Source: an uncultured Eubacteriales bacterium
Lineage (GTDB): Bacteria > Bacillota > Clostridia > RGIG6154
Direction: 5' to 3'
NCBI GenBank assembly: GCA_964568815.1
Contig: CAZMRY010000001.1
Coordinates: 14,055-78,054 of the forward strand
Length of the DNA: 64,000 bases
Shown here: one piece after another, positions 1 to 64,000 of the stretch
Numbering within the stretch: the stretch's first letter is position 1
How the letters are laid out: the number at the start of each line of letters is the position of its first letter
Made by a program: the position numbers and the translations under genes
Notes under the pieces: model-generated
The model's database searches: none
Told to the model about the DNA's origin: nothing
Seen by the model: only the letters and a program-made list of their open reading frames with translations

Positions 1-696
1 TCATACCGTTTACCATTGCGAGCATAAGAACTGTTTTTATCACAGGTGAAAGCATAGGGATTGTTATTTTGAAAAATATCTGAAAAGCGTTTGCTCCATC
101 AATCTTTGCCGCTTCAAGGCAATCATCCGGAATGCCGCTTATACCTGACATAAAATAAAGCGTATTAATACAAAAACCTACCCATACACTTCTTAGCATA
201 ATAACAACAAAAGAACCATTGCTTGTACCGAGCCAGTTAACAGGTGCATCAATAATTCCTAAGCTCATAAGGATATTATTTACAGGACCGTTGAAGGTTG
301 CAAATATAAACGAAAAAATCATACAGTTTACGGCAATACCTGTCATCTTTGGAAGATAGAATCCAACCATAAAAAATCTTTTAAACTTAGCATATCCGCT
401 GGTAAGTGCAACTGCAACCAGAAAAGCAAGCGGTATTTCTAATAATAGCTTACCATACGCAATGATAAAGGTATTAACAACAGATCTCCAATATTGCGCA
501 TCTCTGAACGCACGAGTAAAGTTGTCAAGCCCTGACCACACAGCCGTAACACCGTCATAATCATAGAAGCCGTATCTAAATACCCATAAAATCGGATATA
601 TGCTAAATACTAAAAAGCCAATAATCTGAGGTGCTATCAAAGCATAAGATTGCAATGCCTTGCTCCTCTTGCTTGACAATTTAATTTTTCTCATAA
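1..696 (-). CDS. carbohydrate ABC transporter permease (MalF/UgpA-type), 5' part only; the gene runs off the window start
   Basis: Reverse complement of 667-696 reads ATG AGA AAA ATT AAA (MRKIKLSSKR). The hydrophobic TM protein contains the EAA-loop motif EAAKIDGANAFQIF typical of sugar ABC permeases. It is absent from the ORF track because it is truncated by the window edge. Confidence 0.7.
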
Positions 697-729
697 TAAT
701 CATCCCCTCTTTGTTTTAAATATAGATAT

Positions 730-2733
730 TCAATCAGTTACCATCCATACTGCCATTTTTGATTCTTCATTCCATAATTTACCAGCTGACGAATAGTCAG
801 TTAGCATAATCTTCTTCCCATTTTTTAAAGGAACATTTACAGCTACAATGTAATCATATGGAATATTTTCATCAGTCAGAGTAACATCCACATACCCGGC
901 TTCGTTAACTTCTATATCTATAGGCTCCATAATATCATATCCCAGACGGTTTTCCTGAGCGAGCATTATAGGTCCTCTTCTTAAAGCCACATGCTTTTTT
1001 GCAAGTTCGTCTTCTTTGTCATATGTAGGAATTACACAATTATGTCCCCATATAACTGTATTCATTAAAATCTGAGTACCATAAGGTATAGGATAAATTG
1101 CCTCTGTTCTCATATCAAGCTCTATTTCAATAATATCTCCATCTGACCAGATTCTTTTAATTGATGTATAACCATTTTCAACTTCTATTGAAGACGAATT
1201 CACATATATCTTATTTTTGTGACTCCACTCTGGAATTCTAATTGAAATTTCAAATTCTTCTATATTTTCAAGATGAATTTTAGTAGATATTTTACCATTC
1301 TTGGGGTATTCAGTATCAGTTTGAAAAGTAATTCTGTTATTTTGCGGAGTTTTTGTTGTTACAGTACCATTAATAAATAAGTTAAATACAAAACCCTCTT
1401 TAGAAGTAAGTAACTGAATTTTTGGTATTAATCCTACACCCAGAGCACCGATGCAAGCACAACAACCATAATAATGATTGTCAGACATAACCTTAAGTCC
1501 TCCGACTCCAGTTCCTCTTGTAGCCGCAGTAAGAGGACTGTAACTATCAAAGGTTAACGGCTCGATTACTAATTCAGGATACTTTTCTGTTAAGTATACC
1601 AACTTTTCAGCATTTGGATCTTCCAGCAAAATTGATGGTTTTGAAATATTTTCTGTATTTACAGAGCCTAAGTATGCGTTATACAAAGACCTTTCAAAGG
1701 CATCAACATATTTTGGATTACCCGTGAGAAGTGTTAACTGATAAAAGAATTTCATTAAAGTTACAGTTACGCAGGTTTCCTGCATATTTTTCCCGTTTGT
1801 TGTATTTGCTTGTCTGACAGTCGAGTGGTCAAACAATTCATGAGTGCAGCCACAGCATCCAATAACTGTAAAATCTGTTTCCAAAATCCTATCAGCAAAA
1901 TTTATAATGGCCGTTTTGTACTTCTCTACTTCCGTAATTCTATAATATTCCAAAAGACCTTCAAAGCAGGATGTCATTTCATAAGCCTTTGTTACAGGAT
2001 ACTGATACGGATATAGCTCATTTTTAAAAGCTAATTCAAAAATGTTTACAATATCTGCACCGCCTGTATTTACTATGTATGTTGCAAAATCTAAATATTT
2101 CTTTTCTTTTGTTATATTGTATAATCTGACAATAGGTTCTAGTATTGAAGAAGAATTCACTCCTCTCCAATGTCTCGTTGCAGAAGTAATGGGTTTCTTC
2201 CCCTCACCGTCACCGATTTTTTCAATTATGTAATCTACTTGTCTGCACATAGAAGCAATTATTTTTTTATTCAGCATTTCGTCTTTGGAAATTTCGAGAA
2301 AATATTGCATTCCAAGTAAAACATATTTTCTGCCCCAAATATCCCAGCCGTCAAACTCATGAGAAACGCTATAACTGCTTATACGCCCATCCGAACCTTG
2401 AACATCAAGCATATCACAAACTGTTTGAAGTAAAACATCATACAATTCATCATTTTTTGTATAAGAATATACAAAGCAGGCACCTCGCATCATTTTACCC
2501 CAGTATTCTCCACGCCATCCTGCATCACTATCGGCATCCTCACAAAACTGATTAACAAATCTTTTCCACAAAGTAGCATTTAGAAGTTGATTTTTTTCAA
2601 CAAAGCGTATGCTCTTCTCTAAAAAGCCATTGTATTCATACTCGTTTTCGCGATCAGCAAAATAAATATCTGTTTTTAGTTTTGGACTATCCGCTGAATT
2701 TACGCTGATTAAATATTTAAAATAACTATTCAT
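730..2733 (-). CDS. glycoside hydrolase family 127-like (DUF1680 / beta-L-arabinofuranosidase-like) protein
   Basis: 667 aa with an N-terminal WRGEYWGKMMRG-type motif and a Cys-rich segment (GCCGCTHELFDHS, YGCCACIGALG) resembling the GH127 fold. The family assignment is from memory of its motifs. Confidence 0.55.
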   Translation of the reverse strand: MNSYFKYLISVNSADSPKLKTDIYFADRENEYEYNGFLEKSIRFVEKNQLLNATLWKRFVNQFCEDADSDAGWRGEYWGKMMRGACFVYSYTKNDELYDVLLQTVCDMLDVQGSDGRISSYSVSHEFDGWDIWGRKYVLLGMQYFLEISKDEMLNKKIIASMCRQVDYIIEKIGDGEGKKPITSATRHWRGVNSSSILEPIVRLYNITKEKKYLDFATYIVNTGGADIVNIFELAFKNELYPYQYPVTKAYEMTSCFEGLLEYYRITEVEKYKTAIINFADRILETDFTVIGCCGCTHELFDHSTVRQANTTNGKNMQETCVTVTLMKFFYQLTLLTGNPKYVDAFERSLYNAYLGSVNTENISKPSILLEDPNAEKLVYLTEKYPELVIEPLTFDSYSPLTAATRGTGVGGLKVMSDNHYYGCCACIGALGVGLIPKIQLLTSKEGFVFNLFINGTVTTKTPQNNRITFQTDTEYPKNGKISTKIHLENIEEFEISIRIPEWSHKNKIYVNSSSIEVENGYTSIKRIWSDGDIIEIELDMRTEAIYPIPYGTQILMNTVIWGHNCVIPTYDKEDELAKKHVALRRGPIMLAQENRLGYDIMEPIDIEVNEAGYVDVTLTDENIPYDYIVAVNVPLKNGKKIMLTDYSSAGKLWNEESKMAVWMVTD

Positions 2734-2869
2734 TCAAGCATCCTTCCTGAAATAATATTAAATATATATCCTACGCTATCACTAGAAATATTTTAATATT
2801 TTTTCGTATTCTTTGCATTGATTCTTTATACCATTTCAGTTAAATTTTTCTTGCTATCTATCTTTTGAT

Positions 2870-4081
2870 TTATTCGTTTGGTCCTTCACCACAGTCAGGA
2901 ACATCCATAGGTACTCCACCCTGTTTTGCAGACTCTATGGCAACAAGTCCAGGGATTGTATATCTTGCTGCTTTCCATACATTAAGAATCGGTTGCTTAT
3001 TGTTATAAACTGCCTTACAGAAATCATCAATAAGGAATTTATGACTTCCCATATGACCATTTGGAAGACCATCATACTCTTTTGGAAGTCTGTCTACCTC
3101 TTTTTGCTGAACAGGAGAAAATACATCCCACTGCCATTCGTGATTTGCTGCCTTTGTTTTAAATTCAGGATCATTTTTGTTTGCAGTCATCTCGCCTGAA
3201 TTAACATATTCGCTCACATCTGTCAGTTTCATTTTTTCAGCTTCACCAGGTTTTGATATTCTTTGAATTAAAATATGCTGAGCATTACTGAACTCATAAC
3301 TGCCATCCACGCCATAAAATCCTGATATATATGAGCTTGGACTTTTATATCCTATTCTTCTGGCTTCAGTTACTCTTGCGATACCGCCATTTGAAAGCTC
3401 CATAAGCACATACTGATTGGAAAATTCGTTGTCCCATTCATTTGTTCCCTTACCAAATCTACCATCGTTAACTGTATCCTTGTAACCCATACATACAACT
3501 TTTTTTGCATAAGAATTTGTAGCCGACAGTATCATACCTGTAGAGTGTGTTGGATAGAACAAAGGTGGCATACCTGCTTCATTTGGAGTTTTCCCATATC
3601 CGATAGCATCAATATCGTGAAAATACTGGCTGTCGCCGTGTACAAATGTACCAAACTTTCCTTCTTGATATGCCGCTCTGCAGAACATAGCACATGGATA
3701 ATAATAGCATGTTTCACCCATCATATATATTTTTCCTGTTTGTCTTACAAGCTCTACAATTTCCTGACAATCTTCAACAGATGTAGCCATAGGAACAGCA
3801 CTATACAAATTTTTCCCTGCTTTGAGTGCCCGAATAACGATATCTCCATGTAAATGTCTTTGCGTGAAGTTAGCAATACAGTTAATATCAGGATTTGCCA
3901 GTGCATCCTCGTAGGTATCTATAATTTCTACATCAAATCTGGTTTTATAATCCTCCGCTTTTTCTCTGATCAGGTCGCACACATAAACTTTTTCAACATA
4001 AGGATGTGCTTTAAATAATGGAACAAAAAATTGTGCAAACCTACCGCAGCCGATAATAGCGACTGTTAATTTTTCATTCAT
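2870..4081 (-). CDS. Gfo/Idh/MocA family oxidoreductase
   Basis: N-terminal Rossmann motif VAIIGCGRFAQ at 403 aa, the typical length for NAD(P)-dependent sugar dehydrogenases of this family. Confidence 0.8.
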   Translation of the reverse strand: MNEKLTVAIIGCGRFAQFFVPLFKAHPYVEKVYVCDLIREKAEDYKTRFDVEIIDTYEDALANPDINCIANFTQRHLHGDIVIRALKAGKNLYSAVPMATSVEDCQEIVELVRQTGKIYMMGETCYYYPCAMFCRAAYQEGKFGTFVHGDSQYFHDIDAIGYGKTPNEAGMPPLFYPTHSTGMILSATNSYAKKVVCMGYKDTVNDGRFGKGTNEWDNEFSNQYVLMELSNGGIARVTEARRIGYKSPSSYISGFYGVDGSYEFSNAQHILIQRISKPGEAEKMKLTDVSEYVNSGEMTANKNDPEFKTKAANHEWQWDVFSPVQQKEVDRLPKEYDGLPNGHMGSHKFLIDDFCKAVYNNKQPILNVWKAARYTIPGLVAIESAKQGGVPMDVPDCGEGPNE

Positions 4082-4095
4082 CAGAATTCCTCCTG

Positions 4096-5106
4096 TTATA
4101 AATTAACCAAAACACCTTCGTCGGCAGATTTGTGAATGGACTGCATAATTTCTGTGAGGTGTCTTGCATAATCAAGTGTTACAATGTATGGTTTACCCTT
4201 TAAAGTTTCCGCAATCATTGAATAAATAGAATAGTGGTCACCAAAAATTTTACCCTCAAGAGTAATATTTGTTTTTTCTGTGTGAGTTACACTTCTATAA
4301 ACAGTTGGGTCATCTGCTCCAGGATATGAAATTTCATGGATTTCCATTTCGTTGCCCTTAACATAAATAGTACCCTTATCACCCTGCACAACCCAATTAG
4401 GAAGATAGTCAGATATAATATTGTGATCAACCTGCACTATTATACCGCTCTCTGTAACCATAGTTGAACAGAACATATCATCAGCATCGCCCGGATTGAT
4501 AATCTGTCTTTTTTGTGCATAAACTGACTTAATCGGCTCGCCAACCAGACACATAGCCTGTTCTACAATATGAGGACCCCAGTTGTTAAGGTATCCGCCT
4601 GCATAAGCCTTAAGAGTCTGCCAGTCGCTTCTTTTACCAAAAGTCATCTGGGCACGGTAAACACGAAATACTTTACCAATTTTACCTTCTTTGATTACTT
4701 CTTTAAGCTTAACAACATCAGCACCATCATGACAAGGAATGAAAGGCATAACAACTACATTATTTTTAGCAGCTTCACTTATAATTGAGTCTGCTTCATC
4801 TGTAGTAATAGCCCATGGCTTTGTAATAAGTACATTTTTTCCTGCACGAATAAAATCAAGTGCCATTGCAGTGTGCATAAAGCTGTATGTAAGAATGATT
4901 GCAAAATCATACTCATCGCTATTTAAAATTGTATGGTAATCAGTAACCTTTCTCGCATCAGGAAATCTTTCTGAATACTTGTCGAGAGCCTCCTGATTTA
5001 CATCACATATAACCTTAACCTCAAATTCAGGGTGTTTTTCAAGTACCGGTCCATGAAGTTCATTTGCAGTACGACCGCAACCTATAATCGCTGTTCTTAT
5101 TGCCAT
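4096..5106 (-). CDS. Gfo/Idh/MocA family oxidoreductase
   Basis: IRTAIIGCGRTANELHG Rossmann motif at 336 aa. Confidence 0.8.
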   Translation of the reverse strand: MAIRTAIIGCGRTANELHGPVLEKHPEFEVKVICDVNQEALDKYSERFPDARKVTDYHTILNSDEYDFAIILTYSFMHTAMALDFIRAGKNVLITKPWAITTDEADSIISEAAKNNVVVMPFIPCHDGADVVKLKEVIKEGKIGKVFRVYRAQMTFGKRSDWQTLKAYAGGYLNNWGPHIVEQAMCLVGEPIKSVYAQKRQIINPGDADDMFCSTMVTESGIIVQVDHNIISDYLPNWVVQGDKGTIYVKGNEMEIHEISYPGADDPTVYRSVTHTEKTNITLEGKIFGDHYSIYSMIAETLKGKPYIVTLDYARHLTEIMQSIHKSADEGVLVNL

Positions 5107-5120
5107 AATAAATTACTCCT

Positions 5121-5927
5121 TTATTTATAATTATTTATTGTATTCTTTAACATTGCGAGTGCTTTTTTCATACTTTCCAAGCCTTCGCCGTTTTTTGTTT
5201 CAAATGAAATTGTTCCGTCATAATTAATGTATACAAGATTATCAAGCACTTTTTTCACATAATCGCTGTAACCGTCTTCAGGCAGCATACGCTCCATCTC
5301 AGCTATATGAACATGCTTTAGGCTGTCCTTGTATTTAACAACATCATCTGCATTATCATCATTTGCTATCATATGAATAGTATCACAAAGAAGTTGAATT
5401 CTTGGGTTATTTACATCATTTACAACTCTCATACCATCTGCTAAAGTATTGATAAAGTTACAAGCAGACGCACGAAGAGGCTCCATAACCACTGTAATAT
5501 CATATTTTTCACAAGCAGGAACAATTATATCCTTACAGATTTTTGCTATTTGTTCATAGCCCATATCCTGTGTAGTTTTTTCGTCAAGAGCTCTTGCAGG
5601 TGCACTGCCAAACACAACTTTTTTAACTCCAAGTTTTTTTAAACGACCAAAGGTTTTTTCTATATAGTCAGAAATAGCCTTTTCATTAACTTCACTTCCT
5701 GTAACCCTTATTGTTCTTGGGAAAAGTGCACAACTACATTCACATCCAAGTTCAATTTCCTTAAGAACATTGCATAGCTTATCAAATTCTTCATCTGGTA
5801 CTGATTCAACAAGCATTGCTCTCATTTCTACGTAATCAAATCCTGCTTCCTTAATCATTTTTATAAGCTCATAGTCTATCTCCGTTTTCATTGGTGTTGA
5901 AAACTCTTTACAAAAACCATACTTCAC
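5121..5927 (-). CDS. sugar phosphate isomerase/epimerase (xylose-isomerase-like TIM barrel)
   Basis: 268 aa with size and composition typical of the AP-endonuclease-2 / xylose-isomerase-like TIM-barrel family. It sits within the sugar locus. Confidence 0.65.
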   Translation of the reverse strand: MKYGFCKEFSTPMKTEIDYELIKMIKEAGFDYVEMRAMLVESVPDEEFDKLCNVLKEIELGCECSCALFPRTIRVTGSEVNEKAISDYIEKTFGRLKKLGVKKVVFGSAPARALDEKTTQDMGYEQIAKICKDIIVPACEKYDITVVMEPLRASACNFINTLADGMRVVNDVNNPRIQLLCDTIHMIANDDNADDVVKYKDSLKHVHIAEMERMLPEDGYSDYVKKVLDNLVYINYDGTISFETKNGEGLESMKKALAMLKNTINNYK

Positions 5928-5930
5928 TTT

Positions 5931-6971
5931 CTAATCCTCCTTCGGTCCATAGAACCTTATAAGTTTCAATTTGCCTTTAATATCAAAATTTTCACAAACT
6001 GCAGAAATAAAATACTGACTACCTGGTTTTAGTTTTTCACCATTCAGCTCTCCGCAGCCTTCAAGGACATAAATACCACTAAACACACCGTTGCTCTTAA
6101 AGGTTTTTACTCCGTTAATATCAACCATATCAAGAGAAAACATCGGCGTATTCTCATAATTTAGAATGCTTTCACCTCGTTTTTCAATTTTCCATCTGTT
6201 CTTTATTTGATTTTCAGAGTATCCTTCATAAGTGAAACAATCAAACATTTTATCAAAACCAAGTCCCTGATGACACATAAAGTCAGCAACCTTTAGACCT
6301 TTAGGTGTAACCCTTTCTGTCCTGATTGTATAATCAGTAGGCTCTTGTACCTCAATCAAAAAGCAACCTGTCCCTATCGCATGTGGAATACCTCCCTCTA
6401 TAAGAAAGGTATCACCTTTTTTTACCTCAAATTTGTGAAGACAATCAAGCATTTTAGGAATATCTTGTTTATCAAAAACTTCCTTCCAATACTCTCTGGT
6501 AATGCCCTCTTTAAACCCAAAGTAGATACAAGGCTTTTGTCCATCAATTTCTCTCCCGCCTAATATATGCCAACATTCCGTCTTTCCAAACTCTGAATTG
6601 AAGAGCTCTCTCGCCTTTTCCTTTGTGGGATGAACTTGTATTGTCAATCTTTCAGCAGAGTCAATGATTTTAACCAAAACACCAAGATTATTTCCAAAAC
6701 GTTCAATATGTCTTTTGCCAAGTGTGTGCTCTGGATTCTCATTTACCACATCTGCAAGAGTTATATCCGTTCCATTAACAAAACTAATTCCCTCAACAAT
6801 ATCTTCTCTGCCACTGTTTCTTGCTCTTACCGTTGACATTATCCATTCTTCTGGAAAATTTGTATCCTCTGCATCATTTATACCATGAAGTGCATCAATC
6901 AAGCTTCCGCCTGTATATGTACGCCATGCACCTGTTCTGCTGAGTTTTATAGGCTTTTTAAGGTCAATCAT
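5931..6971 (-). CDS. class I mannose-6-phosphate isomerase (type I phosphomannose isomerase)
   Basis: 346 aa with the cupin core motifs LTIQVHP and GKTECWHIL characteristic of Firmicutes type I phosphomannose isomerases. Confidence 0.7.
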   Translation of the reverse strand: MIDLKKPIKLSRTGAWRTYTGGSLIDALHGINDAEDTNFPEEWIMSTVRARNSGREDIVEGISFVNGTDITLADVVNENPEHTLGKRHIERFGNNLGVLVKIIDSAERLTIQVHPTKEKARELFNSEFGKTECWHILGGREIDGQKPCIYFGFKEGITREYWKEVFDKQDIPKMLDCLHKFEVKKGDTFLIEGGIPHAIGTGCFLIEVQEPTDYTIRTERVTPKGLKVADFMCHQGLGFDKMFDCFTYEGYSENQIKNRWKIEKRGESILNYENTPMFSLDMVDINGVKTFKSNGVFSGIYVLEGCGELNGEKLKPGSQYFISAVCENFDIKGKLKLIRFYGPKED

Positions 6972-7759
6972 CTTGTTTTATCCTCGTTTGCAAAGTCACG
7001 GACTGTACCTGTTGGTCTGTGACTGAAGTTGAGTCTTTTAAGTCCGGCTTCTTTATCAGGCATAAAGTCAACCCACATGTAGTGCATATGTCTATCTCCC
7101 GTCACTTCTGCTCCGTGATTTGAGCCAAGGGGAATATGGATAATCGCGTCACCCTTCATATTATACTTGCCATCGTCAATGATAACTTCCATATCATTTT
7201 CTGCAAAGCTGTAGAAGAACTGGTCAAGCATTGGGTGTGCATGTGGTCTTACTAAATCATAACCATAAGACTCAACACTGCCAATTGTAAATCTTGGTAT
7301 AATTTCATGAGGAATCATCATTCTGCTGATGGTTTTTTCACTCTTGTTAGGATCAATATACTGAATAGATTCCTGATAAGGTACAATAACAGGAAATTCT
7401 GTCTTATATTCCTTTAAGTCCTCAGCATCGCCTTCTTCTTCGTCCCATTGAATTTCAAGAACACGGGTTTCAGCAATTGCTTTAACAACAAGGTCTTTTT
7501 TAGGATCTGATACAAATGTTGTTCTGTCATTAAATTTGTATTCCTTTTCATCTGTTGCAAACACTGCGTTTCCTTCTAAAAGAATTAAAATATGATAATA
7601 TCCAACATTTGCATCAAATGTTACACTGTCTCCCTCTGCAATTTTATGATGAACAGGTCTCGCACCATTGATTTCACCTTTGCAAAGTTCTACTGAATGT
7701 GTTCCTTCTTTTTTTGTATCTACATACTGAAAATTTACTGTGTCTGACATAATTAACAC
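6968..7759 (-). CDS. hypothetical protein, possibly cupin-fold, co-transcribed between the glycyl radical enzyme and the isomerase
   Basis: 263-aa ORF overlapping both neighbours by a few nt in a translational-coupling arrangement. No recognisable catalytic motif. Confidence 0.45.
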   Translation of the reverse strand: MLIMSDTVNFQYVDTKKEGTHSVELCKGEINGARPVHHKIAEGDSVTFDANVGYYHILILLEGNAVFATDEKEYKFNDRTTFVSDPKKDLVVKAIAETRVLEIQWDEEEGDAEDLKEYKTEFPVIVPYQESIQYIDPNKSEKTISRMMIPHEIIPRFTIGSVESYGYDLVRPHAHPMLDQFFYSFAENDMEVIIDDGKYNMKGDAIIHIPLGSNHGAEVTGDRHMHYMWVDFMPDKEAGLKRLNFSHRPTGTVRDFANEDKTR

Positions 7760-9972
7760 TCCTCCGTCTTAATTTTATTTCCATTTACAGATGTTACCCT
7801 ATCCACAACAAGTTGCCTGAATTCCTCAGAAAGCATCGCGAAAAACGCTGTAAATCCTGTAACTCTAACTACAAGATCAGGATACTTAAACGGATCTTTG
7901 TGTGCCTCAAGGATTTTGTTGGCATCAATTATATTAATATTTAAAAGGGTATTCCCTGTGTTCATAATAGTTCGAATCATATCTGCCATTTTGTCAATTC
8001 CTTCTTCATCATTGACAATACCCGGATCAAACTCAAGTTGAACAGGAGCACAGTTTCCATAACCTGGCTGAATTGCGCCAATAGAGTTGCACATTGCAGA
8101 AACTGCTCCGTCTTTTCTAAAACCGCCATTCGGATTAGCACCATGATTTATCGCCTCGTAGGCTTTTCTGCCGTTTGGAGTAGCAGCAACAGTTTTGCCA
8201 AGACCAATTGTGTTTGACCAAGAAAAGAAACCGGGTATAAAGTTAATACCTGGATGCTGATTATTCAGGTCACGCACTAAGCTTGTGTAAATCTCGCTGA
8301 CTTTCTTTGCCCACACATCACCAAGAGTATCTCCTCCACAGTAACGCTCACTATGTTGCATCAGCTGACGAATGTATTCGCCATCTTTATCCTCATAGTT
8401 GTTTTTCATATGCTCTGTAAGTTCTTCAAAAGAGATTTTGCCCTCTTTTTCTATTCTTTGCTCAAGCGCCGCAAAGCTATCTGCTACAACTGCTATACCG
8501 CTGCCGTCAACACACATATTATAGTAGTTGGCACCGCCATCTGTAATATTAACACCTTTTTCAATCAGTCCGTGCTGGAAAAGATTTAATATAAGTTCAG
8601 GTTGTGTTTTTGACTGATACTTAAGATGATGCATAATTCCGTTTCCTGTTGCATCAACGGCAATTTTAAGATGTTTTTGATAAATTTCCCAAAGTTTGCT
8701 TACTGACTTTTCTTCAGACTCTTCCATCATTTCGTAATATGCAACTTCAAATGTCTTGAGTAAATTTATTTTAATTGTGTCATTCATTGTATATTCCATA
8801 CCCGGTATACACATCCAATGACATCCTGCTGCAACTCTTTTTCTGGCAAGCTCAAGTGGATATCCACATTTCATAAAACCTTCAGCAAGAGCTGTATCAG
8901 AAGAATATCTTGGCCACCCCTGTTTGTTTTTGAAAAGGTACGCAACTGATTTCTTAAAAAATTCTTCATCCAAATTGTCGTGAACACGAATTGTAAGGTT
9001 ACAAGCTATGTTTATTTTATCAGCTGCATCGAGGCAAAGGTAGGATATCTTTGATGTCATATCCTTTCCGTTTGCATCAGGTCCTCCAAGCTGAAAATAT
9101 CTGCTGTCCTGTAAGAAAAGACAAGCAAGATAGAACACAGCTTCCTCGTCAGTTAAAATGCCATCTTTAGTATCTTTCTCATAGTAGGGTCGAAGCATTT
9201 CATCAAGTTGACCTCCCGCGCTTCCCCTGTTGTATGTACGAGAAAGCATACTGAACCAACACATCCACTGAATTGCTTCTTTGAAAGTTTCAGGTGGCAC
9301 CGTTGCGATTTTCTTATTCATTTTTGCCATTTCATAGAGATTTTCCTTGAGCTGAGGATTATTTTCCTTATCTCCGAGTTCTTTAATCTCACTTGCCATT
9401 CTGTTCAAAAAACGGATAATTGCTTCTACAACTGCAATTTCGCTGTCATAAAACTCATAATGTGTTTCGTTGTGCAATTTTCTTTGTTCTTTAAGCTTAT
9501 CAAGTATGCCACCCCACCCAAGTTCAAAGCCTATCTGTAAGTCAGGCGTAAAGTGGTGGCAATTATCAATACCCGAAATTATATTATATTTGTCAAATAA
9601 CTTTTGTAGTTCATCAAACGGGTAAGCAGGATTCCACTTCTTATCAACTGGTCTCAATCTTTCTAAAAACAGAAATCCCTTGCCCACAAATGCATCTAAC
9701 GGCTCACAATAAAGCGGATGCTGATCCAATATGGAACAGTAATTTTCTGTCCACGCCTTATAACCATAAATAGAACCGTTTTCGTGATTTGGCTTTAACT
9801 TGTAATTAAATTCATTTTGAACAATCAGACCATAATCATCTTCATTTGCTCCACCATTTCTGGCTTTTTCTTCAGTTTGTGCCACCTTTCTTTTTCGAAG
9901 TAAGGCAATTCTTTCATCATAAGTAAAGGTTTTATCTGTTTCAAACTGATTTATAAATTTAATTTCACTCAC
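7753..9972 (-). CDS. glycyl radical enzyme (pyruvate formate-lyase fold) of unknown substrate
   Basis: 739 aa with a C-terminal glycyl-radical motif VVRVTGFTAFFAML (the RVxGY-type Gly loop, here with Phe replacing Tyr). A dedicated activase lies two genes upstream, and there is an internal Cys-containing loop AAGCHWMCIPG. Confidence 0.8.
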   Translation of the reverse strand: MSEIKFINQFETDKTFTYDERIALLRKRKVAQTEEKARNGGANEDDYGLIVQNEFNYKLKPNHENGSIYGYKAWTENYCSILDQHPLYCEPLDAFVGKGFLFLERLRPVDKKWNPAYPFDELQKLFDKYNIISGIDNCHHFTPDLQIGFELGWGGILDKLKEQRKLHNETHYEFYDSEIAVVEAIIRFLNRMASEIKELGDKENNPQLKENLYEMAKMNKKIATVPPETFKEAIQWMCWFSMLSRTYNRGSAGGQLDEMLRPYYEKDTKDGILTDEEAVFYLACLFLQDSRYFQLGGPDANGKDMTSKISYLCLDAADKINIACNLTIRVHDNLDEEFFKKSVAYLFKNKQGWPRYSSDTALAEGFMKCGYPLELARKRVAAGCHWMCIPGMEYTMNDTIKINLLKTFEVAYYEMMEESEEKSVSKLWEIYQKHLKIAVDATGNGIMHHLKYQSKTQPELILNLFQHGLIEKGVNITDGGANYYNMCVDGSGIAVVADSFAALEQRIEKEGKISFEELTEHMKNNYEDKDGEYIRQLMQHSERYCGGDTLGDVWAKKVSEIYTSLVRDLNNQHPGINFIPGFFSWSNTIGLGKTVAATPNGRKAYEAINHGANPNGGFRKDGAVSAMCNSIGAIQPGYGNCAPVQLEFDPGIVNDEEGIDKMADMIRTIMNTGNTLLNINIIDANKILEAHKDPFKYPDLVVRVTGFTAFFAMLSEEFRQLVVDRVTSVNGNKIKTEEC

Positions 9973-9991
9973 AATAATACCTCCTTAAAGA

Positions 9992-10843
9992 TTACACTCC
10001 ACTGTAGGCAGAAAATCCTCCGTCTACAGGTACTACAACACCATTTACAAATGTTGCACCTTCTGACAAAAGCCACAACAGTGTGCCTCTTAGTTCTTCA
10101 GGCGTACCAAAACGATTCATCGGAGTGCTGTTAATTATCTTTTGCGACCTTTCTGTGTAGTTCCCATTCTCATCAATAAGCAAAGCTTTATTTTGATTAG
10201 TTAAGAAAAAGCCAGGTGCTATTGCATTCACCCTGATTCCAACTTTTGAGAAATGTACAGCAAGCCACTGTGTAAAGTTTGATATTGCTGCTTTTGCACC
10301 ACTATATGCAGGTATTCTTGTTAATGGGCAAAAAGCATTCATAGATGAAATATTTATAATGTTTGCATCCTCTGATTCTATTAAATCAGGGGTAAAAACT
10401 TGAGTTGGTAATAATGTACCAAGAAAATTAAGATTAAAAACAAATTCAATTCCTTTTGGATCTAAATCAAAAAATGTTTTTATCTCTTCACAATTTTCAT
10501 CACCAATTTCATAATAATCCTTGGTAGTTGTTCCCTTTGAATTATTACCTCCCGCTCCATTTAACAGTATATCAATTTTTCCATATTTTTCATTGATAAT
10601 ACGCTTTGCATTAACAAGGCTTTGTTTTTCGAGTACATTTGTTGATATTGCAATCGCTTCTCCACCATCATTAACTATTTCATCTACAACTTTTTGTGCT
10701 GCTTCGCCATTTAAATCAAGCACCGCAACCTTTGAGCCACATTTTGCAATTACTTTTGCAAAGTCGGAACACAAAATGCCGCCACCACCGGTAACTACTG
10801 CAACTTTATCTTTTAAATCAATTTCAAAAGGTAATTTAATCAC
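9992..10843 (-). CDS. short-chain dehydrogenase/reductase (SDR), likely mannonate or other sugar-acid oxidoreductase
   Basis: VAVVTGGGGILCSDFAKVIAKCGSKVAVLD Rossmann motif and SDR length. It overlaps the start of uxuA by 4 nt. Confidence 0.8.
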   Translation of the reverse strand: MIKLPFEIDLKDKVAVVTGGGGILCSDFAKVIAKCGSKVAVLDLNGEAAQKVVDEIVNDGGEAIAISTNVLEKQSLVNAKRIINEKYGKIDILLNGAGGNNSKGTTTKDYYEIGDENCEEIKTFFDLDPKGIEFVFNLNFLGTLLPTQVFTPDLIESEDANIINISSMNAFCPLTRIPAYSGAKAAISNFTQWLAVHFSKVGIRVNAIAPGFFLTNQNKALLIDENGNYTERSQKIINSTPMNRFGTPEELRGTLLWLLSEGATFVNGVVVPVDGGFSAYSGV

Positions 10844-11889
10844 TTTTCGCTCCTATCCAAAGCTTCCCAAATGCCATTGATATAAACAGCACCTAAAGCT
10901 CTATCATACAAACCATATCCCGGTTTGCCGTTTTCTCCCCAAATCATTCTTCCATGGTCCGGACGAATGTATCCATCAAAACCATTATCGTGATATGCTT
11001 TAATAATAGCATAAATATCGAGTGAACCACATTCTGTCTTATGTGCTGCTTCTTCAAAGCATTTATCACCTGTTATCTTGATATTTCTAATATGTGCAAA
11101 GTGTATTCTATCACAGAATTTATTAATCATTTCTACTATATCATTCTCGGGGTCAACACCAAGCGAACCGCTGCAAAGTGTTAATCCATTGTATTTGCTA
11201 TCATACAATTTTAAAAATCTTTCAAGATTTTTTGCGTTAGTGATAATTCGCGGTAAACCAAAAATGCTCCATGGTGGGTCATCAGGATGAATTGCCATTT
11301 TGATTTTAACTTCTTCTGCAACCTTTATAACTTTATCTAAGAAATATTTTAAGTTATTCCATAAGTCCTCTTCTGTTATAGATTGATACTTTGTCATAAG
11401 CTCCTTCATTCCTTGCTTGGTATAACTTGAATCCCAACCTGGTAATGCCAAATTCCCTGTTAATGGATTCATATCGTGGACAGTTTCTTCACGATATATC
11501 AGTGCGTGAGACCCGTCTGACAATTCAAAATTCAAATCTGAACGAGTCCAATCAAAAACCGGCATAAAATTGTAGCATACGCAATCAACACCTGCTTTTG
11601 CAAGGTTTCTTAATGTTTCACAATAATTTTGTATGTATATATCTCTGTCCCCATCACCTGTTTTTATATCTTCATGTACGGGTACGCTTTCAATTACACT
11701 TAATTTAAGACCTTTCGCCTCAACATCGCTTTTTAATTTCAGTATTCTTTCAAGCGGCCAAACCTCTCCAACAGGAACATCATATACTGCTGATACAATT
11801 CCTGTAACACCCGGTATTTGTTTTATTTTATCAAGAGTAACCGGGTCATCGTGTCCATACCATCTAAATGTCATTTCCATAACAATCAC
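10840..11889 (-). CDS. uxuA: mannonate dehydratase
   Basis: MEMTFRWYGHDDPVTLDKIKQIPGVTGIVSA... closely parallels the UxuA N-terminus (MEQTWRWYGPNDPVSL...) and the ...ESVPVHEDIK motif, at 349 aa. Confidence 0.8.
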   Translation of the reverse strand: MIVMEMTFRWYGHDDPVTLDKIKQIPGVTGIVSAVYDVPVGEVWPLERILKLKSDVEAKGLKLSVIESVPVHEDIKTGDGDRDIYIQNYCETLRNLAKAGVDCVCYNFMPVFDWTRSDLNFELSDGSHALIYREETVHDMNPLTGNLALPGWDSSYTKQGMKELMTKYQSITEEDLWNNLKYFLDKVIKVAEEVKIKMAIHPDDPPWSIFGLPRIITNAKNLERFLKLYDSKYNGLTLCSGSLGVDPENDIVEMINKFCDRIHFAHIRNIKITGDKCFEEAAHKTECGSLDIYAIIKAYHDNGFDGYIRPDHGRMIWGENGKPGYGLYDRALGAVYINGIWEALDRSEK

Positions 11890-11890
11890 C

Positions 11891-12790
11891 CTATATAACC
11901 TTTACAGTTATACCTTTACTTTCTGCTATTTTTTTTAATTCTTCTAACTTCTCATCACAGAGAGGACTTTCTTTTACAAAGTCGTTTGCTTTGTTTAAAC
12001 TCTTATATTTGCCTTCGCCAAGTGGATTAAAGTTTAACATCTCATACCTTACAAGGTTCCTTAAATCCTTTATGTAATCAGCAATTTGCTCAATATTTTC
12101 TTTGTTGTCTGTCACACCAGGTATAAGTGGAGTTCTAATTATAAATGGAATATTAAGTTTATCTAATTTCTTAATATTGTCCAATACAACACTATTGGAT
12201 ACACCTGTGTATTTCTGATGTTTTTCATTATCAAAAATCTTAATATCGCACATTACCATATCCAAATTATCAATTAAACTCTGTGCATTTTCCAAAGGCA
12301 CAGATAAGTTCGTTTCTATTGCAATATTAATATCTTCAGTTTTGCAAGCTTTTGCAAGTTCCGTTGCAAATTCAATGTTGCAAAGCACCTCACCACCTGA
12401 AATTGTAACACCGCCATTGGAATTATTATAATATGCCTTATCCTGTAGTATCTGTTTCATAACATCATCTACTGTCATGGTTTTACCACACATTACAAGT
12501 GCTTCTGCATAACACACTTCTGCACATTTTCCGCAAGAAACACACAATTCTCTATCTATAACGTGCTTTTCATCAACAATTTTGTGTGCACCTTTAGGAC
12601 AAGCTTCAAAGCACTTGCCGCAACCTATGCACTTTGAATCATAGAACATAAGCTCAGACTTATTAGAAAGGGTTTCAGGATTATGACACCAAGTGCAGTG
12701 CATATTACATCCTTTTAGAAACACTGTCGTTCTTATTCCGGCACCATCACTTAATGAAAATCTTTGAATATCTGTAATTAATGTTTTCAT
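11891..12790 (-). CDS. glycyl-radical enzyme activating protein (radical SAM)
   Basis: CNMHCTWCHNPE radical-SAM CxxxCxxC motif plus two ferredoxin-like clusters (CIGCGKCFEACP, CVSCGKCAEVC). The 299-aa size is typical of non-PFL GRE activases. Confidence 0.85.
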   Translation of the reverse strand: MKTLITDIQRFSLSDGAGIRTTVFLKGCNMHCTWCHNPETLSNKSELMFYDSKCIGCGKCFEACPKGAHKIVDEKHVIDRELCVSCGKCAEVCYAEALVMCGKTMTVDDVMKQILQDKAYYNNSNGGVTISGGEVLCNIEFATELAKACKTEDINIAIETNLSVPLENAQSLIDNLDMVMCDIKIFDNEKHQKYTGVSNSVVLDNIKKLDKLNIPFIIRTPLIPGVTDNKENIEQIADYIKDLRNLVRYEMLNFNPLGEGKYKSLNKANDFVKESPLCDEKLEELKKIAESKGITVKVI

Positions 12791-12976
12791 ATTCTCCTCC
12801 TGTGATATTTCAGATAAAATTATATTGGTTTAATCATAATAACAATTAAAACTCTTCTAATATTTCACAAACATTTTTTCTGTGAGTTTCCTCAACGAGA
12901 CAATTATTATATATACAAAACCTATTACTGCTATAATATACTCATTGTCGGGAATATTTGCAGTTTTTAAATTTGC

Positions 12977-13903
12977 TCACGATATAACGACTTTTACAAT
13001 TGGTATAATTACAAGACTCATCAATGTTGAAATTGCAACCATAACAGCAGGATATTTATCATCTACCCCGTATTGTCTTGCAATAACAGTCTGACTTGCC
13101 ATAACTGGCATGAAAGCCTGAACAATAAACACATTCCTTGCAAGTGAGTCAACATTAAGCAGCATAATTCCAACAATGAAAACCAATGGTGAAATTATAA
13201 ATCTTGCAACAAGTCCAAGACATACGCTTTTATCGAGTCTTATATTTTTAAGACCAAATTGACCTAAAGCAAAGCCAGTAAATATCATAGAAAGTGGGGT
13301 TGTCATACCGGCTATGTATTTTATTGTATCATTTGCAAAATCAGGTAATCCAAAACTTGGATAAGCTTCCCTGACTAGTACGACTATAATCCCGAGTACA
13401 AGTCCATATAATGGTGTAGGAATTTTAAACTTACCAGTAATCTTTTTCCCTGCAATTACTCTTATACCAATACTCCAAAACAGAATTGTACTAGCAACAT
13501 AATAATATAAAATTATTGATGCATTTGCTTCCCCAAAAAGAGCAATACTTACAGGCATTCCCATAAACAATGTATTATTAAATGCTGTCAAAGCAATAAA
13601 CGAGCCTTTTTTTTCTTCATATATTTTGAAAGCTTTGGCAATAGCCCATGCAAAAATCATTGAAACAATTTGTGACAACATAATCACCGTAACATAAAGT
13701 GGAATATTTTTTAGTTCTTCACTTCCTAATGAGGTTGTTACAGTTTTAAAAACACTACAAGGTAAAGTAATATTTACTACAAAATAGGATAAAAAGCTGC
13801 CGATTGAATTTGTTATTTTCCCATTAACCTGTAAAACATAACCTATAAACACCAATAATACTATTGTAAATACCGACTGAAAAGCCGTAACTAGTTCACC
13901 CAT
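12977..13903 (-). CDS. AEC family (auxin efflux carrier-like) membrane transporter
   Basis: Polytopic membrane protein of ~308 aa. The ORF track starts at 13936, but the ATG at 13903 overlaps the upstream TGA by 8 nt (ATGGGTGA) and is preceded by GGAGG, so 13903 is the more likely start. Confidence 0.7.
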   Translation of the reverse strand: MGELVTAFQSVFTIVLLVFIGYVLQVNGKITNSIGSFLSYFVVNITLPCSVFKTVTTSLGSEELKNIPLYVTVIMLSQIVSMIFAWAIAKAFKIYEEKKGSFIALTAFNNTLFMGMPVSIALFGEANASIILYYYVASTILFWSIGIRVIAGKKITGKFKIPTPLYGLVLGIIVVLVREAYPSFGLPDFANDTIKYIAGMTTPLSMIFTGFALGQFGLKNIRLDKSVCLGLVARFIISPLVFIVGIMLLNVDSLARNVFIVQAFMPVMASQTVIARQYGVDDKYPAVMVAISTLMSLVIIPIVKVVIS

Positions 13904-14900
13904 TATTCCTCCACTCCACATTATCATAGATATCAAAAACTAGTTTCATTGTATCATAAGCGTCGTTTATATCCGTATAATGTTCCCCATTGCCATTAAG
14001 TGAATCATAGAAACTGCTAATAACTGTCAGATGACCGCTACCCCAATATGACTTTCCCACCTTAACACTTTTGTCAGAAGTTATATATTCTGCACCCTTT
14101 TCTCCAATTTTGTATAAACAATTATCTGCATAACGATAATGAGCCTTTTCAAACAAAAGATCTAAAATATACGGTTCATCAACCACATAACAATTGGAGG
14201 CATTAAATATTCCTCTTGCGCCATTTTCAAAGTACATTAAGACCTGAGCATTGTCTTCAACCTCAATATTTGAAATATGCCAGTGATTTATGCTCGCCTT
14301 AAAATCCTCCACTTTGCCGCCAAAATATAGCATCATATCAATCATATGCACCGTCTGGTTTATAAGCAAACCGCCACCCTCGGTAGCCCATTTGCCTCTC
14401 CATTCATCCTGATTGTAATATGCTTCGTCTCTTTTCCAAAAAACATTACCTATAATACCTTTGAGTTTACCCAAATCATTGTTCAATACAATTTCTTTTA
14501 ACTTTTCTATACATACATTTCGTCTATTTTGCAGCATAACGCAAAGTTTCTTTTTGTTTTCGTCACTGTTTACAAAAGCAACAAGTTCGTCCATTTCGTT
14601 TTTGTTGATTGCAACAGGCTTTTCCAAAACAACATCTTTTCCTGATTTTAAAGCCTTAATTGTCATATCTTTATGTAAATAATGAGGAGTGCATATATGT
14701 ACAACATCAATATTGCAGTCCTTTAACATTTCCTCAAAGTCATTATAAACAATGCAGTTATATTCATCAGCACATTGCCTTGCCCGGCTGTCATTAATAT
14801 CGCATACGGCATATAGTGTTACATTTTTAATTTTCTTTATTGCATTTGCATGAACAGGTCCTATAGCTCCGTATCCAACTATACAAATATTCAATTTCAT
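13896..14900 (-). CDS. Gfo/Idh/MocA family oxidoreductase
   Basis: MKLNICIVGYGAIGPVHANAI Rossmann motif at 334 aa. Confidence 0.8.
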   Translation of the reverse strand: MKLNICIVGYGAIGPVHANAIKKIKNVTLYAVCDINDSRARQCADEYNCIVYNDFEEMLKDCNIDVVHICTPHYLHKDMTIKALKSGKDVVLEKPVAINKNEMDELVAFVNSDENKKKLCVMLQNRRNVCIEKLKEIVLNNDLGKLKGIIGNVFWKRDEAYYNQDEWRGKWATEGGGLLINQTVHMIDMMLYFGGKVEDFKASINHWHISNIEVEDNAQVLMYFENGARGIFNASNCYVVDEPYILDLLFEKAHYRYADNCLYKIGEKGAEYITSDKSVKVGKSYWGSGHLTVISSFYDSLNGNGEHYTDINDAYDTMKLVFDIYDNVEWRNNG

Positions 14901-15095
14901 TCCTCCTGCCCAATAAATATATCCAATCTTTCATATTAAGTATAACACATTACAAAAATAATAAAATGGCAAAACAAAACTTATTATTGTGTTTTTTAAA
15001 CTTAGTGCTTTTAAAAAATTTAATTTATAATTGATTTTTTCTATTTTTTCTGTTAATATATCGTTGTATTTATTTTACTGTGATAAGAAAGAAAG

Positions 15096-15995
15096 GTGTT
15101 AATTTTGTACTTAAAAGATATTGATCCGTTTGTAAGACAATCTTTGATTACACATTTAAATCGCAATAATGAAAAAGATATATTTGTCAAACTAAAAACA
15201 TATGACCACCGTTTATTCTATATATTATCAGACAAAGGAAATATTATAATCAACGATAAACAATACCCCTTGGAGTATGGTTCTGTAATACTATTTCAGT
15301 CCGGCACCGAATATATGTGGCAATTAGAAAACGACAATGAATTAAAATTCATCGCCGTTAACTTTGATTATGCTCATGAGTTTTCGCACATAAAATCTTC
15401 TATGCATCCAATACATTCAAACAATTTCGACAGCAGAATGATACTTGAAAAAATAGAATTTGAAGATACAAAAATATTAAATGCTCCGATTATTATAAAT
15501 AAAATTTCTTCATTTGACAGAGATATAAGAAACCTATCCACGGAGTTTACAATAAAAGCTGAATACAGAGACGAGCTTCTATCAACTATAATGAAATCTT
15601 TAATAATTAAGATAATACGTTCAAAAGCTATAGGCACCGCAAATCCTAATAAGAATTATAAGTTTGTGAAAAAAATAATCGAATACATTCAAAACAACTA
15701 TACAAGTCCACTCACCAATGAATCAATAGCAGAACATTTTAAAATCCATCCTGTATATCTCAATAGAGTATTTAAGGAATATACTAACAAATCAATTCAT
15801 GCTTTTATTTTAAGCTACAGGCTTTCCGCTGCATGTATTTTACTTCGTTCAGAAGACTTACCCATAAATCTAATTGCATCTTCAGTAGGATACACTGATA
15901 CTATACAATTTTACAAAATGTTCAAAAAACACATAGGTGTAACTCCCAAACAATTCAGGATCAACGCACCTAACGAAAACTCTCAAGATATATAA
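15096..15995 (+). CDS. AraC family transcriptional regulator, divergent from the sugar locus
   Basis: C-terminal AraC HTH (ESIAEHFKIHPVYLNRVFKEYTNKSIHAF ... IASSVGYTDTIQFYKMFKKHIGVTPKQFR). The start is a GTG at 15096 immediately after AAAGG; a TTG at 15105 is an alternative. Confidence 0.8.
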   Translation: MLILYLKDIDPFVRQSLITHLNRNNEKDIFVKLKTYDHRLFYILSDKGNIIINDKQYPLEYGSVILFQSGTEYMWQLENDNELKFIAVNFDYAHEFSHIKSSMHPIHSNNFDSRMILEKIEFEDTKILNAPIIINKISSFDRDIRNLSTEFTIKAEYRDELLSTIMKSLIIKIIRSKAIGTANPNKNYKFVKKIIEYIQNNYTSPLTNESIAEHFKIHPVYLNRVFKEYTNKSIHAFILSYRLSAACILLRSEDLPINLIASSVGYTDTIQFYKMFKKHIGVTPKQFRINAPNENSQDI

Positions 15996-16010
15996 GGCCA
16001 GAAAAAAAAT

Positions 16011-16040
16011 AAAAAGGCAGTTCAATTCAAACGGCCTTTT
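16011..16040 (+). terminator. weak hairpin plus T-run after the AraC gene
   Basis: aaaaggc...gcctttt with a long loop, followed by cgtttatttt. This is marginal. Confidence 0.3.
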
Positions 16041-16716
16041 CGTTTATTTTAAATAAACATTGACTAATTCTAATATATATTGTGATATGCTAATAACAGA
16101 AATTACAATAAATGTTTTGGTTTTGTTATCAGGATGTACTTTTAATGTTATACAACTTCTGCATTCGATATAACTTTTGTCCATTATTTTGCAACCCCTC
16201 GTGAGTAAAAATTGCTTCTTATCAAAATTTATCGGCACTTTTTATCGGCGGTCTAGCACTTCCCGGAATAAGCAATTCCTTTGCAAAGTTTGTTTTCTGT
16301 TTATTTATATCAGTGCGATGATAGTTTTTCGTTTAACTTTTTTACACTCAAAACATCTCATTACCTATAACTACATTCCTACAAAATGCTTTGGCGACTT
16401 TTGTACTTTTTACCGCTTTTAATGTTATACCAAAAAGCATTTTTCCCACCCCTCCCTACTAGTGGGAAAAGTGGTATGAAAGTAAAATTTTTACAGTTCC
16501 CGAAAGTCGCTATATTACTGTGTTTGAAAGCTGTTGATATGTGGAGTTGTTTTCCATTTGGTGCTACTTTTGAAAAATTAACACCAAATGATATTTTTCC
16601 CAACCCCCTATGGAGCAAAAATCTCCTTATCATACATCTTGTTTTATAAAAAAAGCACACAAAAATAAATTCTTTCTTTTCTACAAAGCACATCTTACTG
16701 AATAATCTTTCACCTT

Positions 16717-18135
16717 TCAACCATTTGACTGATTTTTCATTATATCCGCAAACCCAACTAATGTTACATTACCCAATTCATCTGCTTTATCAACGCATCC
16801 TTTTGTAAAGCCTGATTTCGAAAATAAATAGTAATGCTTTGTTTTATATGAGAACAGATTACCACGTTTTATAAGTGTTTCTAAAACACCAAGGTCAACC
16901 TTTTCATTTGTCCATTTACATTCTGCAAATAGAGCTGTGTTTTTATCCTGTTCTCCCATAATATCTATTTCTGCTTGTGCTTTTTCTTTGGGATCGTTAC
17001 CCCACCAACGACCGAGTGAGGTAAACTCTATAGGACAGTTACCGGAAAGAAGTTGTTTCCAAAGATACTGTTTGCAGATTTCTTCAAAAACCTTACCCAT
17101 ATAGTTAGAAAAATGCGGTTCAATTCGTTTGTAAACTAAATCAGCAGCACCACGCGCAATGATTGAGTTGTTTTCAAGAACAAAGCGATACCAGAAACGG
17201 AACATATTGTCCTCAATGGAGTAAACCGACTTACGGGAAGCTTTTTCTCCATAAGGAGTTTCTTTCTGCACAATACCAAGATTAATTAAATTTTTAATAT
17301 AAGTTGCACATACATTCGTATCTTCTCCAACCTTGCTTGAAATCTCTGACATTCTTGATGAACCGGTTGCAATTGCTGTAATAATTGCTGTATAAATAGC
17401 CGGTTCACGCACTTCTTGTTTCAAAAGGTTAGTAGGTTCCTCGTACAAGAATGAAATTGGATTTAAGTATGTGTTTTTTATATTGTCTTCAACGCTTAAC
17501 TTATCATCCATCTGCAAAAGGTACTGGGGTGTGCCGCCTGCAACACCATAGATAAGTGCTTTATCCTCGTTAGACAGATTTTTAAAATATCTGCAGGTTT
17601 CCTCAAAGTCAAATGGTAAAAGTTTCATTTGCGCTGTCCTTCTGCCATAAAGAGGTGCTTTATATGCGAGCACATGGTCTTCCATATACGACATAGAAGA
17701 ACCACAGAGAATAAGCATCAATTTTGATGTATCTTTATATTTATCAATTAGAAGTTGCAAAGTAGATGCAAGGCTTTTTGATGAACGAGCCACATAAGGG
17801 TATTCATCAATAGCAAGAATAATTCTTTCGTTTTCCGCAAGTTTGAATACATACTCTAACGCCGCCTGGAACGAAAGGAAAGAGGATTCCGTTTCAATAC
17901 CGCTTGCAAACTCCATAATGCTTTTGGAGAAGTTTTCAAGATTCTGCTTTGCGTTGCTTTCAACACCCATAAAATAAATAGCTTTTTTATTATCTATAAA
18001 CTCATTTATGAGTGCAGTTTTACCAACACGGCGTCTGCCATAGATAACCGCAAATTCAAATTTATTTGATTTATAAAGCTTATTCAGAGCATCAAGCTCT
18101 CTTTCTCTGCCTATAAACATATACATGACCTCCAT
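16717..18135 (-). CDS. ATP-binding protein (archaeal-type AAA ATPase N-domain plus DUF234-like C-domain)
   Basis: MFIGRERELDALNKLY...FAVIYGRRRVGKTALINEF is the classic Arch_ATPase signature. 472 aa. Confidence 0.7.
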   Translation of the reverse strand: MEVMYMFIGRERELDALNKLYKSNKFEFAVIYGRRRVGKTALINEFIDNKKAIYFMGVESNAKQNLENFSKSIMEFASGIETESSFLSFQAALEYVFKLAENERIILAIDEYPYVARSSKSLASTLQLLIDKYKDTSKLMLILCGSSMSYMEDHVLAYKAPLYGRRTAQMKLLPFDFEETCRYFKNLSNEDKALIYGVAGGTPQYLLQMDDKLSVEDNIKNTYLNPISFLYEEPTNLLKQEVREPAIYTAIITAIATGSSRMSEISSKVGEDTNVCATYIKNLINLGIVQKETPYGEKASRKSVYSIEDNMFRFWYRFVLENNSIIARGAADLVYKRIEPHFSNYMGKVFEEICKQYLWKQLLSGNCPIEFTSLGRWWGNDPKEKAQAEIDIMGEQDKNTALFAECKWTNEKVDLGVLETLIKRGNLFSYKTKHYYLFSKSGFTKGCVDKADELGNVTLVGFADIMKNQSNG

Positions 18136-18211
18136 TTTAGGTTATCTACATAATAGCATACAAGCACAAATTAGTCAAGTACGATTTACTAATTTGTGTT
18201 TGAGTACAAAA

Positions 18212-18248
18212 AGAACATCCGTTTAAATTACGAATGTTCTTAAAATGT
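18212..18248 (-). terminator. rho-independent terminator of the SASP gene
   Basis: Plus strand aagaacat(ccgtttaaattacga)atgttctt forms an 8-bp perfect stem. On the minus strand it is followed by TTTTT. Confidence 0.6.
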
Positions 18249-18257
18249 TTTGCTTAT

Positions 18258-18512
18258 TCATAAGCCTGCTTGCATTGAGAATGTGATGTCTTGTTTATGT
18301 CCCATTTTATTGCGGTTTACGCGAGAAAATTTCCATTGTTGTTCCGGTGTCATCATATTAACCATCTGACCGCCAACGCTACCAGCCTGCTTAGATGTTA
18401 AGTCACCGTTGTAACCCTGTTTGAGGTTAACACCTACTTCGTTTGCAGCTTCCATTTTAAACTGTTCCATAGCAGCTTTTGCTTCAGGAACCATTGTGTT
18501 TCTTCTTGACAT
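18258..18512 (-). CDS. alpha/beta-type small acid-soluble spore protein (SASP)
   Basis: EAKAAMEQFKMEAANEVGVNL...AGSVGGQMV matches the two conserved SASP boxes (KxExAxEfGV and GxVGG). The ORF track extends to 18617, but the ATG at 18512 is preceded by AAGGAGTG at a 9-nt spacing, giving an 84-aa protein. Confidence 0.8.
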   Translation of the reverse strand: MSRRNTMVPEAKAAMEQFKMEAANEVGVNLKQGYNGDLTSKQAGSVGGQMVNMMTPEQQWKFSRVNRNKMGHKQDITFSMQAGL

Positions 18513-18722
18513 TTCTTTTACACTCCTTGAATATTTTTCGTGATAATAACTTAAAAAGATTTCTTTTTCAATCATCATCACGCTACTATTATTTGCATTG
18601 GACATTAAGGTATTCAAGTATGTTTTTCTAAAAATTGAAATATTTTCTATTCAAATAAAATTTATTATTTCCATTGAATTATTTAAAAAAGTATGATAAA
18701 ATTTATTAAAACATAAAGGAGA

Positions 18723-19880
18723 ATGAATATGCATATTACAAATGACATAAAATACATCGGTGTAAATGACCATAAAATCGACCTTTTTGAAGGTCAGTAT
18801 ATAGTTCCAAACGGGATGTCTTACAATTCTTATGCCATTATTGATGAAAAAATTGCTATAATGGATACAGTTGACATAAATTTTAAAGATGAATGGTTTG
18901 AAAATATAGAATATACTCTTTCAGGCAGAACACCTGACTACCTTATTATTCATCATATGGAACCTGACCATTCTGCAAACATATTTAATTTCACAGAAAA
19001 ATATCCAGAAGCAAAAATTGTTGCATCAGCAAAGGCTTTTGCTATGATGAAAAACTTTTTTGGAACAGATTTTGCTGAAAAACAAATTCAGGTAAGCGAA
19101 GGAAGTACACTTTGTCTTGGTGAACACAATCTTACCTTTGTTACAGCGCCTATGGTGCACTGGCCTGAGGTAATCGTTTCGTATGATGCAAAAGATAAAG
19201 TGCTCTTTTCTGCTGACGGTTTTGGAAAGTTCGGTGCTCTTGACGCCGAAGAAGACTGGGCATGTGAAGCAAGAAGATATTATATAGGTATAGTTGGAAA
19301 ATACGGTGCTCAGGTACAGGCACTATTAAAGAAGGCATCAGGTCTTGACATTGAAATAATCTGTCCTCTTCACGGACCTGTTCTTAATGAAAACCTTGGT
19401 TACTATATTAATCTTTATGATATATGGTCAGGTTACTCTGTTGAAGAAGACGGAATAGTAATTGCATACACATCTGTTTATGGCAATACTAAAAAGGCTG
19501 TTATGCTTCTTGAAGAAAAATTAAAAGAAAAAAACATCAAGGTAGTTGTAAATGACCTTGCAAGATGCGATATGGCTGAAGCTGTTGAGGATGCATTCAG
19601 ATACAGCAAACTTGTACTTGCAACTACAACATACAATACTGATATTTTCCCTTTTATGCATGAATTTATCAATCACCTCACCGAAAGGAACTATCAGAAC
19701 AGAACTGTTGCATTTATAGAAAACGGCAGTTGGTCACCAACAGCCACAAAAGTAATGAAGACTATGCTTGAAAACAGCAAAAATCTTTCTTACACAGAAA
19801 ATAATGTAAAAATCTTATCTGCATTAAACGATGATAGTATTAATGAAATAAATCTTCTTGCAGATGAGTTATGTAAATAA
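18723..19880 (+). CDS. flavodiiron protein (FprA / rubredoxin:oxygen oxidoreductase family)
   Basis: Metallo-beta-lactamase-like N-domain (HHMEPDHS) plus a flavodoxin-like C-domain at 385 aa. A rubredoxin gene follows immediately. The likely start is the second ATG at 18729, which has better SD spacing. Confidence 0.8.
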   Translation: MNMHITNDIKYIGVNDHKIDLFEGQYIVPNGMSYNSYAIIDEKIAIMDTVDINFKDEWFENIEYTLSGRTPDYLIIHHMEPDHSANIFNFTEKYPEAKIVASAKAFAMMKNFFGTDFAEKQIQVSEGSTLCLGEHNLTFVTAPMVHWPEVIVSYDAKDKVLFSADGFGKFGALDAEEDWACEARRYYIGIVGKYGAQVQALLKKASGLDIEIICPLHGPVLNENLGYYINLYDIWSGYSVEEDGIVIAYTSVYGNTKKAVMLLEEKLKEKNIKVVVNDLARCDMAEAVEDAFRYSKLVLATTTYNTDIFPFMHEFINHLTERNYQNRTVAFIENGSWSPTATKVMKTMLENSKNLSYTENNVKILSALNDDSINEINLLADELCK

Positions 19881-19895
19881 AAGGAGGAATTTAAA

Positions 19896-20054
19896 ATGAA
19901 AAAATATGTATGCGATGTATGCGGTTGGGTTTACGATGAAGCTGAAGGACTTCCTGAAAGCGGTATAGCACCTGGAACAAAATTTGAAGATTTACCTGAT
20001 GATTTTGCTTGTCCTCTTTGCTCTGTAGGCAAAGATATGTTCTCAGAAGAATAA
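19896..20054 (+). CDS. rubredoxin (52 aa)
   Basis: Translates to [52 protein letters not shown] with the two CxxC knuckles (CDVCG, CPLC). It is preceded by AAGGAGGAAT and is missing from the ORF track because it is under 60 aa. Confidence 0.85.
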
Positions 20055-20059
20055 TTATT

Positions 20060-20090
20060 ATTCCCGCCATAACAAGGCGGGAATATTTTA
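20060..20090 (+). terminator. rho-independent terminator
   Basis: attcccgcc(ataacaa)ggcgggaat is a 9-bp perfect stem followed by atttta. Confidence 0.7.
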
Positions 20091-20103
20091 AAAGGAGAAA
20101 TTT

Positions 20104-20856
20104 ATGAAGTTAGTATTACTTACTGCACTTGGCGTTGGCGGTGCAACATTAATAGGTTCAATTCTTGGATTTATTTTCAAATCGTTGTCTCACAAGTTTT
20201 CTGATATTGTTCTTTCCTTTGCAGCCGGTGTTATGCTTGCAGCTGCAGTTTTTGGACTTATTATGCCATCTGTGGAATATGGGGGCAAACTCGGACTGAT
20301 AACTACTGTGGCAGGTATCTTCGTTGGTGCATTGTCGTTAAATATAATTGATAAAATTGTTCCCCATTTACATAAGCTTATGGGAACAGAATATGAAGAA
20401 CATCACAACAAAAACTTAAGCAAGGTATTATTATTTGTTACTGCAATTGCAATTCACAATCTTCCCGAAGGTATTGCCGCAGGCGTTGGTTTTGGTTCAG
20501 GTGACACAAATCAGGCACTGCTGATTGCAGGTGGTATAGCTCTGCAGAACATTCCTGAAGGAATGGTGATTATCGGTCCTATGCTTGCATCAGGCGTTTC
20601 AACAAAGAAAACATTTATATGTGCAGCATTTACAGGCGTGGTTGAAGTTATAGGCACGCTGATTGGTTATTTTGCAGTAAGCATATCCCAGATAATACTC
20701 CCTTTTGCACTTGCTTTTGCAGGCGGAACAATGCTTTATGTAATAAGTGATGAAATGATTCCTGAAACACACTCTCACGGCAATCAAAGAGGTGCAACAT
20801 ATGCACTTTTAGTTGGTTTTTGTGTGATGCTTGTATCTGATGTTCTTTTAGGATGA
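20104..20856 (+). CDS. ZIP family metal (zinc) transporter
   Basis: HNLPEGIAAGVGF and LQNIPEGM motifs, 250 aa with 8 predicted TM helices, and SD AAAGGAGAAAT. Confidence 0.8.
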   Translation: MKLVLLTALGVGGATLIGSILGFIFKSLSHKFSDIVLSFAAGVMLAAAVFGLIMPSVEYGGKLGLITTVAGIFVGALSLNIIDKIVPHLHKLMGTEYEEHHNKNLSKVLLFVTAIAIHNLPEGIAAGVGFGSGDTNQALLIAGGIALQNIPEGMVIIGPMLASGVSTKKTFICAAFTGVVEVIGTLIGYFAVSISQIILPFALAFAGGTMLYVISDEMIPETHSHGNQRGATYALLVGFCVMLVSDVLLG

Positions 20857-20888
20857 AATCTCTTTAAATGTAATTTTTAAAAAAAATA

Positions 20889-20917
20889 TTGACAAATCAA
20901 TCTGAATGTGATAGAAT
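20889..20917 (+). promoter_or_regulatory. consensus sigmaA promoter for T-box leader 1
   Basis: TTGACA (20889-20894), a 17-nt spacer, then TAGAAT (20912-20917). Confidence 0.7.
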
Positions 20918-20924
20918 ATCTCCA

Positions 20925-21205
20925 ATTTAAACGCTGAGATGCGGAATAGTACGCAAAACACTTTCGCCTTGAGAGAGGTGCCGGTTGCTGCGAGGCATTG
21001 GGAAAGATTTGCAGAACTCACCGCGGAGCGGTTGCCGTGAACTAACAGTAGGGGCAAACGGGAACTCCCGTTACAGAGTTAAGATGTGTTAGCATCTAAG
21101 GTGCATTCTGAGCGAATGAAGAAGAGTGGTACCGCGGAAACGAAATTATAGCGTTTTCGTCTCTTTGAACCAACAGAGAGATGAAAGCGCTTTTTTGTTG
21201 GTTAT
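20925..21205 (+). promoter_or_regulatory. T-box riboswitch leader
   Basis: Conserved T-box sequence GAGTGGTACCGCGG at 21124-21137. The stem I elements cttGAGAGAGgtgccggttgctgcgaggca are shared with leader 2. An imperfect terminator (gcgttttcgtctctttg...caacagagagatgaaagcgc plus TTTTTT) ends at about 21200. Confidence 0.8.
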
Positions 21206-21239
21206 AGATATTACCTGTTATTTGAAAGGAGTTTTTAAA

Positions 21240-22628
21240 ATGAACAAAATTAACATTACAGACATTACCCTTAAAAAGCTTTCAGCAGAGCGTGAAGTAG
21301 CGCTTCTTTTCCGTGAAAAAACAGCAATTGCTGTTTGCGCTGATAAGCTTGGTGCAGATGCAATAGAGCTTGCTCCTGTGAAAAATCTTCGTGAAGATAC
21401 TATTATTTACAAAACTATTGCTCAAAATGTTGAAAATGCAACCGTTGCCATTCCTGTAGGCTTTAGTGCAGAGGAAGTTGCTGCAGCCTGGGAATGTGTC
21501 AAAGATGCTAAAAAACCTCGTCTTCAGATTGAGGTTCCTGTATCTACAGTTCAGATGGAATATACTTATCACATTAAAGCAGAAAAGATGCTTACCAAAA
21601 TTGGTGAACTTACAAAGTCTGCAAAAGATTTATGCAATGATGTAGAATTTTCTGCCCTTGATGCAACAAGAGCGGACATTGATTTTCTTATCAGTGCTGT
21701 AAAAGAAGCTGAGGCCAATGGTGCAAGCATTGTTACAATCTGCGATGACGCAGGTGCATCTCTCCCCGATTCTATTGCATCATTAGTTGAAAAAGTAAAA
21801 TCAGAAGTAAATATTCCTGTATATGTTCAGGTTTCTGATCGCATCAACATGGGTGTTGCATCAGCTATAGCATCTGTGCAGAAAGGTGCAGACGGTCTTA
21901 AATGTGCAATGGCAGGAAAAGATATTCTTTTAACAGGAGAAATTTCCGATGCAATTAAAGTATGTTTTGCAGAAACAGGTATTGAAACAAACCTCAACAC
22001 CACAAAAATTCACGCAAGCATTGATGAAATGCTTAGCCATATTAACCATGAAGCATACGAAAATGAAAACTCAGTAAGTGAAAAGAAAAAAATTCTTCTT
22101 GATGCTGACAGCACAATCGTTCAGGTTGCACAAGCTGCACAGGTTTTAGGTTACGAGCTTTCAGATTCAGATATTGGAAATGTTCATAAAGCACTTATTC
22201 GGATATGCCAGAAAAAAGATGCTGTCGGAGCAAAAGAACTTGAGGCTTTAATCGCAAGCTCTGCTATGCAGGCTCCTTCAACATATCATTTTGAAAGCTA
22301 TACAACAACAAGCAGTAATCTTACAAGCTCAATGTCACAGGTAACTTTAAAATGCAATGATGAAATTATTTGCGGTGTAAGTGCAGGTGACGGTCCTGTT
22401 GACTCCGCTTTCCGTGCTATCGAACAATGCATAGGACATCACTACGAGCTTGATGATTTCCAGGTTCAGTCTGTAACTGAAGGAAAAGAAGCTTTGGGTT
22501 CTGCAGTTGTAAGACTCAGAAATAATGGTAAGCTTTATTCAGGCAACGGTATTTCAACAGACATCGTTGCAGCAAGCATAAGAGCTTATGTAAACGCTCT
22601 TAACAAAATAGTATTTGAGGAGGCATAA
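21240..22628 (+). CDS. 2-isopropylmalate synthase homologue (LeuA/HMGL-like fold) with substituted catalytic motifs
   Basis: Collinear with LeuA: AAWECVKDAKKPRLQ vs AAWEAVKDAKNPRIH, and LCNDVEFSALDATR vs LCDDVEFSAEDATR. DTTLRDGEQ is replaced by TDITLKKLSAE, and the HxH metal site by QVS. The SD-supported start is 21240 (AAAGGAG+9), whereas the ORF track starts at 21126 inside the T-box terminator. Confidence 0.7.
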   Translation: MNKINITDITLKKLSAEREVALLFREKTAIAVCADKLGADAIELAPVKNLREDTIIYKTIAQNVENATVAIPVGFSAEEVAAAWECVKDAKKPRLQIEVPVSTVQMEYTYHIKAEKMLTKIGELTKSAKDLCNDVEFSALDATRADIDFLISAVKEAEANGASIVTICDDAGASLPDSIASLVEKVKSEVNIPVYVQVSDRINMGVASAIASVQKGADGLKCAMAGKDILLTGEISDAIKVCFAETGIETNLNTTKIHASIDEMLSHINHEAYENENSVSEKKKILLDADSTIVQVAQAAQVLGYELSDSDIGNVHKALIRICQKKDAVGAKELEALIASSAMQAPSTYHFESYTTTSSNLTSSMSQVTLKCNDEIICGVSAGDGPVDSAFRAIEQCIGHHYELDDFQVQSVTEGKEALGSAVVRLRNNGKLYSGNGISTDIVAASIRAYVNALNKIVFEEA

Positions 22629-22629
22629 A

Positions 22630-25089
22630 ATGAAAATTGTATTTTCAACCAAGAATGTAAATCGTGCATCTTTCCTTGATATATGCCGCTATGCTTACGA
22701 TTACGGATTTGAAGGCTTTGAAATACACGATGCAATAAAAGAACGCGGTCAGCATCACGACAGTATTTTGCGTCGTGACCGCACATCAGATGCTAAAAGA
22801 AAGCTTATAAACCGTAAACTTTCAGTTCCTGCACTTCGCATGCCTTATCCTGTTGAAAGTGCGGAAACTACATCAGAAATACTTGTAAAATATGTTGATA
22901 TGGCTGCAAATGCCGGAATCAGCAATATTATAGTGCGTGTAGAAGAAGAAACATCTTTTGATATATTAAACGAAAAGCTTGCAGATGCAGTTAAAGCAGC
23001 TGAAAAATCAGATGTTGGAATTTTATTTGAAACAGTTGGTTTTCTTTCAGACACAGAAAATGTTATAAAAATTATCAACCACTTCTCCTCTGCTGCAATC
23101 GGTGCATCATGGAATGTCAGAGGAACATATTTTGGTGCAGGTGAAACTGCAGAAACAACAATCAAAACACTTGGTGCATACATCAAATATGTCCGCCTTG
23201 GTGATATGAAAGACGGGAAAACAGTTTTAATCGGCGAAGGCGAACTTCCTGTTGAAAACTTAATCAATGCCCTTTCTTCACTTAACTTTGACGGATTTAT
23301 CTGTGCTGCATGGAATGAAGATATAAATGATGCGGATATTGTTTTAACACACTTTGCAAACTACATTTCTTCTCTTAAAAGAGAAAAGAAAACATATGAC
23401 CGTGCATATTACAACCGTTCAAAAACAGGTACTTATGTATGGAAAAAATATGATGTAATCGATGCAACTTTCTCTGATGTTCTTGACACTATGGTAGAGA
23501 ATTATCCTGACCAGTATGCATTTAAGTATCCTACCCTTGATTACACAAGAACCTATGAACAATTCCGTCGTGATGTTGACGAATGTGCTGCTGCACTCAT
23601 ATCACTCGGTGTAAAAGCAGGCGACCATGTTGCTGTATGGGCAACTAATGTTCCTGAATGGTACATTACTTTCTGGGCTACTACAAAAATCGGTGCTGTT
23701 CTTGTTACAGTAAATACTGCATACAAAATCCATGAAATAGAATATCTGTTAAAACAGTCAGACACTCATACTCTTGTTATGATTGAATACTGTAAGGATA
23801 TTAACTACAAAGAAATAATTCAGGAGCTCTGTCCTGAACTTGAAAATCTTACACCAGGTGAACCTCTCTATTCAAAAAATCTCCCATTCCTTCGCAATGT
23901 TGTAACAGCAGGCTTTTCAATGAATGGATGTCTCACATGGGAGCAGATGCTTTCGCGTTCTGCTTTAGTACCTCGTGAAGAAGTAAGAAGAAGAGCTTCA
24001 CTTGTTAAGCCTGACGATGTTTGCAATATGCAGTACACATCAGGTACAACAGGCTTTCCTAAAGGCGTTATGCTTACACATCGCAATATTGTAAATAACG
24101 GTAAAACTATCGGCGACAGAATGGATTTATCTACAGCTGACCGCATGATGATTCAGGTTCCTATGTTCCACTGTTTCGGCATGGTACTTTCTATGACCTC
24201 TATGATGACTCACGGCGGAACTCTCTGCCCTATCCCATATTTTTCACCGAAATCATCGCTCGCTTGCGTGAATGACGAAAAAATCACCTGTTTTAACGGT
24301 GTTCCTACTATGTTTATTGCTATGTTTAATCATCCTGATTTTGCAAAAACTGATTTCTCATATATGCGCACAGGTATTATGGCAGGTGCAAACTGCCCTG
24401 CTGACTTAATGCGTCGTGCTGCAGATGAAATGAATATGAAAGAAATTATATCTGTTTACGGTCAGACAGAGGCATCACCAGGATGCACAATGGGTGAAGT
24501 AAATGAAGACATCGACCATCGTGTTGAAACTGTTGGCAGTCCGTTTCCTGGTGTTGAATGTAAAGTTATTGACCCTGAAACAGGCGAAGAGCTTCCTGAT
24601 GGAGAGAGCGGTGAGTTTGTAGCCCGTGGCTTTAACATAATGAAAGGCTATTACAAAATGCCTGAAGCAACAGCACAGGCGATTGATGCTGACGGTTGGC
24701 TTCATTCAGGTGATATCTGTTGCAGAACTCCTGATGGTTATTACAAAGTAACAGGCAGACTTAAAGATATGATTATCCGTGGCGGTGAAAACCTCTATCC
24801 TCGTGAAATTGAAGAATTTTATCTGACAAATCCTAAGGTAAGAGATGTTCAGGTAGTTGGTGTACCTGATGAAAAATATGGTGAAGAATGTTGTGCATGG
24901 ATTATTCTTCACAAGGGTGAAACTGCTGACGAAAACGAAATGAAAGAATTTGGCAACGCATCAATTGCAAGACACAAGGTTCCTAAGTATTTCTTATTCG
25001 TTAAGGAATTCCCTATGAACGCTGCAGGTAAAATTTTAAAATATAAAATGCGTGACGAATCAACAGAAATTTTAGGTCTTAAAAAATAA
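22630..25089 (+). CDS. fusion protein: xylose-isomerase-like TIM-barrel domain plus AMP-dependent acyl-CoA synthetase/ligase (ANL superfamily)
   Basis: The N-terminal ~270 aa look like a sugar-phosphate isomerase/epimerase TIM barrel. The C-terminal part carries the AMP-binding motif YTSGTTGFPKGVMLTHRN and core motifs GQTE and GWLHSGD. The start ATG at 22630 sits after GGAGG and directly follows the upstream TAA at 22626-22628. Confidence 0.8.
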   Translation: MKIVFSTKNVNRASFLDICRYAYDYGFEGFEIHDAIKERGQHHDSILRRDRTSDAKRKLINRKLSVPALRMPYPVESAETTSEILVKYVDMAANAGISNIIVRVEEETSFDILNEKLADAVKAAEKSDVGILFETVGFLSDTENVIKIINHFSSAAIGASWNVRGTYFGAGETAETTIKTLGAYIKYVRLGDMKDGKTVLIGEGELPVENLINALSSLNFDGFICAAWNEDINDADIVLTHFANYISSLKREKKTYDRAYYNRSKTGTYVWKKYDVIDATFSDVLDTMVENYPDQYAFKYPTLDYTRTYEQFRRDVDECAAALISLGVKAGDHVAVWATNVPEWYITFWATTKIGAVLVTVNTAYKIHEIEYLLKQSDTHTLVMIEYCKDINYKEIIQELCPELENLTPGEPLYSKNLPFLRNVVTAGFSMNGCLTWEQMLSRSALVPREEVRRRASLVKPDDVCNMQYTSGTTGFPKGVMLTHRNIVNNGKTIGDRMDLSTADRMMIQVPMFHCFGMVLSMTSMMTHGGTLCPIPYFSPKSSLACVNDEKITCFNGVPTMFIAMFNHPDFAKTDFSYMRTGIMAGANCPADLMRRAADEMNMKEIISVYGQTEASPGCTMGEVNEDIDHRVETVGSPFPGVECKVIDPETGEELPDGESGEFVARGFNIMKGYYKMPEATAQAIDADGWLHSGDICCRTPDGYYKVTGRLKDMIIRGGENLYPREIEEFYLTNPKVRDVQVVGVPDEKYGEECCAWIILHKGETADENEMKEFGNASIARHKVPKYFLFVKEFPMNAAGKILKYKMRDESTEILGLKK

Positions 25090-25101
25090 TTAAAAAAAGT
25101 A

Positions 25102-25130
25102 TTGACAATTCAAAAGAACCGTTGTATAAT
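25102..25130 (+). promoter_or_regulatory. consensus sigmaA promoter for T-box leader 2
   Basis: TTGACA (25102-25107), a 17-nt spacer, then TATAAT (25125-25130). Confidence 0.7.
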
Positions 25131-25134
25131 AATC

Positions 25135-25420
25135 ACAAATTTGAATATCACAAAGAACGACTATGACGAAGACGGTCGGATTGTGAAGCCCTGAGAGAGT
25201 TGCCGGTTGGTGCGAGGCAAAGGTGAATCTTTCCAATGACCTATCACTTCTGAGTCGGAGGACCGAAAGGCAAAGCTGAGTAGACTCCTTCCGTAATGCT
25301 GCGTAAAAGCAAAGGACTTGATAGAGTCCGTAAAGTGACGGAATTTTTTCCGTAATTTGAGTGGTACCGCGGGTATAATAACTCGTCTCAAAAGAAATCT
25401 TTTTGAGACGGGTTTTTTGT
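25135..25420 (+). promoter_or_regulatory. T-box riboswitch leader
   Basis: TTTGAGTGGTACCGCGGG T-box sequence at about 25357-25374. The terminator cgtctcaaaag(aaatc)cttttgagacg plus GGTTTTTT spans 25384-25418. Stem I shares ccctGAGAGAGttgccggttggtgcgaggca with leader 1. Confidence 0.8.
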
Positions 25421-25463
25421 TTTATTCAAACCGTATCAACGGAAATGAAAGGAGACAAAAGAA

Positions 25464-27761
25464 ATGGATTACAATTTAAAAGAAGTTGCAGGAAGAATCA
25501 GAGACCTCAGAGAAGCAAAAGGCTATACACCTGATGAGCTTGCTAAGCTTACTGGCGTAACTGTTGAGGATTACAAAATTCTTGAAGAAGGCGAAACTGA
25601 TTTCAGCTTCACTTTTATCTACAAGTGTGCAAAAGCTTGTGGTGTTGAAGTAGTTGATATTTTAGAGGGAACAAGTTCAACTCTTACATCATTTGCTATC
25701 ACAAGAAAAGGCGAAGGTCTTAAAATTATCAAAAAGCAAGGTGTTGTTTACAACAACTTAGCTCCTAAATTCAAAGATAAGCTTGCTGAACCTTTCCTTG
25801 TTAAATTCCCCTACCTTGCAGAAGAACAGAACGCTCCTATAAAGCTTAATTCTCATAACGGACAGGAATTTGATGTTATCGTTAAAGGATCACTTAAGGT
25901 TCAGGTTGGAAACCATGTAGATATACTCAACGAAGGCGATTCTATTTTCTATAACAGTATCATCCCCCACGGTATGATTGCAGTTAGTGAAGGAGGATGT
26001 GAATTCCACGCTGTTGTACTCAACCCACAGGATGGTCAGGTAAGTGAAGAATATCCTGAAGCTCCGTTTATTGCTGCAAAAGCTGCAGTTGTTCAGAACA
26101 AAACTGAAACAGTTGCAGATAAATTTATTGAATCATCCTATGATGAAAATGGTGTATTTAACGGAATTACATTCAAAAATGAAGATAAATTCAACTTTGC
26201 ATTCGACTGTGTTGATGCAATCGCTGAAAAGAATCCTGATAAACTTGCAATGATGTGGGTCGCAAATGACAAAACTGACCGAAAGTTTACTTTCGGCGAT
26301 ATGAAAAAATATTCTGCAAAAACTGCAAACTATTTTGAATCACTTGGTATCAAAAAAGGCGATACAGTAATGCTCGTTTTAAAGAGACATTATCAGTTCT
26401 GGTTCTGTATGCTTGCACTTCATAAAATCGGTGCTATTGCAATCCCTGCAACAAACCAGCTTGTTGAACACGATTTCACATACAGATATAAGGCTGCAAA
26501 GGTTAAAGCTATAGTTTGCACAGCGGATGGTGATGTTTCAACAGAAGCAGAAAAGGCTGCATCTGAGTTCCCTGGAATGATAAAAGTTCTTGTTGGCGGA
26601 GAAAAAGAAGGCTGGAACAACTTCAATGTTGAAATGGAAAGATTCAGCACACACTACTTCCGTAATGAAAACACTCCTTGCGGTGACGACCCGATGCTTA
26701 TGCTCTTTACTTCAGGAACAACAGGATATCCTCGTATTGCAACACATTCTTATAAATATGCATTAGGACATTATCCTACAGCTAAACACTGGCATAATGT
26801 TAACCCTGACGGACTTCACTTTACAATTTCAGACACAGGCTGGGGTAAAGCTCTCTGGGGCAAACTCTATGGACAATGGCTTTGCGAAGCAGCACAATTC
26901 ACATACGACTTTGACCGTTTCCATTCAGAAGATATTTTGCCAATGTTTGCAAAATACAATATCACAACATTCTGTGCTCCACCGACAATGTACAGATTCT
27001 TTATCAAAGAAGATTTATCACAATATGACCTTTCATCAATTGAGTATGCAACAACAGCAGGTGAAGCACTTAATCCTGAAGTATTTAACCAGTTCAAAAA
27101 AGCTACAGGGCTTACAATTATGGAAGGCTTTGGACAGACAGAAACAACACTTTCTATCGCAAACTTTGTTGGTACTACACCAAAAATCGGTTCAATGGGC
27201 AGACCAAGTCCACTTTATGATGTAGTAGTTTTAGATCCTGACGGAAAGGAATGTAAAACAGGTGATGCAGGTGAAATCTGTATCCGTACAAAAGAAGGTA
27301 CACCTTGCGGTCTCTTTATCGGCTATTACTTAGACGATGAGAAAACAAAGGAAGTATGGCACGACGGATACTACCACACAGGCGACCAGGCTACAATGGA
27401 CGAAGACGGATATCTCTGGTATGTGGGAAGAATTGATGATGTTATCAAATCATCAGGCTACCGTATCGGACCTTTTGAAATTGAAAGTGTTATTATGGAA
27501 CTTCCTTATGTTCTTGAATGTGCAATCACTCCTGTTCCAGATGAAGTTCGCGGACAGATTGTAAAGGCCACAATCGTACTCACAAAGGGTAATGAAGGCA
27601 CAGACGAGCTTAAAAAGGAAATTCAGGAATATGTTAAGACACATACAGCACCTTACAAATACCCAAGAATTGTTGAATTCGTTGACGAACTTCCAAAAAC
27701 AATCAGCGGTAAAGTAAGAAGAGTTGAAATCCGTAACAAAGACCTTGAGAAAAACAAATAA
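25464..27761 (+). CDS. fusion protein: XRE-type HTH plus cupin sensor domain (PuuR-like) fused to AMP-dependent acyl-CoA synthetase/ligase
   Basis: N-terminal HTH (LREAKGYTPDELAKLTGVTVEDYKILEEGE) followed by a cupin (GDSIFYNSIIPHGM). The ANL domain then carries FTSGTTGYPR, GQTE, YYHTGDQ and a C-terminal PKTISGKVRR. It is a continuous 765-aa ORF. Confidence 0.8.
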   Translation: MDYNLKEVAGRIRDLREAKGYTPDELAKLTGVTVEDYKILEEGETDFSFTFIYKCAKACGVEVVDILEGTSSTLTSFAITRKGEGLKIIKKQGVVYNNLAPKFKDKLAEPFLVKFPYLAEEQNAPIKLNSHNGQEFDVIVKGSLKVQVGNHVDILNEGDSIFYNSIIPHGMIAVSEGGCEFHAVVLNPQDGQVSEEYPEAPFIAAKAAVVQNKTETVADKFIESSYDENGVFNGITFKNEDKFNFAFDCVDAIAEKNPDKLAMMWVANDKTDRKFTFGDMKKYSAKTANYFESLGIKKGDTVMLVLKRHYQFWFCMLALHKIGAIAIPATNQLVEHDFTYRYKAAKVKAIVCTADGDVSTEAEKAASEFPGMIKVLVGGEKEGWNNFNVEMERFSTHYFRNENTPCGDDPMLMLFTSGTTGYPRIATHSYKYALGHYPTAKHWHNVNPDGLHFTISDTGWGKALWGKLYGQWLCEAAQFTYDFDRFHSEDILPMFAKYNITTFCAPPTMYRFFIKEDLSQYDLSSIEYATTAGEALNPEVFNQFKKATGLTIMEGFGQTETTLSIANFVGTTPKIGSMGRPSPLYDVVVLDPDGKECKTGDAGEICIRTKEGTPCGLFIGYYLDDEKTKEVWHDGYYHTGDQATMDEDGYLWYVGRIDDVIKSSGYRIGPFEIESVIMELPYVLECAITPVPDEVRGQIVKATIVLTKGNEGTDELKKEIQEYVKTHTAPYKYPRIVEFVDELPKTISGKVRRVEIRNKDLEKNK

Positions 27762-27769
27762 ACAATTTA

Positions 27770-27795
27770 AACCCGAGCAAACGCTCGGGTTTAAT
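27770..27795 (+). terminator. rho-independent terminator after the ligase operon
   Basis: aacccgagc(aaac)gctcgggtt then taatgtt. Confidence 0.5.
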
Positions 27796-28029
27796 GTTAT
27801 AACAAAAGGCACACGCAAATTTGCTATTATGAAACATTAGCTGCAAACTCACTTCTTTTCATTTTTCCACTCCTTTCTAAAAGGGTTTTTATTCAGCAAT
27901 TACAAGAGACTCATTGAGCACCTTGCCACAATAGTTACACTTATTGCAATCCTTATCACACGATGTTGTATGTATCCAGAGATCTCCCGGTATTTTAGAA
28001 CTGTCGATTACATACGGTGCAAAAACTGA

Positions 28030-28305
28030 GATATTGCACTTGATATTATGTATGGCGGAAGAGGAACAGACGCTTACAATCAGGCAATGTCTACAAAAGT
28101 ATCTGAGTACAGCGATAAGGCACAAGGGACTGACCTTCTTGAAAAAGAGCTTGTTGCTGAATTTACAAGAACACAGCTTTCAAATGAGGGAGTTGTTGAA
28201 AGAATAGTTAAGGAAAACAGAAATGTTGCAACAAAAATCTACAATGCTCTTAAAAAAGCCTACACAAACATCAAAAATAAGCTTCAGGGAAAAGAAACTA
28301 GATAA
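28030..28305 (+). pseudogene. remnant (~92 codons) of a giant polyvalent-protein gene paralogous to 39859-49599
   Basis: DIALDIMYGGRGTDAYNQAMS...KELVAEFTRTQLSNEGVVERIVKENRNVATKIYNALKKAY aligns to the giant protein ...IAFDIMYGGENTDSYKEAYNT...KELVANFTMKRLDEKVINRIVMQNRNVAVRMFNALKAAY. It lies on the opposite strand from the giant gene, with in-frame stops on both sides. Confidence 0.7.
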
Positions 28306-28370
28306 GTGTATCGGTGAATTCAGAACACCCTAAAAACGGCACATATTTGATAAATTTAATATTAAACTAC

Positions 28371-28408
28371 ATAAAACCCTGCTTTGCTTGATGCAAAACA
28401 GGGTTTAT
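28371..28408 (-). terminator. bidirectional rho-independent terminator downstream of the catalase 3' segment
   Basis: ccctgctttgc(ttgat)gcaaaacaggg forms an 11-bp stem with one mismatch. It is flanked by an A-run on one side and a T-run on the other. Confidence 0.6.
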
Positions 28409-28451
28409 CGATGGTCTGAAATCCACTTCAAATTGAAGTAGATTTTATTGT

Positions 28452-28850
28452 CTAAAAATACTTCTTGCTATTCATCAAACACTGAATATTGTTTAATGTT
28501 TCACCAAAGCGTTGGAAGTGAATTACTTCACGCTGGCGGAGGAATTTAAGTGGTTCTAATACATCGTAGTCATCGCAGAGATCCATTAAATATTCGTAGG
28601 TTGCTCTTGCCTTTTGTTCTGCAGCCATATTTTCGGATAGATCGGTTATTGGGTCTGAGGTTACCTGAAGTGTTGCCGCAGAAAACGGATCGCCTGACGC
28701 AGACATTGGATATGCTCCGATACCATGGTCTACATAGGCATCTCCGTATGCGTTTTTGATTTGTTCCCTTGTTGCGCCCTTTAATAGCTGTCTTACCATT
28801 GTGCAAACAATTTCTTGATGTGCCAGTTCTTCCGTACCTACATCGTGTAT
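28452..28850 (-). CDS. manganese catalase / CotJC-like protein, 3' (C-terminal) segment of a split gene
   Basis: ...GTEELAHQEIVCTMV...GDPFSAATLQVTSDPITDLSENMAAEQKARATYEYLMDLCDDYDVLEPLKFLRQREVIHFQRFGE matches the CotJC/Mn-catalase family. Codons upstream of DVGTEE within ORF 28452..28928 are element-derived and not genuine. Confidence 0.8.
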   Translation of the reverse strand: MHDVGTEELAHQEIVCTMVRQLLKGATREQIKNAYGDAYVDHGIGAYPMSASGDPFSAATLQVTSDPITDLSENMAAEQKARATYEYLMDLCDDYDVLEPLKFLRQREVIHFQRFGETLNNIQCLMNSKKYF

Positions 28851-29082
28851 ATAATGCTCCTTTATATGAAAATGCCCTGAAACTCGCTCAAATACAGGTG
28901 TTTGAGCGTTGCCTGAAATATGGGACATGCCCTGAGTATGTAAGAAAAATCAAGGCAAAAGAACCTGAAATGATAGTAAATGTAAAGCTATCTGTAAATT
29001 GAAAATTAATTCAGACCAATTTGGGCGGAATTTAATTAGTCCCAATTTGGGACACATTTTTTTGCAGTATAAGAGGAACTAA

Positions 29083-29114
29083 CACCCGTCAATTGTGACG
29101 GGTGTTGTTTTTAT
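29083..29114 (+). terminator. perfect 12-bp hairpin plus T-run inside the element's left end
   Basis: caacacccgtca(attg)tgacgggtgttg followed by ttttt. It could insulate the cargo from read-through or act as a terminator-like protein site. Confidence 0.5.
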
Positions 29115-29247
29115 GCCGAAAAAGGTGTTTGTTTTAGCAAGCACGGCATTTGTACTCCCAAAAGCCACTTGTTTGTGGCTATGCCCCTAAAACCCCAACT
29201 TGATTTTGTTGAAAAACAATAAAAATGTTGAAATTCGCCATAAAATA

Positions 29248-29276
29248 TTGATTTTCATAATTGATTGTGCTATAAT
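29248..29276 (+). promoter_or_regulatory. sigmaA-type promoter of the controller/R-M operon
   Basis: TTGATT (29248-29253), a 17-nt spacer, then TATAAT (29271-29276). An upstream inverted repeat AGCCACttgtttGTGGCT at 29161-29182 is a candidate operator. Confidence 0.55.
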
Positions 29277-29326
29277 ATATAATAATGTATTGTAAATTAT
29301 TATTGTAGCCGAAAGGATGAATAAGA

Positions 29327-29527
29327 ATGGCAGTTACTTATAATAAATTGTGGCATCTTCTGCTTGACAGAGGTATGAAGAAAAAAGAGTTGCAGGAAAT
29401 GGCAGAGCTTACAAGCCATACAATGCTTAAACTTCGCAATAATCAGGATATTTCACTTGAAGCTATGCTGAAGATTTGTAAGTGCTTGGAATGCAATATG
29501 GAAGATATTATGGATGTAATCGAATAG
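29327..29527 (+). CDS. small XRE/Cro-type HTH protein, likely controller (C) protein of the R-M system
   Basis: 66 aa with KKELQEMAELTSHTMLKLRNNQDISLEAMLKICKCL as the HTH, and SD GGATGAATAAGAATG. It sits immediately upstream of hsdR. Confidence 0.6.
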   Translation: MAVTYNKLWHLLLDRGMKKKELQEMAELTSHTMLKLRNNQDISLEAMLKICKCLECNMEDIMDVIE

Positions 29528-29545
29528 TACGAAAGGAGGGGGCTT

Positions 29546-32071
29546 ATGAAAGCAAAAGAAGCTAAAGCTCGTTTGAAAATAAACAAACTACTCGAAGAAA
29601 CTGGTTGGCGTTTCTTTGACGATGAAAATGGAGCCGCAAATATTCAGGTTGAGCCGAATGTAAAAATAACAAAAACACAAATAGATTCATTAGGTGAAGA
29701 TTTTAATACAGTAAAAAACGGATTTGTAGATTTCTTGTTACTTGATGATAACGGAAAACCATTCGTAGTTCTTGAAGCTAAATCAGAAGATAAAGACCCA
29801 CTTGTAGGTAAAGAACAAGCAAGAGAATATGCAAAATCGTTGTATGTTAAATATGTAATTTTATCAAATGGAAATCAGCATTATTTTTGGAATATTACAA
29901 AAGGAAATCCTCAGATTATAACTGCTTTCCCGAGTTATGAGAGCTTAAAAGAAAGTAAGGCATTTACTGCCGATTCATCAAAATTGTATAAAGAAGAAAT
30001 CAGGAGCGACTATATAGCGGTCATTAAAAATCCTAATTATGAAGAAGCTCCCGAATATAAGAACGAAGAAACGAGACAGAAATTTATATTTGATAGCGGA
30101 TTGCGTTTTTTGAGACCCTATCAGGTTAATGCTTTGAAGAAATTACAAGCTTCTGTAAAAGACGGAAATCAACGATTCTTATTTGAAATGGCAACAGGCA
30201 CAGGAAAAACACTTACATCTGCTGCGGTTATCAGATTATTTTTAAGAAGCGGTAATGCAAATAGGGTTTTGTTTCTTGTTGATAGAATCGAACTTGAAAA
30301 TCAGGCAAAAAAGAATTTTCAAAACTATCTTTCCCCTGACTATCAAACAGTAATTTTTAAAGAGAATAAGGATGATTGGCGTAAGGCTGAAATTGTTGTT
30401 TCTACTGTGCAGACGCTTGTGGCAAACAATAAATATAAAAGATTTTTCAAGCCTACTGATTTTTCTTTGATTATAGCAGATGAAAGCCATCGCTCAATTA
30501 ACGGAAACAGCAGAGCAGTATTTGAATATTTCTTAGGATATAAGTTAGGACTTACAGCTACTCCGAAGGACTATATAAAAAATGTAGATATTGAAAAAAT
30601 GAAAAGTACAGACCCACGAGCTTGGGAAAAAAGACAGCTTCTTGACAGTTACAAAACTTTTGGATGTGAAAGCGGAGAGCCGACATTCAGATATTCGTTG
30701 CTTGACGGTGTTCGTGACGGTTATTTAATCAATCCTACAGTTGTTGATGCAAGAACTGAAATTACGACCAAACTGTTGGCAGAAGAAGGTTATGCGTTTA
30801 TAACAACAGGTGATGAGCAAGACGAAGAACAGGAAGAAACATTTTTCGCAAGAGATTTTGAACGTAAATTCTTTTCTGAAACTACCAATAAGGTTTTTGT
30901 AAAAACATTTATGGATAACGCATTAAGAGACCCAATAACAGGCGAAATCGGTAAGGGTATTATTTTCTGCGTAAGTCGCAGACACGCTGCAAAAATCACA
31001 CAGTTACTCAATGAATATGCAGATAAAATGTTTCCGGGCAAGTATTGTTCGGACTTTGCTATGCAGATAACATCAGATGTTATGAATGCACAGACTTATA
31101 CAACTAATTTCCAAAATAACAATTTAAGCGGTACTACTGTATTTTTGGATGGTTACAAATCGTCAAAAACAAGAATATGCGTAACAGTCGGTATGATGAC
31201 AACCGGATATGATTGTGAAGATTTGCTCAATATAGGCTTGTTAAGACCAATATTTTCGCCTACCGATTTTATTCAGATAAAAGGCAGGGGTACAAGAAAA
31301 GCAACTTTTGTTTATAGAGAAAAAATCAACGGAATTATTGAAGAACGCAAAGAAGAAAAAACTACCTTTAAGCTCTTTGATTTCTTTGGTAACTGTGAAT
31401 ATTTTGAAGAAAAATATAACTATGATGAAGTCATAAAGCTTCCGAGAACGCATACATCAGGTAATGGGACAGAGCTTCCAACACAATCTGAAGATTATGA
31501 GAATTTTAACCCTGACCCATTGGCTTCTATGACGGAAACAGCGATTGGGATTGAAGGTATGAAGATTGACAGAATGTTCTTCGATAAATTTGAAGAAACT
31601 GTCAAGGATGACCCGATTGCAAAGGAACAGTATGAGCAAGGCAATTATCAGGCTGTTATCAGCTATATAGATGAAAACATAATGAATAAGCCTAATGAAT
31701 ATTATACTTGGGACAAGCTGCGCAGAGCGATTGGAAGCGACAGACGAATCACTGCAAGAGAAATTCTTGATAAGATATTTGGTGTTTTGCCATTCTTTAA
31801 AAGTAAGAAACAGCTTGTTGATGATGAATTTGAGTCATTTATGCTTACAAGCAAAGTTCCGCAGGAAAAATATTGGGATATAAAGCATTTCTTTGAAACA
31901 TACATAACAGACAAAGATGTAAGACGGGCGATTGAGGACGGGACTTACCAGCTTTTGGGTACAGAAATCAGCACATATACAATGTCCGATTTGAAAAAGC
32001 TCGGTAAGGACTCAATGTTGCACATCGTAGATTATGTTAATGACAATGTGAATGTTTCAAGATTTATGTAG
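29546..32071 (+). CDS. hsdR: Type I restriction enzyme R subunit-like protein (PD-(D/E)xK nuclease N-domain plus SF2 DEAH helicase)
   Basis: N-terminal HsdR_N-type nuclease motif (VDFLLLDDNGKPFVVLEAK), Walker A MATGTGKTLT, DESH box IIADESHRS, and motif VI QIKGRGTR. At 841 aa it is shorter than canonical HsdR. Confidence 0.7.
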   Translation: MKAKEAKARLKINKLLEETGWRFFDDENGAANIQVEPNVKITKTQIDSLGEDFNTVKNGFVDFLLLDDNGKPFVVLEAKSEDKDPLVGKEQAREYAKSLYVKYVILSNGNQHYFWNITKGNPQIITAFPSYESLKESKAFTADSSKLYKEEIRSDYIAVIKNPNYEEAPEYKNEETRQKFIFDSGLRFLRPYQVNALKKLQASVKDGNQRFLFEMATGTGKTLTSAAVIRLFLRSGNANRVLFLVDRIELENQAKKNFQNYLSPDYQTVIFKENKDDWRKAEIVVSTVQTLVANNKYKRFFKPTDFSLIIADESHRSINGNSRAVFEYFLGYKLGLTATPKDYIKNVDIEKMKSTDPRAWEKRQLLDSYKTFGCESGEPTFRYSLLDGVRDGYLINPTVVDARTEITTKLLAEEGYAFITTGDEQDEEQEETFFARDFERKFFSETTNKVFVKTFMDNALRDPITGEIGKGIIFCVSRRHAAKITQLLNEYADKMFPGKYCSDFAMQITSDVMNAQTYTTNFQNNNLSGTTVFLDGYKSSKTRICVTVGMMTTGYDCEDLLNIGLLRPIFSPTDFIQIKGRGTRKATFVYREKINGIIEERKEEKTTFKLFDFFGNCEYFEEKYNYDEVIKLPRTHTSGNGTELPTQSEDYENFNPDPLASMTETAIGIEGMKIDRMFFDKFEETVKDDPIAKEQYEQGNYQAVISYIDENIMNKPNEYYTWDKLRRAIGSDRRITAREILDKIFGVLPFFKSKKQLVDDEFESFMLTSKVPQEKYWDIKHFFETYITDKDVRRAIEDGTYQLLGTEISTYTMSDLKKLGKDSMLHIVDYVNDNVNVSRFM

Positions 32072-32080
32072 GAGGAAGCT

Positions 32081-34600
32081 ATGTTAAAGTTTGATGTAAA
32101 AAGAAAAATCAATACCTTGCGGGATATTTTGGTTGGCAAAGTACCTGACCCGAAGGCACAGGTTGAACAAATTACCATTGCAATGATTTATAAATTTATG
32201 GATGATATGGATATTGAAGCAATGGAATTTGGTGGTGAACGTGTATTCTTTAAAGGCGAATACGAAAAATATGCGTGGTCAAATCTTATGAGTCCTGAAA
32301 ATAGCGGACAGAAAAGAGCAATGATTTATGCTGAGGGTATTGAAAAAATGGTAATGAATCAGAATATACCCCAGCTATTCAGAGATATATTCAGAGGTGC
32401 ATATATACCATACAGAGACCCCGAAACTCTTAATATGTTTTTAAAAGAAATCAGCGATTTTTCTTATGATAACAGCGAGGATTTGGGGAATGCCTTTGAG
32501 TATTTGCTTTTAATAATGGGTAGTCAGGGCGATGCAGGGCAGTTCAGAACACCGAGACACATTATTGATATGATGGTTGAAATTGTTGACCCGAAGAAAA
32601 ATGATACAATTCTTGATCCGGCGTGCGGAACAGCAGGATTTTTGATAAGTGCTTATAAGCATATCAAAAATACAAATGTGGACGAGAACGGAAATTCAAC
32701 CCTGACACCTGATGACAGAAGACGATTAACCGATAATTTTGCAGGATATGATATTTCTCCCGATATGGTTAGATTATCAAGAGTTAATATGTATTTACAC
32801 AATTTTACTAAACCTAACATAAGTGAATACGATACTCTTACAAGCGAGGAAAAATGGGATGATAATTATGATGTGATTCTTGCAAATCCTCCGTTTATGA
32901 CACCAAAAGGCGGTATTATGCCTCATAGACGATATATCACAGAAGCAAAACGCTCAGAAGTGTTATTTGTAGATTATATTGTTCAGCATTTGAATACAAA
33001 CGGAAAGGCTGCCATTATTGTTCCTGAAGGTATAGTTTTTCAGTCACAGTCTGCATATAAAAAGATTCGCCAAATACTTGTAGATGATGATTTTCTTTAT
33101 GGTGTTATTTCCTTGCCTGCCGGAGTTTTTAACCCTTATAGTGGTGTAAAAACAAGCATTTTGTTAATTGACAAAACACTAGCAAAGCAGAAAGATGATA
33201 TTCTTTTTATTAAAATGAATAATGATGGATTTGATTTAGGGGCACAACGCAGAGAAATAAAGAAAAATGATATTCCTGACATTGTTAATATCGTTAAGGC
33301 ATATCAAGAGAGTGAAGATGTCAGCGACAATCCGATTGTTACTTTGGCTGATAAGAAAAGGATTTGCGAGCAGGATTATATCCTTGTTGGAGAACGATAT
33401 AAACAAGATAGAATGATTGATAGCAAGTGGGAAATGGTCAAATTAGGCGACTTGTGTGATTTGCAAAATGGTTATGCATTTAAATCTTCTGATTATATTG
33501 ATTGCTCAAACACTTTAAATTTTAGAATGAGTAATATTAGACCGGATGGAAACGTGGATTTAGAATATGCAAAAAAACATCTTCCAAATGAGTATGCTGA
33601 AAAATTTCCAGAATATATCTTGTCATCAGGGGATGTTGTAATAGCGATGACCGATATGGCTAATGACCCCCAAATATTAGGAGTTCCAACTATTATCCCA
33701 GAACATTATGGTACATTACTTTTGAATCAGCGTGTAGGTAAATTCATAAATATCAATTGTGAAAAGTTGTATGTGCCATTTTTAAAACATGTACTTAATT
33801 GTGATACGGTGAAAAATTATTATAAATCACTCAGTGGCGGAGGATTGCAAATTAATTTAAGCAAAAAAGACTTATTACAACTACAAATTCCTGTTCCTCC
33901 ACTATCAATTCAGAGAGAAATTGTTGATGAAATAGAAAGTTATCAAAAAATTATTGACGGTGCAAGGCAAATTGTGAATAATTATAAGCCAACTATCAAG
34001 ATTAACCCTGAATGGGAAAATGTTGAAATTGGAAGTATGTATGATATTAGTTATGGTGTTACCATTTCTATTCCGCAAAATGAAGATGAAAACGGAATCA
34101 AAATTATATCTACTGCTGAGGTTGGTTTAGATGGACAGCTTGATTTGTCAAATATAAGAAAAGTACATTACGATAAAAAGTATGAAAAATTTGTTTTAGA
34201 GCCTGATACATTGCTATTTAATTGGAGAAATGCTCCAAAACACGTTGGTAAAACAGCTTGGTTTTTACAGGAGGACGATAAATATATAAGTGCCTCATTC
34301 TTGTTATCGTTGAAAAATAAAAATCCTAAATGTTACGATAATGGGTTTGTGTGGTGTGCTTTAAACAACCTTCGTGAAACCGGTTATTTTATGAGAAATG
34401 CAAGACAGGCTGTAAATCAAACGAATTTCAACGGGGACCAGCTTTCAAAAACAAAAATAGCTATACCAAATATAGAGGAACAACAGCATATTATGAAAGG
34501 CATATATGAGGAAATGGTTATTGTTGAAAAAAATAAGAGGTTGATTGAAATTTTTGAACAAAAAATAAAGGATAAAATTTCAGAAGTTTGGGGTGATTAA
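32081..34600 (+). CDS. fused Type I R-M methyltransferase-specificity protein (HsdM N-6 adenine MTase domain plus two HsdS-like target-recognition domains)
   Basis: SAM-binding motif I LDPACGTAGFL and motif IV VILANPPF. C-terminal tandem TRD-like segments (KLGDLCDLQNGYAFKS... and VEIGSMYDISYGVTIS...) each show HsdS conserved spacing. 839 aa. Confidence 0.75.
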   Translation: MLKFDVKRKINTLRDILVGKVPDPKAQVEQITIAMIYKFMDDMDIEAMEFGGERVFFKGEYEKYAWSNLMSPENSGQKRAMIYAEGIEKMVMNQNIPQLFRDIFRGAYIPYRDPETLNMFLKEISDFSYDNSEDLGNAFEYLLLIMGSQGDAGQFRTPRHIIDMMVEIVDPKKNDTILDPACGTAGFLISAYKHIKNTNVDENGNSTLTPDDRRRLTDNFAGYDISPDMVRLSRVNMYLHNFTKPNISEYDTLTSEEKWDDNYDVILANPPFMTPKGGIMPHRRYITEAKRSEVLFVDYIVQHLNTNGKAAIIVPEGIVFQSQSAYKKIRQILVDDDFLYGVISLPAGVFNPYSGVKTSILLIDKTLAKQKDDILFIKMNNDGFDLGAQRREIKKNDIPDIVNIVKAYQESEDVSDNPIVTLADKKRICEQDYILVGERYKQDRMIDSKWEMVKLGDLCDLQNGYAFKSSDYIDCSNTLNFRMSNIRPDGNVDLEYAKKHLPNEYAEKFPEYILSSGDVVIAMTDMANDPQILGVPTIIPEHYGTLLLNQRVGKFININCEKLYVPFLKHVLNCDTVKNYYKSLSGGGLQINLSKKDLLQLQIPVPPLSIQREIVDEIESYQKIIDGARQIVNNYKPTIKINPEWENVEIGSMYDISYGVTISIPQNEDENGIKIISTAEVGLDGQLDLSNIRKVHYDKKYEKFVLEPDTLLFNWRNAPKHVGKTAWFLQEDDKYISASFLLSLKNKNPKCYDNGFVWCALNNLRETGYFMRNARQAVNQTNFNGDQLSKTKIAIPNIEEQQHIMKGIYEEMVIVEKNKRLIEIFEQKIKDKISEVWGD

Positions 34601-35789
34601 TTTGGGAGCTGATGAGATCCGCAAAAATCTTGGCGAAGCATTATCTATATTTGCAAAAACAGTAGAAAATGTAACAAATTCAATGGATGTAGAAGCAACA
34701 GTAGCGTACAGAGATTTTGTAGATGATTTGATGTCATATTTTCCAATGACCAAAGTAAATACTCAAGCAGGTACTTATGACCAATACCTACAAGATTTAA
34801 GAAAAACTGTTGTCGATAATTATGATAAAAATAATTATCAGGTAGCATATTTTTATGCCCACTTGATTTTTATGAGTTATATTTATTACTCGGTTGAATT
34901 AGCTTATAGATTTTTGCCGCAAAAGACAAAAGACCAATACGATATGATAAATGCTTATAGTGGAAATAATAAACCTAATATCGCAGACACTCCCAATGTT
35001 TATTCGTTCAGTAAAATACCCGAAAAAGAAATTTTTAAAGTGTTTTATGCTATTGGCATGGATGTGCAATACATTCAACAGCTTTCATCGTATGTTAAGG
35101 AACGTGATGACTATGCACATGCTACGGGAAAAGGAAATATAGATGATGATGCTTTTAAAACTAACATTAAAACTGTAAAAAGAAATATGGGTACAGTTCA
35201 TAAATTGTTTCAACCATACATCAAAGATAAATATATTGCTTTTTTAATAGATAAGTGTGAATTGTCTCACGAAACAGTTGAAATGGCAATTTCTGATTAT
35301 ATTGTTGATGAAAATTTTTCATATCAGGATATTGATTACCTATGTAATTTAGGAATTAGCAATATAAGAAACGAAAACGATATATTTAAAAGTAAATATA
35401 GTTTGGTAAGAAAAGTTCATTGTGCTTTTATTGAACATTGCATAGAAACTTATGGTATTTCCGAGCCAACCAATTTAGGTAATCTAAGAAACGATACATA
35501 TTTATATTTTAAATACAAAGACAATGCAGAGAAATACATTGAAAGAGAACTCGGAATAAATGGCTACGAATGTGTTAAAAACGGCGGAGAGTTCCCATTG
35601 TATGAGTGTCCTGAATGTGGCGAGGAGCAGTTGGCTCACAATGTAGAAAACGGCAAATTCCATTGTTTTCATTGTGATGAGGATTACACTTCTGAAACAT
35701 TGACATTTTGTTCTCGTTGCGGAGCATTGACAGGAAAAAATGAAATGGATATATGTAAAAACTGTATTGAGGATATGGTGGAAGAATAA
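34593..35789 (+). CDS. hypothetical protein with C-terminal tandem Zn-ribbons, translationally coupled to the R-M methyltransferase gene
   Basis: The start overlaps the hsdMS stop by 8 nt. The C-terminus reads YECPECGEEQLAHNVENGKFHCFHCDEDYTSETLTFCSRCGALTGKNEMDICKNCIE, four CxxC pairs. There is no recognisable catalytic motif in 398 aa. Confidence 0.5.
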   Translation: MINLGADEIRKNLGEALSIFAKTVENVTNSMDVEATVAYRDFVDDLMSYFPMTKVNTQAGTYDQYLQDLRKTVVDNYDKNNYQVAYFYAHLIFMSYIYYSVELAYRFLPQKTKDQYDMINAYSGNNKPNIADTPNVYSFSKIPEKEIFKVFYAIGMDVQYIQQLSSYVKERDDYAHATGKGNIDDDAFKTNIKTVKRNMGTVHKLFQPYIKDKYIAFLIDKCELSHETVEMAISDYIVDENFSYQDIDYLCNLGISNIRNENDIFKSKYSLVRKVHCAFIEHCIETYGISEPTNLGNLRNDTYLYFKYKDNAEKYIERELGINGYECVKNGGEFPLYECPECGEEQLAHNVENGKFHCFHCDEDYTSETLTFCSRCGALTGKNEMDICKNCIEDMVEE

Positions 35790-35790
35790 C

Positions 35791-35829
35791 AAAAAATCTG
35801 CATCTCTATTAAAGAAATGCAGATTTTTT
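35791..35829. terminator. bidirectional terminator between convergent genes
   Basis: aaatctgcat(ctctattaaaga)atgcagattt with T/A runs on both sides. Confidence 0.55.
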
Positions 35830-36475
35830 ATTTCAAAGGATTTTCAAGTATATCTTCAATATTACAACCGAGAATACGGGAGAGTTTATAAAGGGTTTGA
35901 GCTTGTGCTTTGTCAATATCGTTGACTTTTTGTTCATACATTTGGATTGAACGGAGCTTAACGCCTGACATTTCTGCAAGCTCGGACTGAGATATTCCTC
36001 TGCTTTCACGGATGCGTTTTAGCTTTGTTTCAAGCTCGGCTTTGTTATAAAAGCTCTCCATACTGTCTATAAATTGAGTTATATCCATTTCGTGATAAAC
36101 CGAGTACATAGAAATAATTTCAGATAGCGGAATACGTTCAAAAATATCTTTGAAGCGATGTCCCGATGCCCACTGATATTCAGCGAGTGCCCAGCCTGCC
36201 CAATACTCGGGCGAGGCTCCTTCGCTATTTGTTGCAGGGGGTATTTTTTTATCCTTATACGCTTTTTTTATTATTTCACGTGCAAGCTCAACACCCGACA
36301 TTCCTGAAATTACAGCCGGATTTCCACTTTCAAATTTTTGTGCATATCCCGTTGTAACAAAGAGCGAAGCAATCCAATTTGCTTTAAACCCGCAGTCGTT
36401 TATGGCATAGTCAAGCATATCTGCAAGACATTCCTTTGCATCATTCAAATATAATCCGCTGTATGCGTGAGTCAT
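35828..36475 (-). CDS. hypothetical protein with C-terminal XRE HTH
   Basis: 215 aa whose C-terminus ESRGISQSELAEMSGVKLRSIQMYEQ...LYKLSRILGCNIEDIL is an XRE-type HTH. It overlaps the upstream gene by 35 nt. Confidence 0.5.
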   Translation of the reverse strand: MTHAYSGLYLNDAKECLADMLDYAINDCGFKANWIASLFVTTGYAQKFESGNPAVISGMSGVELAREIIKKAYKDKKIPPATNSEGASPEYWAGWALAEYQWASGHRFKDIFERIPLSEIISMYSVYHEMDITQFIDSMESFYNKAELETKLKRIRESRGISQSELAEMSGVKLRSIQMYEQKVNDIDKAQAQTLYKLSRILGCNIEDILENPLK

Positions 36476-37139
36476 CGTTTTTCAGCTCCTCTCTCAGAAT
36501 ATCCATTACAAAAATGTCATCTCGGTAGGATTTACTCTTTTTTATTTCCTGACGGTATGTTTTTCTTGCTGTTGTATCTCTGTCAAGAAATTTTGGATAA
36601 TAGATGCTTTTGTCAACTGGTGATGCATCTATAAATTTAATTTGTTCAAATGCTTTTTGTGATACCAAAACAGTCTGTTCTCCGAGCTTACCGAGCTTTA
36701 ATGCCTGATTTAAGCTGCGAAGCGGAAGTCCGTTTGACACAAAGCTTTCTGCATATCGAAAATATGAATCATCAGCACGATAGCCGACAATCACATCATA
36801 GCTTGATGTATCAATAGAATAATGCTCTATGATATATTCTCTTGCATCAACGGCTATTTCAGAACTCAGCTTGAATGTGCGATATTTAAGGAGTATGGCA
36901 ATCCAATTCAAAACAGTATGATTTCCGTCCATTAAATTTAAGGTTTTAAGTCCGTCAGTATTTAATGTATAACGGTTTATAAATCCGTCTGTGTTCTGCT
37001 TGCAAGCCCATTCCTTTGCCATTTCCTCTGAGCGTGTGCAGTAAAAGCCTTTTCCGTAATCATTATGCTCATTTCCTATATTTATATCTGGTATCTCTAT
37101 AATGTGGTCTGTTCCGTGAAGTAAAGTTATTGTATTCAT
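36441..37139 (-). CDS. hypothetical protein, DUF3990-like (N-terminal LLHGTD...DYGKGFYCT motif)
   Basis: 232 aa. The motif is reminiscent of the DUF3990 family, which co-occurs with small partner proteins on mobile elements. That assignment is from memory only. Confidence 0.4.
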   Translation of the reverse strand: MNTITLLHGTDHIIEIPDINIGNEHNDYGKGFYCTRSEEMAKEWACKQNTDGFINRYTLNTDGLKTLNLMDGNHTVLNWIAILLKYRTFKLSSEIAVDAREYIIEHYSIDTSSYDVIVGYRADDSYFRYAESFVSNGLPLRSLNQALKLGKLGEQTVLVSQKAFEQIKFIDASPVDKSIYYPKFLDRDTTARKTYRQEIKKSKSYRDDIFVMDILREELKNDDSRIQRIIFE

Positions 37140-37319
37140 ATATACCTCCTATATCATTACAATGTTACAATGTTATTATATCATCACAATGATAGTTTGT
37201 CAATCCTTTTAATAAAATTTTTATGTCAGGTCAGATTTTGGTATGCAATGTGCTTTAATAGAAGTAGCATAGTACAAGCGATGATTTGCATAAAATGTCA
37301 GGAGGGGCGGTGTTGTTTG

Positions 37320-37493
37320 ATGAGTAAAGAACTTGTTGTAACTTGCAGTGAAAATAATCTCGATGAAAACAAAGAGTTTATTCTTAATATTCAAAAAGCA
37401 ATGCTTGCTACTCTTTTTGAGGGTGGAAAAATTGATATGGGGCAATATGAAGATGCTATAAGATTACTCGGAAAAAATTTTTCTAAACAATAA
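37320..37493 (+). CDS. small hypothetical protein (57 aa) immediately upstream of the serine recombinase, a candidate recombination directionality factor
   Basis: MSKELVVTCSENNLDENKEFILNIQKAMLATLFEGGKIDMGQYEDAIRLLGKNFSKQ. A GGAGGGG SD lies 14 nt upstream, and an in-frame TTG at 37317 gives better spacing. The ORF track's longer 37170 start lacks an SD. Confidence 0.35.
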   Translation: MSKELVVTCSENNLDENKEFILNIQKAMLATLFEGGKIDMGQYEDAIRLLGKNFSKQ

Positions 37494-37548
37494 TTTTTTG
37501 CAAGTCTTTATATTATGCGATAAAATTTAGAGGAAAGGAGATGATGAA

Positions 37549-39174
37549 ATGATTTATGTAGCGGCATATTGCAGAGTTTCAACGGACAAGGACGACCAAG
37601 CCAACAGCTTTGAAAGTCAAAAATCGTATTTTGAGGAGTACATAAAACGAAATCCCGATTGGGAGTTATACGAAATTTACGCAGATGAGGGCTTGTCAGG
37701 CACAAACACCAAAAAGCGTGCTGCCTTTAATAAAATGATTGCAGACGCACATTTGGGTAAATTCAACCTAATACTTACAAAGGAAGTAAGCAGATTTGCA
37801 AGAAATACAGTTGATACTTTGCAATACACAAGGGAGCTGAAAGCACTTAATATCAGTGTTTATTTTGCACTTGATAATATTGATACCCTTGCACCTGACG
37901 GAGAACTTAGACTAACCATCATGGCATCACTTGCTCAGGAAGAAAGCCGAAAGACCTCTGAGCGTGTAAAATGGGGACAAAAAAGACAAATGGAAAAAGG
38001 TGTGGTATTCGGTCGTGATATGCTCGGATATGATGTGAGAAACGGCGTTTTGCATATCAACGAAAACGGTGCGGAAATTGTAAGGCTTATTTACCACAAA
38101 TTTGTATATGAGAAAAAAGGCACATACACTATTGCAAGAGAATTGAGAGAAGCGGGTTATAAAACCATAACAGGCAATGCAATATGGTCAAATACTGTTA
38201 TTTTGAAAGTGTTGCGTAATGAAAAGTATTGCGGTGATTTAACACAAAAGAAAACCTATACACCCGATTATCTTTCGCATAAAAAGAAATATAATCACGG
38301 AGAAGAAGAATTTGTAACTTTGACAGACCATCACGAGCCTATCGTTTCAAGAGAGACTTGGGATATGGCACAGCTTGAGCTTGACAGACGTTCTCCTGAT
38401 GATTCAATCAAGTTAAGGCACAGTAACCGTTACCCATTGTCGGGCAAAATCCAATGCGGAGTATGCGGAAACCGATTTGTTTCAAGAACTAAAAAAAGAA
38501 AAGACGGAAGCAGATACAAAGCGTGGAGATGCTGTGAAGCAACACAGCACGGATTGCCCAAGATTGACAAAGCCGAAAATCATATCGGTTGCTCGGTTAA
38601 TTCACAAATTCGTGATGAATATTTTATGCTTGTCATTCAAAAGGTTATAGAAAGCCTGAATGTAAATAAAAAAGCAGTTTTGGACGGTGTTTTAAGTGTA
38701 TTAAAAACTGTATTTTCCACGAGTAAAAATTCTCCTGAAGATACAGACGGTATAAAAAAGAAAATAGAAAATCTTACATCAAAAACTAAGCGTCTTTTGG
38801 ATTTGTATTTGAGTGAGGATATAACAAAAGAAGAATATCGCACAAAAAAAGAAAACTGCGAAAATGAAATTTCGCAGTTAAATGAAAAAATGAAAGCTAT
38901 CCAAAAAGAAACACATTATATGTATGACAGTAATAATGCAATAACTGAAATCAGGGAATATCTTTCAGATATACTTTATGCAAAAAAACAGGACGAAATA
39001 TTTTATAAAAACATAATTGACAAGATTGTAGTTTTTGACAGAGAGCATTTAGATGTTTATTTAAATTTGCTCCCGCACAGATGGAAAACGGTGTTAAATT
39101 CAGCGTTGAGAGCTGATGACCTGTGTGGGAGCAATAAGCCCACGATTTACCTATATCGGTTAAGACTCCCTTAG
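37549..39174 (+). CDS. large serine recombinase (resolvase/invertase N-domain, recombinase domain, zinc ribbon, coiled-coil)
   Basis: MIYVAAYCRVSTDKDDQ carries the catalytic Ser in an RVS context. A CGVCGNRF...WRCC zinc ribbon and a C-terminal coiled-coil complete the 541 aa. SD GGAAAGGAG. The 3' end overlaps the att core and runs antisense into the catalase 5' segment. Confidence 0.9.
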   Translation: MIYVAAYCRVSTDKDDQANSFESQKSYFEEYIKRNPDWELYEIYADEGLSGTNTKKRAAFNKMIADAHLGKFNLILTKEVSRFARNTVDTLQYTRELKALNISVYFALDNIDTLAPDGELRLTIMASLAQEESRKTSERVKWGQKRQMEKGVVFGRDMLGYDVRNGVLHINENGAEIVRLIYHKFVYEKKGTYTIARELREAGYKTITGNAIWSNTVILKVLRNEKYCGDLTQKKTYTPDYLSHKKKYNHGEEEFVTLTDHHEPIVSRETWDMAQLELDRRSPDDSIKLRHSNRYPLSGKIQCGVCGNRFVSRTKKRKDGSRYKAWRCCEATQHGLPKIDKAENHIGCSVNSQIRDEYFMLVIQKVIESLNVNKKAVLDGVLSVLKTVFSTSKNSPEDTDGIKKKIENLTSKTKRLLDLYLSEDITKEEYRTKKENCENEISQLNEKMKAIQKETHYMYDSNNAITEIREYLSDILYAKKQDEIFYKNIIDKIVVFDREHLDVYLNLLPHRWKTVLNSALRADDLCGSNKPTIYLYRLRLP

Positions 39175-39256
39175 CTTCGTCGGTTGGCATGGTGTATCTT
39201 TGAGAAAGATAGCGGACTGATGCACCAAGTTCACCGTCCGGTCCGCCATACTCCAT
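39148..39256 (-). CDS. manganese catalase / CotJC-like protein, 5' (N-terminal) segment of the split gene
   Basis: MEYGGPDGELGASVRYLSQRYTMPTDEAKGVLTDIG matches the CotJC N-region (EQYGGADGELAAALRYLNQRYT...LLTDIG). Residues after DIG within ORF 38951..39256 are antisense to the recombinase gene and not genuine. No SD precedes the ATG. Confidence 0.75.
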
Positions 39257-39356
39257 TTGATATAATTAATAAATTTGTCGAAAATGTGAAAAGCATCACA
39301 TAAAGACATGCTTCTTTAATTGGTAAAATTTACTAAATTTTATCAAGGAGCGCATT

Positions 39357-39614
39357 ATGTTAAACTTAATCAAAAGAGCAGTTGGAGACACATTGTATCA
39401 AACAAGAATACAAAATGGACTATCGCAAGAGAAAATGGCCGAAAGGTGCTTTATGTCTTACAGGCAATACAATGACCTAGAAAACGCCAAACGTTTACCC
39501 ACACTTAATTCTTTTATAGATATTGTAATTGCTTTTGATATAAATGTCAACTCAATAATTAAATTAATCAAGGAAAGGGGGTACTTTCCCAATGATGACA
39601 AAAACTCGGCATAA
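39357..39614 (+). CDS. XRE-family HTH protein
   Basis: 85 aa with QTRIQNGLSQEKMAERCFMSYRQYNDLENAKRLPTLNSFIDIVIAF as the HTH, and SD CAAGGAGCG. Confidence 0.5.
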   Translation: MLNLIKRAVGDTLYQTRIQNGLSQEKMAERCFMSYRQYNDLENAKRLPTLNSFIDIVIAFDINVNSIIKLIKERGYFPNDDKNSA

Positions 39615-39828
39615 ATACAAATACACTTACCGCAAAGAGTTTCATAGCGATTTAAACGGCTATGTTGCTTATGGTATTGAACTTACATCAGGTAATTATC
39701 TTCTTGGTTATTTTCCCGATGTCTTTCTTGAAGAACAGAAGGCAAAGGATTTTGTAAATATGTGCACTAAAGAACAGATTGAACCAGGGCAAATGCAGGA
39801 TGCTATAGAAGAAGCTTTACTATGCTAA
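39592..39828 (+). CDS. hypothetical protein (78 aa)
   Basis: Overlaps the upstream gene by 23 nt. It has no recognisable motif. Confidence 0.35.
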   Translation: MMTKTRHKYKYTYRKEFHSDLNGYVAYGIELTSGNYLLGYFPDVFLEEQKAKDFVNMCTKEQIEPGQMQDAIEEALLC

Positions 39829-39833
39829 AAACA

Positions 39834-39860
39834 AGAGGAGCATTTCCGCTCCTCTGTTTT
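39834..39860. terminator. bidirectional rho-independent terminator
   Basis: agaggagc(atttcc)gctcctct is an 8-bp perfect stem with a T-run on the plus strand and an A-run upstream. It abuts the giant gene's stop codon. Confidence 0.65.
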
Positions 39861-42800
39861 AGTTTAGAAGGTTATATATTCTGTTAGCTCGGTTGAGTGG
39901 TACTCCGATTTTGCGAAGTCTTGATATTTTATCTACCTTCTTACTTCCCTTTCCATCCTTTTGACTATTCATAACCTTAGTCACATAATAGAAAGTTCTT
40001 GCATTCATAGAATTCTCACCATAGTTTTGAATATATGCGTCATATCCTGCCTGCTGATTTTCTGTAAGACTTGAGTAATAATATCCATCCACACTGCTAA
40101 AATCATATTGTGTTTTTGTTTCCCCAAACAACGCTATATTTACTTCTTGTTTTTCTTCAGGTGAAAGACTGTTGTCATTCGCAAGTGCTTCTCTCTTTAT
40201 AACTGAAAGTTCAGGCTCATATTCCCATTTTTCGTATACTTTTTTTGTTCTGCCATCTGTCATTGCGAAAAACTTTTCATATTTAGTTTCTTTGCTCACA
40301 TCATCATGCACATCATAATCATAATACAGTTTAGCAACCTTTTCAGGTGCAATACCAAAATCAATTAAATCCTGTGCTTTTTCTCTTTTACCTTTTTTGC
40401 CATCTTCACCTTTTGAGTAAAAGCTGATTTCTACTTCCGCCTTTTGTGATGGTGTAAGACCTTTGGTGCTTTCAAGTGTTTCGTGCCTTACCTGAGTTGA
40501 TGTTTTTGATTTGTCGCCGTCTTTTACGCTTTTAGCTTTGCTTGCAGCATTAATTGCATTGTATACATCAGTACGGCTTGTTTTTTTATCTTCTATAATT
40601 CTTTGATAAAGCTCTGTCTGTTCTGATGTCAGACTTCCAAAACCTTCCTCAACCCAACCACGAGAACCTTTTGTAGAACTTTTACCCCAAACTGTAGTTT
40701 TAATTGCATTACCAATGTTTTTGTCTATTGGATATTGCAGTTCTTCTTCACCTTTGTTATTAATTTTATAACTTCCACCTTTGTTGTATGCGTTAATACC
40801 TTCAACTGTCTTTTTGAGCTGTCCTGCTCCCGCCGGTAGAGTTCGATATGATAGAGGTACTACAAACTCGTTAAGAATAATATCCATTTTCTTTTTATTA
40901 CTAACCTTTTTAGGGTCACTAAATATTTTCACAAGCTCTGTTACATCGAACATGCCTGCAGATGCAGGGATTCTGCCGTCAGTTATAATTGATGTGAATG
41001 GTAAATCTTCCAAAACATTTACAACAGAATTTCCAATTGCAACAGCTGGATCTTCTGCTTCATCTTCAAGTTCAATCGCTCCTTCTTCAATTAACATTTC
41101 AATTGCATCAAAAGCATTAGGTACTCTAAGTTTTGTAAAATCATCAATTCCATCAAGAACAATACCAAGAGGGCTTTGTATTCCGTCATTACCAAACCAC
41201 TTTTCAAACAAATCAGCGAGCAATTCTGCAGCTAAACTATATTTGATAAATCTCCACGATGCTCTAACAATCGCTTCCGCCACTCCTTTAGAATCTTTCT
41301 TTGCATATCTGCTTAAATCTTTTGTGATGTTAGATATAAGATTGTTTGTTTCAAGCATATACTGTGTAATTACTTTACCGCTTTTCGAGTAAAAAAGGGT
41401 TGGCATACTTCCATAGCTTCGTCCACCTATAAGCTTTTTTGTATATGCATCCGCCTCTCTTATAGCCTCCTCACTTGGCATATTTCTTTTTACTATATTT
41501 TGATGATATCTTGCTCTCCAAATTAAGCCAGATGTTAGTGCATCTGTAAATTCAAGCGGTTTTCCTATTGCATCCAGAAAATGCTTTGGCTTAGACATCG
41601 TTTTAACTCTATCAGGATTTCCAACCTTAACTCTGTTAGTCAAGAATGTGCTCTTATCATCGAATCCGTCAGGTGTTTTTATATTCTTTAATGTGTGAAA
41701 TATACCATAAGCTAAATCAACGTATGAGAGTTCTTTTCTTGCTTGTGGAATAGTGGCAAAGTTCATAAACGGTGTTTTTGCATTTCCAACAATCATATTC
41801 GCTCCAATCTTACCTTGGAATCTGCTCCAATTTCTCAAAGTTCTTCGACCAAGATTATCTTCAACTACTCTATCCAAAAATCCTACTTGCTTACCTGCTA
41901 ATACATTTGCATATTTATCAAGATTAACAGCGTAGTTTCCAAGCTTATTTTTGTACCCTTCCTGAAGCTTTTCACTTATCTGTTTCAGTTTATCTTCATC
42001 TGTTAAAGTGTCATTCTCACCTATTTCTGCGATTTTCTCTTTAACACCGTCATCTGAATACTTGTATCTTATAGCGTTAGAAAAAGCTCGTACATTCTGA
42101 ATATCATCAGTATGGAAAATAACATCACAAACACCTGTAACATATTTTGCAAAGCCATCTATAGCATCATAGTCTGTAATACTATCTTTACTTCTATGAA
42201 GTGCATTTGCAAGCCATTTAATGCCGGGTTTTCGGTCTGCTGTTCTTCCCATTATTTCTGTAGGTAGACTTGTTACAGTATCAGACATAAAGAATTTATT
42301 CTCCAAATCAAAACCGAAAGCTCGTCCAAGTTCATTTAAGAATGAATCGCCTTTATTTTCAACAAAGTGTGGAAAATAATTTTTTCTGTATTCAACAGGT
42401 GCATATCCGTTCCTGATGCGAGCTTCATTCATCATTTCAAAAAGCTCGTTGTAAATCTTTCTGAATTCACCGATACACTTATCTATCTTGCCATAATCAA
42501 GCTTAGGATTTGCATCAATAAAAACATCTGCATCCCTTTTGAGCTGTGCAAGCTTCTCCCTGTCCTTCTCTATCCAGGATTTCTTACTGTTGACATTCTC
42601 TGCTTTTTGTGATACATTATCAGTGTGAACATCGTTATTCCAAACGTCTTGGACGTACATCTGAGGGACTTTACTGTCATTTAGAGCGGAATCGATGTTC
42701 CATTTTTTATTTATTGCATCTTTCAAGCCTGGAATATCCGGTATTGTTCCTGTAGAGACCTTTATCATTTGCTTATTTGAGAGAATTTTTCCTTTGTCGC

Positions 42801-45800
42801 TTATTGACTCCAAATAATATGTTACTCCATTATGTCTTTTAACATAATATATTCCTTCTTTACCATCAGGTCTCTTGAGATACAAAACGTCATCATAATT
42901 TTCTATAATATCCGGTATTTGTTTTTGGTCTTCAGCTGTAATCGGATATTTCTCCTTCGTAAGCTCTCCGTGTGAATTTTTAATATGCCTTATATCATTA
43001 TCATTCAAAGCATGAAATACATTTGAAACATCAATGCCATACTCTTTTTTTAAATCATTAATCAAACGTTTATTTACTTTTCCTATAATGATTTGTGCTT
43101 TTTGTTTAGGAAACAGATTATTATGTTTTACATTTGTTTCATGCGAATATCTATACGCATAATCGACATAAGATTCTATTTCTTCTTTAGTAGCAATATT
43201 TTTTCTTGTTCCGATGGTTTTATCAAATATTCCCTGTGCTTTTGTATCTTCTTGAATGTCCACTATCTCTCCATTGTCATACTTCGCAAGCTTTTCTTCA
43301 AGATATTCTATTTCGCCCTGCGTTTCTCCGAGAAACTGTACTGCATAAGCTTCACTGTGTTTGTTACCTTTTGCTACCTTTTGGCTAATTTCAAGTTTAT
43401 CAATATCATCAAGAAGCTTGTTTTTATATCTGTTGCTTTCAGCCTCATGAATGTCTATAGGTTCAAAAATCGCCTCTTTAATTGCATCCGCTTCTTCAGG
43501 ATTTGTTGTTATATCTTCTATATTTCTCTCCTGTGTTTCTGTAGCATAGCGAATACCTCCAAAAACTTTTTTGTCTTTCCAATTATCTGAATTTTCAAGA
43601 AGCTTTGTAATTCTTCCAATTCTTTCCGCTCTAACTTTTGTGTTTTCTTTTTTTATTTCTTTTTCAAGGGTTCTCACAGTTCCGTATGCTTCTATGTACT
43701 TATTTATGGCATCTGTATTTAAACCTAATGATTTAATCTTTTCAGACCTTATTGCTCCTGAAATAACCTTTTCCGCAATTTCTTTTTCTTCTTCGGTTAT
43801 GAGCAATTTTCCCATAATCTTTTCTGCGTTCTTTCTTGCTGAAGAAAGTTCACTATATGCGTTTCTAAGATATGCAACCTGTTCTTTTTCATTTCTTTCA
43901 ATCTCAACAGTTGGTTTTTCATCTGCAAGCGAATCATTAAAGTGCTTTACTTCATACAGATGGTCTTTGAATTCATATACTGCCTTTTCAAATTCGTGCT
44001 TTAAGTGTCCCTTTGCTTCATCTGTGTTATAATATGCATCAAGAGTTATTTCTTCTTTTCTTAAGCTGTCCGATACTTCCATTATCTTAAGCATACGGTC
44101 AGATGATGAAAGAATATCATCAGGGAACAGACTTGGGTGCATTTCGTTTAATTCCTGATATATACTGTCAACAGATGTTCCGCTTGTTGAAGAAACAGAA
44201 AGTCTTCCCATATATCTTCTTATGTCCTTAAAGAAATCAGGAATGTCAGCTGCAGACTCGCTGTCAAAGTAAATTTTGGTATTTCTTAGATAGTTTCTTA
44301 AATCTGCATATCCTTTATATGCTTCATCATTTACTATTTTACCGTTTTTATATGCTTCTTCAAAAAGTCTGTCAATGGTTTCCTGTGAAAGCTTGCCTGT
44401 CTTCATATACTCTGTTGACATTTCCTGAATTATAGGCTTTAAAAACTCTCTTGCAGTTCCAAGACGAACAGACATTGCATCTGCTACTTTTCTTACAGCA
44501 TCATTCTCATATCTTTCAAGTCTTGTTCTTGATTTAGCTGTTGACTGATATTCAGGTGCTGTTGTTTCGTTTTCTTCTGATATTACTGCTCCGAGTAAAT
44601 ATTTTTTGTCCTCTTGCATAGAATAATCATTGACAGTTTCCATAGACTGTGGTATATTGTCTATAGAGGTTGACTCATTTATATCTGAAGCACTATTTTC
44701 AGTGTGAGGTAGGTACGAGTCAACCTCTAAATTTATATCATAGAATACATTCCCAAATTTTGCTTTTCCAACTCTAACTACAGAATTAAAAATAACATTG
44801 TCAATTCTCACCTTCCCTCTATAATTCTCAAATCCGTTTTGTTTGAACAACTTATGATTTTTATGGTCTGGGCTTTGCCAATTCGCATTAGCATTCATAA
44901 GAAGGTCTTGAAGGCTGGGGACAAGACGCATTTTTTGATTAAACATTTCAGGATTGTTTTTAAGTAGCTCCGCACTTTCTTCACTGTGTGTAAACTCTTC
45001 TGCACTTAGTCGAATAAAAACAATTTCCTTTCCATTGTTATCTTTCACGGTAACTTTGTTATCACGATTTGCAATCAAATATGAATAAGCTGCATCTCTA
45101 TATTCCTCAGGTGTATTCAAACCTTTAAAAATATCTTTACCGGTCTCAACTATCCAAATGTCATTACCCTTATTGTCTTTCCCCTTATAAGCAGAATAGT
45201 TATCATCCGCAAACACCGTATCATCTCCACCGATATAAGGAACTGTCTTTTTAAGATATTCTTTATCCATTCCTTTTCTGTGAACAACTTCTCTGGCTTC
45301 AATCTCCCCGGCAGTCTTTTCATATAACCCCTGTGCAGTCATAGGTGTGTTATCATCAAGAAGAATAGATTCCTCAAATAAAGAATTGTCATATTCCATA
45401 AATAATAATCCGTAATCTTTATCCTCTGCAAGTTCATCATACAGTCTGTCAATTGTTTCAGGCTTTAGATTTCCGTTGCGTTGTGAATTGTAGTAATTTG
45501 AAACAAGTATTCTAAATCTGTCATCCATTCCTTCGTAAGCTTCTTTTCTCTGCTGTCTTAGTTCTAAAATTCTTCTTTCGTATTTACCTATCTTTCCTTC
45601 TTCTCTTAACTTGTTCTCCCAATAAGCAACACTTGAACCTCTTGCAAACCCTTCTATATCCTGAACTGCATGTTGCACTTCGTGTAGTAATGTATATAAA
45701 GTAAAGCTGTTATCCATTCCGTCTCTAATTGTTATAGTCTTGTTTTTTCTGTCATAGCTTCCGTATTCAGAAATATCTTTCTTAAACACAATTCTTAAAT

Positions 45801-48800
45801 CTTTCAACTGCGGATATGCCTCATAAAGTTCAGGATGGTCAAAATATGCTTCAAGCCTGTCCTGTGTACCTGCGTCAGGTGTTACCTTGCCATTTTGTGT
45901 GAAAGTATTACTCCAGATATTTTTAAGCTTTTCATATTCTTTCTTTTCTGCTTCAGTAAGCTCTCTTCCACCTTCCATTTCAAGAATGTATCTGTTCTGA
46001 ATATCAAGAAGCTCTCTGTATCTCGCATAATCAGGATGGTCTTTCTTAAATACAAGGTCGCCTTTTCTTACAAATCTTGCATTATCATCAGGAATTTCAT
46101 ATCTCCACCTTTTGTCTATTCCTTTATACCAACCTGTCTTTTTGAAGATTTCAGACTGCGGTTCGCCTTTAAGGTTCATTCGCCTTGCCTCTGCCAATGT
46201 CTTATTATTTGCTACAACAGAAGTCTCCCCGCCTAAAAGATGTTGTTTCCCATTACTTCCCTGTGCATCATTCTGACCTTTTTGCATATTATTAGTATTG
46301 ACATTTCCATTAGGATATGTTATTCTTTTTATAGAACCATAGTTGGTTACACCAAACGGCAATTGCAGCCTAGTCCGTGTAAGCCAATTATTGGTTCTTT
46401 TTATATTAGGCTCAACATAAAGAATATCGCTTGTATCTATAATGCTCTGCGTTTGTACAACACTATTAGGGTTATTATTTTTCCTACTATGAGTACTTAC
46501 AACCTTAATTTCATCAAGTACAACACCACTCTTGTCTTTTAATGGCAACAATTCCAAAACAGCCATTATTGGCAGTCCATCAGAATCATAAACCTCTCCA
46601 AACATAGTTATCCTGCTATCAAAACCTTTTGACTGCATAACAATTATTGGCTTCTCTAAAATCTCAGGCACCTGTTTAAGAATATCATCAGTCAAATAGC
46701 TATGTTTTTTTAATGATGTATTGATTTTGTTTGTGTCCCAGGTAATTTTTTGGTCTTTCACTCCAATGCTCTGCAATGCTGAAGATGTCGTTCCTATATT
46801 CAAAGACTGTCTATCAGGTCTCCCATTAGCAACCCAATTATCATAATCATTTACAAAGTTTTCATTAAGCAAATACCTCTTTTCTCCGCTCCCTTCTTTC
46901 GAAAATCTTACATTCCCCTCTTCGTCAACAAAAGGTGTTGCGTTTGAGTTGTCAATTGTTTTTCTTCTTTCTTTTAAGGCTCTGTCAAAGATATCAAGTG
47001 CTCTTTCGATATCACTTAAATCCTGTTCTGTACCTGTTATCGCGCTTTTAACCTTGTTATAAGCAGCTTTAAGAGCATTAAACATTCTTACTGCAACATT
47101 TCTGTTCTGCATTACAATTCTGTTTATGACCTTTTCATCAAGTCTTTTCATAGTAAAGTTGGCAACAAGCTCTTTGTCAATATCTTCTTTACCGCTGACT
47201 TTGTCGCCATATCTTTCAGCTATTGTGTTATATGCTTCTTTGTAGCTGTCTGTGTTTTCACCGCCATACATAATATCAAATGCAATCTTTTTATATGCAC
47301 TATACAAATCACTGTTTTCAATGTTATGTGTTACCTCGTGAAGTGCAACCATCGCACCGAGTCTTGTTTTAGCGTTTGCACTGTTTATGTGAATTACTCC
47401 GTCCTGTACAAATCCCATATTGTCAACAAGCTTTTTATTGCCCATTTCGTCTGTAACTTCAACCGCATCCAAATCTTCAATAACGATTTTTGAATTTGAA
47501 AGCTTTGCAAGACCTTCTATTACTTTAACAGGTGCAGAGTCAGGACTTAAAACCCAATCCTTTGAATATACTGTCACAAGTCCGCTTTTGCTTTGTTCAA
47601 GCTTAAGCCCTTTTTCAACATATCCGCCTGTTATTTCAAAAGGATTATGATTTTCAGACACAACCGAATGTTTAATAATCATACCCGCTTCTTCGTCTGT
47701 CAAAACTTTGCCATTTTCCATTTTCTGTTCAATACGATTAGCAAAATCAACAATTTCCGTATTTGTGCTATTCTTACAATATGTTACCGCATCCGCAATG
47801 TATTCATCAAATAGCTTAGCCTGTTTTACCGTTTTTCCTAACTCTGATGTGTTGACTGTGTCAACAGCATCTCTGTAGCTTGCAATTGCAGATTTAACTG
47901 TACCTGTGCTTCCTGCAGAAATGATAAATCCTGCAAGTGCTGATGATTTCATTTGTGCGAAATCTTCCTTTGTGTATGAAGCAAAATCAAAAGTTTCTTT
48001 CAAAAGTTCAATCGCAGATACTGTTTCACCTCTCTCTGCATGTTTGCCCGCAACAATTTCAGTTCCTGTTTGAAGGAATTCTTCCGCTCCTTCCCCAACA
48101 CCTTCTATTGCTTGTTTGCCTAAAAACTTCATACTGTTTACTGCAATCTGAGCACCTTTTTCGCTCATTTTTCCTTTTCTGAGAATTGCCATTATTCCGT
48201 CTTCGAGTTTTTCAGCCCCTATTTTTTTACTTACGGTTTTCCCTCCAAAGATAAGCTTATCCGCAATATAACTTATTCCAAACTCAAGTGTCGCTTCAAC
48301 AAGTGCTGTGTTTGTTGCAAGTGCTTTTATATCTTCTTCCGACATATCGCTATTTTGAAGAAGTTCTACATATTGACTTCCAACTGTTCTTCTGAACATA
48401 TCAGCTGACGACGCAGCTGCACCTCCTATTCTTGCTCCCGTTAACGGATTACCCATAAAGACACCCAGTGTCGCTCCTGCAAGCTGTCCCACTGCCTGTG
48501 CCTTTGATTGATTTATAAACTGTGGAGCATAGTTTGAAAGTGTAGAAACAAAAGTATCAAAAGCATTATTATCCGTATATGCCTCTTTGTTGTTTTCTCT
48601 TAATCTCTTGTCTAATTGCTGATACACTTCCGCTGCCTCAATATCATCAGTTGCATATTCCCAAGAGTTCGCACCTGTATCCGCAATCTTTTCTCCTATT
48701 GTACCGCTTTTAAAATTTGCTCCTATTCTTCCAAACAAGCCGTCATCATATTCATTATCTTTATTTTCATCATAATACTTATACGCCTTGATTTTATCAT

Positions 48801-49599
48801 CAGCAAGAACTATTTTACCTTCCGTTTTCATATTTCTGTCATATCTTGCCTGTTCATCTCCTACTCTCGCTTCAGAAAGAATACTTATAGGGCTGAACGA
48901 ATAATCTTTTTTATAAAAATTCTGCACCACACCATATTCATTCTTTTCTCTTTGCGCCTCAGATATTCCGCTCCTTGTGTCAACTTCTCCCTTTTTATTA
49001 AGATGCACGCCTTTCGTTTCATTTGCATTTAATATTCCAAGCACAGCATTATATTCTGCCGAAAGTGCATTAAGTCTGTTTCTTTTCCTGTCAAGTGTGC
49101 TGTAATAATTATAGGCTATTTTCTGTTCATCAGTTCCGTATCTCAACACATCAGGATTTGTTTTATATAGATTATATCCACTTTCTTCAACCCCTGTAAG
49201 CTGAGGTAATTGTGCAGTTTCTCTTTGTATCTGTGTAGCAAGCTCATTTTTTCTGTTAATAAAGAAATTCTTACTTCCGTAAGCAGGAATAGAACTGTCC
49301 CTTGTGCTTCTTCTCCAATTATACGCATCTTCATCTATAAAGCTTGATTTAAAGCCGTTATATATAACTTCGTTGTTATCTTTTTGATACTGTGCTTCTC
49401 TTTCTTTTTGTCTATTGTATGCTATGGCTTCAAGTGTTGTAGTTTGTTTCCTTTCAGTTTCAGGCACATAGGCAGTACCTGTTAGCTTTTGAAGATTTAT
49501 TGAATTTCCTTTTACAGGATTATTATAATTTATAACCGCTCCCTGATTTTTCTTCTCTATCTCTTTATTATATTTTAATACATCTGTCAGTTTCTTCAT
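39859..49599 (-). CDS. giant (3246-aa) phage/mobile-element polyvalent-type protein with two zincin-like HExxH motifs
   Basis: Uninterrupted 9.7-kb ORF containing AMVALHEVTHNIENSD and TLLHEVQHAVQDIEG (HExxH). It has long coiled-coil-rich linkers and lies in the same operon as the lysis and virion genes. Confidence 0.75.
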   Translation of the reverse strand: MKKLTDVLKYNKEIEKKNQGAVINYNNPVKGNSINLQKLTGTAYVPETERKQTTTLEAIAYNRQKEREAQYQKDNNEVIYNGFKSSFIDEDAYNWRRSTRDSSIPAYGSKNFFINRKNELATQIQRETAQLPQLTGVEESGYNLYKTNPDVLRYGTDEQKIAYNYYSTLDRKRNRLNALSAEYNAVLGILNANETKGVHLNKKGEVDTRSGISEAQREKNEYGVVQNFYKKDYSFSPISILSEARVGDEQARYDRNMKTEGKIVLADDKIKAYKYYDENKDNEYDDGLFGRIGANFKSGTIGEKIADTGANSWEYATDDIEAAEVYQQLDKRLRENNKEAYTDNNAFDTFVSTLSNYAPQFINQSKAQAVGQLAGATLGVFMGNPLTGARIGGAAASSADMFRRTVGSQYVELLQNSDMSEEDIKALATNTALVEATLEFGISYIADKLIFGGKTVSKKIGAEKLEDGIMAILRKGKMSEKGAQIAVNSMKFLGKQAIEGVGEGAEEFLQTGTEIVAGKHAERGETVSAIELLKETFDFASYTKEDFAQMKSSALAGFIISAGSTGTVKSAIASYRDAVDTVNTSELGKTVKQAKLFDEYIADAVTYCKNSTNTEIVDFANRIEQKMENGKVLTDEEAGMIIKHSVVSENHNPFEITGGYVEKGLKLEQSKSGLVTVYSKDWVLSPDSAPVKVIEGLAKLSNSKIVIEDLDAVEVTDEMGNKKLVDNMGFVQDGVIHINSANAKTRLGAMVALHEVTHNIENSDLYSAYKKIAFDIMYGGENTDSYKEAYNTIAERYGDKVSGKEDIDKELVANFTMKRLDEKVINRIVMQNRNVAVRMFNALKAAYNKVKSAITGTEQDLSDIERALDIFDRALKERRKTIDNSNATPFVDEEGNVRFSKEGSGEKRYLLNENFVNDYDNWVANGRPDRQSLNIGTTSSALQSIGVKDQKITWDTNKINTSLKKHSYLTDDILKQVPEILEKPIIVMQSKGFDSRITMFGEVYDSDGLPIMAVLELLPLKDKSGVVLDEIKVVSTHSRKNNNPNSVVQTQSIIDTSDILYVEPNIKRTNNWLTRTRLQLPFGVTNYGSIKRITYPNGNVNTNNMQKGQNDAQGSNGKQHLLGGETSVVANNKTLAEARRMNLKGEPQSEIFKKTGWYKGIDKRWRYEIPDDNARFVRKGDLVFKKDHPDYARYRELLDIQNRYILEMEGGRELTEAEKKEYEKLKNIWSNTFTQNGKVTPDAGTQDRLEAYFDHPELYEAYPQLKDLRIVFKKDISEYGSYDRKNKTITIRDGMDNSFTLYTLLHEVQHAVQDIEGFARGSSVAYWENKLREEGKIGKYERRILELRQQRKEAYEGMDDRFRILVSNYYNSQRNGNLKPETIDRLYDELAEDKDYGLLFMEYDNSLFEESILLDDNTPMTAQGLYEKTAGEIEAREVVHRKGMDKEYLKKTVPYIGGDDTVFADDNYSAYKGKDNKGNDIWIVETGKDIFKGLNTPEEYRDAAYSYLIANRDNKVTVKDNNGKEIVFIRLSAEEFTHSEESAELLKNNPEMFNQKMRLVPSLQDLLMNANANWQSPDHKNHKLFKQNGFENYRGKVRIDNVIFNSVVRVGKAKFGNVFYDINLEVDSYLPHTENSASDINESTSIDNIPQSMETVNDYSMQEDKKYLLGAVISEENETTAPEYQSTAKSRTRLERYENDAVRKVADAMSVRLGTAREFLKPIIQEMSTEYMKTGKLSQETIDRLFEEAYKNGKIVNDEAYKGYADLRNYLRNTKIYFDSESAADIPDFFKDIRRYMGRLSVSSTSGTSVDSIYQELNEMHPSLFPDDILSSSDRMLKIMEVSDSLRKEEITLDAYYNTDEAKGHLKHEFEKAVYEFKDHLYEVKHFNDSLADEKPTVEIERNEKEQVAYLRNAYSELSSARKNAEKIMGKLLITEEEKEIAEKVISGAIRSEKIKSLGLNTDAINKYIEAYGTVRTLEKEIKKENTKVRAERIGRITKLLENSDNWKDKKVFGGIRYATETQERNIEDITTNPEEADAIKEAIFEPIDIHEAESNRYKNKLLDDIDKLEISQKVAKGNKHSEAYAVQFLGETQGEIEYLEEKLAKYDNGEIVDIQEDTKAQGIFDKTIGTRKNIATKEEIESYVDYAYRYSHETNVKHNNLFPKQKAQIIIGKVNKRLINDLKKEYGIDVSNVFHALNDNDIRHIKNSHGELTKEKYPITAEDQKQIPDIIENYDDVLYLKRPDGKEGIYYVKRHNGVTYYLESISDKGKILSNKQMIKVSTGTIPDIPGLKDAINKKWNIDSALNDSKVPQMYVQDVWNNDVHTDNVSQKAENVNSKKSWIEKDREKLAQLKRDADVFIDANPKLDYGKIDKCIGEFRKIYNELFEMMNEARIRNGYAPVEYRKNYFPHFVENKGDSFLNELGRAFGFDLENKFFMSDTVTSLPTEIMGRTADRKPGIKWLANALHRSKDSITDYDAIDGFAKYVTGVCDVIFHTDDIQNVRAFSNAIRYKYSDDGVKEKIAEIGENDTLTDEDKLKQISEKLQEGYKNKLGNYAVNLDKYANVLAGKQVGFLDRVVEDNLGRRTLRNWSRFQGKIGANMIVGNAKTPFMNFATIPQARKELSYVDLAYGIFHTLKNIKTPDGFDDKSTFLTNRVKVGNPDRVKTMSKPKHFLDAIGKPLEFTDALTSGLIWRARYHQNIVKRNMPSEEAIREADAYTKKLIGGRSYGSMPTLFYSKSGKVITQYMLETNNLISNITKDLSRYAKKDSKGVAEAIVRASWRFIKYSLAAELLADLFEKWFGNDGIQSPLGIVLDGIDDFTKLRVPNAFDAIEMLIEEGAIELEDEAEDPAVAIGNSVVNVLEDLPFTSIITDGRIPASAGMFDVTELVKIFSDPKKVSNKKKMDIILNEFVVPLSYRTLPAGAGQLKKTVEGINAYNKGGSYKINNKGEEELQYPIDKNIGNAIKTTVWGKSSTKGSRGWVEEGFGSLTSEQTELYQRIIEDKKTSRTDVYNAINAASKAKSVKDGDKSKTSTQVRHETLESTKGLTPSQKAEVEISFYSKGEDGKKGKREKAQDLIDFGIAPEKVAKLYYDYDVHDDVSKETKYEKFFAMTDGRTKKVYEKWEYEPELSVIKREALANDNSLSPEEKQEVNIALFGETKTQYDFSSVDGYYYSSLTENQQAGYDAYIQNYGENSMNARTFYYVTKVMNSQKDGKGSKKVDKISRLRKIGVPLNRANRIYNLLN

Positions 49600-49640
49600 A
49601 AAAGCATAGCGGTACTTTAAACAGTACCGCCGCCTCCTTT

Positions 49641-50675
49641 CTATAATATAAAGTCTTCTGTGCCGTCATTTCCCTCCGGATTGGCACTTGGTCCGGAGGA
49701 ATTCTTAAAATTTACTGCAAGCTTGGAATCTTTCAGGAAATCAAAATACATCTGACTCGCCCTTTCAGGCGTAACTCCCCAAATCTGTGCAAGTCTTGTG
49801 AAATTCCCCATGCTTGCATCTTTCAACGCCTGCTCATAAGCAAGCTGTGTCTGCTGGTCGTCATATACCTTTTCATTCCACTGTCTGTCATACATCGTAT
49901 CGGCTCTTGTATCTTCATAAGCCTTCTGCTGATATTCTTTCTGATAATCATTCATTCTTACATTTTCGTTAAAGTTCTGTGTATTAAGCCAAGCATTGTC
50001 AAGATATTGTCTCTGTGACATCTCAAAGTCCCTGTCTGAAAGCATCTTTTCATAGGCAAGTCTTGCAATATCATTTTCCGCATTGGCTTTATTTCTTTCA
50101 GCATCAGCAAGTGCTCCTGCCTTTTGTGCCTCAAGGTCAGCCATTGACTGATTTTTCTGTATCTGTGCCTGATTAAGATTGCTTAAATAGTTATTACCAA
50201 GCTCAATCAACGAGCTTTCCGCAGCTCCCCCTGTTATGCCAAGTGCCGCAAGCTGTTGAGGAAGTGCTTTTTTCTCTTTAAGATACTGATTATAATATGC
50301 TTTAGCTGCGTCCTTATAAGAATTGTCAACCGCAAGCTTGCCTGCCTCATACTGTGAATTTGCTGCAGAGATGGCAGAATTCTGTACAGAGTCTACATTT
50401 TTCTTATATGTATCAACATAACTGTCATAATAAGCATTCGCTTTATCATTATTAACGCCATAGCTTTTTGAATAATCAAACGCAGACTTTTCATCCGCTC
50501 CCTTTAAATAGTTTGCTTCAGTTCCGTAGCCATTCAAAACAAGATTATCATAATACTTTTTCGCGCTATCCTGAGCAAACTGCATTCCTGACGCATCATT
50601 CTTTCTTTTGTAGTTGTTATATTCTCTTTTCCAGTACGCAACTTCGTTTATATCTGATTTAGGATTGTATGCCAT
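49641..50675 (-). CDS. hypothetical phage protein (coiled-coil, Ala/Asn/Gln/Tyr-rich)
   Basis: 344 aa of low-complexity sequence, encoded between the holin gene and the giant gene. Confidence 0.5.
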   Translation of the reverse strand: MAYNPKSDINEVAYWKREYNNYKRKNDASGMQFAQDSAKKYYDNLVLNGYGTEANYLKGADEKSAFDYSKSYGVNNDKANAYYDSYVDTYKKNVDSVQNSAISAANSQYEAGKLAVDNSYKDAAKAYYNQYLKEKKALPQQLAALGITGGAAESSLIELGNNYLSNLNQAQIQKNQSMADLEAQKAGALADAERNKANAENDIARLAYEKMLSDRDFEMSQRQYLDNAWLNTQNFNENVRMNDYQKEYQQKAYEDTRADTMYDRQWNEKVYDDQQTQLAYEQALKDASMGNFTRLAQIWGVTPERASQMYFDFLKDSKLAVNFKNSSGPSANPEGNDGTEDFIL

Positions 50676-50687
50676 ACAAACACCCCC

Positions 50688-51083
50688 TTATTTCTTATCA
50701 TCCTTAAGCTGTTCAAGAATGTCTTTTAATCTGGAAAGATAAGGCACATCCATTCTGCCCACATTTTCAAGGATTGATATACCTTCATTTGCTATGTAAA
50801 ATCCCATTATAAGACCTCTTATTGCATCCATACCTGTTACTCTGCCGATTTCAACCGCAAGAGCTACAACCATAAGCATTGCAAGCTTTTTGAGTATTCC
50901 CTTGAAGCCTACCCTTGAATTAAGCTTACCAAGATAAAATGCAGACATAAGCCCTGTTATGTAATCTGCTATTATGCAAAAGAGCAGTACCTGAAACATA
51001 ATATCAAAACCGCCGAATAAATAACCGATAACACTCATAACCGCTCCTGCTCCTCCTTTAATTCCCATTAAAATATATTTCAT
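50688..51083 (-). CDS. phage holin
   Basis: 131 aa with 3 TM helices and a charged C-terminus (LEQLKDDKK). It lies immediately downstream of the amidase gene. Confidence 0.65.
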   Translation of the reverse strand: MKYILMGIKGGAGAVMSVIGYLFGGFDIMFQVLLFCIIADYITGLMSAFYLGKLNSRVGFKGILKKLAMLMVVALAVEIGRVTGMDAIRGLIMGFYIANEGISILENVGRMDVPYLSRLKDILEQLKDDKK

Positions 51084-51103
51084 ATTCTTCTCCTTTCAAT
51101 GCA

Positions 51104-51859
51104 TTACGAATTGACTAATTTGTAATAAACCCAATAGAGCTTACTGTCTTTTTCTCTTGCTTCGTCAAGCTCTTTTATAAAAGCTTTTTCACCTTCGAGA
51201 GTGTCAAATGTGATGCCATACTTTGCTTTTAATACATAATCAATATCATTACCGCTTTCAATTTTTGGTTGTGTGACAGTTTCTTTTACTTCTTCAGTTT
51301 GTGTTGCAGTTAAGCCGAGATAATCGCATACACCCCCAAAAATAGCTTTCGCAAATTCATTCTGCTTGTCCTTTAAAAGCTCTGCATTTGCTGTATTTGA
51401 TATAAAAGCCGTCTCAACAAGTATTGCAGGCATATCTGTACTTCTTAATACCTTTGCGTTGTATTCCTTAACACCTCTGTCAGATGTATTAAAGGTTTCA
51501 ATCAGCTTTGCCTGTACTTTCTTTGCAAGCTTTTCAGCCTCACCGCCGAATTTATATACAAGAACCTCTGTTCCGTTTGATGATGCGTTGGTATGTGAAT
51601 TGCAATGTATGCTTATAAACAAGTCACACTTGCCTTCGTTTGCAATATCGCATCTTTCTTTAAGACTATCATCAGAGTTCAAGCCTAAATTCTGTGCAAG
51701 GTATGTTCTTGTCATTAACACTTCAATCCCTGCACCTTCAAGCATAGGCTTAAGCTTAGAGGCAATACCGAAAGTAATATCCTGTTCCCTTAAGCCGTTC
51801 CCCGTTGCACCTGTATCATAGCTTGAAAAGTTATGCCCTGCATCTATACATATCTTCAT
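51104..51859 (-). CDS. N-acetylmuramoyl-L-alanine amidase (Amidase_3-type endolysin)
   Basis: MKICIDAGHNFSSYDTGATGNGLREQD...LFISIHCNS is the Amidase_3 catalytic core. The C-terminal ~70 aa is a putative wall-binding domain. Confidence 0.85.
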   Translation of the reverse strand: MKICIDAGHNFSSYDTGATGNGLREQDITFGIASKLKPMLEGAGIEVLMTRTYLAQNLGLNSDDSLKERCDIANEGKCDLFISIHCNSHTNASSNGTEVLVYKFGGEAEKLAKKVQAKLIETFNTSDRGVKEYNAKVLRSTDMPAILVETAFISNTANAELLKDKQNEFAKAIFGGVCDYLGLTATQTEEVKETVTQPKIESGNDIDYVLKAKYGITFDTLEGEKAFIKELDEAREKDSKLYWVYYKLVNS

Positions 51860-52149
51860 TCCTCAATCACCTCTGCAGACTCAACAATATCATCTTCCCA
51901 ATCTTTGAATACTTCCTCTTTCGCCTTAACATACATCTGTTCATGCAGAGGTTTTTCTTTGTCTGCAATACAAGTAACAGAAACAATATCAAGCGGCTCC
52001 AAGGTCTCCGTCTGTTCTCTGCTCTGCTGAATGGCAAAATTTGCTGTTGCCTTATTTCCTTTTATATAAATACTGTCTATTTTTGCATAAGCTGTATCTA
52101 TTGTTATTCCTTTTTCTTCAATCTGATAATTAGTTGTTTTTAATCCCAT
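51856..52149 (-). CDS. hypothetical phage protein (97 aa)
   Basis: Overlaps the amidase start by 4 nt. Acidic. Confidence 0.4.
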   Translation of the reverse strand: MGLKTTNYQIEEKGITIDTAYAKIDSIYIKGNKATANFAIQQSREQTETLEPLDIVSVTCIADKEKPLHEQMYVKAKEEVFKDWEDDIVESAEVIEE

Positions 52150-52152
52150 AAA

Positions 52153-55140
52153 TTAATACACCCTTTCTGTTGATAATGTGCCGTCATCTGACACCTTAAG
52201 CATAAATTTATTTTTGTTTGGTGAAACAAGCACAAGCTTTGGAATTTCTACATAGCCCGTAGTCTGTCTGACAGTTAGAGCATTAAGCCTGATTGCATTT
52301 GTATCTGTATCATTATTACTTCCTGCACCTATAATAAGCATTGCACTAGAGTCTTCCTCATTACCGATACCAAGTATTATTTGTCTGTCTCTTGCAGTTT
52401 TGAGTCTTCTGCCGATACTCCAGCATTGTCTATCATCAGATTGAATATTAGTTCCTATACCTATACTGTAGGGAGCCTCTATTCGTACATTATTACCAAA
52501 CGCAAGGCTATCATTGGCAGATGCAGATATGTAATTACTTATACCACCGATAATCGAGCTTCTTTCACCCTCATTTTTATTTTGTTGTCCTGCAACAAAA
52601 GCACCATTTATTCCATTGTTTAGGTTACCTGCACCTATTACAGCTGAATTTTGACCCCCTAGACTATTCTGAGTGCCTGACATTAATCCCCAACGTCCTG
52701 TATTAGTGTTGCTTATACCACCTACTATTGAGGCAGTACCATCAACTACATTCTTTTGTCCGCCTACAATACAATGCTCTCCATTAACAATATTAAGAAG
52801 TCCTGTAACAAAAGAATAATCTCCAAAGCATTCATTTTTATTACCGCCTACAATACAATACTTTCCATCTGCAACAGTAAGCTGACCTAGAGCAACAGCA
52901 CCGAAGCCCGAAGCAATAACATTTCTTCCAAAGGCAAAGCTTGTATTACCCTTTGCAACCGACTGAAAGCCCCCTGCTACATCATAATAATCAAGTGCTT
53001 TACAATGGTCGCCGAACACGACTGATGCATAACCGAGAGCTTGTCCCCCTTCGTTAAATGCTATAGCATATCTGCCTGTAACTTTTCCGTTTAGACCAAA
53101 GCCGTTAGCTCCCACACCTCTTACAAGTATCCTTCTTCCAAGTGCTGTTGAACCGTCAGCAAGTACGATGTTTCTATAGCCGACAGAAAAGGTATCATCA
53201 CCTGATGCAACATTGTCTTCACCTGATGAAAAAGCGTTTTCGCCATCAGCAACTGCAAAATATGTGCCTTTATTAAACAAAGCTTCATACCTGAGTCCTC
53301 TGAGCATAAATTCTGAATCGTGCAATATACCATTTTCTTCATCTTCTAAAGATTTATCTTCTGTGAGTTCATAAACTTTACTTGTTCGTGGATTGCCATT
53401 TGCATCATTTGTGCTTCCGTCAGCTATGTCAGGCGTATAATTCTTATAAACTGTATAACACTTATTACCCCACAGGTCTGTGTATGTATAAAGCTTGTCA
53501 AGTAGTGTGTCAGTTGTATCATCTGTTGTGAATGTGAGGTTTTCAAATTTGTATACGGCGTTAACTTTCTGTAATGTATAGATACTGCTATATACAGGAT
53601 GATTATCGCCTATAGCTTCAGGAAATTCTGAAATAGCTTCGAAATATATATGTCCATAGTCGGTATACCCACTATTCACATAATTCCCTTGCTCATCGAT
53701 CTCTTCCCAATAGTCGGAATTCGATACACTTGTTATTCGTACGTAACCCGAAAACTCTTCTCCTTTACCGTATTTTATTGATGCGTCATACACGTTACCT
53801 ATAAGTAAGCATATATCGCCAACAGAAAACGAACTACTGACTGGGGTATAGTCAAACGTTCCATCAATATAACCAAAGCCCGCCATAACGCCATAATTAT
53901 ACCCTCTGCTCTCAGCTGGAGCATATTCATAATACTCATCCGCAATCGGTTTATAATATAAATCAACAGGTAATTTAAGTTTCTCAAACTTATTTCTTGT
54001 CGAACCGAAGATTGCTGAATTTTCACCTTCGCTCTTTTCACCGATACTCTTTTTACAAAAATCGGTTACTTCTGTAAAATCGGTAATCCACCCAAAAATT
54101 GATGCTTCATCATTCATTGCATCCCATTCTCTTTTGTATAGTTTCATATATGGACTGCTTATCTCAAGATATTGAGTATAACAGGTTGGAATACCATAAT
54201 TATACAACCCTGCTTCAACACCTATCGGACATTCTTCTGCTGTTATACCGAGAGCTTGAAGAAAAGCTTCGTTTGCTAAAAAATCAATCTTTCTTCCATT
54301 AAAATATTTGTCCTTCTCTTTAGTATCTAAAGGCTCTGCCTCAAACTCTAAAAAGTTTCCGTATGCTTCATTTAGCTCCTTGATACTGGTTATAGTTCCT
54401 AAGAATTTCGCATTCAAAATTACACCCTGATTAAGCTTTTTTATATTATCTGCATTTTCTTTTCCTTTATAACCTGAATAAGCATCCTTAACTCCCTCAC
54501 CAAGATTGATTTGCGGAGATACCTCTACCCATTTATCAAGCCATATATAACATTTGATGTTCTCTTCTTTTGCAATGTCAATATACAGAATACCCTCGGC
54601 AGGTTCTTCAGTTTCAAAAGTCTCAAAATTCCTAAAATTGGTATAGCCATATTCATTGTTAACAAACCCAATCCGTACGAGCTCTTTTATTTTAGCAAGT
54701 TTTCCCTTTTCCGCATCGGTGTAGTTATTATCTGTATGTACATACTCTTCATCTTGAACCACATTTGTAAGCCCTGCAAGCTTCTCTTTTTCTTCTGTGG
54801 TGTAGTCCTCTGTAGAAAGTCCCTTTCCATCAATTATGTCGACTTTACCGCCAAGCTCTGTATACATAGTAGTTGCAAAATTTGCATCGTTTCCCAGCGC
54901 ATCTGCAAGCTCTTTAAGTGTATCAAGTGCTTCAGGTGCAGAATTCACTATATTTGCAACCTCTTCAGCTATTGTTTTTTCAATATCATCAATAAGTTCT
55001 TCAATTTTCTTTCTTATCTCTTCCGGGAACGCATCAAACACCTGTTGATTCTCTTTAACATCACCTGACAACGGATTGGTTTTGTCCTGAACCCTTTTCC
55101 CCTTAAACTCTGACTCTTTAAAACTTGTCTTTATTTTCAT
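52153..55140 (-). CDS. phage tail fibre / receptor-binding protein with Gly/Asn-rich beta-helix repeats
   Basis: 995 aa. The C-terminal half has degenerate repeats (GGNKNECFG, GGQKNVVDG, GGISNTNTG, GGQNSAVIG, GGISNYISA) typical of tail-fibre beta-helices. The N-terminal part is acidic and coiled-coil. Confidence 0.6.
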   Translation of the reverse strand: MKIKTSFKESEFKGKRVQDKTNPLSGDVKENQQVFDAFPEEIRKKIEELIDDIEKTIAEEVANIVNSAPEALDTLKELADALGNDANFATTMYTELGGKVDIIDGKGLSTEDYTTEEKEKLAGLTNVVQDEEYVHTDNNYTDAEKGKLAKIKELVRIGFVNNEYGYTNFRNFETFETEEPAEGILYIDIAKEENIKCYIWLDKWVEVSPQINLGEGVKDAYSGYKGKENADNIKKLNQGVILNAKFLGTITSIKELNEAYGNFLEFEAEPLDTKEKDKYFNGRKIDFLANEAFLQALGITAEECPIGVEAGLYNYGIPTCYTQYLEISSPYMKLYKREWDAMNDEASIFGWITDFTEVTDFCKKSIGEKSEGENSAIFGSTRNKFEKLKLPVDLYYKPIADEYYEYAPAESRGYNYGVMAGFGYIDGTFDYTPVSSSFSVGDICLLIGNVYDASIKYGKGEEFSGYVRITSVSNSDYWEEIDEQGNYVNSGYTDYGHIYFEAISEFPEAIGDNHPVYSSIYTLQKVNAVYKFENLTFTTDDTTDTLLDKLYTYTDLWGNKCYTVYKNYTPDIADGSTNDANGNPRTSKVYELTEDKSLEDEENGILHDSEFMLRGLRYEALFNKGTYFAVADGENAFSSGEDNVASGDDTFSVGYRNIVLADGSTALGRRILVRGVGANGFGLNGKVTGRYAIAFNEGGQALGYASVVFGDHCKALDYYDVAGGFQSVAKGNTSFAFGRNVIASGFGAVALGQLTVADGKYCIVGGNKNECFGDYSFVTGLLNIVNGEHCIVGGQKNVVDGTASIVGGISNTNTGRWGLMSGTQNSLGGQNSAVIGAGNLNNGINGAFVAGQQNKNEGERSSIIGGISNYISASANDSLAFGNNVRIEAPYSIGIGTNIQSDDRQCWSIGRRLKTARDRQIILGIGNEEDSSAMLIIGAGSNNDTDTNAIRLNALTVRQTTGYVEIPKLVLVSPNKNKFMLKVSDDGTLSTERVY

Positions 55141-55151
55141 TTTTCCATCTC

Positions 55152-57896
55152 CTAATATTTCTTATAATTTCCAGTCTTATATCTCTTTTCAATGCCAAGC
55201 ACTCCCATTCCCTGAGAAGGCTCATTGTTTCTTACCATAAACTGCAGGGTTGAATATTTCTTAACCTTAGTATTAAGCGGAATAATTGTTGCAACATCTC
55301 TTGTGTTAAAAGATATAAGCGAAAAATCAAGGTCCGAAAAGTCAAGCATACCTGCTTTTGCAGTTTTTACAGGCTCTTTCTTTTCTTCCTTGTCTGTTAT
55401 TACATAAATCTCTGCAGATGAACGGGTATAAGGCTTAATCATAATACCGCAACCCCTTTTAACCATAGTCTTTAAAACCATAAAAGAGCCGTCATCATCA
55501 GCCTTAGTAGTAAACCATGCGTCAATTGGAACAGGCTTGTTATCTTTGTGCAATGTTTCATCATCGTCATCGTCGTTTTCATCAGTCTGAACTCCTAATA
55601 CTTGGTTGGTATACTCATTTGATATACTAACATCGTTATACTTTGACACATCTTTTATATCAGAATTGAATTTTGCTATAAAGCTTCCTTTTCCCGAAAC
55701 AGAATTATGATAAAAATACAACTCATCATTTATCAAAAAGAAATCAGTTGCCGGTATATTATCCCAAAAAGAAGCCTCATAATAATATGTTTTATAATAC
55801 CCTGCACCAATATCATCTGTATAAGTTTTTTGATTAATATTAAGTACATAAGCATGGTTATTTAATGCAATAATAATGTAATTTTTCCATCGGCACATTG
55901 CTGCATTTTCTTTTTTCTCTTCTGTTTCAAATTTATGATTTATAAATCCGCTCCTGTTTGCAACATTTCTTTCTTGTGATATAGAAATTGTTTGCAAAGC
56001 AAAAACTCCGTTGCTCGCAAGGAAAAGAGGTTCATCATCTGCATACGCAAACCCTTTGTTTGAAATTGCACCTACTCCCTGTATTCCTGATCTTACTTTA
56101 AACACGGTACCATCTTCAGCAACCTCACCTTTCACAAGAAAAATGTTGGTATCATCAGCAGTTTTTTCCTTCAAAGCTACAAGATAATCCTGAAACTTCA
56201 AAAAGCCAACAACTGCCGTATTATCATAACCTACTGTTATATAATTTAAGTCCGGAATATATAAAGGGTTTTGAAATTCCGAATACCAGACATAGTTCTT
56301 GTATTCATCATTTCCTGTCAGGAATATTCTGTCTTCTTCGGTTACGCCATATTTCGTAATGGTTTTACATTTTCTTATTTTGCTATATTTTTCCTCGAAG
56401 GATTCATCAGAAACTGTATATGTAACACGCACATTGTTTGTTATACCATCTGCAACATAAAGTGAGGGTATTCTTACACTGTTATAAAGCATGCCTCCAC
56501 TTTGTGCCTCGTAATAAAATATTTCATTTACAATTGCACATTTGTTTCCTTCGAATTCATCAATGTATATTTTGGTAGAAAGATTTGTAACACCTTCATA
56601 CAAATAATACCCCCCGCCTGTATATTTCATCATATCAGGAGCAATTGTATTAAAAAAGTAATCTGTTATATCAGTCCATTCATCAGGACCTGTAAGCATT
56701 TCAAGCTTTAAAAGTTTTGAGGCATCATTACTTGATAATGTCAGATAGTTTATTGCACTTCCGCTTCTTGTTGATATCTGCGTACCTCCCATCGCTGAAG
56801 GACCTACTGCAAATTCATCACATCTGACATTGCTTAACAAATTGATTTTTTCATTCTGTATACCTACATCTTCATATCGCACGCTTTTAGTATATTCCCA
56901 ATTCGCATTACCCTCATATTTGCAGAAAACATAATTTCTTTGAGTTGTAACAATTGGTGCATATGCCTTTGTACCTTTACATTCGTACACGCCTTTACCG
57001 TCGTACACAAAATATCCTGCAGAGTTCAAAATATATATTTTGCCATCATAAGAAACCATTTTAGACTCTCCACTCAAGAACTCTTTCTGCTTCGTTGTCT
57101 CTTCGTCCTGAAATTCAATTTTATAGAAGTTTTGATTGCCATTTTCCTCTATGCGTTTATAAAGTGTAACAACTATATCATCTCCGCTTGCTGTTGTTTC
57201 ATAATAATAAACTGTAGACCGACTCATCCCGGTAGCTTTTACCTTGTTAAAGTTAAGAAAATAAGCACCATATAGATATTTTTTTTCATCTTGAAAATAC
57301 ATTTCAGTACTTACGCTATTTGTTGTTATGCTATATGTCGGTTCAGTTTTCAGAACGAGCTTTTGTTTTCTTATAGTCATTGTCGCTCTATCCACACGAT
57401 AAAACTTCCCATCAACGGCTTCTCTTATTCCATTCACCAAAATCCCTCTGCTCCAATAAATAGGAGAAAGCAATTCTACAAACTCAAAATAATCATATGT
57501 CACAGTTTCTGCGCCTGCGAAAGTTATAGTAAACTTTTTATCTATATCAGATGGGTAACAGTATATTTGTTCTAAAACATATGGTTTTTCTGCCGTTTTG
57601 TCTTCCTTATACCTGTATAACTCTCTGCCTATCTGCAGTATTGTTTCTTTTCGATTATTAACATATCCTGTGCATATTCCTTCGACAGGTTCATCTATGT
57701 TTATAAGCTTGCGCCAGCCTATTCTTTTTTCAGGAAAGCCTGTTCCCTCTATAATTATGTTCTGTGCATCAGGAAACCTTGTTCTTTCGCAGGTTGTATC
57801 TTCTGCCCGATAATCCACCCCTTTAAAGTCATTATATCTTGTTGTATAAACAGCAGGTGCTGCAGGCACTGAAAATTTTCTTGCCATCAGTACCAC
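55152..57896 (-). CDS. phage structural protein (914 aa), possibly tail/adaptor
   Basis: Large ORF between the capsid-proximal genes and the tail fibre. No enzymatic motif recognised. Confidence 0.45.
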   Translation of the reverse strand: MVLMARKFSVPAAPAVYTTRYNDFKGVDYRAEDTTCERTRFPDAQNIIIEGTGFPEKRIGWRKLINIDEPVEGICTGYVNNRKETILQIGRELYRYKEDKTAEKPYVLEQIYCYPSDIDKKFTITFAGAETVTYDYFEFVELLSPIYWSRGILVNGIREAVDGKFYRVDRATMTIRKQKLVLKTEPTYSITTNSVSTEMYFQDEKKYLYGAYFLNFNKVKATGMSRSTVYYYETTASGDDIVVTLYKRIEENGNQNFYKIEFQDEETTKQKEFLSGESKMVSYDGKIYILNSAGYFVYDGKGVYECKGTKAYAPIVTTQRNYVFCKYEGNANWEYTKSVRYEDVGIQNEKINLLSNVRCDEFAVGPSAMGGTQISTRSGSAINYLTLSSNDASKLLKLEMLTGPDEWTDITDYFFNTIAPDMMKYTGGGYYLYEGVTNLSTKIYIDEFEGNKCAIVNEIFYYEAQSGGMLYNSVRIPSLYVADGITNNVRVTYTVSDESFEEKYSKIRKCKTITKYGVTEEDRIFLTGNDEYKNYVWYSEFQNPLYIPDLNYITVGYDNTAVVGFLKFQDYLVALKEKTADDTNIFLVKGEVAEDGTVFKVRSGIQGVGAISNKGFAYADDEPLFLASNGVFALQTISISQERNVANRSGFINHKFETEEKKENAAMCRWKNYIIIALNNHAYVLNINQKTYTDDIGAGYYKTYYYEASFWDNIPATDFFLINDELYFYHNSVSGKGSFIAKFNSDIKDVSKYNDVSISNEYTNQVLGVQTDENDDDDDETLHKDNKPVPIDAWFTTKADDDGSFMVLKTMVKRGCGIMIKPYTRSSAEIYVITDKEEKKEPVKTAKAGMLDFSDLDFSLISFNTRDVATIIPLNTKVKKYSTLQFMVRNNEPSQGMGVLGIEKRYKTGNYKKY

Positions 57897-58531
57897 CCCC
57901 TGCTTGATTCAAAGGTCTGTCCCGTTGAGCCACCTTTATTCGTGTAATGTTCTGCAAGTGCCTCTTTCTTCGCCTCGTAAAGATTAAGATATGATGTTGC
58001 AATAGACGCATCATCTTCTAAATACAGCCTGTATGCCATATAGTAGACAAGCGCAGAAAGAATTGCATCTTCAATATCAAGCTCCGTTGTAGTCTCAGTA
58101 TCTTCATCAACTATAATCGGCTTAACCTTAACTGCAACTGCAAAATCACCGTCACCTTCAAAGGTGATAACATCTTTCAAGAGATAGTCAAAAAGTATTG
58201 TCTTTTTATATCTGCTTTTTGAAGCATCATATTTAAAAACATCATCCGTTGTGCATATGTATCGGTTTTCCAGCCCTTCAGCTTTTTGCTTTTCGCTAAA
58301 ATTCTCTTTGATTTGGTACATCCCGCCTGCAACCGCTCCTGATATAAGCACAAATTCTCTCAGGTCAACTACAGTAGAATATAAATCATCAATTCCTGAG
58401 TTAAATGCGTGATGCATATTAAAGATATATTCCTTAACAGATGCGTCCGTAAGTCCAACCTTTGTATCTCCGGTGTTGTTTGAGAACATAAGCCCCAGCA
58501 CTTCATCATACACACTTCTCAAAGTCTTCAT
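57887..58531 (-). CDS. hypothetical phage structural protein (214 aa)
   Basis: Overlaps the downstream gene by 10 nt. Confidence 0.4.
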   Translation of the reverse strand: MKTLRSVYDEVLGLMFSNNTGDTKVGLTDASVKEYIFNMHHAFNSGIDDLYSTVVDLREFVLISGAVAGGMYQIKENFSEKQKAEGLENRYICTTDDVFKYDASKSRYKKTILFDYLLKDVITFEGDGDFAVAVKVKPIIVDEDTETTTELDIEDAILSALVYYMAYRLYLEDDASIATSYLNLYEAKKEALAEHYTNKGGSTGQTFESSRGWY

Positions 58532-58558
58532 CTAATCTCTCCTTTCTTCCAAAAAAGG

Positions 58559-58584
58559 GCGAAACACTTCGCCCTCTTTCTTAT
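58559..58584 (-). terminator. rho-independent terminator after the putative major capsid gene
   Basis: agggcgaa(acac)ttcgccct is an 8-bp perfect stem. On the minus strand it is followed by TTTTTT. Confidence 0.65.
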
Positions 58585-58594
58585 GTATTATTTA

Positions 58595-59605
58595 TCAAAG
58601 TGTTGTAGCTGCATCAGCTGACATACCACCGATAGCAAACGCTCTCCAGTCTTTAAAACCGCCTGAATATCTTTCTCTGCCCTTCCAGAGGTTATTGTCA
58701 TTTGTCTCATCAATAGAAGATTTAACACTGAGAGGAATTCTCTCATTTGCAATCGCACCATACGCATCTTTATTGTAATTTGAATCCATAACAATGAATG
58801 GTAATGGGTTATTAGAATTTACGATATACTGATTTAAGTATGACCAAATAATAATTTTCCATTTACCAAACTGATAGCTCATGGCATTGCTTCCTGCTTC
58901 GCTGATAGATTTTTCTGAGGCAACAGCAGCAAATGCAGCTTTTTTAGCATCAGCAACATTAGGTATAATAATTGTATCAGGTGTAATATCAAGAAGGTTG
59001 CCGTTATCGTCAACAAAATTCTGCATTGCAGTTTCAATCTTGCCGAGACCGTCTTCATCAAGACTGTTTGCAAACTTGTTTGACTGCTTAATCTTCTTAT
59101 CAACCTTTGCAATATGCTCCTTGTTAAAGAGTGAAACGCCGTCCTCTGAAGTAACATCATAATCCTTGCCAGCAAATTTTACAGTGCTTCCATAAGCTGA
59201 ACCGCCAAGGAGTGCTGCGAAGAACTTTTCTCTTGTTCTCTTTGAAGACTTTATGAGATTTTTTCCCAAGCCTTTCATATCAAGTATTTTGTTATCTTCA
59301 ACCATTTCCTGTGTTACAGGAAAACTGTTCTTCCATGTGTGAGGAAGTATGATTTTTTTATAACCTTCCTCAAAACCCGTCAACGGATATGCACCTGCTT
59401 CACCAACATCTTTAAAATCTCCGATAGCGGTTGTCCCTGTAAGAGCCAACGCAAAACCATCAGAATCAACTGTATTAAATATTTCTTTTGCAACGGAAAT
59501 TCTGTCCATTGCTTCTGCTGTTTCCTGCATTACCATAGCAATTGGTTCTGCACAATTGCCATATATAGATGCAGTAACCGCAGGGTCAATTTTAACTAAA
59601 CTCAT
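58595..59605 (-). CDS. putative major capsid protein
   Basis: 336 aa, positioned directly after the scaffold and small head gene and followed by a strong terminator, the typical major-capsid-protein context. No motif-level proof. Confidence 0.45.
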   Translation of the reverse strand: MSLVKIDPAVTASIYGNCAEPIAMVMQETAEAMDRISVAKEIFNTVDSDGFALALTGTTAIGDFKDVGEAGAYPLTGFEEGYKKIILPHTWKNSFPVTQEMVEDNKILDMKGLGKNLIKSSKRTREKFFAALLGGSAYGSTVKFAGKDYDVTSEDGVSLFNKEHIAKVDKKIKQSNKFANSLDEDGLGKIETAMQNFVDDNGNLLDITPDTIIIPNVADAKKAAFAAVASEKSISEAGSNAMSYQFGKWKIIIWSYLNQYIVNSNNPLPFIVMDSNYNKDAYGAIANERIPLSVKSSIDETNDNNLWKGRERYSGGFKDWRAFAIGGMSADAATTL

Positions 59606-59616
59606 AATATTCCTCC

Positions 59617-60006
59617 TTAAATTCTAACTTCTACTCTGCCGTTTTCCCCACTTTCAAGTATCGCTACAATTTCTGCACCATAATTGGTTGCTTTATTTGC
59701 TGTAACATTGATACCGTCTTCGGCAAACTTTAATCTGTCTCCCACATTAACAGCTGAAGTATCTGCACATTCACATTCATACACTTCTGTATCAGATACT
59801 CTTGCACATCTTATATAACCGCCTGCAACACCTGTTTTTGTTTCATAAGCAACATAAACAGCCTGCACATCACCAACAGCTTTAATTGCCGCTCCGTCCG
59901 ATAATGTAAGAGCCATTCCCCTTTCGTATTCAATTCCGTCTTTCATTGGAACATCCATTAAAGTGACAGTACTTCCCTTGTCACATCTGACTTTTTTCAT
60001 TTTCAT
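59617..60006 (-). CDS. small phage head protein (129 aa)
   Basis: Lies between the scaffold and capsid genes. Confidence 0.4.
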   Translation of the reverse strand: MKMKKVRCDKGSTVTLMDVPMKDGIEYERGMALTLSDGAAIKAVGDVQAVYVAYETKTGVAGGYIRCARVSDTEVYECECADTSAVNVGDRLKFAEDGINVTANKATNYGAEIVAILESGENGRVEVRI

Positions 60007-60025
60007 CTTCCTTTCTGTATTTGCT

Positions 60026-60790
60026 TTATTCCTTTTTCATCTTCTCATAATGAGCCTGATATTCTGCATCGGTCTTTCCGGGCATAAATTTTTTATACAT
60101 TGCAAGTGTTTCTCCTGGAATTGTTATTCCTGAAGAACCTGTTCCACTCTTATTTCCGTTTAAGTGGTCCTTTGAATTCATCTGATTAAGCGTTGACTGC
60201 TTTGCCTTTGATTCACGGGAAGCTATAATCGAATCTAAATTTGCAAGTTTAAATGCTTCAGATAAGGTCTTACCGCCGTTTTCGTATATCCTTCTCATTT
60301 CCTCAAAGGTATCAAGCTTCATAACATCATCAAAGCTCTTGATACTTGGGTCAATGGCTTTAATGATTTCAACTTCATCATTAAATGCTTTTTCAGATGC
60401 CTTCATTTCATTGTTTTTGATAATTTCCTGAGCTTTTTTAACATCAGGATTGTTTTTAACTATGTCATTAATAACTCCGAGAGCATCTTCAGCTCCCGTA
60501 CCAAACACCTCTTCAATTCTGGCGTTCAGTTTTGATGCATCCTCTTTTTCAAGTGATGCCTTGAAATCATCAACATTTTTGAAACCTCTTTTTTCGGCTA
60601 CACCTTTCCAGAAATCGTTTTCAGCTTTAAGCCTTGCTTCCGACTCTCTTCTTGCTGCAGCAAATCTGCTGTTATCAGCATCAGTCTGTGTGCCTTTTTC
60701 AGGTTCGGCGACCCCCTGACCGTTTCCGCCTTCAGTTCCAACAGGTTCAGCGACTTCCTGCCCTTTTACGCTTGTGTTTTCTTTTTCCAT
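60026..60790 (-). CDS. putative phage scaffolding protein
   Basis: 254 aa, acidic and alpha-helical/coiled-coil with a Gly-rich N-terminus, upstream of the capsid gene. SD GAAAGGAGAAAGTT. Confidence 0.5.
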   Translation of the reverse strand: MEKENTSVKGQEVAEPVGTEGGNGQGVAEPEKGTQTDADNSRFAAARRESEARLKAENDFWKGVAEKRGFKNVDDFKASLEKEDASKLNARIEEVFGTGAEDALGVINDIVKNNPDVKKAQEIIKNNEMKASEKAFNDEVEIIKAIDPSIKSFDDVMKLDTFEEMRRIYENGGKTLSEAFKLANLDSIIASRESKAKQSTLNQMNSKDHLNGNKSGTGSSGITIPGETLAMYKKFMPGKTDAEYQAHYEKMKKE

Positions 60791-60904
60791 AACTTTCTCC
60801 TTTCGATTTTTGCGCTATTCGTGCGAATTTGGTTTGTTGATTGTTCCTTCATCTTAGCCTTCGCCTTGAGGAGAAGGTGTCACCGCAGGTGACGGATGAG
60901 GTGG

Positions 60905-61024
60905 CTACTTTCCCGTTCTTAAGTCCTTGCCCTTTTTAACTTTGGGCTTGGCACCTGCCTTAGGCGGATTAATAGCATTTATAACGCCGTTACCGCTGTT
61001 TAAAGGCTTCATTCTTCTTGCCAT
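60905..61024 (-). CDS. small basic protein (39 aa), missing from the ORF track
   Basis: Minus-strand reading MARRMKPLNSGNGVINAINPPKAGAKPKVKKGKDLRTGK. It is preceded by AAAGGAGAG with a 7-nt spacer and flanked on both sides by palindromic repeat elements. Confidence 0.4.
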   Translation of the reverse strand: MARRMKPLNSGNGVINAINPPKAGAKPKVKKGKDLRTGK

Positions 61025-61293
61025 AAACAACTCTCCTTTCTAAATAATTCCTAACAGCCTTCCCCTCGAGGGGAAGGTGTTGAGCGAAGCGAAACGGATG
61101 AGGTGTCAACTCCTCACTCCAACCTTCTAACTGAATTTTACCGAAAATACCCTATCAGTTATCGCAGACTTTTGTAACAACTTTCACTTGTATTCGCATT
61201 GCTTACCAATGCTCATTATCGCTTGGTTGTTCCTCTTTCACAAAACCCACATTCTTGCCTTTTGTGCGGCTTCGTTTCACTCGCATATCAAAT

Positions 61294-61319
61294 AAAAAAA
61301 AGAAGCCCCACAGGACTTC
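61294..61319 (-). terminator. terminator after the SecB-like gene
   Basis: Minus strand gaagtcc(tgtg)gggcttc followed by T8. Confidence 0.5.
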
Positions 61320-61359
61320 CAAGATAACAAAGAGCACCCTTTCGGATGCTCCACAATTA

Positions 61360-61764
61360 TTATTTATCAACATTTTCTTTCAAAAGATTATTTATATTAA
61401 GAGGTGGAATAACCAATGGTGTAATACCGGGTTGAGTCGTTAATAAAGAAATCTGACTTCTTACATAAGGGAACATTATAGCAACTGTATTCACCTTTAA
61501 TATATCATCATTTTCATGACCACTTTCATTATTATACTCAAACACCCCAACCGTAGTCAAAGACAATTTATAAGTACCGCCTTCTTCGTTTATGTCTGTT
61601 TTTATTTGCACTTTATGCATATTTTTATTTTCTTCATTTGCAAAATAATCAACTTTAAATGATGTTGTCAGTTTCTTATCACCACTTTTCCTCTTTTGGA
61701 AAAATTCAAACTGTTCGTGATATAAATCTTTAATTTTCAATTGTGCTACTATATTTTTACTCAT
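61360..61764 (-). CDS. SecB-like chaperone (third component of a toxin-antitoxin-chaperone module)
   Basis: VAIMFPYVRSQISLLTTQPGITPLVIPPLNINNLL aligns with E. coli SecB [33 protein letters not shown]. The N-terminal IVAQLKIKDLYHEQFEF matches FQIQRIYTKDISFE. 134 aa. Confidence 0.75.
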   Translation of the reverse strand: MSKNIVAQLKIKDLYHEQFEFFQKRKSGDKKLTTSFKVDYFANEENKNMHKVQIKTDINEEGGTYKLSLTTVGVFEYNNESGHENDDILKVNTVAIMFPYVRSQISLLTTQPGITPLVIPPLNINNLLKENVDK

Positions 61765-62162
61765 ACCGTTCCTCCCGCATAGTTATAATTTACTTCTCCG
61801 AATTCTTTAACTAAAGACATCGACATGCTGATTTCAATACTAAAGTTTTCTGTCGCAATTTGTTTAAATTCGATCTGCCTTTCTCCACGTTCATATCTTT
61901 TAACCGAATATACTTTCTCTATTAAATCCGGATTTTCATACAACAACGCCAATAACACTTTTGCACAACTATTAACATTATTTCTGCCTTGTTCCCATTT
62001 TTCAACCGCCTTTTTAGTAACGCCAAGCATATTCGCAAGAGCAGTTTGTGTAAAATCAAAGTTTGCTCTAAATTTTTTTATAAACTCTCCATCTACAGCA
62101 CCAACATCCAATGTTTTTATTTCAACGTGTTTGGCATTCATCAATTTTTTAATATCAATCAT
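61761..62162 (-). CDS. HigA-like XRE-family antitoxin with a C-terminal extension (putative chaperone-addiction region)
   Basis: HTH FDFTQTALANMLGVTKKAVEKWEQGRNNVN followed by a ~50-aa tail. It overlaps the secB-like start by 4 nt. Confidence 0.65.
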   Translation of the reverse strand: MIDIKKLMNAKHVEIKTLDVGAVDGEFIKKFRANFDFTQTALANMLGVTKKAVEKWEQGRNNVNSCAKVLLALLYENPDLIEKVYSVKRYERGERQIEFKQIATENFSIEISMSMSLVKEFGEVNYNYAGGTV

Positions 62163-62192
62163 TTTTTCTCCTCCATCGCTTTCATAATAACA

Positions 62193-62615
62193 TTATTTAC
62201 CGATACTTTCATAATATTCATCTACTATCTTTCTTAATGAATTTTTTTCTTTGTGCGAAAGATTATCCTTTTTAGCATGAGTGTACACATGTAATATGAA
62301 TGCACAATTATTATATTTGTCAACAATTACTATGCATCTATATCCATTTGACTTACCTACATTTCTTTTTTCATCACCACACCTTATTTTGGCATATCCT
62401 ACAAAAAGTTTTGTTCCTATTTTGTATAATAATGCACATTCATTTCTACCAAAGCCGTGCATAATTTCTTCACCAACTGCCGTTTCTATCTTTTTAATTT
62501 GCGTTTCCGTTAAATCTCTTATATCATTTTTTAAATTATATGGTGATGTTTTAAATACTTCTTCTATTACTTCTGCATCACAAGAAACTACTATATTATT
62601 CAAAAATAACACCAC
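62193..62615 (-). CDS. HigB/RelE-superfamily toxin (COG4679 / Gp49-like 'phage-related protein' family)
   Basis: VGKSNGYRCIVIVDKYNNCAFILHVYTHAKKDNLSHKEKNSLRKIV matches the GKSGGYRVI...LLHVYxK...L signature of HigB-like toxins. It lies upstream of its HTH antitoxin (the hig gene order). Confidence 0.65.
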   Translation of the reverse strand: MVLFLNNIVVSCDAEVIEEVFKTSPYNLKNDIRDLTETQIKKIETAVGEEIMHGFGRNECALLYKIGTKLFVGYAKIRCGDEKRNVGKSNGYRCIVIVDKYNNCAFILHVYTHAKKDNLSHKEKNSLRKIVDEYYESIGK

Positions 62616-62785
62616 TCCATTCTCACCCTATTTAATAGGGCAAGATTATGATAACACACTTTTTTCATTTTGTAAAGACTTTTTTCACAGTATTCAGCAT
62701 CTACATTATACTATTCTTACAACTGACAAACAATGACATAAAAAAATAGAAGTGAGAATAACTCCTCACTCCTAACTTCTGACTC

Positions 62786-64000
62786 TTAATTCTGCATTGT
62801 GAATTCTGCATTTTGCATTTGCACATTCCCTTCAACCGCTCCTTTAAGCAACTGTTCCTGCTCCATTGCTGCAGCTGCTCTTTGTTGTGCCTCTATCTGC
62901 TCCTGTTTCTGTTTTTCTATTTGTTCTTCAAGCTGTTTCTTGATTCTGTTTGCTCCGGGATAATGAAGTGTCGCCATTAAGGTCCAGAACATCATAAGAG
63001 AATTAAAGTCAGTCGGGTCACCAAAACAGCCTTTTTCAAAATTCATTCTTGTTTCCTGCCACATTGCCTCTCTCGAAGATGCAAGACTTCCTGATGGGTC
63101 AGTTGCAAATAAATAATCAAGGTTGTAATAATATTCTCCTGCTTCGTCTATGTCAATAAAGTCATACTTTGAAAGTTCCTCGAATACAACATTTCCCTTT
63201 TCATCTTCGTTATAAACAGGTCTCGGTTCATCAGCAAAAGCAATATACATCTTTGCCATAATTTCAAAAACCTTGCCATAACAAGCATTTTTCATAATCT
63301 TCTTGCTTTCAAGTCTGCCTGCAGTCTGCTTTGCTGCAAACTCTTTAGCAGTTCCGCTTGTTGCCGTCGGGTCTCTTCTTCCCTGAAAAGAATCTGTTAT
63401 ACCTAAGAGATTTCTTGCAATCTGATAAAGCCTGTCACCCTGCTCATAATTTCTTGAAACATCAGCCTGTGCCGTATATGTATCTATCATAGCCTTCTCT
63501 GCAGCATTTTCAATTTCTACCACCTTAAAATTATCGTCTGTAGTTTTGGTTTTCATACCCTTTGGCACTGTAAAGAAGCTTCCGCCTGTCAAAAGCTTTT
63601 CAATGGTATCTGTATCAATCTTTTTCAGTTCATTCTGCATATCCTTTATAACTTCAACATCAGACTCACCTAAAAACGAGCCGTATTTTGAAGTGTTTCT
63701 TCTCAAAACCACAGGATATATGTCAGGCTTGTAGTATTTAACTTTTGTGCCCTTTTCAAGCACAAGGGTCGGCACTATACTTCCGTCTTCATTTTTCTCT
63801 TCTCTTAAAACAAGGTCGTCGTCAATGATTTCATATTCCTCTGTCACCATCTCAAACTTTTTACTTCCGCAGTTGCACACCTTATTCATGCAGACCTCTC
63901 CGCACTTTTTGCATCTTCTCAGTTTTCTTGCCTGGTAGTCGTCTAAAAATTCAAGAAGTGTGTCATTAACCCAGCTTAAACGGCCGATACATCCGTCCTT
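62786..64000 (-). CDS. phage structural protein (possible portal), partial; the ORF continues upstream beyond the window end
   Basis: In-frame coding continues 5' of the annotated ATG at 63889 (...RRCKKCGEVCMNKVCNCGSKKFE is a Cys-rich zinc-finger-like stretch) with no stop up to position 64000. The C-terminus is Gln/Glu-rich and coiled-coil. Confidence 0.35.
   Translation of the reverse strand, partial: KDGCIGRLSWVNDTLLEFLDDYQARKLRRCKKCGEVCMNKVCNCGSKKFEMVTEEYEIIDDDLVLREEKNEDGSIVPTLVLEKGTKVKYYKPDIYPVVLRRNTSKYGSFLGESDVEVIKDMQNELKKIDTDTIEKLLTGGSFFTVPKGMKTKTTDDNFKVVEIENAAEKAMIDTYTAQADVSRNYEQGDRLYQIARNLLGITDSFQGRRDPTATSGTAKEFAAKQTAGRLESKKIMKNACYGKVFEIMAKMYIAFADEPRPVYNEDEKGNVVFEELSKYDFIDIDEAGEYYYNLDYLFATDPSGSLASSREAMWQETRMNFEKGCFGDPTDFNSLMMFWTLMATLHYPGANRIKKQLEEQIEKQKQEQIEAQQRAAAAMEQEQLLKGAVEGNVQMQNAEFTMQN

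What the first reader, a model, noticed from the sequence alone, without database searches (positions are those of the whole stretch)
25464..27761. HTH-cupin transcription-factor module fused to an acyl-CoA ligase (BirA-like logic)
The first ~190 aa are a complete PuuR-type one-component regulator, comprising an XRE HTH and a cupin ligand pocket. They are fused to a medium-chain-type acyl-CoA synthetase. Like BirA, an adenylating enzyme with its own DNA-binding domain could couple substrate availability to repression of its own or other operons. Here this sits on top of T-box control.
Basis: partly seen in the sequence, partly recalled or inferred. Interest (0 to 1): 0.5.

Follow-up and report, generated by a model that had tools for sequence, protein, structure and literature searches.

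The report
Isoleucine-controlled acid-CoA ligase with sensor domain
This gene is a real and widely conserved fusion in gut bacteria: an enzyme that probably activates a branched short-chain acid for isoleucine synthesis, joined to a regulator-like domain that looks more like a small-molecule sensor than a DNA binder.

Summary
ORF 25464..27761 encodes 765 aa: HTH_3, Cupin_2, a disordered linker of about 25-45 aa, then a complete acyl-CoA ligase. The gene has its own consensus promoter, an Ile (AUC) T-box and terminators on both sides.

The fusion is not an artefact. It occurs in at least 584 species genomes and 572 metagenome contigs. In distant loci, 111 of 116 N-domain ORFs are fused; one lineage carries two adjacent genes.

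The ligase is 56% identical to M. acetivorans Macs, which prefers 2-methylbutyrate. Relatives sit behind Ile or Val T-boxes, often as Ile-then-Val tandem pairs beside 2-oxoacid:ferredoxin oxidoreductase and aminotransferase genes. This fits branched acid to acyl-CoA to 2-oxoacid to amino acid.

The BirA-like repressor reading is not supported:
- The HTH is acidic, with mean net charge -7.
- The base-contact positions are Asp/Glu in about 88% of members.
- Helix 3 is the most variable part of the domain.
- No conserved palindromic operator was found.

The module matches the enzyme HppE as well as it matches XRE-cupin regulators. It keeps an invariant His-Glu-His triad. N-domain type tracks the T-box amino acid (61% identity within type, 47% between), while the ligase does not (72% against 70%).

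Best reading: a domain descended from a transcription factor, now an Ile/Val-specific ligand sensor that controls the ligase. That last step is inferred.

The parts
25102..25130 (+). Sigma-70-type promoter, TTGACA-17 nt-TATAAT, matching 12 of 12 consensus positions
   Evidence: Both hexamers are conserved in 70 related loci, while the spacer between them is not.
25137..25151 (+). Conserved 15-nt element AAATTTGAATATCAC between the -10 and T-box stem I. It contains the 8-bp palindrome CAAATTTG. Its function is unexplained.
   Evidence: 97-99% conserved in 70 loci. No second copy in the window at up to 3 mismatches beyond chance. A looser AATT[TC][GC]A[AT] motif recurs in distant leaders of both types.
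25154..25393 (+). T-box leader RNA
   Evidence: Rfam RF00230, 93.4 bits against a gathering score of 93, covering the full model 1-219. Conserved across 70 loci.
25243..25245 (+). Specifier codon AUC (isoleucine), followed by the conserved purine A
   Evidence: Read from the cmscan alignment. Each of the three columns is at least 90% conserved. AUC is also found in 49 typed distant relatives.
25380..25414 (+). T-box terminator hairpin with a T-run. Its 5' half overlaps the antiterminator/T-box sequence.
25450..25454 (+). Ribosome-binding site AGGAG
   Evidence: Read directly from the sequence. Conserved.
25464..27761 (+). CDS of 765 aa: N-terminal HTH-like plus cupin module fused to an acyl-CoA ligase
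25464..25673 (+). aa 1-70: five-helix XRE/HTH_3-like alpha domain with an acidic surface. Helices 4-5 are conserved; helix 3 is variable.
   Evidence: Pfam. AF2 helices 5-19, 23-30, 34-41, 49-59 and 63-68. Charge and residue statistics.
25719..26021 (+). aa 86-186: cupin beta-barrel with invariant H131, E135 and H169, plus D137, D159, S165 and C179
26028..26168 (+). aa 189-235: poorly conserved linker of variable length. aa 189-212 have pLDDT below 50.
26217..27713 (+). aa 252-750: acyl-CoA ligase, comprising AMP-binding and AMP-binding_C. Core motifs are intact: FTSGTTGYPR, GFGQTE, YHTGD, GRIDDVIKSSGYRI and PKTISGK.
   Evidence: 56% identical to MacsMa, PDB 3ETC.
27767..27794 (.). GC-rich hairpin just after the stop codon, likely a transcription terminator. 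The gene is therefore monocistronic.
20927..25089 (+). Neighbouring unit, given as context. It holds a Leu (CUC) T-box at 20927..21167, a leuA-like gene at 21240..22628, and an AP_endonuc_2::acyl-CoA ligase fusion at 22615..25089.
   Evidence: The same pair lies upstream of the fusion gene in about 15 of 80 close loci.

Best explanation
The gene encodes a branched short-chain acid:CoA ligase, most likely acting on 2-methylbutyrate. It is transcribed from its own promoter and read through only when tRNA-Ile is uncharged (AUC T-box). The acyl-CoA it makes would feed reductive carboxylation by a 2-oxoacid:ferredoxin oxidoreductase, then transamination to isoleucine. That pathway step is inferred from the gene neighbourhoods of relatives.

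The N-terminal 190 aa descend from an XRE-cupin one-component regulator. They no longer look like a DNA reader. They form an HppE-like alpha-plus-cupin module with an invariant His-Glu-His site, tethered to the ligase by a flexible linker. The module's sequence type matches the amino acid named by the T-box (Ile or Val).

The most likely role is a ligand sensor specific for Ile/Val, or for the matching acid or 2-oxoacid. It would control the ligase after translation, for example by end-product feedback, on top of the slower T-box control.

Shown here: the architecture, its conservation, T-box specificity, gene context, the link between domain type and specifier, and the atypical HTH. Inferred: the ligase substrate, the identity of the ligand, metal binding, and any effect on catalysis.
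For: Ligase and pathway:
- The ligase matches MacsMa (PDB 3ETC) at E = 5.9e-204 and 56% identity over 522 aa. MacsMa prefers 2-methylbutyrate (PMC10455477).
- The best NCBIfam model is MbcS.
- The catalytic motifs and the Trp259 equivalent (W443) are intact.
- The specifier is AUC.
- Across distant relatives, 49 T-boxes read Ile and about 40 read Val. At least 17 loci carry an Ile-then-Val tandem pair.
- Oxidoreductase genes lie in the flanks of 22 of 89 distant loci. Aminotransferase genes are also present.

N-domain as a specific, non-DNA-binding module:
- Invariant residues across 96 members include H131, E135, H169, D137, D159, S165 and C179.
- A family profile aligns to HppE over positions 9-183, and the triad falls on HppE's metal-site motifs.
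- N-domain identity is 61% within a T-box type and 47% between types. The ligase gives 71.6% and 69.5%.
- Thirteen positions are type-specific. They lie in helices 4-5 and the cupin strands; none lies in helix 3.
- In L088 the two tandem paralogs have identical ligase DNA but N-domains only about 55% identical, and they carry Ile and Val T-boxes.
- The split lineage shows the module can work as a separate polypeptide encoded next to the ligase gene.
- Paralogs with a dead ligase P-loop still keep the triad.
- An XRE-cupin pocket can hold an amino acid: 1Y9Q was solved with D-methionine bound (PMC7901475).
Against: - No ligand, metal or allosteric effect has been shown. AF2 gives no confident contact between the N-domain and the ligase (disordered linker, pTM 0.70).
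- The N-domain scores above the Pfam HTH_3 cutoff, so a residual nucleic-acid function is possible.
- A highly conserved 15-nt element at the transcription start is unexplained.
- One solved XRE regulator, 6jq1, also has a net negative HTH of -3, so charge alone does not decide the matter.
- The Ile/Val typing reflects two old paralog lineages. Part of the N-domain divergence could be relaxed constraint rather than specificity.
- The 100% identical ligase segment in L088 could be a metagenome assembly artefact.
- No oxidoreductase gene lies within this 64-kb window.
Confidence: 0.5

Rival explanations
1. BirA-like trigger enzyme. The N-terminal XRE-cupin module binds an operator at its own promoter or at other promoters as a dimer. 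Ligand occupancy of the cupin or the ligase tunes repression, adding transcriptional control to the T-box.
For: - The HTH_3 and Cupin_2 architecture is that of XRE-cupin local repressors of neighbouring metabolic genes (PMC7901475).
- The split form has a 192-aa XRE-cupin-sized gene directly upstream of the ligase gene. That is the layout expected of a local regulator that later fused.
- A 15-nt element containing the palindrome CAAATTTG sits at the transcription start and is 97-99% conserved.
- Paralogs with degenerate ligase motifs retain the N-domain, so it has a non-catalytic role.
Against: - Positions equivalent to 434 repressor Q29 and S30 are Asp/Glu in 84/96 and 86/96 members. The mean HTH net charge is -7.2.
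- The stand-alone form is the most acidic, at -11.
- Helix 3 is the most variable segment within each type, with entropy 1.40 against 0.70 for helix 4. It carries none of the 13 type-specific positions.
- Seventy distant promoters share no palindrome.
- The proposed operator stretch 25420-25463 and the left arm of the inverted repeat are not conserved.
- The 15-mer has no other copy in the window.
Confidence: 0.2
2. The N-domain is a second catalytic domain: a metal-dependent cupin enzyme acting on the ligase's substrate or product. Candidate activities are hydrolytic proofreading of wrongly activated acyl-adenylate or acyl-CoA, or epimerisation at C2 of 2-methylbutyryl-CoA.
For: - The His-Glu-His triad and several nearby polar residues are invariant.
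- The closest two-domain structural relative is an enzyme, HppE.
- Related ligases carry other metal-enzyme folds. These are AP_endonuc_2 in the adjacent gene and in L087, and what reads by eye as a VOC/glyoxalase-type C-terminal extension in P0129 (no domain search was run on it).
- MacsMa forms acyl-AMP with many acids but completes the reaction only with 2-methylbutyrate (PMC10455477), so a specificity filter is plausible.
Against: - Val-type members act on an acid without a stereocentre yet keep the domain, which argues against an epimerase.
- No known cupin family with such an activity matched by sequence.
- Metal triads also occur in purely ligand-binding cupins.
Confidence: 0.15
3. The N-domain is mainly a structural module. 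It would oligomerise the ligase, or dock it to a partner such as the oxidoreductase or ferredoxin through its acidic surface, with no small-molecule role.
For: - HppE uses its alpha domain for tetramer assembly (PMC9088020).
- The acidic surface could pair with basic partners.
- Oxidoreductase genes are often adjacent.
Against: An invariant buried triad and pocket residues, together with type-specific cupin positions that track Ile or Val, are hard to explain without a specific ligand.
Confidence: 0.1

Closest known systems
MacsMa (M. acetivorans medium-chain acyl-CoA synthetase, PDB 3ETC) and S. aureus MbcS
   Same: The ligase part belongs to the same ANL-superfamily clade. It is 56% identical to MacsMa over 522 aa, has all core motifs and keeps the alternative pocket Trp. 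MbcS is the best NCBIfam model. Both reference enzymes activate 2-methylbutyrate or isobutyrate (PMC10455477, PMC10026030).
   Different: Those enzymes have no N-terminal HTH-cupin module and are not described as T-box controlled. MbcS feeds branched fatty-acid synthesis. Here the Ile/Val T-boxes and the oxidoreductase and aminotransferase neighbours point to amino-acid synthesis. The MbcS equivalog cutoff is not reached (453 bits against 850).
XRE-cupin transcription factors (PuuR, ErfA, PauR, PsdR; structure 1Y9Q)
   Same: Same two-domain order and size. The stand-alone split form is 192 aa. The HTH_3 and Cupin_2 matches pass the Pfam cutoffs. The cupin is a small-molecule pocket, and 1Y9Q was solved with D-Met bound.
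   Different: Known members bind palindromic operators as dimers and repress neighbouring genes. Here the reading head is acidic and variable, no operator was found, and the module is covalently joined to an enzyme.
HppE (hydroxypropylphosphonate epoxidase)
   Different: Identity is only 21-24%. There is no phosphonate gene context. HppE stands alone as a tetramer and is not fused to a ligase.
Trigger enzymes with a built-in DNA-binding domain (BirA, NadR, PutA), cited from general knowledge
   Same: An enzyme and a regulator-type domain share one polypeptide. In BirA the enzyme is an adenylate-forming one.
   Different: In those proteins DNA binding is demonstrated and operators are known. 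Here every sequence test for a DNA-reading function came out negative or inconclusive.
End-product sensor domains on first pathway enzymes (LeuA C-terminal regulatory domain, ACT domains of IlvA and AHAS), cited from general knowledge
   Same: This is the proposed working analogy. An amino-acid-specific sensor is attached to the committing enzyme of a branched-chain amino-acid route, combined with transcriptional attenuation.
   Different: The fold differs (XRE plus cupin), and feedback binding is unproven here.

Membership tests
ANL-superfamily acyl-CoA synthetase, Macs/MbcS clade | AMP-binding and AMP-binding_C domains | tested here: met
   PF00501 at 196.8 bits and PF13193 at 78.5 bits.
ANL-superfamily acyl-CoA synthetase, Macs/MbcS clade | Core motifs: A3 P-loop, A5, A7 YxxGD, A8 hinge, A10 catalytic Lys | tested here: met
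   FTSGTTGYPR, GFGQTE, YHTGD, GRIDDVIKSSGYRI and PKTISGK are all present.
ANL-superfamily acyl-CoA synthetase, Macs/MbcS clade | Alternative pocket Trp (MacsMa Trp259) | tested here: met
   W443 aligns with the Trp in MacsMa's KYWQNV and is invariant in 96 sequences. Its role is described in PMC10455477.
ANL-superfamily acyl-CoA synthetase, Macs/MbcS clade | NCBIfam MbcS equivalog score of at least 850 bits | tested here: not met
   453.4 bits. The protein is a relative of MbcS, not an equivalog.
ANL-superfamily acyl-CoA synthetase, Macs/MbcS clade | Activity on 2-methylbutyrate or isobutyrate | not testable with these tools
   Inferred from homology and the Ile T-box only.
T-box riboswitch | Covariance-model match at or above the Rfam gathering score | tested here: met
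   93.4 bits against 93, covering the full-length model. The margin is narrow, but the leader is conserved in 70 loci.
T-box riboswitch | Specifier codon in the stem I loop followed by a purine, plus a terminator overlapping the T-box sequence | tested here: met
   AUC-A at 25243-25246 and the terminator at 25380-25414.
XRE-cupin transcription factors | HTH_3 followed by Cupin_2 within about 190 aa | tested here: met
   The stand-alone 192-aa form appears in L153, L159 and L161.
XRE-cupin transcription factors | Palindromic operator at the promoter of the same gene or a neighbouring gene | tested here: inconclusive
   No palindrome is shared among 70 distant promoters. The local inverted repeat is not conserved. 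One conserved 15-mer containing an 8-bp palindrome remains unexplained.
XRE-cupin transcription factors | Conserved polar or basic DNA-reading residues on helix 3 | tested here: not met
   Asp/Glu at the positions equivalent to 434 repressor Q29 and S30 in 84/96 and 86/96 members. Helix 3 is the most variable segment within each type.
XRE-cupin transcription factors | Demonstrated DNA binding and repression | not testable with these tools
   Needs EMSA, DAP-seq or a reporter assay.
HppE-like alpha-plus-cupin metalloenzymes | Helical XRE-like domain plus a cupin with a 2-His-1-Glu triad | tested here: met
HppE-like alpha-plus-cupin metalloenzymes | Phosphonate biosynthesis context and epoxidase activity | tested here: not met
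   No phosphonate genes lie in the window or in related loci.
Trigger enzymes (BirA-like) | Enzyme and functional DNA-binding domain in one protein, with a known operator | tested here: inconclusive
   The architecture fits. The operator and reading-head tests were negative.

The most novel reading that the evidence does not exclude
A whole one-component transcription factor (XRE HTH plus cupin) has been taken over as an amino-acid-specific control or proofreading module for a rather unspecific branched-acid:CoA ligase. The identity of each paralog as 'Ile' or 'Val' would then be written twice, once in the T-box specifier codon and once in the N-domain pocket, and hardly at all in the catalytic domain. 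This would define a widespread gene set, previously unassigned, for making isoleucine and valine from fermentation acids in gut and rumen Firmicutes.
Probability: 0.35. Interest if true: 0.7.

Novelty: new variant of a known kind. Interest (0 to 1): 0.55.

Why it matters
Rumen and gut anaerobes have long been known, from classical physiology that I am recalling rather than citing, to need or use isobutyrate and 2-methylbutyrate to make valine and isoleucine. My literature searches found no functional study of this fusion, and none tying these ligases to T-box control.

This family gives a concrete and very widespread candidate for the activation step. It is found in hundreds of species genomes and many metagenome contigs, and it is paired with oxidoreductase and aminotransferase genes.

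It would also be a clear case of a transcription-factor module reused as an enzyme-attached sensor. The family offers natural test material: Ile/Val tandem pairs, a split two-gene form, and paralogs with dead ligase motifs.

If the N-domain does bind DNA after all, the protein would be a new trigger enzyme layered on a riboswitch.

Tried and rejected
- Inverted repeat ATTCAAA(25108)/TTTGAAT(25140) around the -10. Rejected as an operator because the left arm lies in the non-conserved spacer.
It is poorly conserved in 70 loci.
- Search for further copies of the conserved 15-mer in the window. Only chance-level matches were found. Leader 1 shares only GAATATC, which overlaps its -10.
- Comparison by eye of the 15-mer with the CodY-box consensus, recalled from memory. 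About 7 of 15 positions match, which is not convincing.
- Net charge as the sole criterion. It was weakened by the control 6jq1, an XRE regulator at -3, so I relied on contact positions and variability instead.
- Oxidoreductase or aminotransferase genes in the window or in the 80 close loci. None was found; the linkage is seen only in more distant relatives.
- AFDB fold search. The library was not available.
- Literature searches for the fusion, and for T-box-controlled acyl-CoA ligases. No paper characterises it.
- My regex specifier typing mis-read 3 leaders (ATG, AAG, ATA) and left 7 unresolved. Several of the unresolved ones look like GUA.
- No PAE or coordinates were available, so pocket mapping and interdomain contacts could not be checked.
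Full report
**1. Observation**

The ORF at 25464..27761 on the + strand is real and encodes 765 aa. Pfam finds HTH_3 at aa 12-64, Cupin_2 at aa 127-184, AMP-binding at aa 252-622 and AMP-binding_C at aa 672-750, all above their curated cutoffs. AlphaFold2 with a 96-sequence alignment gives mean pLDDT 86. The model has a five-helix domain (aa 5-68), a cupin barrel (aa 86-186), a disordered linker (aa 189-212, pLDDT below 50) and a well-predicted ligase.

**2. Regulatory anatomy**

The gene is a monocistronic unit. Its elements, in order, are:
- a perfect TTGACA-17-TATAAT promoter at 25102..25130;
- a T-box leader at 25154..25393, scoring 93.4 bits against a gathering score of 93;
- a terminator at 25380..25414;
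- an AGGAG ribosome-binding site, then the ATG;
- a GC-rich hairpin at 27767..27794, just after the stop codon.

In the cmscan alignment the specifier is AUC followed by A (25243-25246), which names isoleucine. The upstream T-box at 20927..21167 reads CUC (Leu). It controls a leuA-like gene and a second ligase fused to an AP_endonuc_2 TIM barrel.

An alignment of the 420 nt upstream of the gene from 70 related genomes shows which parts are conserved. The two promoter hexamers, the whole leader including the AUC specifier, and the ribosome-binding site are conserved. The -35/-10 spacer and the stretch 25420-25445 are not.

**3. The ligase**

The C-terminal 565 aa match PDB 3ETC at E = 5.9e-204, with 56% identity over 522 aligned residues. 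3ETC is MacsMa, whose preferred substrate is 2-methylbutyrate and whose pocket depends on Trp259 (PMC10455477). That Trp is W443 here and is invariant in the family. The best NCBIfam model is the branched-acid ligase MbcS, though the score is below its equivalog cutoff. All core motifs, including the catalytic Lys, are intact.

**4. Is the fusion conserved?**

Yes, very widely.
- All 120 listed protein clusters at 87-93% identity share the architecture.
- In a collection with one genome per species, 584 of 600 pattern hits encode a relative. The best 80 are full-length fusions at 88-93% identity, from ruminant and other gut Oscillospirales-type MAGs.
- At the 50%-identity cluster level, full-length fusions persist at 55% and 42% identity.
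- A search seeded with the 42% relative lists 120 further clusters, all carrying at least Cupin_2 and the ligase domains and most also an HTH family, and all but one 753-772 aa long. Those that carry a source name are labelled Lachnospiraceae, Ruminococcaceae, Acutalibacteraceae, Solobacterium or simply Clostridia.
- A metagenome scan with N-domain patterns gave 572 confirmed hits.

In the 89 distant loci I hold, 111 of 116 ORF segments with the N-domain also carry the ligase. Two of the exceptions are cut by contig ends. The other three (L153, L159, L161; one lineage, three independent assemblies) have a true split. There, a 192-aa N-domain gene ends in TAA and is followed by a ribosome-binding site and the ATG of a stand-alone ligase. 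So fusion is the rule, and the split form shows the module can act as a separate polypeptide encoded next to the ligase gene.

**5. What the family does**

Among family genes with enough upstream sequence, 49 have an AUC (Ile) T-box and about 40 a GUA or GUC (Val) T-box. At least 17 loci carry an Ile-type gene followed by a Val-type gene, each with its own T-box.

Genes for four-subunit 2-oxoacid:ferredoxin oxidoreductases lie within the flanks of 22 of 89 distant loci. Aminotran_4 and Aminotran_1_2 genes also occur.

Together with the Macs/MbcS homology, this supports the following route: branched acid to acyl-CoA by this enzyme, then reductive carboxylation to the 2-oxoacid, then transamination to Ile or Val. 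The route is known from classical rumen physiology, which I am recalling rather than citing. The gene assignment here is an inference. No oxidoreductase gene lies in this window.

**6. Is the N-domain a DNA-binding regulator?**

I tested this in several ways.

(a) *Operator.*
- Seventy dereplicated distant promoters share no palindrome.
- One 15-mer at the transcription start, AAATTTGAATATCAC at 25137..25151, is 97-99% conserved in close relatives but has no other copy in the window. It remains unexplained.

(b) *Reading head.*
- I aligned helix 3 on the invariant Y37, E41 and G43. The positions matching 434 repressor Q29 and S30 (contact residues recalled from established structural knowledge) are then Asp/Glu in 84/96 and 86/96 members. 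The Q28 equivalent is Glu in 32/96. The loop residue 46 is Asp/Glu in 92/96.
- The mean net charge of aa 1-70 is -7.2, with a range of -15 to -1.
- Net charges computed by script from hand-copied aligned segments are +3, +1, +2 and -3 for four solved XRE regulators, -4 for the HppE alpha domain, -5 for the window protein and -11 for the split stand-alone protein.

(c) *Conservation pattern.*
- Within each T-box type, helices 2 and 3 are the most variable parts of the module (entropy 1.36 and 1.40 bits).
- Helices 4-5 are the most conserved (0.70 and 0.74 bits).
- This is the opposite of what a conserved operator-reading surface would show.

(d) *Relatives.*
- The family profile aligns to the Fe(II) enzyme HppE over its full length (profile positions 9-183). 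This includes an alpha-domain segment, ETPETVAAWENGE, much like this family's helix 3.
- H131, E135 and H169 fall on HppE's GHAGNEF and VPHAF motifs.
- HppE is a tetrameric enzyme with an all-helical alpha domain and a cupin beta domain (PMC9088020).

**7. What the N-domain tracks**

Across 96 diverse members the cupin residues H131, G133, E135, D137, D159, S165, P168-H169-G170 and C179 are invariant. This holds even in five paralogs whose ligase P-loop is degenerate; three of those five have also lost the catalytic Lys.

I then compared 36 Ile-typed and 32 Val-typed genes, plus the window protein.

| Domain | Identity within type | Identity between types |
|---|---|---|
| N-domain | 61.0% | 47.0% (never above 56%) |
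| Ligase | 71.6% | 69.5% (up to 98%) |

Thirteen N-domain positions separate the two types with less than 10% overlap: 48, 50, 54, 63, 67, 91, 92, 94, 97, 111, 115, 121 and 184. None lies in helix 3. At most of these positions the window protein carries an Ile-type residue, major or minor, which fits its AUC T-box.

In every tandem pair the N-domains are much more diverged (47-58%) than the ligases (69-98%). In L088 the two genes are 100% identical in DNA from about nt 743 to 2120, which is the ligase. They are only 50-70% identical in the N-domain and linker, and they carry Ile and Val T-boxes. This is either recent gene conversion that spared the N-domains or an assembly artefact.

**8. Mechanism**

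The supported part is a T-box(Ile)-gated branched-acid:CoA ligase serving isoleucine synthesis.

For the N-domain, the best-fitting reading is a module derived from a transcription factor that binds a ligand, and probably a metal. Its pocket would distinguish the Ile series from the Val series and control the ligase after translation. End-product feedback is the most economical guess. An XRE-cupin pocket can hold an amino acid, since 1Y9Q was solved with D-methionine bound (PMC7901475).

The rivals are a true BirA-like repressor, a second catalytic (proofreading or epimerase) domain, and a purely structural or docking role. They cannot be excluded computationally. My estimates are about 0.5 for the sensor reading, then 0.2, 0.15 and 0.1 for the rivals in that order.

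**9. Comparison and novelty**

- The ligase is an ordinary member of the Macs/MbcS clade.
- The T-box is ordinary.
- The N-domain has the XRE-cupin architecture but fails the reading-head test. It resembles HppE in fold and triad but not in gene context.
- The architecture already sits in databases under generic names: 'AMP-binding protein', 'helix-turn-helix domain-containing protein' and 'acetyl-CoA synthetase'.
- I found no paper that characterises it.

I rate it a new variant of a known kind. The novel element is the coupling of T-box specifier and N-domain type, with little divergence in the catalytic domain.

**10. Caveats**

- Specifier typing outside the window used regular expressions anchored on Rfam-verified examples. 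A few leaders were mis-typed or left unresolved.
- The Ile and Val types are old paralog lineages, so shared ancestry contributes to the identity contrast.
- I had no coordinates or PAE, so I did not check pocket location or interdomain contacts.
- Metal binding is inferred from motif alignment only.

Noticed in passing
window 22615..25089 (+), with 21240..22628 and T-box 20927..21167: A second unusual ligase fusion lies immediately upstream. It joins an AP_endonuc_2 (xylose-isomerase-like TIM barrel) domain to an acyl-CoA ligase. It is translationally coupled to a leuA-like gene, and both sit behind a Leu (CUC) T-box. In this genome, both of these BCAA-T-box-controlled ligases, the Leu one and the Ile one, carry an extra N-terminal domain of a metal-enzyme fold. 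The same fusion appears next to IlvE and a PFOR-like gene in L087.
   Followed up: partly
window 25137..25151: The 15-nt element AAATTTGAATATCAC, at or just after the transcription start, is 97-99% conserved in 70 species and is also present in L166. Looser AATT[TC][GC]A[AT] motifs sit at the same place in many distant Ile and Val leaders. It shares TATCAC with the specifier region. Its function is unknown; it could be the RNA 5' end, a site for another regulator, or an operator.
   Followed up: partly
L153 5000-7300, L159, L161: A natural split form. A 192-aa stand-alone HTH-cupin gene ends in TAA and is followed by a ribosome-binding site and the ATG of a separate 540-aa ligase. An Ile T-box lies upstream of the pair. 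Its HTH is the most acidic seen, at net -11.
   Followed up: yes
L088 2360-4627 and 5001-7298: Tandem Ile-type and Val-type paralogs have ligase-coding DNA that is 100% identical over about 1.4 kb. Their N-domains and linkers are only 50-70% identical. This is either gene conversion sparing the N-domain or a metagenome assembly artefact.
   Followed up: partly
L081 4493-6769 (P0126), L082 5001-7268 (P0273); also P0271, P0272, P0274: These paralogs have a degenerate ligase P-loop (QSYS...). Two have lost the motif III Asp and three the catalytic Lys. All retain the complete N-domain triad. In the two loci fetched (L081, L082), the degenerate paralog is the second gene after an intact, Ile-T-box-controlled paralog. 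They may be pseudo-enzyme partners or regulators.
   Followed up: partly
P0129, P0124, P0123: Close ligase relatives carry other extra domains instead of the HTH-cupin. By eye, these are a C-terminal VOC/glyoxalase-like domain in P0129, a C-terminal GNAT-like domain in P0124, and an unrelated 150-aa N-terminal extension in P0123. No domain search was run on any of them.
   Followed up: no
window 7753..12790 (-): A cluster on the - strand holds a glycyl-radical enzyme (PFL-like plus Gly_radical), its radical-SAM activase, UxuA mannonate dehydratase and a short-chain dehydrogenase. Sugar-isomerase-type and GFO/IDH/MocA oxidoreductase genes and a GH127 gene sit on the other side of the cluster, at lower coordinates (730..7759).
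   Followed up: no
window 28452..28928 (-): A 158-aa ORF matches only positions 57-195 of the 284-position Mn-catalase profile. It is probably a truncated remnant.
   Followed up: no
window 29327..39174 and 39859..63889: A small HTH_26 gene and a type I restriction-modification system (R subunit, M-S fusion) occupy 29327..35789. They are followed by a serine recombinase and a prophage-like region with portal, capsid and amidase genes, which includes a 3246-aa ORF at 39859..49599 on the - strand.
   Followed up: no

Follow-up and report, generated by a model that had tools for sequence, protein, structure and literature searches.

The window analysed here, a stretch of DNA of 64,000 nucleotides from an uncultured Eubacteriales bacterium, contains two minus-strand fragments of a CotJC/Mn-catalase gene (28455-28835 and 39149-39253) on either side of an element of 10,313 bp. 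This raises the question whether the element is one that is removed during sporulation, and whether its removal would restore the gene. The host, a gut Clostridium, is a spore former, as the earlier note on this DNA had taken it to be: a SASP gene is present at about 18336-18500. The features concerned are the following:

28452 to 28838, minus strand: cotJC 3' segment, codons 63-189 and the stop codon (28452-28835), then the left junction copy (Pfam, tblastn)
28839 to 39151, unstranded: intervening element, 10,313 bp including one copy of the crossover dinucleotide, with boundaries from junction comparison
39149 to 39253, minus strand: cotJC middle segment, some 105 bp (codons 28-62) forming an island with a mobile element on either side (tblastn, Pfam)

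The presence of cotJC in two pieces with an intervening serine-recombinase element, as claimed in the earlier note, was borne out by the open reading frames, by Pfam and by tblastn. The reading frame at 28452-28928 (minus strand) reads ...HDVGTEELAHQEIV... and matches Pfam Mn_catalase with 4e-29, and the one at 38951-39256 (minus strand) reads MEYGGPDGELGASVRYLSQRYTMPTDEAKGVLTDIGKS... and matches the same family with 5e-6. The intact orthologue P0001 (189 aa, 90% identical) was aligned by tblastn with its residues 28-62 to the middle segment and its residues 58-189 to the 3' segment, both at 88.6% protein identity, and it runs across both pieces without a gap and without a change of frame. Joining the fragments gives ...GVLTDIGTEELAHQEIV..., in agreement with the intact orthologues; at the junction P0001 reads GLLTDIGTEEMAHQEI, and the same sequence is found in L192, a close relative which is empty at the Gly62 site. 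The uninterrupted orthologues thus contain the predicted junction, and recombination within the core would restore the DIGTEELAH helix in frame, as had been proposed. Judged from the sequences compared, the match of the rejoined junction to the intact genes is not due to chance.

Both junctions share the hexamer TACCTA (28835-28840 and 39148-39153), which is the core predicted for them. Of the junction coordinates given before, those on the right (39143-39159) stood, while those on the left (28841-28855) were 10 nt too high. The crossover was placed as follows:

28837 to 28838, unstranded: crossover dinucleotide, left copy (CC on the plus strand, which is the GG of the Gly62 codon), from junction comparison
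39150 to 39151, unstranded: crossover dinucleotide, right copy (CC on the plus strand), from junction comparison

At all loci with both ends seen, the GG of the Gly62 codon is the sole dinucleotide common to attL and attR, and the wobble base of the glycine codon is host-like in attR and element-like in attL. The reconstructed attP is a near-palindrome (dyad symmetry 18/28), and each of its arms contains the blocks GGAGCA and CACGAT.TA; the dyad symmetry of attB is 8/28. At five loci, the same recombinase-proximal arm is followed by GG, not CC, and the element has the opposite orientation, which is expected from a flipped central dinucleotide. The insertion, its exact site and the anatomy of its att sites are established by these comparisons.

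The enzyme which would act on these sites is encoded at the right end of the element:

37549 to 39174, plus strand: large serine recombinase, 541 aa (Pfam Resolvase 3e-33, Recombinase 9e-23, Zn_ribbon_recom 1e-7)

In accordance with the earlier description, the 3' terminus of the gene lies across the core: the reading frame crosses the right junction and ends 23 nt beyond it, and the last 8 codons are host DNA, namely the antisense strand of cotJC. A recombinase reading frame running over the crossover was identified at 63 of 72 loci. Relatives of the recombinase number 80, at 53-91% identity, and about 70 of these, in genomes of Clostridia, adjoin a 5' piece of cotJC that breaks off at residue 62-70; their hosts belong to the Oscillospiraceae, Lachnospiraceae, Acutalibacteraceae, Monoglobus and others. 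It is nearly certain that a serine-recombinase element has integrated site-specifically in cotJC. Loci whose recombinases are at least 97% identical have cotJC genes with only about 71% DNA identity; the elements therefore pass from one species to another and insert again at the same position. The family and its horizontal mobility are established by these comparisons. Only the recombinase and a small open reading frame are common to the whole family, and the smallest relatives of the window element (3.0-3.3 kb) contain little beyond these two.

The remainder of the element in the window is cargo:

29327 to 29527, plus strand: Cro/C1-type HTH protein, 66 aa, a possible controller or repressor (Pfam HTH_26 5e-16)
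29546 to 32071, plus strand: type I restriction subunit R-like protein, 841 aa (Pfam ResIII, HSDR_N; PADLOC REase_I 2e-60)
32081 to 34600, plus strand: fused HsdM-HsdS (type I methyltransferase and specificity), 839 aa (Pfam, PADLOC)
34593 to 35789, plus strand: 398-aa protein with a double zinc ribbon at the C-terminus (weak Pfam DZR matches)
35828 to 36475, minus strand: HTH protein, 215 aa, PDC-M42B-like, partner of the DUF3990 protein (Pfam HTH_3; PADLOC PDC-M42B 7e-6)
36441 to 37139, minus strand: DUF3990 protein, 232 aa, PDC-M42A candidate defence protein (Pfam DUF3990 3e-42; PADLOC PDC-M42A 4e-46)

The R-like subunit also matches the NCBIfam EcoAI-family R model, under its curated cut-off. 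The fusion protein matches Pfam N6_Mtase (4e-58) and has two Methylase_S domains, with PADLOC hits to MTase_I (4e-98) and Specificity_I (5e-38), and for the 398-aa protein nothing was found in NCBIfam or PADLOC. The 215-aa HTH protein and the DUF3990 protein are 45% and 47% identical to their counterparts in the mini-element of L001. As annotated by these matches, the cargo is a type I restriction-modification system, which the earlier note had also recognized, together with a DUF3990/HTH (PDC-M42) candidate defence pair.

The mobility of the family could also be read in another way. The conserved cotJC helix might provide a reliable attB in a gene dispensable for growth, and thus a safe harbour for integration without developmental excision; cotJC would then stay inactive or be substituted by a paralogue, excision would serve horizontal transfer only, and the small reading frame would code for a directionality factor or regulator linked to transfer and not to sporulation. 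This is in line with the recent, repeated transfer between species, with the same recombinase family at the ends of predicted prophages of 37-47 kb, and with the absence of an excision product, circle or attP from the viral and metagenome collections searched. In addition, cotJC-type genes are reported to be dispensable for coat formation in C. difficile, which has three paralogues, and in B. subtilis, so that simple inactivation might be tolerated. Unrelated recombinases use no fewer than three different positions in cotJC, which would be expected of a target that is generally tolerated. Against it, no decayed cotJC fragment was found among about 70 loci with related elements. Stop codons are absent from all fragments seen, and dN is 0.067 at saturated dS; for the 3' segment in the window compared to the intact gene L003, dN is 0.06, with dS likewise saturated. 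Since the elements were recently mobile, intact fragments do not prove selection for reconstitution. Overall, we consider such integration without developmental excision rather unlikely.

The gene in the window is interrupted a second time:

39243 to 39256, unstranded: second insertion site (site 1, codons ~27-31, Q-Y-G-G), at which cotJC homology stops (orthologue comparison)
39257 to 64000, minus strand: prophage of at least 24.7 kb, which leaves the window and adjoins cotJC at site 1 (phage genes)

Intact orthologues run on upstream of site 1 with MWIYQKNLEFPVNIKTPDPRMAKLLIT, and other elements break cotJC in the same ~12 bp (L001, L004-L006, L022, L032, L071, L077, L082, L087-L089, L098-L100, L102 and L192). 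The prophage contains genes for a holin, an amidase, a portal protein, a major head protein, a tail fibre and a giant protein of 3246 aa; its integrase was not seen within the window. L088 has the same arrangement, and L191 has a related prophage end. The start codon, codons 1-27 and cotJA-cotJB are absent from the whole window. Excision of the 10.3-kb element was expected to rebuild the gene; this does not hold, because the prophage also cuts this copy at codon 27/28, and the counterpart of residues 1-27 of the 189-aa orthologues is missing from it. Restoring cotJC in full therefore takes two independent excisions. The product reconstructed from the two pieces has 163 aa, not the 166 aa predicted.

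Two interruptions and missing codons might suggest a cotJC relic which was broken by the island, the prophage and a nearby phage remnant, and which is never reassembled in this genome. Just downstream (28033-28325), a second giant-protein gene has left a decayed fragment; this and the ATG at 39256, which has no ribosome-binding site, point in the same direction. Such a dead locus is nevertheless very unlikely, given two stop-free fragments that retain their protein identity to an intact orthologue at saturated synonymous divergence, and given that recombinase, small reading frame and att sites are intact. Moreover, the double interruption recurs in other genomes. In one of them, that of the isolate Roseburia sp. 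1XD42-69 (L032), cotJB, exon 1 and the middle exon can be seen, both elements encode a recombinase of their own, and the contig ends before the 3' segment.

For the control of excision, the region directly upstream of the recombinase gene is of importance:

37267 to 37296, plus strand: sigmaE-type promoter candidate (conserved boxes upstream of the small reading frame)
37320 to 37493, plus strand: small reading frame, 57 aa (MSKELVVTC...), candidate recombination directionality factor (conserved position upstream of the recombinase)
37498 to 37526, plus strand: sigmaA-like promoter candidate for the recombinase gene (TTGCAA-N17-TAAAAT; sequence inspection)

Homologues of the small protein, 41 distinct sequences, are encoded immediately before the recombinase gene in each of the two recombinase sub-families, and no Pfam or PDB match was found for it. 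The promoter candidate consists of a -35 region GCATAGT (ATA at 37269-37271), a TACAAGC box and the -10 region CATAAAAT (37289-37296), and thus has the form ATA-N17-CATAnAnT, with a spacing one base longer than in the B. subtilis sigmaE consensus. The consensus cTcGttATAtgGtACAA.Ca.t.gctCATAtAtT recurs, with its offset unchanged, in 62 of the 70 distinct related elements and spans sub-families with recombinases only about 55% identical. These motifs are conserved; their assignment to sigmaE, which we infer, is by resemblance. In C. difficile, sigmaE and sigmaK promoters are distinguished by ATA versus AC. In the related elements compared here, ATA occurs at -20 to -18 in 53 of 64 small-ORF promoters, and AC at -19/-18 in none of the 64. 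As an internal control, the CATAnnnT boxes upstream of cotJA at the same loci have A-C at -19/-18 and are of the sigmaK type. The earlier placement of CotJC in the sigmaE class was not upheld, with the cotJ promoters of relatives looking sigmaK-type and the C. difficile operons of the homologues, cotCB and cotD, being sigmaK-dependent. A promoter kept across very divergent elements, with the CATAnAnT -10 and ATA -35 of mother-cell sigma factors and not a sigmaA -10, argues against a safe harbour, as does the fact that characterized elements of the same architecture in mother-cell genes all excise in the mother cell.

The skin/SPbeta-class architecture claimed for the element was confirmed by comparison to these systems. 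In skin(Cd) of C. difficile, located in sigK, the recombinase CD1231 is sigmaA-driven and the 72-aa directionality factor CD1234 is driven by sigmaE/SpoIIID. Like skin(Cd), the window element is small, not phage-like, located in a mother-cell gene and bordered by a large serine recombinase; it has a small partner protein without a known family behind a sigmaE-type promoter, and a sigmaA-like candidate promoter for the recombinase. In contrast, its target is a coat-protein gene and not a sigma-factor gene, its small reading frame lies directly upstream of the recombinase gene, the recombinases are only distantly related, and it is known from sequence alone. With the SPbeta/spsM unit of Bacillus subtilis (attL-sprB-sprA-attR) it shares the rdf-int-att order, an integrase reading into att, a late mother-cell envelope gene as target, and the occurrence of one recombination unit on full prophages and on small islands; it differs by the absence of phage genes and by its sequence family, and a stress-inducible promoter was not identified in the window element. 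Like gin in gerE of Bacillus cereus ATCC 10987, it is a non-prophage element, with relatives down to the sizes given above. It differs from gin in carrying ~7 kb of defence cargo, in its target gene and in having a host from the Clostridia. The nifD, fdxN and hupL elements of cyanobacterial heterocysts, where recombinase excision restores developmental genes in a terminally differentiated cell, belong to another phylum and developmental programme and are comparable by analogy only. A single heterocyst gene can be interrupted by several elements.

An element in a cotJC-type gene had been thought to be undescribed, which was overstated. cotJC is listed as an integration target by Abe et al. (2013), as cited in bioRxiv 10.1101/2021.11.22.469490, and a skin-like element was noted in cotJC of Laceyella sacchari (Galperin et al. 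2022). These entries concern the same gene and likewise an intervening element with a recombinase, but are single-line and refer to Bacilli-type hosts; in the literature available, no description was found of the insertion point, the att sites, a Clostridia-wide family, multiple hot spots or regulation.

Taken as a whole, the 10.3-kb segment belongs with skin, SPbeta, vfbin and gin to the site-specific integrative elements that intervene in sporulation genes, and we give a probability of about 60% to the complete mechanism including excision in the mother cell. The recombinase, probably expressed from its own sigmaA-like promoter, would recognize an attB in the L-T-D-I-G-T-E-E helix, where cotJC is most strongly conserved, with strand exchange at the Gly62 GG. 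Small reading frame, recombinase and att sites would form a mobility module equivalent to the rdf-int-att unit of SPbeta. From a sigmaE-type promoter, the 57-aa protein, probably the directionality factor, would appear early and in the mother cell only, and would switch the recombinase to excision between attL and attR, so that the gene is rejoined ahead of the sigmaK-dependent expression of the cotJ operon. The pairing of a sigmaE-type promoter for the small protein with a sigmaK-type cotJ promoter fits such mother-cell excision via a directionality factor, as for the C. difficile skin element, while the forespore would retain the element.

In the window, a cotJC-type gene was found to be split by a 10.3-kb element (borders 28839..39151), as the earlier note had claimed. 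The minus-strand ORF at 28452..28928 reads ...HDVGTEELAHQEIVCTMVRQ... up to its stop codon and matches the Pfam family Mn_catalase (4e-29), and a second minus-strand ORF at 38951..39256, also a cotJC piece, starts with MEYGGPDGELGASVRYLSQRYTMPTDEAKGVLTDIGKS.... With the joined fragments as query, thousands of CotJC-type proteins were retrieved; the best was P0001, an intact orthologue of 189 aa with 90% identity, in which the predicted joint is spanned by GLLTDIGTEEMAHQEI. In a tblastn search with P0001, residues 28-62 were placed at 39253-39149 and residues 58-189 at 28850-28455, in phase and without gaps. In L192, a metagenomic contig of a close relative (about 80-82% nucleotide identity over cotJC), the insertion point is empty and the reading across the joint is the same. 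Since P0001 and the empty locus carry the same sequence across the joint, the split is confirmed, and the joint is rebuilt in frame and equals that of the intact genes. After excision, the rejoined cotJC junction is predicted to read ...GATATAGGTACGGAA.... The TACCTA core described for both junctions is real and is located at 28835-28840 and 39148-39153; the coordinates first assigned to the left junction were 10 nt too high.

The insertion lies inside the CotJC/Mn-catalase ORF, and in relatives this gene comes after cotJA-cotJB with a sigmaK-type promoter; cotJA and cotJB are outside the visible 64 kb. The reconstructed product matches Pfam PF05067 and aligns to the Mn-catalase structures 6j42 and 1jku, with DIGTEELAH opposite DIAIEEFSH and with residues 1-27 of the aligned fold lacking in the window. 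The host is confirmed as an endospore former by the presence of an alpha/beta-type SASP gene (about 18336-18500, minus strand), with 55% identity to a C. perfringens SASP. Elsewhere in the window, the plus strand has two neighbouring genes for AMP-binding (acyl-CoA-synthetase-like) proteins, at 22615-25089 and 25464-27761, whose N-termini carry unusual fusions: a xylose-isomerase-like TIM barrel in one, HTH_3 and a cupin domain in the other.

For the element, the following features were listed:

29327-29527, HTH protein
29546-32071, type I restriction R-like subunit, 841 aa
32081-34600, fused methyltransferase-specificity (M-S) protein, 839 aa
34593-35789, zinc-ribbon protein, 398 aa
37267-37273 (GCATAGT) to 37289-37296 (CATAAAAT), plus strand, promoter motif match
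37320-37493, plus strand, small ORF, 57 aa, MSKELVVTCSENNLDENKEFILNIQKAMLATLFEGGKIDMGQYEDAIRLLGKNFSKQ
between the small ORF and the recombinase gene, sigmaA-like motif match TTGCAA-N17-TAAAAT
37549..39174, plus strand, large serine recombinase, 541 aa, ending 23 nt past the right junction

The 541-aa protein was identified as a large serine recombinase by its Pfam domains Resolvase (residues 4-152), Recombinase (173-281) and Zn_ribbon_recom (296-348); its N-terminus reads YCRVST, with the expected serine. As in the sporulation-gene intervening elements of the skin, SPbeta, vfbin and gin class, the element has a recombinase gene of its own beside an attachment site; this gene reads across the right junction. 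A scan with this recombinase over one genome per species yielded 80 loci (53-91% identity), nearly all from Clostridia, including Oscillospiraceae, Lachnospiraceae, Acutalibacteraceae, Monoglobus, Roseburia, Yeguia, Parablautia and many MAGs. At about 70 of the 80 loci, the 3' end of the recombinase gene directly adjoins, on the opposite strand, a 5' fragment of cotJC that ends at residue 62-70, and at 7 of these the cotJC 3' fragment is visible as well, 3-10 kb upstream. In 63 of 72 loci the recombinase ORF continues past the crossover, and the final residues of the protein are therefore host-encoded and variable. A conserved alternative C-terminus in the excised form was considered and rejected, the tails being unconserved and 3-121 aa long.

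At all loci, the junctions break after GAY-ATH-GG. When attL and attR of the same element were compared, the GG of the Gly62 codon was the only dinucleotide always common to both, and the third base of this codon was constant in attL (element-derived) and variable in a wobble-like manner in attR (host-derived). This identifies GG as the crossover dinucleotide. On the plus strand of the window it is read as CC, at 28837-28838 and 39150-39151, and the element accordingly measures 10,313 bp. The attP site was reconstructed as ...GGAGCATTATATACACGATGTA-GG-TAAATCGTGGGCTTATTGCTCC..., and in the excised circle it is predicted to appear as ...CACGATGTAGGTAAATCGTG...; in silico, attP is a near-palindrome with 18/28 dyad matches, versus 8/28 for attB. 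In serine integrases, the central dinucleotide sets the orientation of integration. Five loci (L020, L022, L024, L026 and L084) fit this rule: they have an unchanged recombinase-proximal attP arm but GG after it in place of CC, and the elements lie inverted, their recombinase reading into the 3' segment of cotJC. These loci represent a naturally occurring flip of this dinucleotide. Integration of a serine-recombinase element at a defined site of cotJC, the Gly62 codon (site 2), is essentially certain.

Recombinases which are at least 97% identical were found in host cotJC genes with only 60-96% identity in DNA (median 71%). This implies that the elements still move from one species to another at present and that they target the same two bases when they reintegrate. 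The same recombinase family is also present at the ends of predicted prophages of 37-47 kb. In a sub-family with 55% identity (L032-L086), the attP arm on the element side of attL contains a GC-rich hairpin (GCCCCTGAAATGTTCC.TCAGGGGC), followed in the direction of cotJC by a T-run; it resembles an intrinsic terminator, at which transcripts of cotJ would end on reaching the element.

For the cargo of the window element, a DUF3990 and HTH pair, encoded by adjacent and overlapping genes, was matched by PADLOC to PDC-M42 (M42A 4e-46, M42B 7e-6), a candidate defence system. The R-like subunit and the M-S fusion of a type I R-M system are encoded together, with NCBIfam matches below the curated cut-offs. 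The same DUF3990/HTH pair, 45-47% identical to that of the window, was identified in a mini-element of locus L001 (GCA_045605445.1, 4040-7640), inserted at cotJC codons ~27-31 (site 1); the pair may be either a passenger that recurs or a module with a stabilising role. Overall, the window element amounts to a small defence island.

The earlier interpretation was supported in part: an element in cotJC was upheld, but a second interruption of the same gene, at site 1, had been missed. Full-length orthologues begin with about 27 residues (MWIYQKNLEFPVNIKTPDPRMAKLLIT) which the window copy lacks; homology starts at 39253, and residues 1-27 were found nowhere in the 64 kb. These residues align to solved Mn-catalase structures and therefore belong to the fold. 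The gene is cut here, at codon 27/28, by a prophage:

39257-64000, minus strand, prophage running off the window, with HTH, DUF6514, giant protein, holin, amidase, tail-fibre, head and portal genes
39859-49599, minus strand, 3246-aa giant protein of the prophage

The prophage adjoins the cotJC middle exon (codons 28-62) at a recurrent insertion site, and its integrase must lie beyond the window together with cotJC exon 1 (codons 1-27). Because of this cut, removal of the 10.3-kb element alone leaves codons 28-189 without promoter or ribosome-binding site; a complete cotJC requires a second excision. A megablast search of the prophage against INPHARED gave no match. With the junction sequence, the portal protein and a terminase-side protein from a related contig as queries, neither recombinase nor cotJC was present in the loci found, the contigs of which end early. 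Downstream of cotJC, 126 nt from its stop codon and converging on it, a second, degraded giant-protein gene has left a remnant (28033-28325, plus strand), in which residues 772-858 (50% identity) run straight into residues 2371-2380. It shares 27 identical nucleotides with 42459-42485, and an older prophage or a rearrangement has been named as its possible origin.

The breakpoint at site 1 is non-random, as several database ORFs diverge just before YGGPDGE. For L001, the order is cotJA, cotJB, cotJC codons 1-31, a 3.6-kb element and the remaining cotJC; besides two small ORFs, the element has only the genes for a serine recombinase of 482 aa and for the HTH and DUF3990 pair. In L004 and L005, a RepA_N/DUF6017 element occupies the same place, and in L006 the recombinase reads into the downstream part of cotJC. 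Fragments consisting of the middle exon only, starting at residue 23-32, were identified in L022, L032, L071, L077, L082, L087-L089, L098-L100 and L102. One of these, L032, is from the isolate genome of Roseburia sp. 1XD42-69, where cotJB, exon 1 and the middle exon are visible and the 3' segment is past the contig end; two elements are present, each with its own recombinase. The layout of L088 is that of the window, with the site-2 recombinase, the middle exon and then a prophage with a giant-protein gene. In L191 (Logan DRR768634, 2890-3010), a prophage end 73% identical in nucleotides to window positions 39274-40838 is joined to cotJC near codon 64/65. This is a third position in cotJC, and the att-proximal arm differs from that of the window prophage, which suggests that related phages exchanged integration modules yet still target cotJC.

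Two genes are conserved between the site-2 elements, the recombinase gene and the small ORF directly upstream of it, and the cargo varies. Homologues of the small ORF occur in the two recombinase sub-families alike; the 41 distinct sequences are 57-73 aa long and have the common core NIQKA.L..L.E.....(I/L)...Q.E....LEK. Searches against Pfam, NCBIfam and PDB sequences gave no match, and homology to known recombination directionality factors (RDFs) was not detected; the small ORF, conserved with the recombinase, is a candidate directionality factor.

About 31 nt 5' of the start of the small ORF, a motif is conserved in DNA whose neighbourhood is not. Its consensus, cTcGttATAtgGtACAA.Ca.t.gctCATAtAtT, was found in 62 of 70 distinct elements; ATA is present 20 nt before CATA in 53/64, and AC at -19/-18 in 0/64. 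As a control, the region upstream of cotJA in the same loci was covered by a position-based scan upstream of cotJC, which replaced an earlier CotJA-protein probe yielding 6 loci only. Here, CATAnnnT boxes cluster, and positions -19 and -18 are occupied by A and C, as in gAACC-N16-CATACTATa. In C. difficile, promoters for sigmaE and sigmaK have the same -10 box and differ in the -35 region, ATA versus AC, and the operons of cotJC homologues are sigmaK-dependent. The motifs thus suggest a pattern with a sigmaE-type promoter on the small ORF of the element and a sigmaK-type promoter on the cotJ target operon. Between the -35 and -10 regions of the small-ORF promoter, a conserved (G)TACAA(R)C box was noticed at 37274-37280, with the same position in about 60 related loci. 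It agrees with the C. difficile SpoIIID consensus KRTAACARK at 7/9 only, and its position is unusual.

For the skin element of C. difficile, the recombinase CD1231 is sigmaA-driven and constitutive, and the 72-aa directionality factor CD1234, which depends on sigmaE/SpoIIID, confines excision to the mother cell. The window pattern is alike, with a motif-predicted sigmaE-type promoter on the small ORF and a sigmaA-like one before the recombinase. In SPbeta, the 'SSR unit' has the order rdf-int-att, to which small ORF, recombinase and att site correspond here. The best-supported mechanism, given a probability of roughly 0.6, is that a sigmaE-controlled directionality factor would bring about excision of the element in the mother cell.

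The main rival to this mechanism is a safe-harbour insertion, which merely inactivates a dispensable coat gene. Genes of the cotJC type have been reported to be non-essential, several recombinase lineages target cotJC, and the excised form was not found when two attP patterns were searched in IMG/VR and two in JGI metagenomes. The conserved mother-cell-type promoter and the behaviour of every characterised element with this architecture speak against such an insertion, and it is considered rather unlikely. For the cotJC fragments compared to intact L003, dN was 0.067 with dS saturated, and stop codons were absent from the fragments among about 70 loci. As the insertions are recent, intact fragments alone are no proof of selection for reassembly. 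That the locus is simply dead in this genome appears improbable, considering that the fragments are intact and that the double interruption recurs in other loci.

The sporulation genes characterised as interrupted are sigK, spsM, spoVFB, spoVR, gerE and yabG, almost all from Bacilli or C. difficile. The novelty claimed in the earlier note for cotJC as a target does not hold: a skin-like element in cotJC of Laceyella sacchari was recorded by Galperin et al. 2022, and a preprint citing Abe et al. (bioRxiv 10.1101/2021.11.22.469490) already names cotJC as an element target. In the literature searched, which did not extend to the text of Abe 2013, no account was found of where in cotJC the elements insert, of their att sites, of a family spanning the Clostridia, of the multiple hot spots, or of the shared small ORF and its promoter. 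What deserves further work is the gene in three pieces and the module common to the family.

Beyond mother-cell excision of a single element, a wider view is offered tentatively, in which cotJC of gut Clostridia would serve as a stacking platform. Different serine-recombinase lineages would use three or more neighbouring positions (codons ~27-31, 62 and ~64/65) to carry mini-elements, defence islands, a RepA_N-type element and prophages. One coat gene would often be in three pieces, and at least two independent sigmaE-timed excisions in the mother cell would be needed before sigmaK activates the operon. The site-2 elements, whose recombinases form the 53-91% family, would all share one homologous small directionality factor and its promoter, and the defence islands would exploit the division of sporulation into soma and germ line and persist at no cost.

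If the main reading, excision in the mother cell, holds true, the logic of intervening elements would span many uncultured gut Clostridia (Lachnospiraceae, Oscillospiraceae and others). Its target would be a coat gene, and its means a compact module in which a small ORF and a recombinase are combined with an att site of defined crossover. The family would provide orthogonal serine integrases with known attB/attP and a candidate directionality factor, and the double interruption a natural test of the coordinated excision of two elements in one gene. Anti-phage defence cargo would possibly be costless to the host, the gene being repaired only in the cell that dies.

Follow-up and report, generated by a model that had tools for sequence, protein, structure and literature searches.

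Phage polyvalent proteins were predicted by Iyer et al. 2017 to act as virion-delivered effectors (PMC5512222). The class itself is already known; experimental support for the 2017 prediction of injected multi-tool effectors is still thin and comes from N4 gp50, P1 Dar and, most recently, phi24B gp47. The N4 virion packages 4 +/- 1 copies of gp50 and ejects the protein, which combines a membrane NTD and an enzyme with an HExxH domain and an orphan helical domain of 110 kDa (PMC13434306). Proteomics of purified virions revealed the gp47 protein of phi24B, a proposed ejection protein for which the authors suggested a conduit and peptidoglycan-degradation role (bioRxiv 10.64898/2026.04.10.717836). 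A further related group, the MuF polymorphic toxins, occurs specifically in temperate Firmicutes phages (Jamet et al. 2017, PMC5576092).

We analyzed a giant gene in a 64,000-nt stretch of DNA (the window; Table 1). The single giant ORF described in the initial annotation proved to be an uninterrupted ATG-to-stop frame. Its assignment to the polyvalent class also stood, since the matches to MuF_C (46.7 bits), LPD23 (67.4 bits), LPD3 (33.8 bits) and PBECR3 (50.2 bits) all exceeded the curated Pfam cutoffs. Polyvalent proteins carry at least two disparate activities, and here we found two zincins, two PBECR RNase-fold domains, LPD23 and LPD3. As had been noted, the gene occupies a late-operon position, with the prophage genes for portal, capsid, adaptor, fibre, amidase and holin upstream on the same strand. 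Judged by its sequence, the 9.7-kb gene product is a genuine polyvalent protein with several predicted enzymes in one chain.

The protein resembles the class of Iyer et al. in combining numerous enzymatic domains of unrelated type in a single giant chain, in its repertoire (MuF_C, PBECR3, LPD23, LPD3 and zincins), in its place among the late genes for the virion in a portal/terminase phage and in its extensive mosaicism. Unlike in that class, the enzymes are mounted on a large N-module and core that lack Pfam families, PBECR3 is placed inside the scaffold and a conserved partner gene lies upstream. N4 gp50, the virion RNA polymerase of Schitoviridae, is similar in size (about 3500 aa) and in layout: the N-terminus is probably membrane-active, the centre holds an enzyme, an HExxH zincin is present and the C-terminus is a large alpha-helical orphan domain. 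Its gene, like the giant gene, adjoins smaller ejection-protein genes. On the other hand, no RNA polymerase domain was found here (no RNAP Pfam match), and N4 is a lytic phage of a Gram-negative host whereas the present phage is temperate with a Gram-positive host. Comparison of the core with C1/C2 of N4 gp50 by hhalign was negative, with a probability of 0.05% for N4 alone and 0.47% for a profile of eight schitoviruses. The Stx phage protein phi24B gp47 (vb_24B_48, 2807 aa) is likewise polyvalent, comes from a temperate short-tailed phage and contains MuF_C. It is also encoded by the last late gene, with a ~400-aa gene 30 nt upstream. Its other domains differ (LPD38, LPD5 and LPD1), and hhalign detected no homology between it and the core. 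The profile of p344, the partner gene product, was negative against phi24B vb47 and N4 gp51/gp52, and a pairwise BLAST match at E 5e-4 in this comparison was not upheld by the profile. On these comparisons, the resemblance to N4 gp50 and phi24B gp47 is only architectural and positional.

Table 1. Features of the giant gene and its surroundings in the window
Feature	Coordinates	Strand	Basis or remark
Giant polyvalent-protein ORF	39859..49599	(-)	3246 aa + stop
N-module (aa 90-650)	47650..49332	(-)	conserved N-terminally in ~45 other 2000-4350-aa proteins
Glycine zipper G371/375/379/383/388/392	48424..48501	(-)	conservation
Zincin-1 (aa 730-905; HExxH 754-758; likely third ligand Glu810)	46885..47412	(-)	conservation, model
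MuF_C / PBECR-fold domain (aa 906-1110; Pfam match 960-1064)	46270..46884	(-)	Pfam, profile alignment
LPD23 (aa 1122-1176)	46072..46236	(-)	Pfam
Zincin-2, DUF6782-type (aa 1230-1400; motif HEVQHAVQDIEG at 1306-1317)	45400..45912	(-)	Pfam, conservation
LPD3 (aa 1497-1620)	44740..45111	(-)	Pfam
Helical-A + pre-core (aa 1651-2104)	43288..44649	(-)	conserved N-terminal part of C-terminal scaffold
PBECR3 RNase cassette (aa 2105-2345; Pfam match 2174-2275)	42565..43287	(-)	Pfam, conservation
Core (aa 2346-3050), all-alpha, ~700 aa	40450..42564	(-)	common to every homologue
C-terminal tail (aa 3051-3246)	39862..40449	(-)	86% identical to P0170, rare elsewhere
p344, partner gene	49641..50675	(-)	conserved directly upstream of core gene
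Leader: Shine-Dalgarno AAAGGAGG, then 7-bp hairpin with U-rich tail, then ATG	49600..49640	(-)	direct sequence reading
Bidirectional intrinsic-terminator hairpin	39834..39855	(.)	4 nt past stop codon
Remnant of different allele, in host DNA	28033..28325	(+)	zincin-1 tail segment fused to first core codons

Enzymatic cassettes and scaffold modules

Two HExxH motifs had been claimed, and both were present (ALHEVTHNIE at aa 754 and LLHEVQHAVQD at aa 1306), against a chance expectation of 0.044 motifs from the composition of the protein. In zincin-1, H754, E755 and H758 together with E810 were invariant among 60 non-redundant homologues. This domain, which in relatives is usually joined to MuF_C, has no Pfam family; its structure model (pLDDT 78.6) placed five strands before the HExxH helix and a Glu-bearing helix after it, and a Foldseek search of the PDB gave a best E of 0.33 and did not recover the zincin fold. 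In zincin-2, H1306, E1307, H1310 and E1316 were conserved among 11 non-redundant homologues, and DUF6782 matched over the motif with 28.2 bits on the isolated segment and 26.5 bits on the whole protein, relative to a cutoff of 27. The conserved residues indicate that both putative zincin metallopeptidases are intact-looking.

Two internally similar modules had also been proposed. Both do have the PBECR fold, as the family profiles of MuF_C and PBECR3 aligned with a probability of 96.7% (E 3e-10, 86 columns). The second module was located at aa ~2165-2290 and not at 2000-2110, because the shared motif, found at aa 966-982 in MuF_C, falls at aa 2210-2233 within PBECR3. This kinship was visible only by profile-profile comparison: pairwise alignment of the two modules scored 41 against 32.7 +/- 5.8 for shuffles, which was not significant, and self-BLAST of the protein found no internal similarity. 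In PBECR3, H2210 was conserved in 15/15 sequences and S2282 in 11/12, and K2254 was conserved as well. H967 and the VST motif of MuF_C share alignment columns with the PBECR3 active-site positions; thus the His and Ser/Thr of PBECR/BECR endoRNases are in place in both predicted RNase domains. The MuF_C family overall has no strongly conserved His.

The long coiled-coil or low-complexity linkers of the initial annotation were not found. No 40-aa window had an entropy below 3.0 bits, only three stretches of ~30 aa were charged and lacked Pro and Gly, and the supposed linkers at aa 1651-2104 turned out to be conserved helical modules common to 58-221 other proteins. Similarly, the parts suspected of being new effector folds were mostly large conserved helical scaffold modules that are not obviously effectors. 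A tape-measure protein was rejected, since no TMP Pfam family matched and the gene follows the fibre and lysis genes, not the place between tail-chaperone and baseplate genes typical of a long-tailed phage. The protein is a mosaic of conserved scaffold modules lacking annotation (an N-module with a glycine zipper, helical-A, pre-core, core and tail) and enzymatic or effector cassettes.

The N-module has no Pfam family. Its glycine zipper falls in the sole uncharged 23-aa stretch of the protein (aa 367-389), has no more than moderate hydrophobicity (KD about 1.0) and had a weak Gly-zipper Pfam match (E 0.43). Sequence searches of the PDB with the N-terminal 1000 aa and with the core found nothing below E 0.09. 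No match to the core turned up in Pfam, PHROG, NCBIfam or the PDB; the whole protein likewise matched no PHROG family, and neither it nor p344, p914 or the adaptor matched NCBIfam. The structure model of the core was of modest confidence (pLDDT 62), and its best Foldseek hit in the PDB had an E of 0.2 and a TM of 0.1. Together with helical-A and pre-core, the core makes up a scaffold of about 1150 aa. In homologues the pre-core runs directly into the core (149/149), and here PBECR3 is inserted inside the scaffold. The core fold reappears at the C-terminal end of pieces from further polyvalent proteins of uncultured phages, and the effectors of these proteins are different. An obligate pairing of N-module and core was rejected, as the two occur together in just 5/162 long proteins. 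In the text of Iyer et al. 2017 (PMC5512222) we found neither module described, and what is novel relative to the known polyvalent class is this large helical scaffold, which is not known from any earlier description. We consider that the scaffold modules merit definition as new families and are candidate packaging or ejection signals.

Prophage setting and relatives

The product of p344 is rich in N, Q, A and Y and has no family match. Homologues of p344 were found directly upstream of the core gene in 45/66 related loci at a distance of 10-20 nt, and by this synteny the giant gene and the p344-family gene are a conserved pair. The U-rich-tailed hairpin before the giant gene suggests that separate regulation is possible. 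Downstream of the ORF, we found a terminator in place of a co-directional immunity-like gene. The giant gene is flanked by the lysis cassette and an integrase (serine recombinase), and just past the integrase follow genes for a type I restriction-modification system and for a DUF3990 protein. No T4SS genes are present at the locus, and an origin from a conjugative element was rejected given the phage gene context and the lack of a plasmid match for the core, which was absent from 72,556 plasmids. A truncated portal or a defective prophage was also rejected, as the frame is open up to the window edge.

The core is common to hundreds of proteins of 700-4500 aa in prophages of gut Clostridia. Two word-indexed searches found about 280 giant and 30 shorter relatives, and a genome scan across species-representative genomes identified 100 relative-encoding stretches, nearly all from gut Clostridia; in INPHARED the core family had only one record, which was uncultured. 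Cultured relatives of the lysogen with such a locus include Anaerotignum lactatifermentans An390 (L051) and Clostridiales bacterium VE202-08 (L052). Current annotations call such genes 'hypothetical', 'nuclease' or 'M23 peptidase family protein'. Related loci are compact modules that run from terminase and P22-portal to core-protein and endolysin genes. These modules contain no tape-measure or tube genes, and the one in L092 lacks both tube and chaperone genes. The core gene always runs in the same direction as the structural and lysis genes and comes before or after them. Relatives often have Peptidase_M23, or PG-binding or SLT neighbours, which fits the expectation for virion proteins that cross the envelope. 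Mosaicism was seen module by module across relatives.

Proposed role and alternative readings

We read the gene product as an ejection protein with effectors in a short-tailed prophage of a gut bacterium of Clostridia type, and give this explanation a probability of roughly 0.6, including that the gene comes last among the late genes of a temperate short-tailed prophage (P22-type portal, SU10-type adaptor) in a low-GC Clostridia-like host. From synteny and precedent, we infer that the protein is probably packaged in the virion and delivered into the host, and that it may counter defences and process itself. The protein would be made late and packed at few copies in the capsid via its scaffold modules. 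Upon infection, it would leave the particle together with p344 by way of the short tail, either before the DNA or along with it, and the glycine-zipper N-module may engage the membrane or a conduit. The zincins could then cut the polyprotein into separate pieces, and the freed RNase and LPD domains would act on host (defence) RNAs or proteins within the first minutes.

A mainly structural role, as an ejectosome or conduit that is the Gram-positive counterpart of T7 gp16 or P22 gp20, seems unlikely to us. The protein would then be a delivery device whose peptidases attack the cell wall and whose RNase-fold domains serve for binding and are inactive. Only the large all-alpha scaffold is indeed conserved universally, many relatives have Peptidase_M23 and neighbours have PG_binding or SLT domains. 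The phi24B gp47 authors propose such a role for their protein. The lack of a strongly conserved His across the MuF_C family and the view that the Mu MuF-C domain is inactive also speak for this reading. However, the giant protein itself has no M23, SLT or lysozyme domain, and PBECR3 retains the invariant H2210, K2254 and S2282. The cassettes also vary between close relatives (ART, PBECR5, LPD3 and M23), a pattern more in keeping with arms-race effectors than with a fixed structural function.

We regard as improbable that the gene encodes a prophage polymorphic toxin of the MuF style, set free on lysis or along with particles to kill competitors while an immunity protein shields the lysogen. 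The protein shares with MuF toxins (PMC5576092) the Firmicutes prophage setting, the toxin or RNase modules, of which MuF_C and the BECR RNase domains are typical, and a predicted capsid association, and its modules are highly mosaic. Nevertheless, the N-terminal Phage_Mu_F head-morphogenesis domain was absent even at E up to 10, the ORF is followed by the terminator and not by a small co-directional immunity gene, and the variable domains are internal while the C-terminus is conserved, the reverse of polymorphic-toxin syntax. Very improbable, in our estimate, is a lysogenic-conversion or defence 'moron' that is expressed from the prophage, for instance for superinfection exclusion, and is no virion component. 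The site between lysis cassette and integrase is a classic one for morons, and the hairpin ahead of the gene and the restriction-modification and DUF3990 genes beyond the integrase would suit this role. In relatives, however, the core gene lies within the structural module, ahead of the lysis genes, and is tightly coupled to the p344 family (10-20 nt gaps), and 9.7 kb would be a costly share, about a fifth, of the 40-45-kb genome typical of this phage type.

We tentatively raise the possibility, somewhat short of even odds, that core, N-module and p344-family partner form an undescribed 'ejectosome' of P22-portal short-tailed phages in Gram-positive gut Clostridia. Its largest subunit would be a plug-in chassis with cassettes recombined at defined junctions, even within the scaffold. 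If true, the system would have converged with N4 gp50 and phi24B gp47 and would be a naturally modular means of protein delivery into gut anaerobes. The family offers a natural experiment in which scaffold and partner gene are constant and the enzymatic cassettes vary.

Orphan remnant at 28 kb

A second, decayed copy had been reported at 28030-28305, and we found it to be real, with slightly different limits (Table 1). Positions 28033-28296 (+) matched aa 772-858 with 50% aa identity (E 2e-19), and the next segment, 28299-28325, is 27 nt long and 100% identical to codons 2372-2380. The module-wise mosaicism and this chromosomal remnant of another allele support the view that the family is dynamic in this genome. 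Since the PBECR3 insertion and the deletion junction of the remnant both lie there, the junction at codon ~2346-2372 appears to take up cassettes.

The giant ORF and its enzymatic cassettes

We scanned the whole product of the giant gene against Pfam and found MuF_C, LPD23, LPD3 and PBECR3, all above their curated cutoffs, while searches of PHROGs and NCBIfam gave no match. These polyvalent-class domains and the late-operon context bear out the initial annotation, which was essentially right in assigning the product to this class; the product is a genuine polyvalent protein of a phage, of a kind already described in 2017 (Iyer et al., PMC5512222). The two HExxH motifs reported earlier were located at aa 754 and aa 1306, against 0.044 expected from composition. 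DUF6782, a putative metallopeptidase family, scored 26.5 bits over the second motif in the whole protein and 28.2 bits in the isolated segment (cutoff 27). The supposed low-complexity or coiled-coil linkers were not supported; these stretches are conserved helical modules.

Zincin-1 (aa 730-905), which carries the first motif, has ~90 relatives and no Pfam family; H754, E755, H758 and E810 were invariant in 60 non-redundant sequences, and MuF_C directly follows it in many relatives. Its model (pLDDT 78.6) runs from five strands through the HExxH helix to an E810-bearing helix, a predicted topology that is zincin-like, and Foldseek gave no confirmation of it. Homologues also kept H1306, E1307, H1310 and E1316 of zincin-2 and H2210, K2254 and S2282 of PBECR3. 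The two internally similar modules of the initial annotation correspond to MuF_C and PBECR3: their family profiles aligned at 96.7% probability (E 3e-10), with H967 opposite H2210 and VST opposite VST, but their similarity was not significant in direct pairwise comparison. The profile alignment agrees with the classification of MuF-C as a PBECR domain (Iyer et al., PMC5512222).

Scaffold, insertion site and mosaicism

Searches of 5.8 billion clustered proteins identified ~280 giant relatives of 2300-4550 aa, and the only region common to all of them was aa ~2351-3150 (the core), at 27-35% identity. A further 30 proteins, 700-1590 aa long and with the core at the C-terminus, came from a search with the core alone. 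The core contains the strongly conserved motifs RNGYxPVxYRKNYFPHF, TDYDAVxGFDRYIE...HTDDIQ and FTQFQLEVNNQ, and was modelled as nearly all alpha-helical (~45 helices, pLDDT 62, pTM 0.46). It had no match in Pfam, even at E up to 10, or in PDB by sequence or Foldseek. In BFVD it matched the C-terminal parts of other polyvalent proteins from uncultured phages (best two, E 1e-23 and 9e-23, TM ~0.5) and, more weakly, proteins with methylase, helicase, RelA/SpoT or nuclease modules, and no characterised protein. The core was not found in 72,556 plasmids and occurred in a single INPHARED record, that of an uncultured faecal phage.

An exhaustive HMMER search with the first 950 aa revealed the N-module (aa ~90-650), a second conserved module, which lies at the N-termini of ~45 other giant proteins. 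This module holds the only uncharged 23-aa stretch of the giant protein and a conserved glycine zipper (G371/375/379/383/388/392). Of 162 long proteins only 5 had both the N-module and the core, and therefore these modules shuffle independently. PBECR3 is an insertion inside the scaffold because the gap between pre-core and core start, -25 to +42 aa in all 149 homologues having both flanks, is 251 aa here. The nearest relative likewise differs from module to module (Table).

Table. Features of the window from the late operon to the remnant, followed by modules of the giant protein (P, related proteins; L, related loci; percentages are identity to the nearest relative)
Feature	Position	Strand	Detail
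P22-type portal	62786-64000	-	first in listed late-operon order; frame reads off window edge
RelE/HTH/SecB-like three-gene insert	61360-62615	-	after portal, before scaffold/capsid genes
Scaffold-region genes, major capsid protein		-	after insert
SU10-type adaptor		-	after capsid
p914 (914 aa)	55152-57896	-	after adaptor
995-aa fibre		-	after p914
Amidase_3, holin, then p344 (344 aa)	49641-50675 (p344)	-	after fibre, before giant gene
Leader	49600-49640	-
Giant gene	39859-49599	-	one ATG-to-stop ORF, 3246 aa; last gene of operon
Bidirectional terminator hairpin	39834-39855		strong; after giant-gene stop codon
78-aa ORF	39592-39828	+	after HTH gene
HTH and DUF3990 genes	35828-37139	-	215 aa, 232 aa
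Type I restriction-modification locus	29546-35789	+	HsdR 841 aa, fused HsdM+HsdS 839 aa, double-zinc-ribbon protein 398 aa
Family fragment	28033-28296
27-nt identity	28299-28325		after fragment
Remnant with truncated Mn-catalase	28033-28928		catalase 158 aa; profile positions 57-195 of 284
N-terminal part	aa 1-905		P0152, 83-94%
MuF_C	aa 960-1064		P0119, 63%
LPD23	aa 1122-1176		P0152, 84%
Zincin-2			L019, 37%
LPD3	aa 1497-1620
Helical-A			P0130, 68%
Pre-core	aa 1993-2100		P0130, 52%
PBECR3	aa 2174-2275		P0162, 56%
Core	from aa 2351		L001/P0170, 42%
Tail			L001/P0170, 86%

The decayed second copy proposed earlier was recovered as a fragment in host DNA, flanked by an acyl-CoA ligase gene and the truncated Mn-catalase gene, that shares 50% aa and 67% nt identity with aa 772-858. 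The fragment is very similar to a different allele, P0182, in which zincin-1 is followed by the core start within ~250 aa, and the 27 nt after it are identical to codons 2372-2380; the fragment is thus what a deletion left of another family member. The relic junction lies near the boundary of the PBECR3 insertion in the intact gene. The remnant and truncated catalase suggest a decayed chromosome patch, which may mark the border of an old insertion.

The late operon and its conservation in related loci

The capsid-to-lysis interval has no gene for a tube, sheath, chaperone or tape measure, and therefore the prophage is a short-tailed temperate phage. GC is ~35%, and the closest relatives come from gut Clostridia MAGs. 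p914, without a match in Pfam, PHROGs or NCBIfam, probably serves this phage group as nozzle or tail-hub protein. p344 is N/Q/A/Y-rich and had no family match. The terminator is followed by an HTH gene in convergent orientation and by a serine recombinase.

From 100 stretches of species-representative genomes encoding a relative we retained 80 loci, almost all of them in gut Clostridia, and the core-bearing gene runs in the same direction as virion genes throughout. Upstream of this gene, 18 loci encode a p914 homologue and several encode homologues of the holin, amidase or p344. A profile search placed a p344-family gene directly upstream of the core gene, typically by 10-20 nt, in 45 of 66 loci with an upstream ORF; p344 is thus a conserved partner, and may be a co-ejected protein or chaperone. 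One locus (L092) fits the whole module into ~14 kb, with a terminase, a P22-type portal, ~nine genes of small or medium size, a PG-binding protein, a 1458-aa core protein with PBECR3 and a GH25 endolysin in that order. The Geobacillus order is XkdX, SLT-like protein, core protein, holin and amidase, and a 43-kb phage contig has the giant gene after its tail-fibre genes and ahead of the lysogeny module; the position relative to lysis genes is variable and always inside the late block. This scaffold and partner-gene chassis is widespread and, with its internal insertion site, absent from Pfam, PHROGs, NCBIfam, PDB and the literature examined.

Several minor features were noted. A truncated portal was rejected, as its frame continues through the window edge; the ORF has a zinc-ribbon-like insert, CKKCGEVCMNKVCNCG. 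The three-gene insert (RelE-like, 140 aa; HTH/MqsA-like, 133 aa; SecB-like, 134 aa) resembles a tripartite toxin-antitoxin-chaperone (TAC) cassette that would be a moron within the structural operon. The giant-gene leader has a Shine-Dalgarno, AAAGGAGG, 33 nt from the ATG. Between the two lies a GC-rich hairpin (7 bp) with a U-rich tail, and this layout could act as an attenuator limiting expression or represent a split SD. The 78-aa ORF, which received no assignment, converges on the terminator. The HTH and DUF3990 genes beside the serine recombinase, the latter weakly similar to ART-PolyVal (E 0.005), may belong to the prophage as cargo or form an islet of their own, and the restriction-modification locus lies directly outside the integrase end. 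A relative's phage contig (L081/L082) carries a reverse transcriptase (RVT_1) and CBM_5_12 gene beside tail-fibre genes (2133-3853), probably a diversity-generating retroelement.

Proposed ejection and alternative readings

Our analyses show class membership, intact catalytic motifs, a scaffold-plus-cassette architecture, short-tailed-prophage late-operon synteny and a conserved partner gene. In the proposed mechanism the giant protein would be encapsidated and ejected together with DNA, its glycine-zipper N-module would engage the membrane, the zincins may carry out autoprocessing and the RNase domains would act on host targets. Two precedents support this. N4 gp50 combines a membrane NTD, an enzyme, an HExxH C1 domain and an orphan helical C2 domain of 110 kDa; each virion contains 4 +/- 1 copies, and the protein is ejected along with gp51 and gp52 (PMC13434306). 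Phi24B gp47, a 2811-aa polyvalent protein with MuF-C, was detected in virions by proteomics, and an ejection role has been proposed for it (bioRxiv 10.64898/2026.04.10.717836); its gene, like the giant gene with p344, is the last late gene and has a close upstream gene (421 aa, 30 nt away). No homology to either was detected, and the likeness is one of build and placement, not family membership. The chassis would gain in interest if it proved to be an ejection apparatus of Gram-positive podoviruses that takes plug-in effectors.

A mainly structural conduit protein draws support from the links of relatives to M23, PG-binding and SLT domains, but is weakened by the RNase residues, which are intact in the giant protein, and by the turnover of its cassettes. 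A MuF-type polymorphic toxin agrees poorly with the data, as we found no MuF domain and no immunity gene, and the C-terminus is conserved, not variable. The position beside the integrase and the leader hairpin are in line with a prophage-expressed moron; against this, the gene is syntenic within structural modules in other loci.

Follow-up and report, generated by a model that had tools for sequence, protein, structure and literature searches.

The window, i.e., the whole stretch of DNA analysed here (64 kb; 64,000 nucleotides), contains within positions 61360-62615 three co-oriented genes on the minus strand (ORF listing), arranged in the order toxin, antitoxin, chaperone. The toxin gene (62193-62603, minus strand) starts with TTG and encodes a protein of 136 aa with a predicted HigB2/RelE fold and the motif GKSNGYRCIVIV...AFILHVYTH. 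It is followed after 30 nt by the antitoxin gene (61761-62162, minus strand), encoding 133 aa with a HigA2/MqsA-type helix-turn-helix (HTH) domain and a C-terminal extension of 48 aa, and this in turn by the gene for a SecB-like chaperone of 134 aa (SecB-TA or HigC type; 61360-61764, minus strand), the start codon of which overlaps the stop codon of the antitoxin gene by 4 nt (ATGA, 61761-61764).

An initial annotation, based on the sequence alone, had described three tightly packed minus-strand genes, and all of these ORFs are present where it placed them. The 4-nt overlap between antitoxin and chaperone genes which it reported stands, whereas its toxin start, a GTG at 62615 (140 aa), was replaced by the TTG at 62603 (136 aa), since the gene callers on the identical contig L001 and the homologues start there. 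An alternative toxin of 88 aa, starting from an internal ATG (M53 in the numbering of the 140-aa ORF that begins with GTG), was rejected on account of the conservation of the N-terminal 50 residues; these include the motif SPYNLKKD, are kept in homologues of approximately 40% identity and are modelled with a pLDDT above 90. The toxin gene begins with TTG in the window, and of 17 other loci 15 have TTG or GTG at this place; ATG is the usual start codon of the antitoxin and chaperone genes, a pattern that fits a low level of toxin translation.

Regulatory signals and prophage context

Promoter and terminators were called by consensus scans. Regarding the upstream side, a terminator-like hairpin with a T-run (62747-62774, minus strand; a 12-pair stem followed by TTTTTTT) is located just downstream of the portal gene stop codon and is predicted to shield the cassette from read-through of the late operon. 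It is followed by a sigma-70-type promoter (62648-62676, minus strand) consisting of TTTACA, a spacer of 17 nt and TG-n-TATCAT, i.e., an extended -10 element, and by a perfect palindrome, CCCTATT-A-AATAGGG (62626-62640), located between the -10 box and the ribosome-binding site of the toxin gene. The end of the cassette is marked by two tandem hairpins resembling intrinsic terminators (61331-61352 and 61301-61320, minus strand). The toxin-antitoxin-chaperone order, the tight linkage, the single upstream promoter and the downstream terminators are those of an operon of the toxin-antitoxin-chaperone (TAC) type.

The arrangement of TTTACA, 17 nt and TATnAT, immediately followed by CCCTA-N5-TAGGG, was detected in the upstream regions of all 16 diverged cassettes, the proteins of which are only about 40% identical. 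A single CCCTA-N5-TAGGG is present in the 64-kb window, where none would be expected by chance. Each of 28 fetched loci likewise has exactly one copy, and 95 others have none, the latter including 80 portal-related phage loci and nine loci with a SecB-like gene beside other partners. The 28 palindrome loci belong to gut and rumen Clostridia in which triad, promoter and palindrome recur together; all but one of them are shown with the triad (the sequence at an assembly end is common to L012-L014). Wherever the toxin start was located, which is the case for 27 matching loci, the palindrome lies approximately 25-45 nt upstream of it. The arms of the palindrome are invariant and variation is confined to the center, which suggests a target of a dimeric DNA-binding protein, the simplest candidate being the HTH antitoxin, in the manner of autoregulated type II toxin-antitoxin operons; the palindrome is probably the operator for autorepression by the antitoxin. 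Formation of an RNA hairpin was considered and rejected, as the arms are invariant without covariation, the variation is central only and the loop would be just 1-3 nt.

The window from approximately 37.5 kb to its end represents a prophage. The first prophage gene listed along the window encodes a serine recombinase (37549-39174), followed by genes for a polyvalent protein of 3,246 aa, a holin, an amidase and large tail proteins, and then by those for an SU10-type adaptor, the major capsid protein, a decoration-like protein, a scaffold-like protein (60026-60790, minus strand) and a conserved basic protein of 39 aa (60905-61024, minus strand), the latter two flanking the cassette downstream. 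The upstream flank is formed by the portal gene (62786-64000, minus strand, stop codon at 62786), which matches P22_portal and phrog_156, extends past the end of the window and encodes 623 aa in full. The metagenomic contig L001, which stems from an independent sample, matches window positions 60874-64000 with 100% identity and provides the complete portal ORF; the truncated portal of 367 aa suggested by the ORF listing was thus dismissed, as the frame is open to the window end. The location between portal and scaffold genes of a prophage had been recognised correctly in the initial annotation.

A direct repeat of 25 nt (22/25 identical; 61108-61132 and 62760-62784) brackets the 1,652-bp segment that carries the cassette and is a possible insertion scar; the similarity is barely above chance, with shuffled sequences reaching 21/25 and none of 100 reaching 22.

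Families and folds of the three proteins

Searches of the toxin and chaperone sequences against the PDB with single-sequence phmmer gave no match, so that profiles and structure prediction were needed for these two proteins. The toxin scores 26.5 bits against the Pfam RelE family PF06296, i.e., 0.5 bit short of the gathering score of 27; in the precomputed Pfam annotation PF06296 is given for the toxin and a few homologues, while nothing is listed for most family members. A profile built from 53 toxin sequences gave a weak match to HigB-2 (E 0.08). The AF2 model of the toxin is confident (pLDDT 91) and has the RelE/HigB fold, which supports placement in the RelE/HigB superfamily and agrees with the toxin type proposed at the outset. 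When 1.84 billion cluster representatives were searched exhaustively with a profile, only 218 relatives were retrieved at E <= 1e-3, nearly all of 130-150 aa, which indicates a small, distinct HigB2-like subfamily.

The antitoxin matches the Pfam family MqsA_antitoxin (PF15731; 33.7 bits, gathering score 30) and also HTH_3. It can be divided into a conserved N-terminal segment (aa 1-22; 62097-62162), an XRE/HigA2-type HTH domain (aa 23-85; 61908-62096) and a C-terminal extension (aa 86-133; 61764-61907). Its best relative of solved structure is HigA-2 of Vibrio cholerae (5jaa; E 7.6e-5), the match being limited to residues 23-83; HigA-2 has nothing that corresponds to residues 86-133. Across 17 distinct homologues the mean pairwise identity is 0.47 for aa 1-22, 0.64 for the HTH domain and 0.22 for the extension, which contains 2-7 aromatic residues and one conserved [DEN][FY]xx[IV] motif (F99 in the window) and ends in an aromatic or hydrophobic C-terminus. 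Known chaperone-addiction (ChAD) tails are variable, conserved within subgroups and carry aromatic anchor residues (PMC5105189; 10.1101/2024.02.24.581848). The present extension, variable, aromatic-bearing and absent from the two-component homologue HigA-2, matches this pattern and is presumed to be a ChAD. The long antitoxin described in the initial annotation is borne out, in that 48 poorly conserved, aromatic-bearing residues lie beyond the HTH domain, as would be expected of an addiction tail.

Regarding the third protein, residues 10-132 of 134 match the Pfam SecB family (PF02556) with 46.2 bits (gathering score 26; E 5.5e-12), and the chaperone profile of CmdTAC in PADLOC, PD-T4-9_C, is matched with E 2.9e-15, while neither toxin nor antitoxin matches a PD-T4-9 profile (PADLOC). 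The AF2 model, built with ten homologues, is of moderate confidence (pLDDT 77.5) and shows four strands followed by a long helix. Foldseek searches with this model retrieved SecB of E. coli (1qyn; E 2e-6, TM up to 0.76), Rv1957 of Mycobacterium tuberculosis in complex with a ChAD peptide (5mtw; E 3e-6) and SecB of Haemophilus influenzae, with TM of 0.64-0.76 against E. coli SecB and Rv1957. Both family membership and fold are hence those of SecB; the relationship claimed for the 134-aa protein was upheld by the HMM comparison, and Rv1957 ranks among the top structural matches.

Scores against the NCBIfam SecB equivalogs are 19-43 bits, far below the cut-offs of 103-277. The acidic residues with which SecB of E. 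coli binds SecA, D20, E24, and E77 (PMC6377645), align to Q18, F22, and S67 of the cassette chaperone in a profile alignment with 1qyn that is itself low-scoring (22 bits). Neither the equivalog scores nor the SecA-binding cluster of a housekeeping export SecB was thus found; the replacement of the cluster disfavors a role in export and is supportive evidence only.

Distribution, selection and mobility

The order toxin, antitoxin, chaperone is kept in 20 or more homologous loci. Six metagenomic settings carry the triad in this order, as do 14 of the 22 GTDB genome loci, the latter all from Clostridia MAGs that include Lachnospiraceae, Oscillospiraceae, Christensenellaceae, Faecalimonas and others, while the exact cassette of the window is absent among the GTDB representative genomes. 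A tblastn search with the chaperone gave one weak, unannotated match in GenBank phages and none in PLSDB plasmids, so that there is no annotated precedent among these deposited phages and plasmids.

The nearest relative, the cassette of L012, shares 79% DNA identity over 1,341 nt (window 62653 to 61316), and the homology thus spans the unit from promoter to terminators, stopping inside the second terminator. Comparison with L012 (78-80% aa identity) gave dN/dS values for toxin, antitoxin and chaperone of 0.15, 0.12 and 0.075, respectively, indicating purifying selection on all three genes. It is scarcely credible that the cassette is a decaying, non-functional remnant: nothing specific points to decay apart from a toxin just under the Pfam threshold, and this stands against three intact ORFs, the dN/dS range of 0.075-0.15, the conservation of promoter and palindrome and the contig L001 of an independent sample with its 100% identity.

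None of the three cassette genes was detected in 80 IMG/VR contigs with a portal of 42-52% identity. In most of these related phages hardly any sequence separates the portal gene from the small basic ORF and the scaffold gene that come after it, while a few have other cargo at the junction of portal and scaffold, such as the lysis cassettes of L058 and L115. As the cassette is absent in these 80 phages and the junction is empty or holds other cargo, the triad can be regarded as a mobile "moron", and appears to be a self-contained, mobile unit residing at a junction that varies within this phage lineage.

The same evidence bears on whether the SecB-like protein might act as a chaperone of capsid or portal morphogenesis, with the toxin-antitoxin pair being incidental. 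The position inside the head module and the solitary SecB of Clostridium difficile phage phiCD119 (PMC3581621) would agree with such a head-assembly factor, but the chaperone is absent from all 80 related phages, the portal, scaffold and capsid genes of which are homologous, it always travels with this toxin and antitoxin, also at non-phage sites, and the cassette has its own promoter and terminators. This explanation was rejected as extremely improbable.

In other settings, the triad adjoins MobA/relaxase genes on mobilizable elements (L004-L007) and serine recombinase genes (L012, L018), and in L008-L010 it occupies a chromosomal site beside genes for a LysR regulator and a microcompartment (BMC). 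The cassette might accordingly serve solely for addiction or stabilization, whereby loss of the prophage or mobile element leads to post-segregational release of the toxin, with no sensing of phage. The proximity to relaxase and recombinase genes agrees with this, as do the plasmid-borne, horizontally acquired TAC systems noted earlier (Sala 2013, PMC3581621), and since most cassettes reside in mobile elements a pure addiction role would fit their distribution equally well. However, a two-gene toxin-antitoxin system already suffices for addiction, while the additional layer of chaperone and ChAD has up to now been linked by experiment to sensing, extra chaperone abolishing defense (PMC9519451), and the chromosomal copies beside LysR and BMC genes are not obviously on an element that can be lost. 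Addiction as the sole function is, on this evidence, unlikely, if well short of implausible.

Proposed function and comparison with known systems

Taken together, the locus is very probably a HigBAC-type TAC module; every structural element of the TAC architecture put forward in the initial annotation that could be checked in silico was found. In the TAC mechanism the chaperone binds the ChAD and prevents aggregation and proteolysis of the antitoxin, which then neutralizes the toxin and represses the operon, and a competitor for the chaperone frees the toxin (PMC5105189; PMC6377645). TAC toxins of the HigB type are ribosome-dependent mRNases (PMC9098466). TAC systems of E. coli defend against phage, and this defense is abolished by extra chaperone (PMC9519451); the prophage-encoded HigBAC is triggered when HigC binds gpV, which is phage lambda's major tail protein, via a ChAD-like aromatic pattern (10.1101/2024.02.24.581848).

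By analogy with these characterized systems of M. tuberculosis and E. coli, from which the following steps are inferred, the operon would be transcribed from its own promoter in the lysogen, and the HTH antitoxin, alone or with the toxin, would repress it at the CCCTATTAAATAGGG palindrome. A tetramer of the SecB-like protein would bind the aromatic-bearing tail of the antitoxin, keeping it soluble and shielded from proteases and so able to neutralize the toxin. Titration of the chaperone, for which a structural protein that a superinfecting phage makes in abundance would be the likeliest agent, would cause loss of the antitoxin, upon which the freed HigB2-like toxin would cleave mRNA on the ribosome, arrest translation and thus abort the infection. 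The outcome would be prophage-mediated exclusion of competing phages, with a penalty for loss of the element, i.e., addiction, as a side effect of the same circuit. Defense by exclusion is, on balance, fairly likely to be the main function. It counts against this role that a system that senses structural proteins of phages would have to tolerate those of its own prophage upon induction.

Another explanation of the same architecture is a stress-responsive regulator of growth, in which general proteotoxic stress ties up the chaperone and growth is slowed by the toxin set free, a model proposed for the similarly organized Rv1955-Rv1957 (PMC3581621; PMC5105189). Carriage by a phage and by other mobile elements and the patchy occurrence in Clostridia MAGs are, however, typical of accessory or defense cargo and not of host physiology, and such a role is very unlikely for the present cassette.

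TAC systems, prophage-borne HigBAC and the anti-phage role are already published (Bordes 2016, Guillet 2019, Vassallo 2022, Mets 2024), and the role in addiction or superinfection exclusion suggested in the initial annotation is not new either, since it is documented for the prophage HigBAC and CmdTAC of E. coli. TAC systems of Firmicutes, plasmids and prophage regions were likewise noted in 2012 (PMC3581621). The additions made here are modest and comprise a coherent Clostridial lineage, a conserved promoter and operator, a small toxin subfamily and an insertion site in the head module. Regarding a more far-reaching interpretation, it is distinctly unlikely that the cassettes form a separate Clostridial HigBAC lineage with its own toxin subfamily, a universal operator and mobility as a unit, in which a chaperone encoded within a head module must discriminate the capsid or scaffold proteins of a competitor from those of its own phage; if true, the locus would be a tractable model for the self/non-self specificity of TAC chaperones among phage structural proteins in Gram-positive gut bacteria. 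TAC systems have been characterized experimentally in Mycobacterium and E. coli, and the locus with its approximately 28 relatives points to a mobile HigBAC lineage in gut and rumen Clostridia, where phages are abundant and the defense repertoire is poorly charted. The motif CCCTA-N5-TAGGG, together with a toxin subfamily mostly missed by annotation, makes such cassettes easy to recognize. The locus is also a concrete case of prophage cargo at the portal-scaffold junction; it opens no new mechanism.

Regarding known TAC systems, CmdTAC (PD-T4-9; Vassallo 2022, PMC9519451; 2024, PMC11618068) is a defense system with which the cassette has the chaperone profile in common; its toxin CmdT is an ADP-ribosyltransferase of mRNA and its antitoxin CmdA is unrelated to HigA, unlike the cassette proteins, and the chaperone profile alone is matched here, with no PADLOC hit for the toxin. 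The housekeeping SecB of Proteobacteria (1qyn, 1fx3) has the same fold over the full length (TM up to 0.76; PF02556), whereas the cassette chaperone lacks the SecA-binding acidic cluster by alignment, belongs to a Gram-positive Clostridial host and is encoded by a gene coupled to that of the antitoxin via ATGA.

The architecture is shared with the TAC system of M. tuberculosis, Rv1955-Rv1956-Rv1957 (HigB1-HigA1-SecB-TA), while the toxin-antitoxin pair is nearer to HigBA-2 of V. cholerae than to HigBA1 of M. tuberculosis. HigBA-2 (5jaa, 5ja8, 8a0x) is a two-component system without a chaperone, the antitoxin of which stops at the end of the HTH domain, whereas the antitoxin of the cassette has 48 further residues and is followed by a SecB gene. 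The closest functional analog is HigBAC of E. coli NT1F31 (Mets et al. 2024, 10.1101/2024.02.24.581848), which is prophage-encoded, acts abortively and uses its chaperone as the sensor; as described there, its parts are likewise a toxin of the HigB type, an HTH antitoxin of the HigA type bearing a variable ChAD with aromatic residues, and the SecB-like HigC. The toxin of the present cassette is one of a small subfamily of 135-150 aa, the one with the 218 cluster representatives. The two differ in host, Clostridia as opposed to Enterobacteriaceae, and in location, since HigBAC of NT1F31 lies in a lambdoid immunity region downstream of cI and the present cassette between the P22-type portal and scaffold genes of a phage with an SU10-type adaptor. 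The cassette is thus closest in kind to HigBAC of E. coli and in structure to HigBA-2 of V. cholerae with a chaperone added.

Variable cargo and small features at the portal-scaffold junction

Regarding the site that holds the TAC cassette (HigBAC-type toxin, antitoxin and SecB-like chaperone genes) in this prophage, the portal-scaffold junction is a variable site, since two phage contigs with a related portal, L058 and L115, hold other cargo there. Reading of the translated sequences suggested mainly lysis genes at positions 8061-11648 of L058 and 8214-9105 of L115: in the former, an ORF resembling an amidase as well as small, hydrophobic ORFs that are holin-like, and in the latter, a holin-like ORF together with a peptidase-like ORF.

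In the window, an ORF encoding a very basic protein of 39 aa (MARRMKPLNSGNGVINAINPPKAGAKPKVKKGKDLRTGK; 60905-61024, minus strand), preceded by a good ribosome-binding site, is located between the TAC cassette and the scaffold gene. Weak tblastn matches to this ORF (39 in total, E 0.004-0.6) came from contigs of related phages, and some 35 of these matches likewise lie between portal and scaffold. It is flanked on either side by the two copies of a repeat of approximately 48 nt (61056-61105 and 60856-60903, minus strand), each copy containing a GC-rich hairpin, e.g., CCTTCCCCTCGAGGGGAAGG; they could act as terminators or processing sites, or else form a small repeat element. The TAC cassette itself is bracketed by a 25-nt imperfect direct repeat (61108-61132 and 62760-62784), the copies of which are 1,652 nt apart, one being placed directly 3' of the portal stop codon, and which may represent an insertion scar; its 22/25 matches are hardly above chance, as 21/25 was reached in shuffled sequence. 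Within the portal gene (minus strand), a Cys-rich stretch (CKKCGEVCMNKVCNCG; window about 63860-63919) resembles, as judged from its sequence, a zinc ribbon inserted mid-protein.

Other genes of the prophage and its flank

The end of the prophage contains a single ORF of 3,246 aa (39859-49599, minus strand) with MuF_C, LPD23 and LPD3 domains, a DUF6782 metallopeptidase-like region and PBECR3, a nuclease domain of the Barnase-EndoU-ColicinE5/D-RelE group. Its product is a 'large polyvalent protein', a type of protein thought to accompany phage and conjugative-element DNA on its delivery. Close to the recombinase gene of the prophage, on its outer side, a gene encoding a DUF3990 protein (36441-37139) overlaps one encoding an HTH_3 protein (35828-36475), both on the minus strand, and these may constitute another two-gene regulatory or toxin-antitoxin-like pair.

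Candidate TAC systems in other phages and Clostridia

A possible second phage-borne TAC candidate adjoining presumed structural genes is present on the viral contig IMGVR_UViG_3300006217_000223 (L021, 5192-6390), where a short toxin candidate of 110 aa, which differs from the toxin of the window cassette, an HTH protein of 133 aa that has a long tail, and a SecB-like gene are found directly upstream of a 997-aa gene, presumed to be structural. More distant SecB-like genes, preceded by those for proteins of about 190 aa and 87 aa, were detected in loci L037, L039, L040, and L041 from GTDB Clostridia MAGs, the larger protein having the motifs YHGTT...WCG.G.YFYD. This layout may resemble that of the E. 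coli defence system CmdTAC, with an ADP-ribosyltransferase toxin, a small antitoxin and a chaperone; if this CmdTAC-like reading is true, several TAC types would be present in Clostridia.
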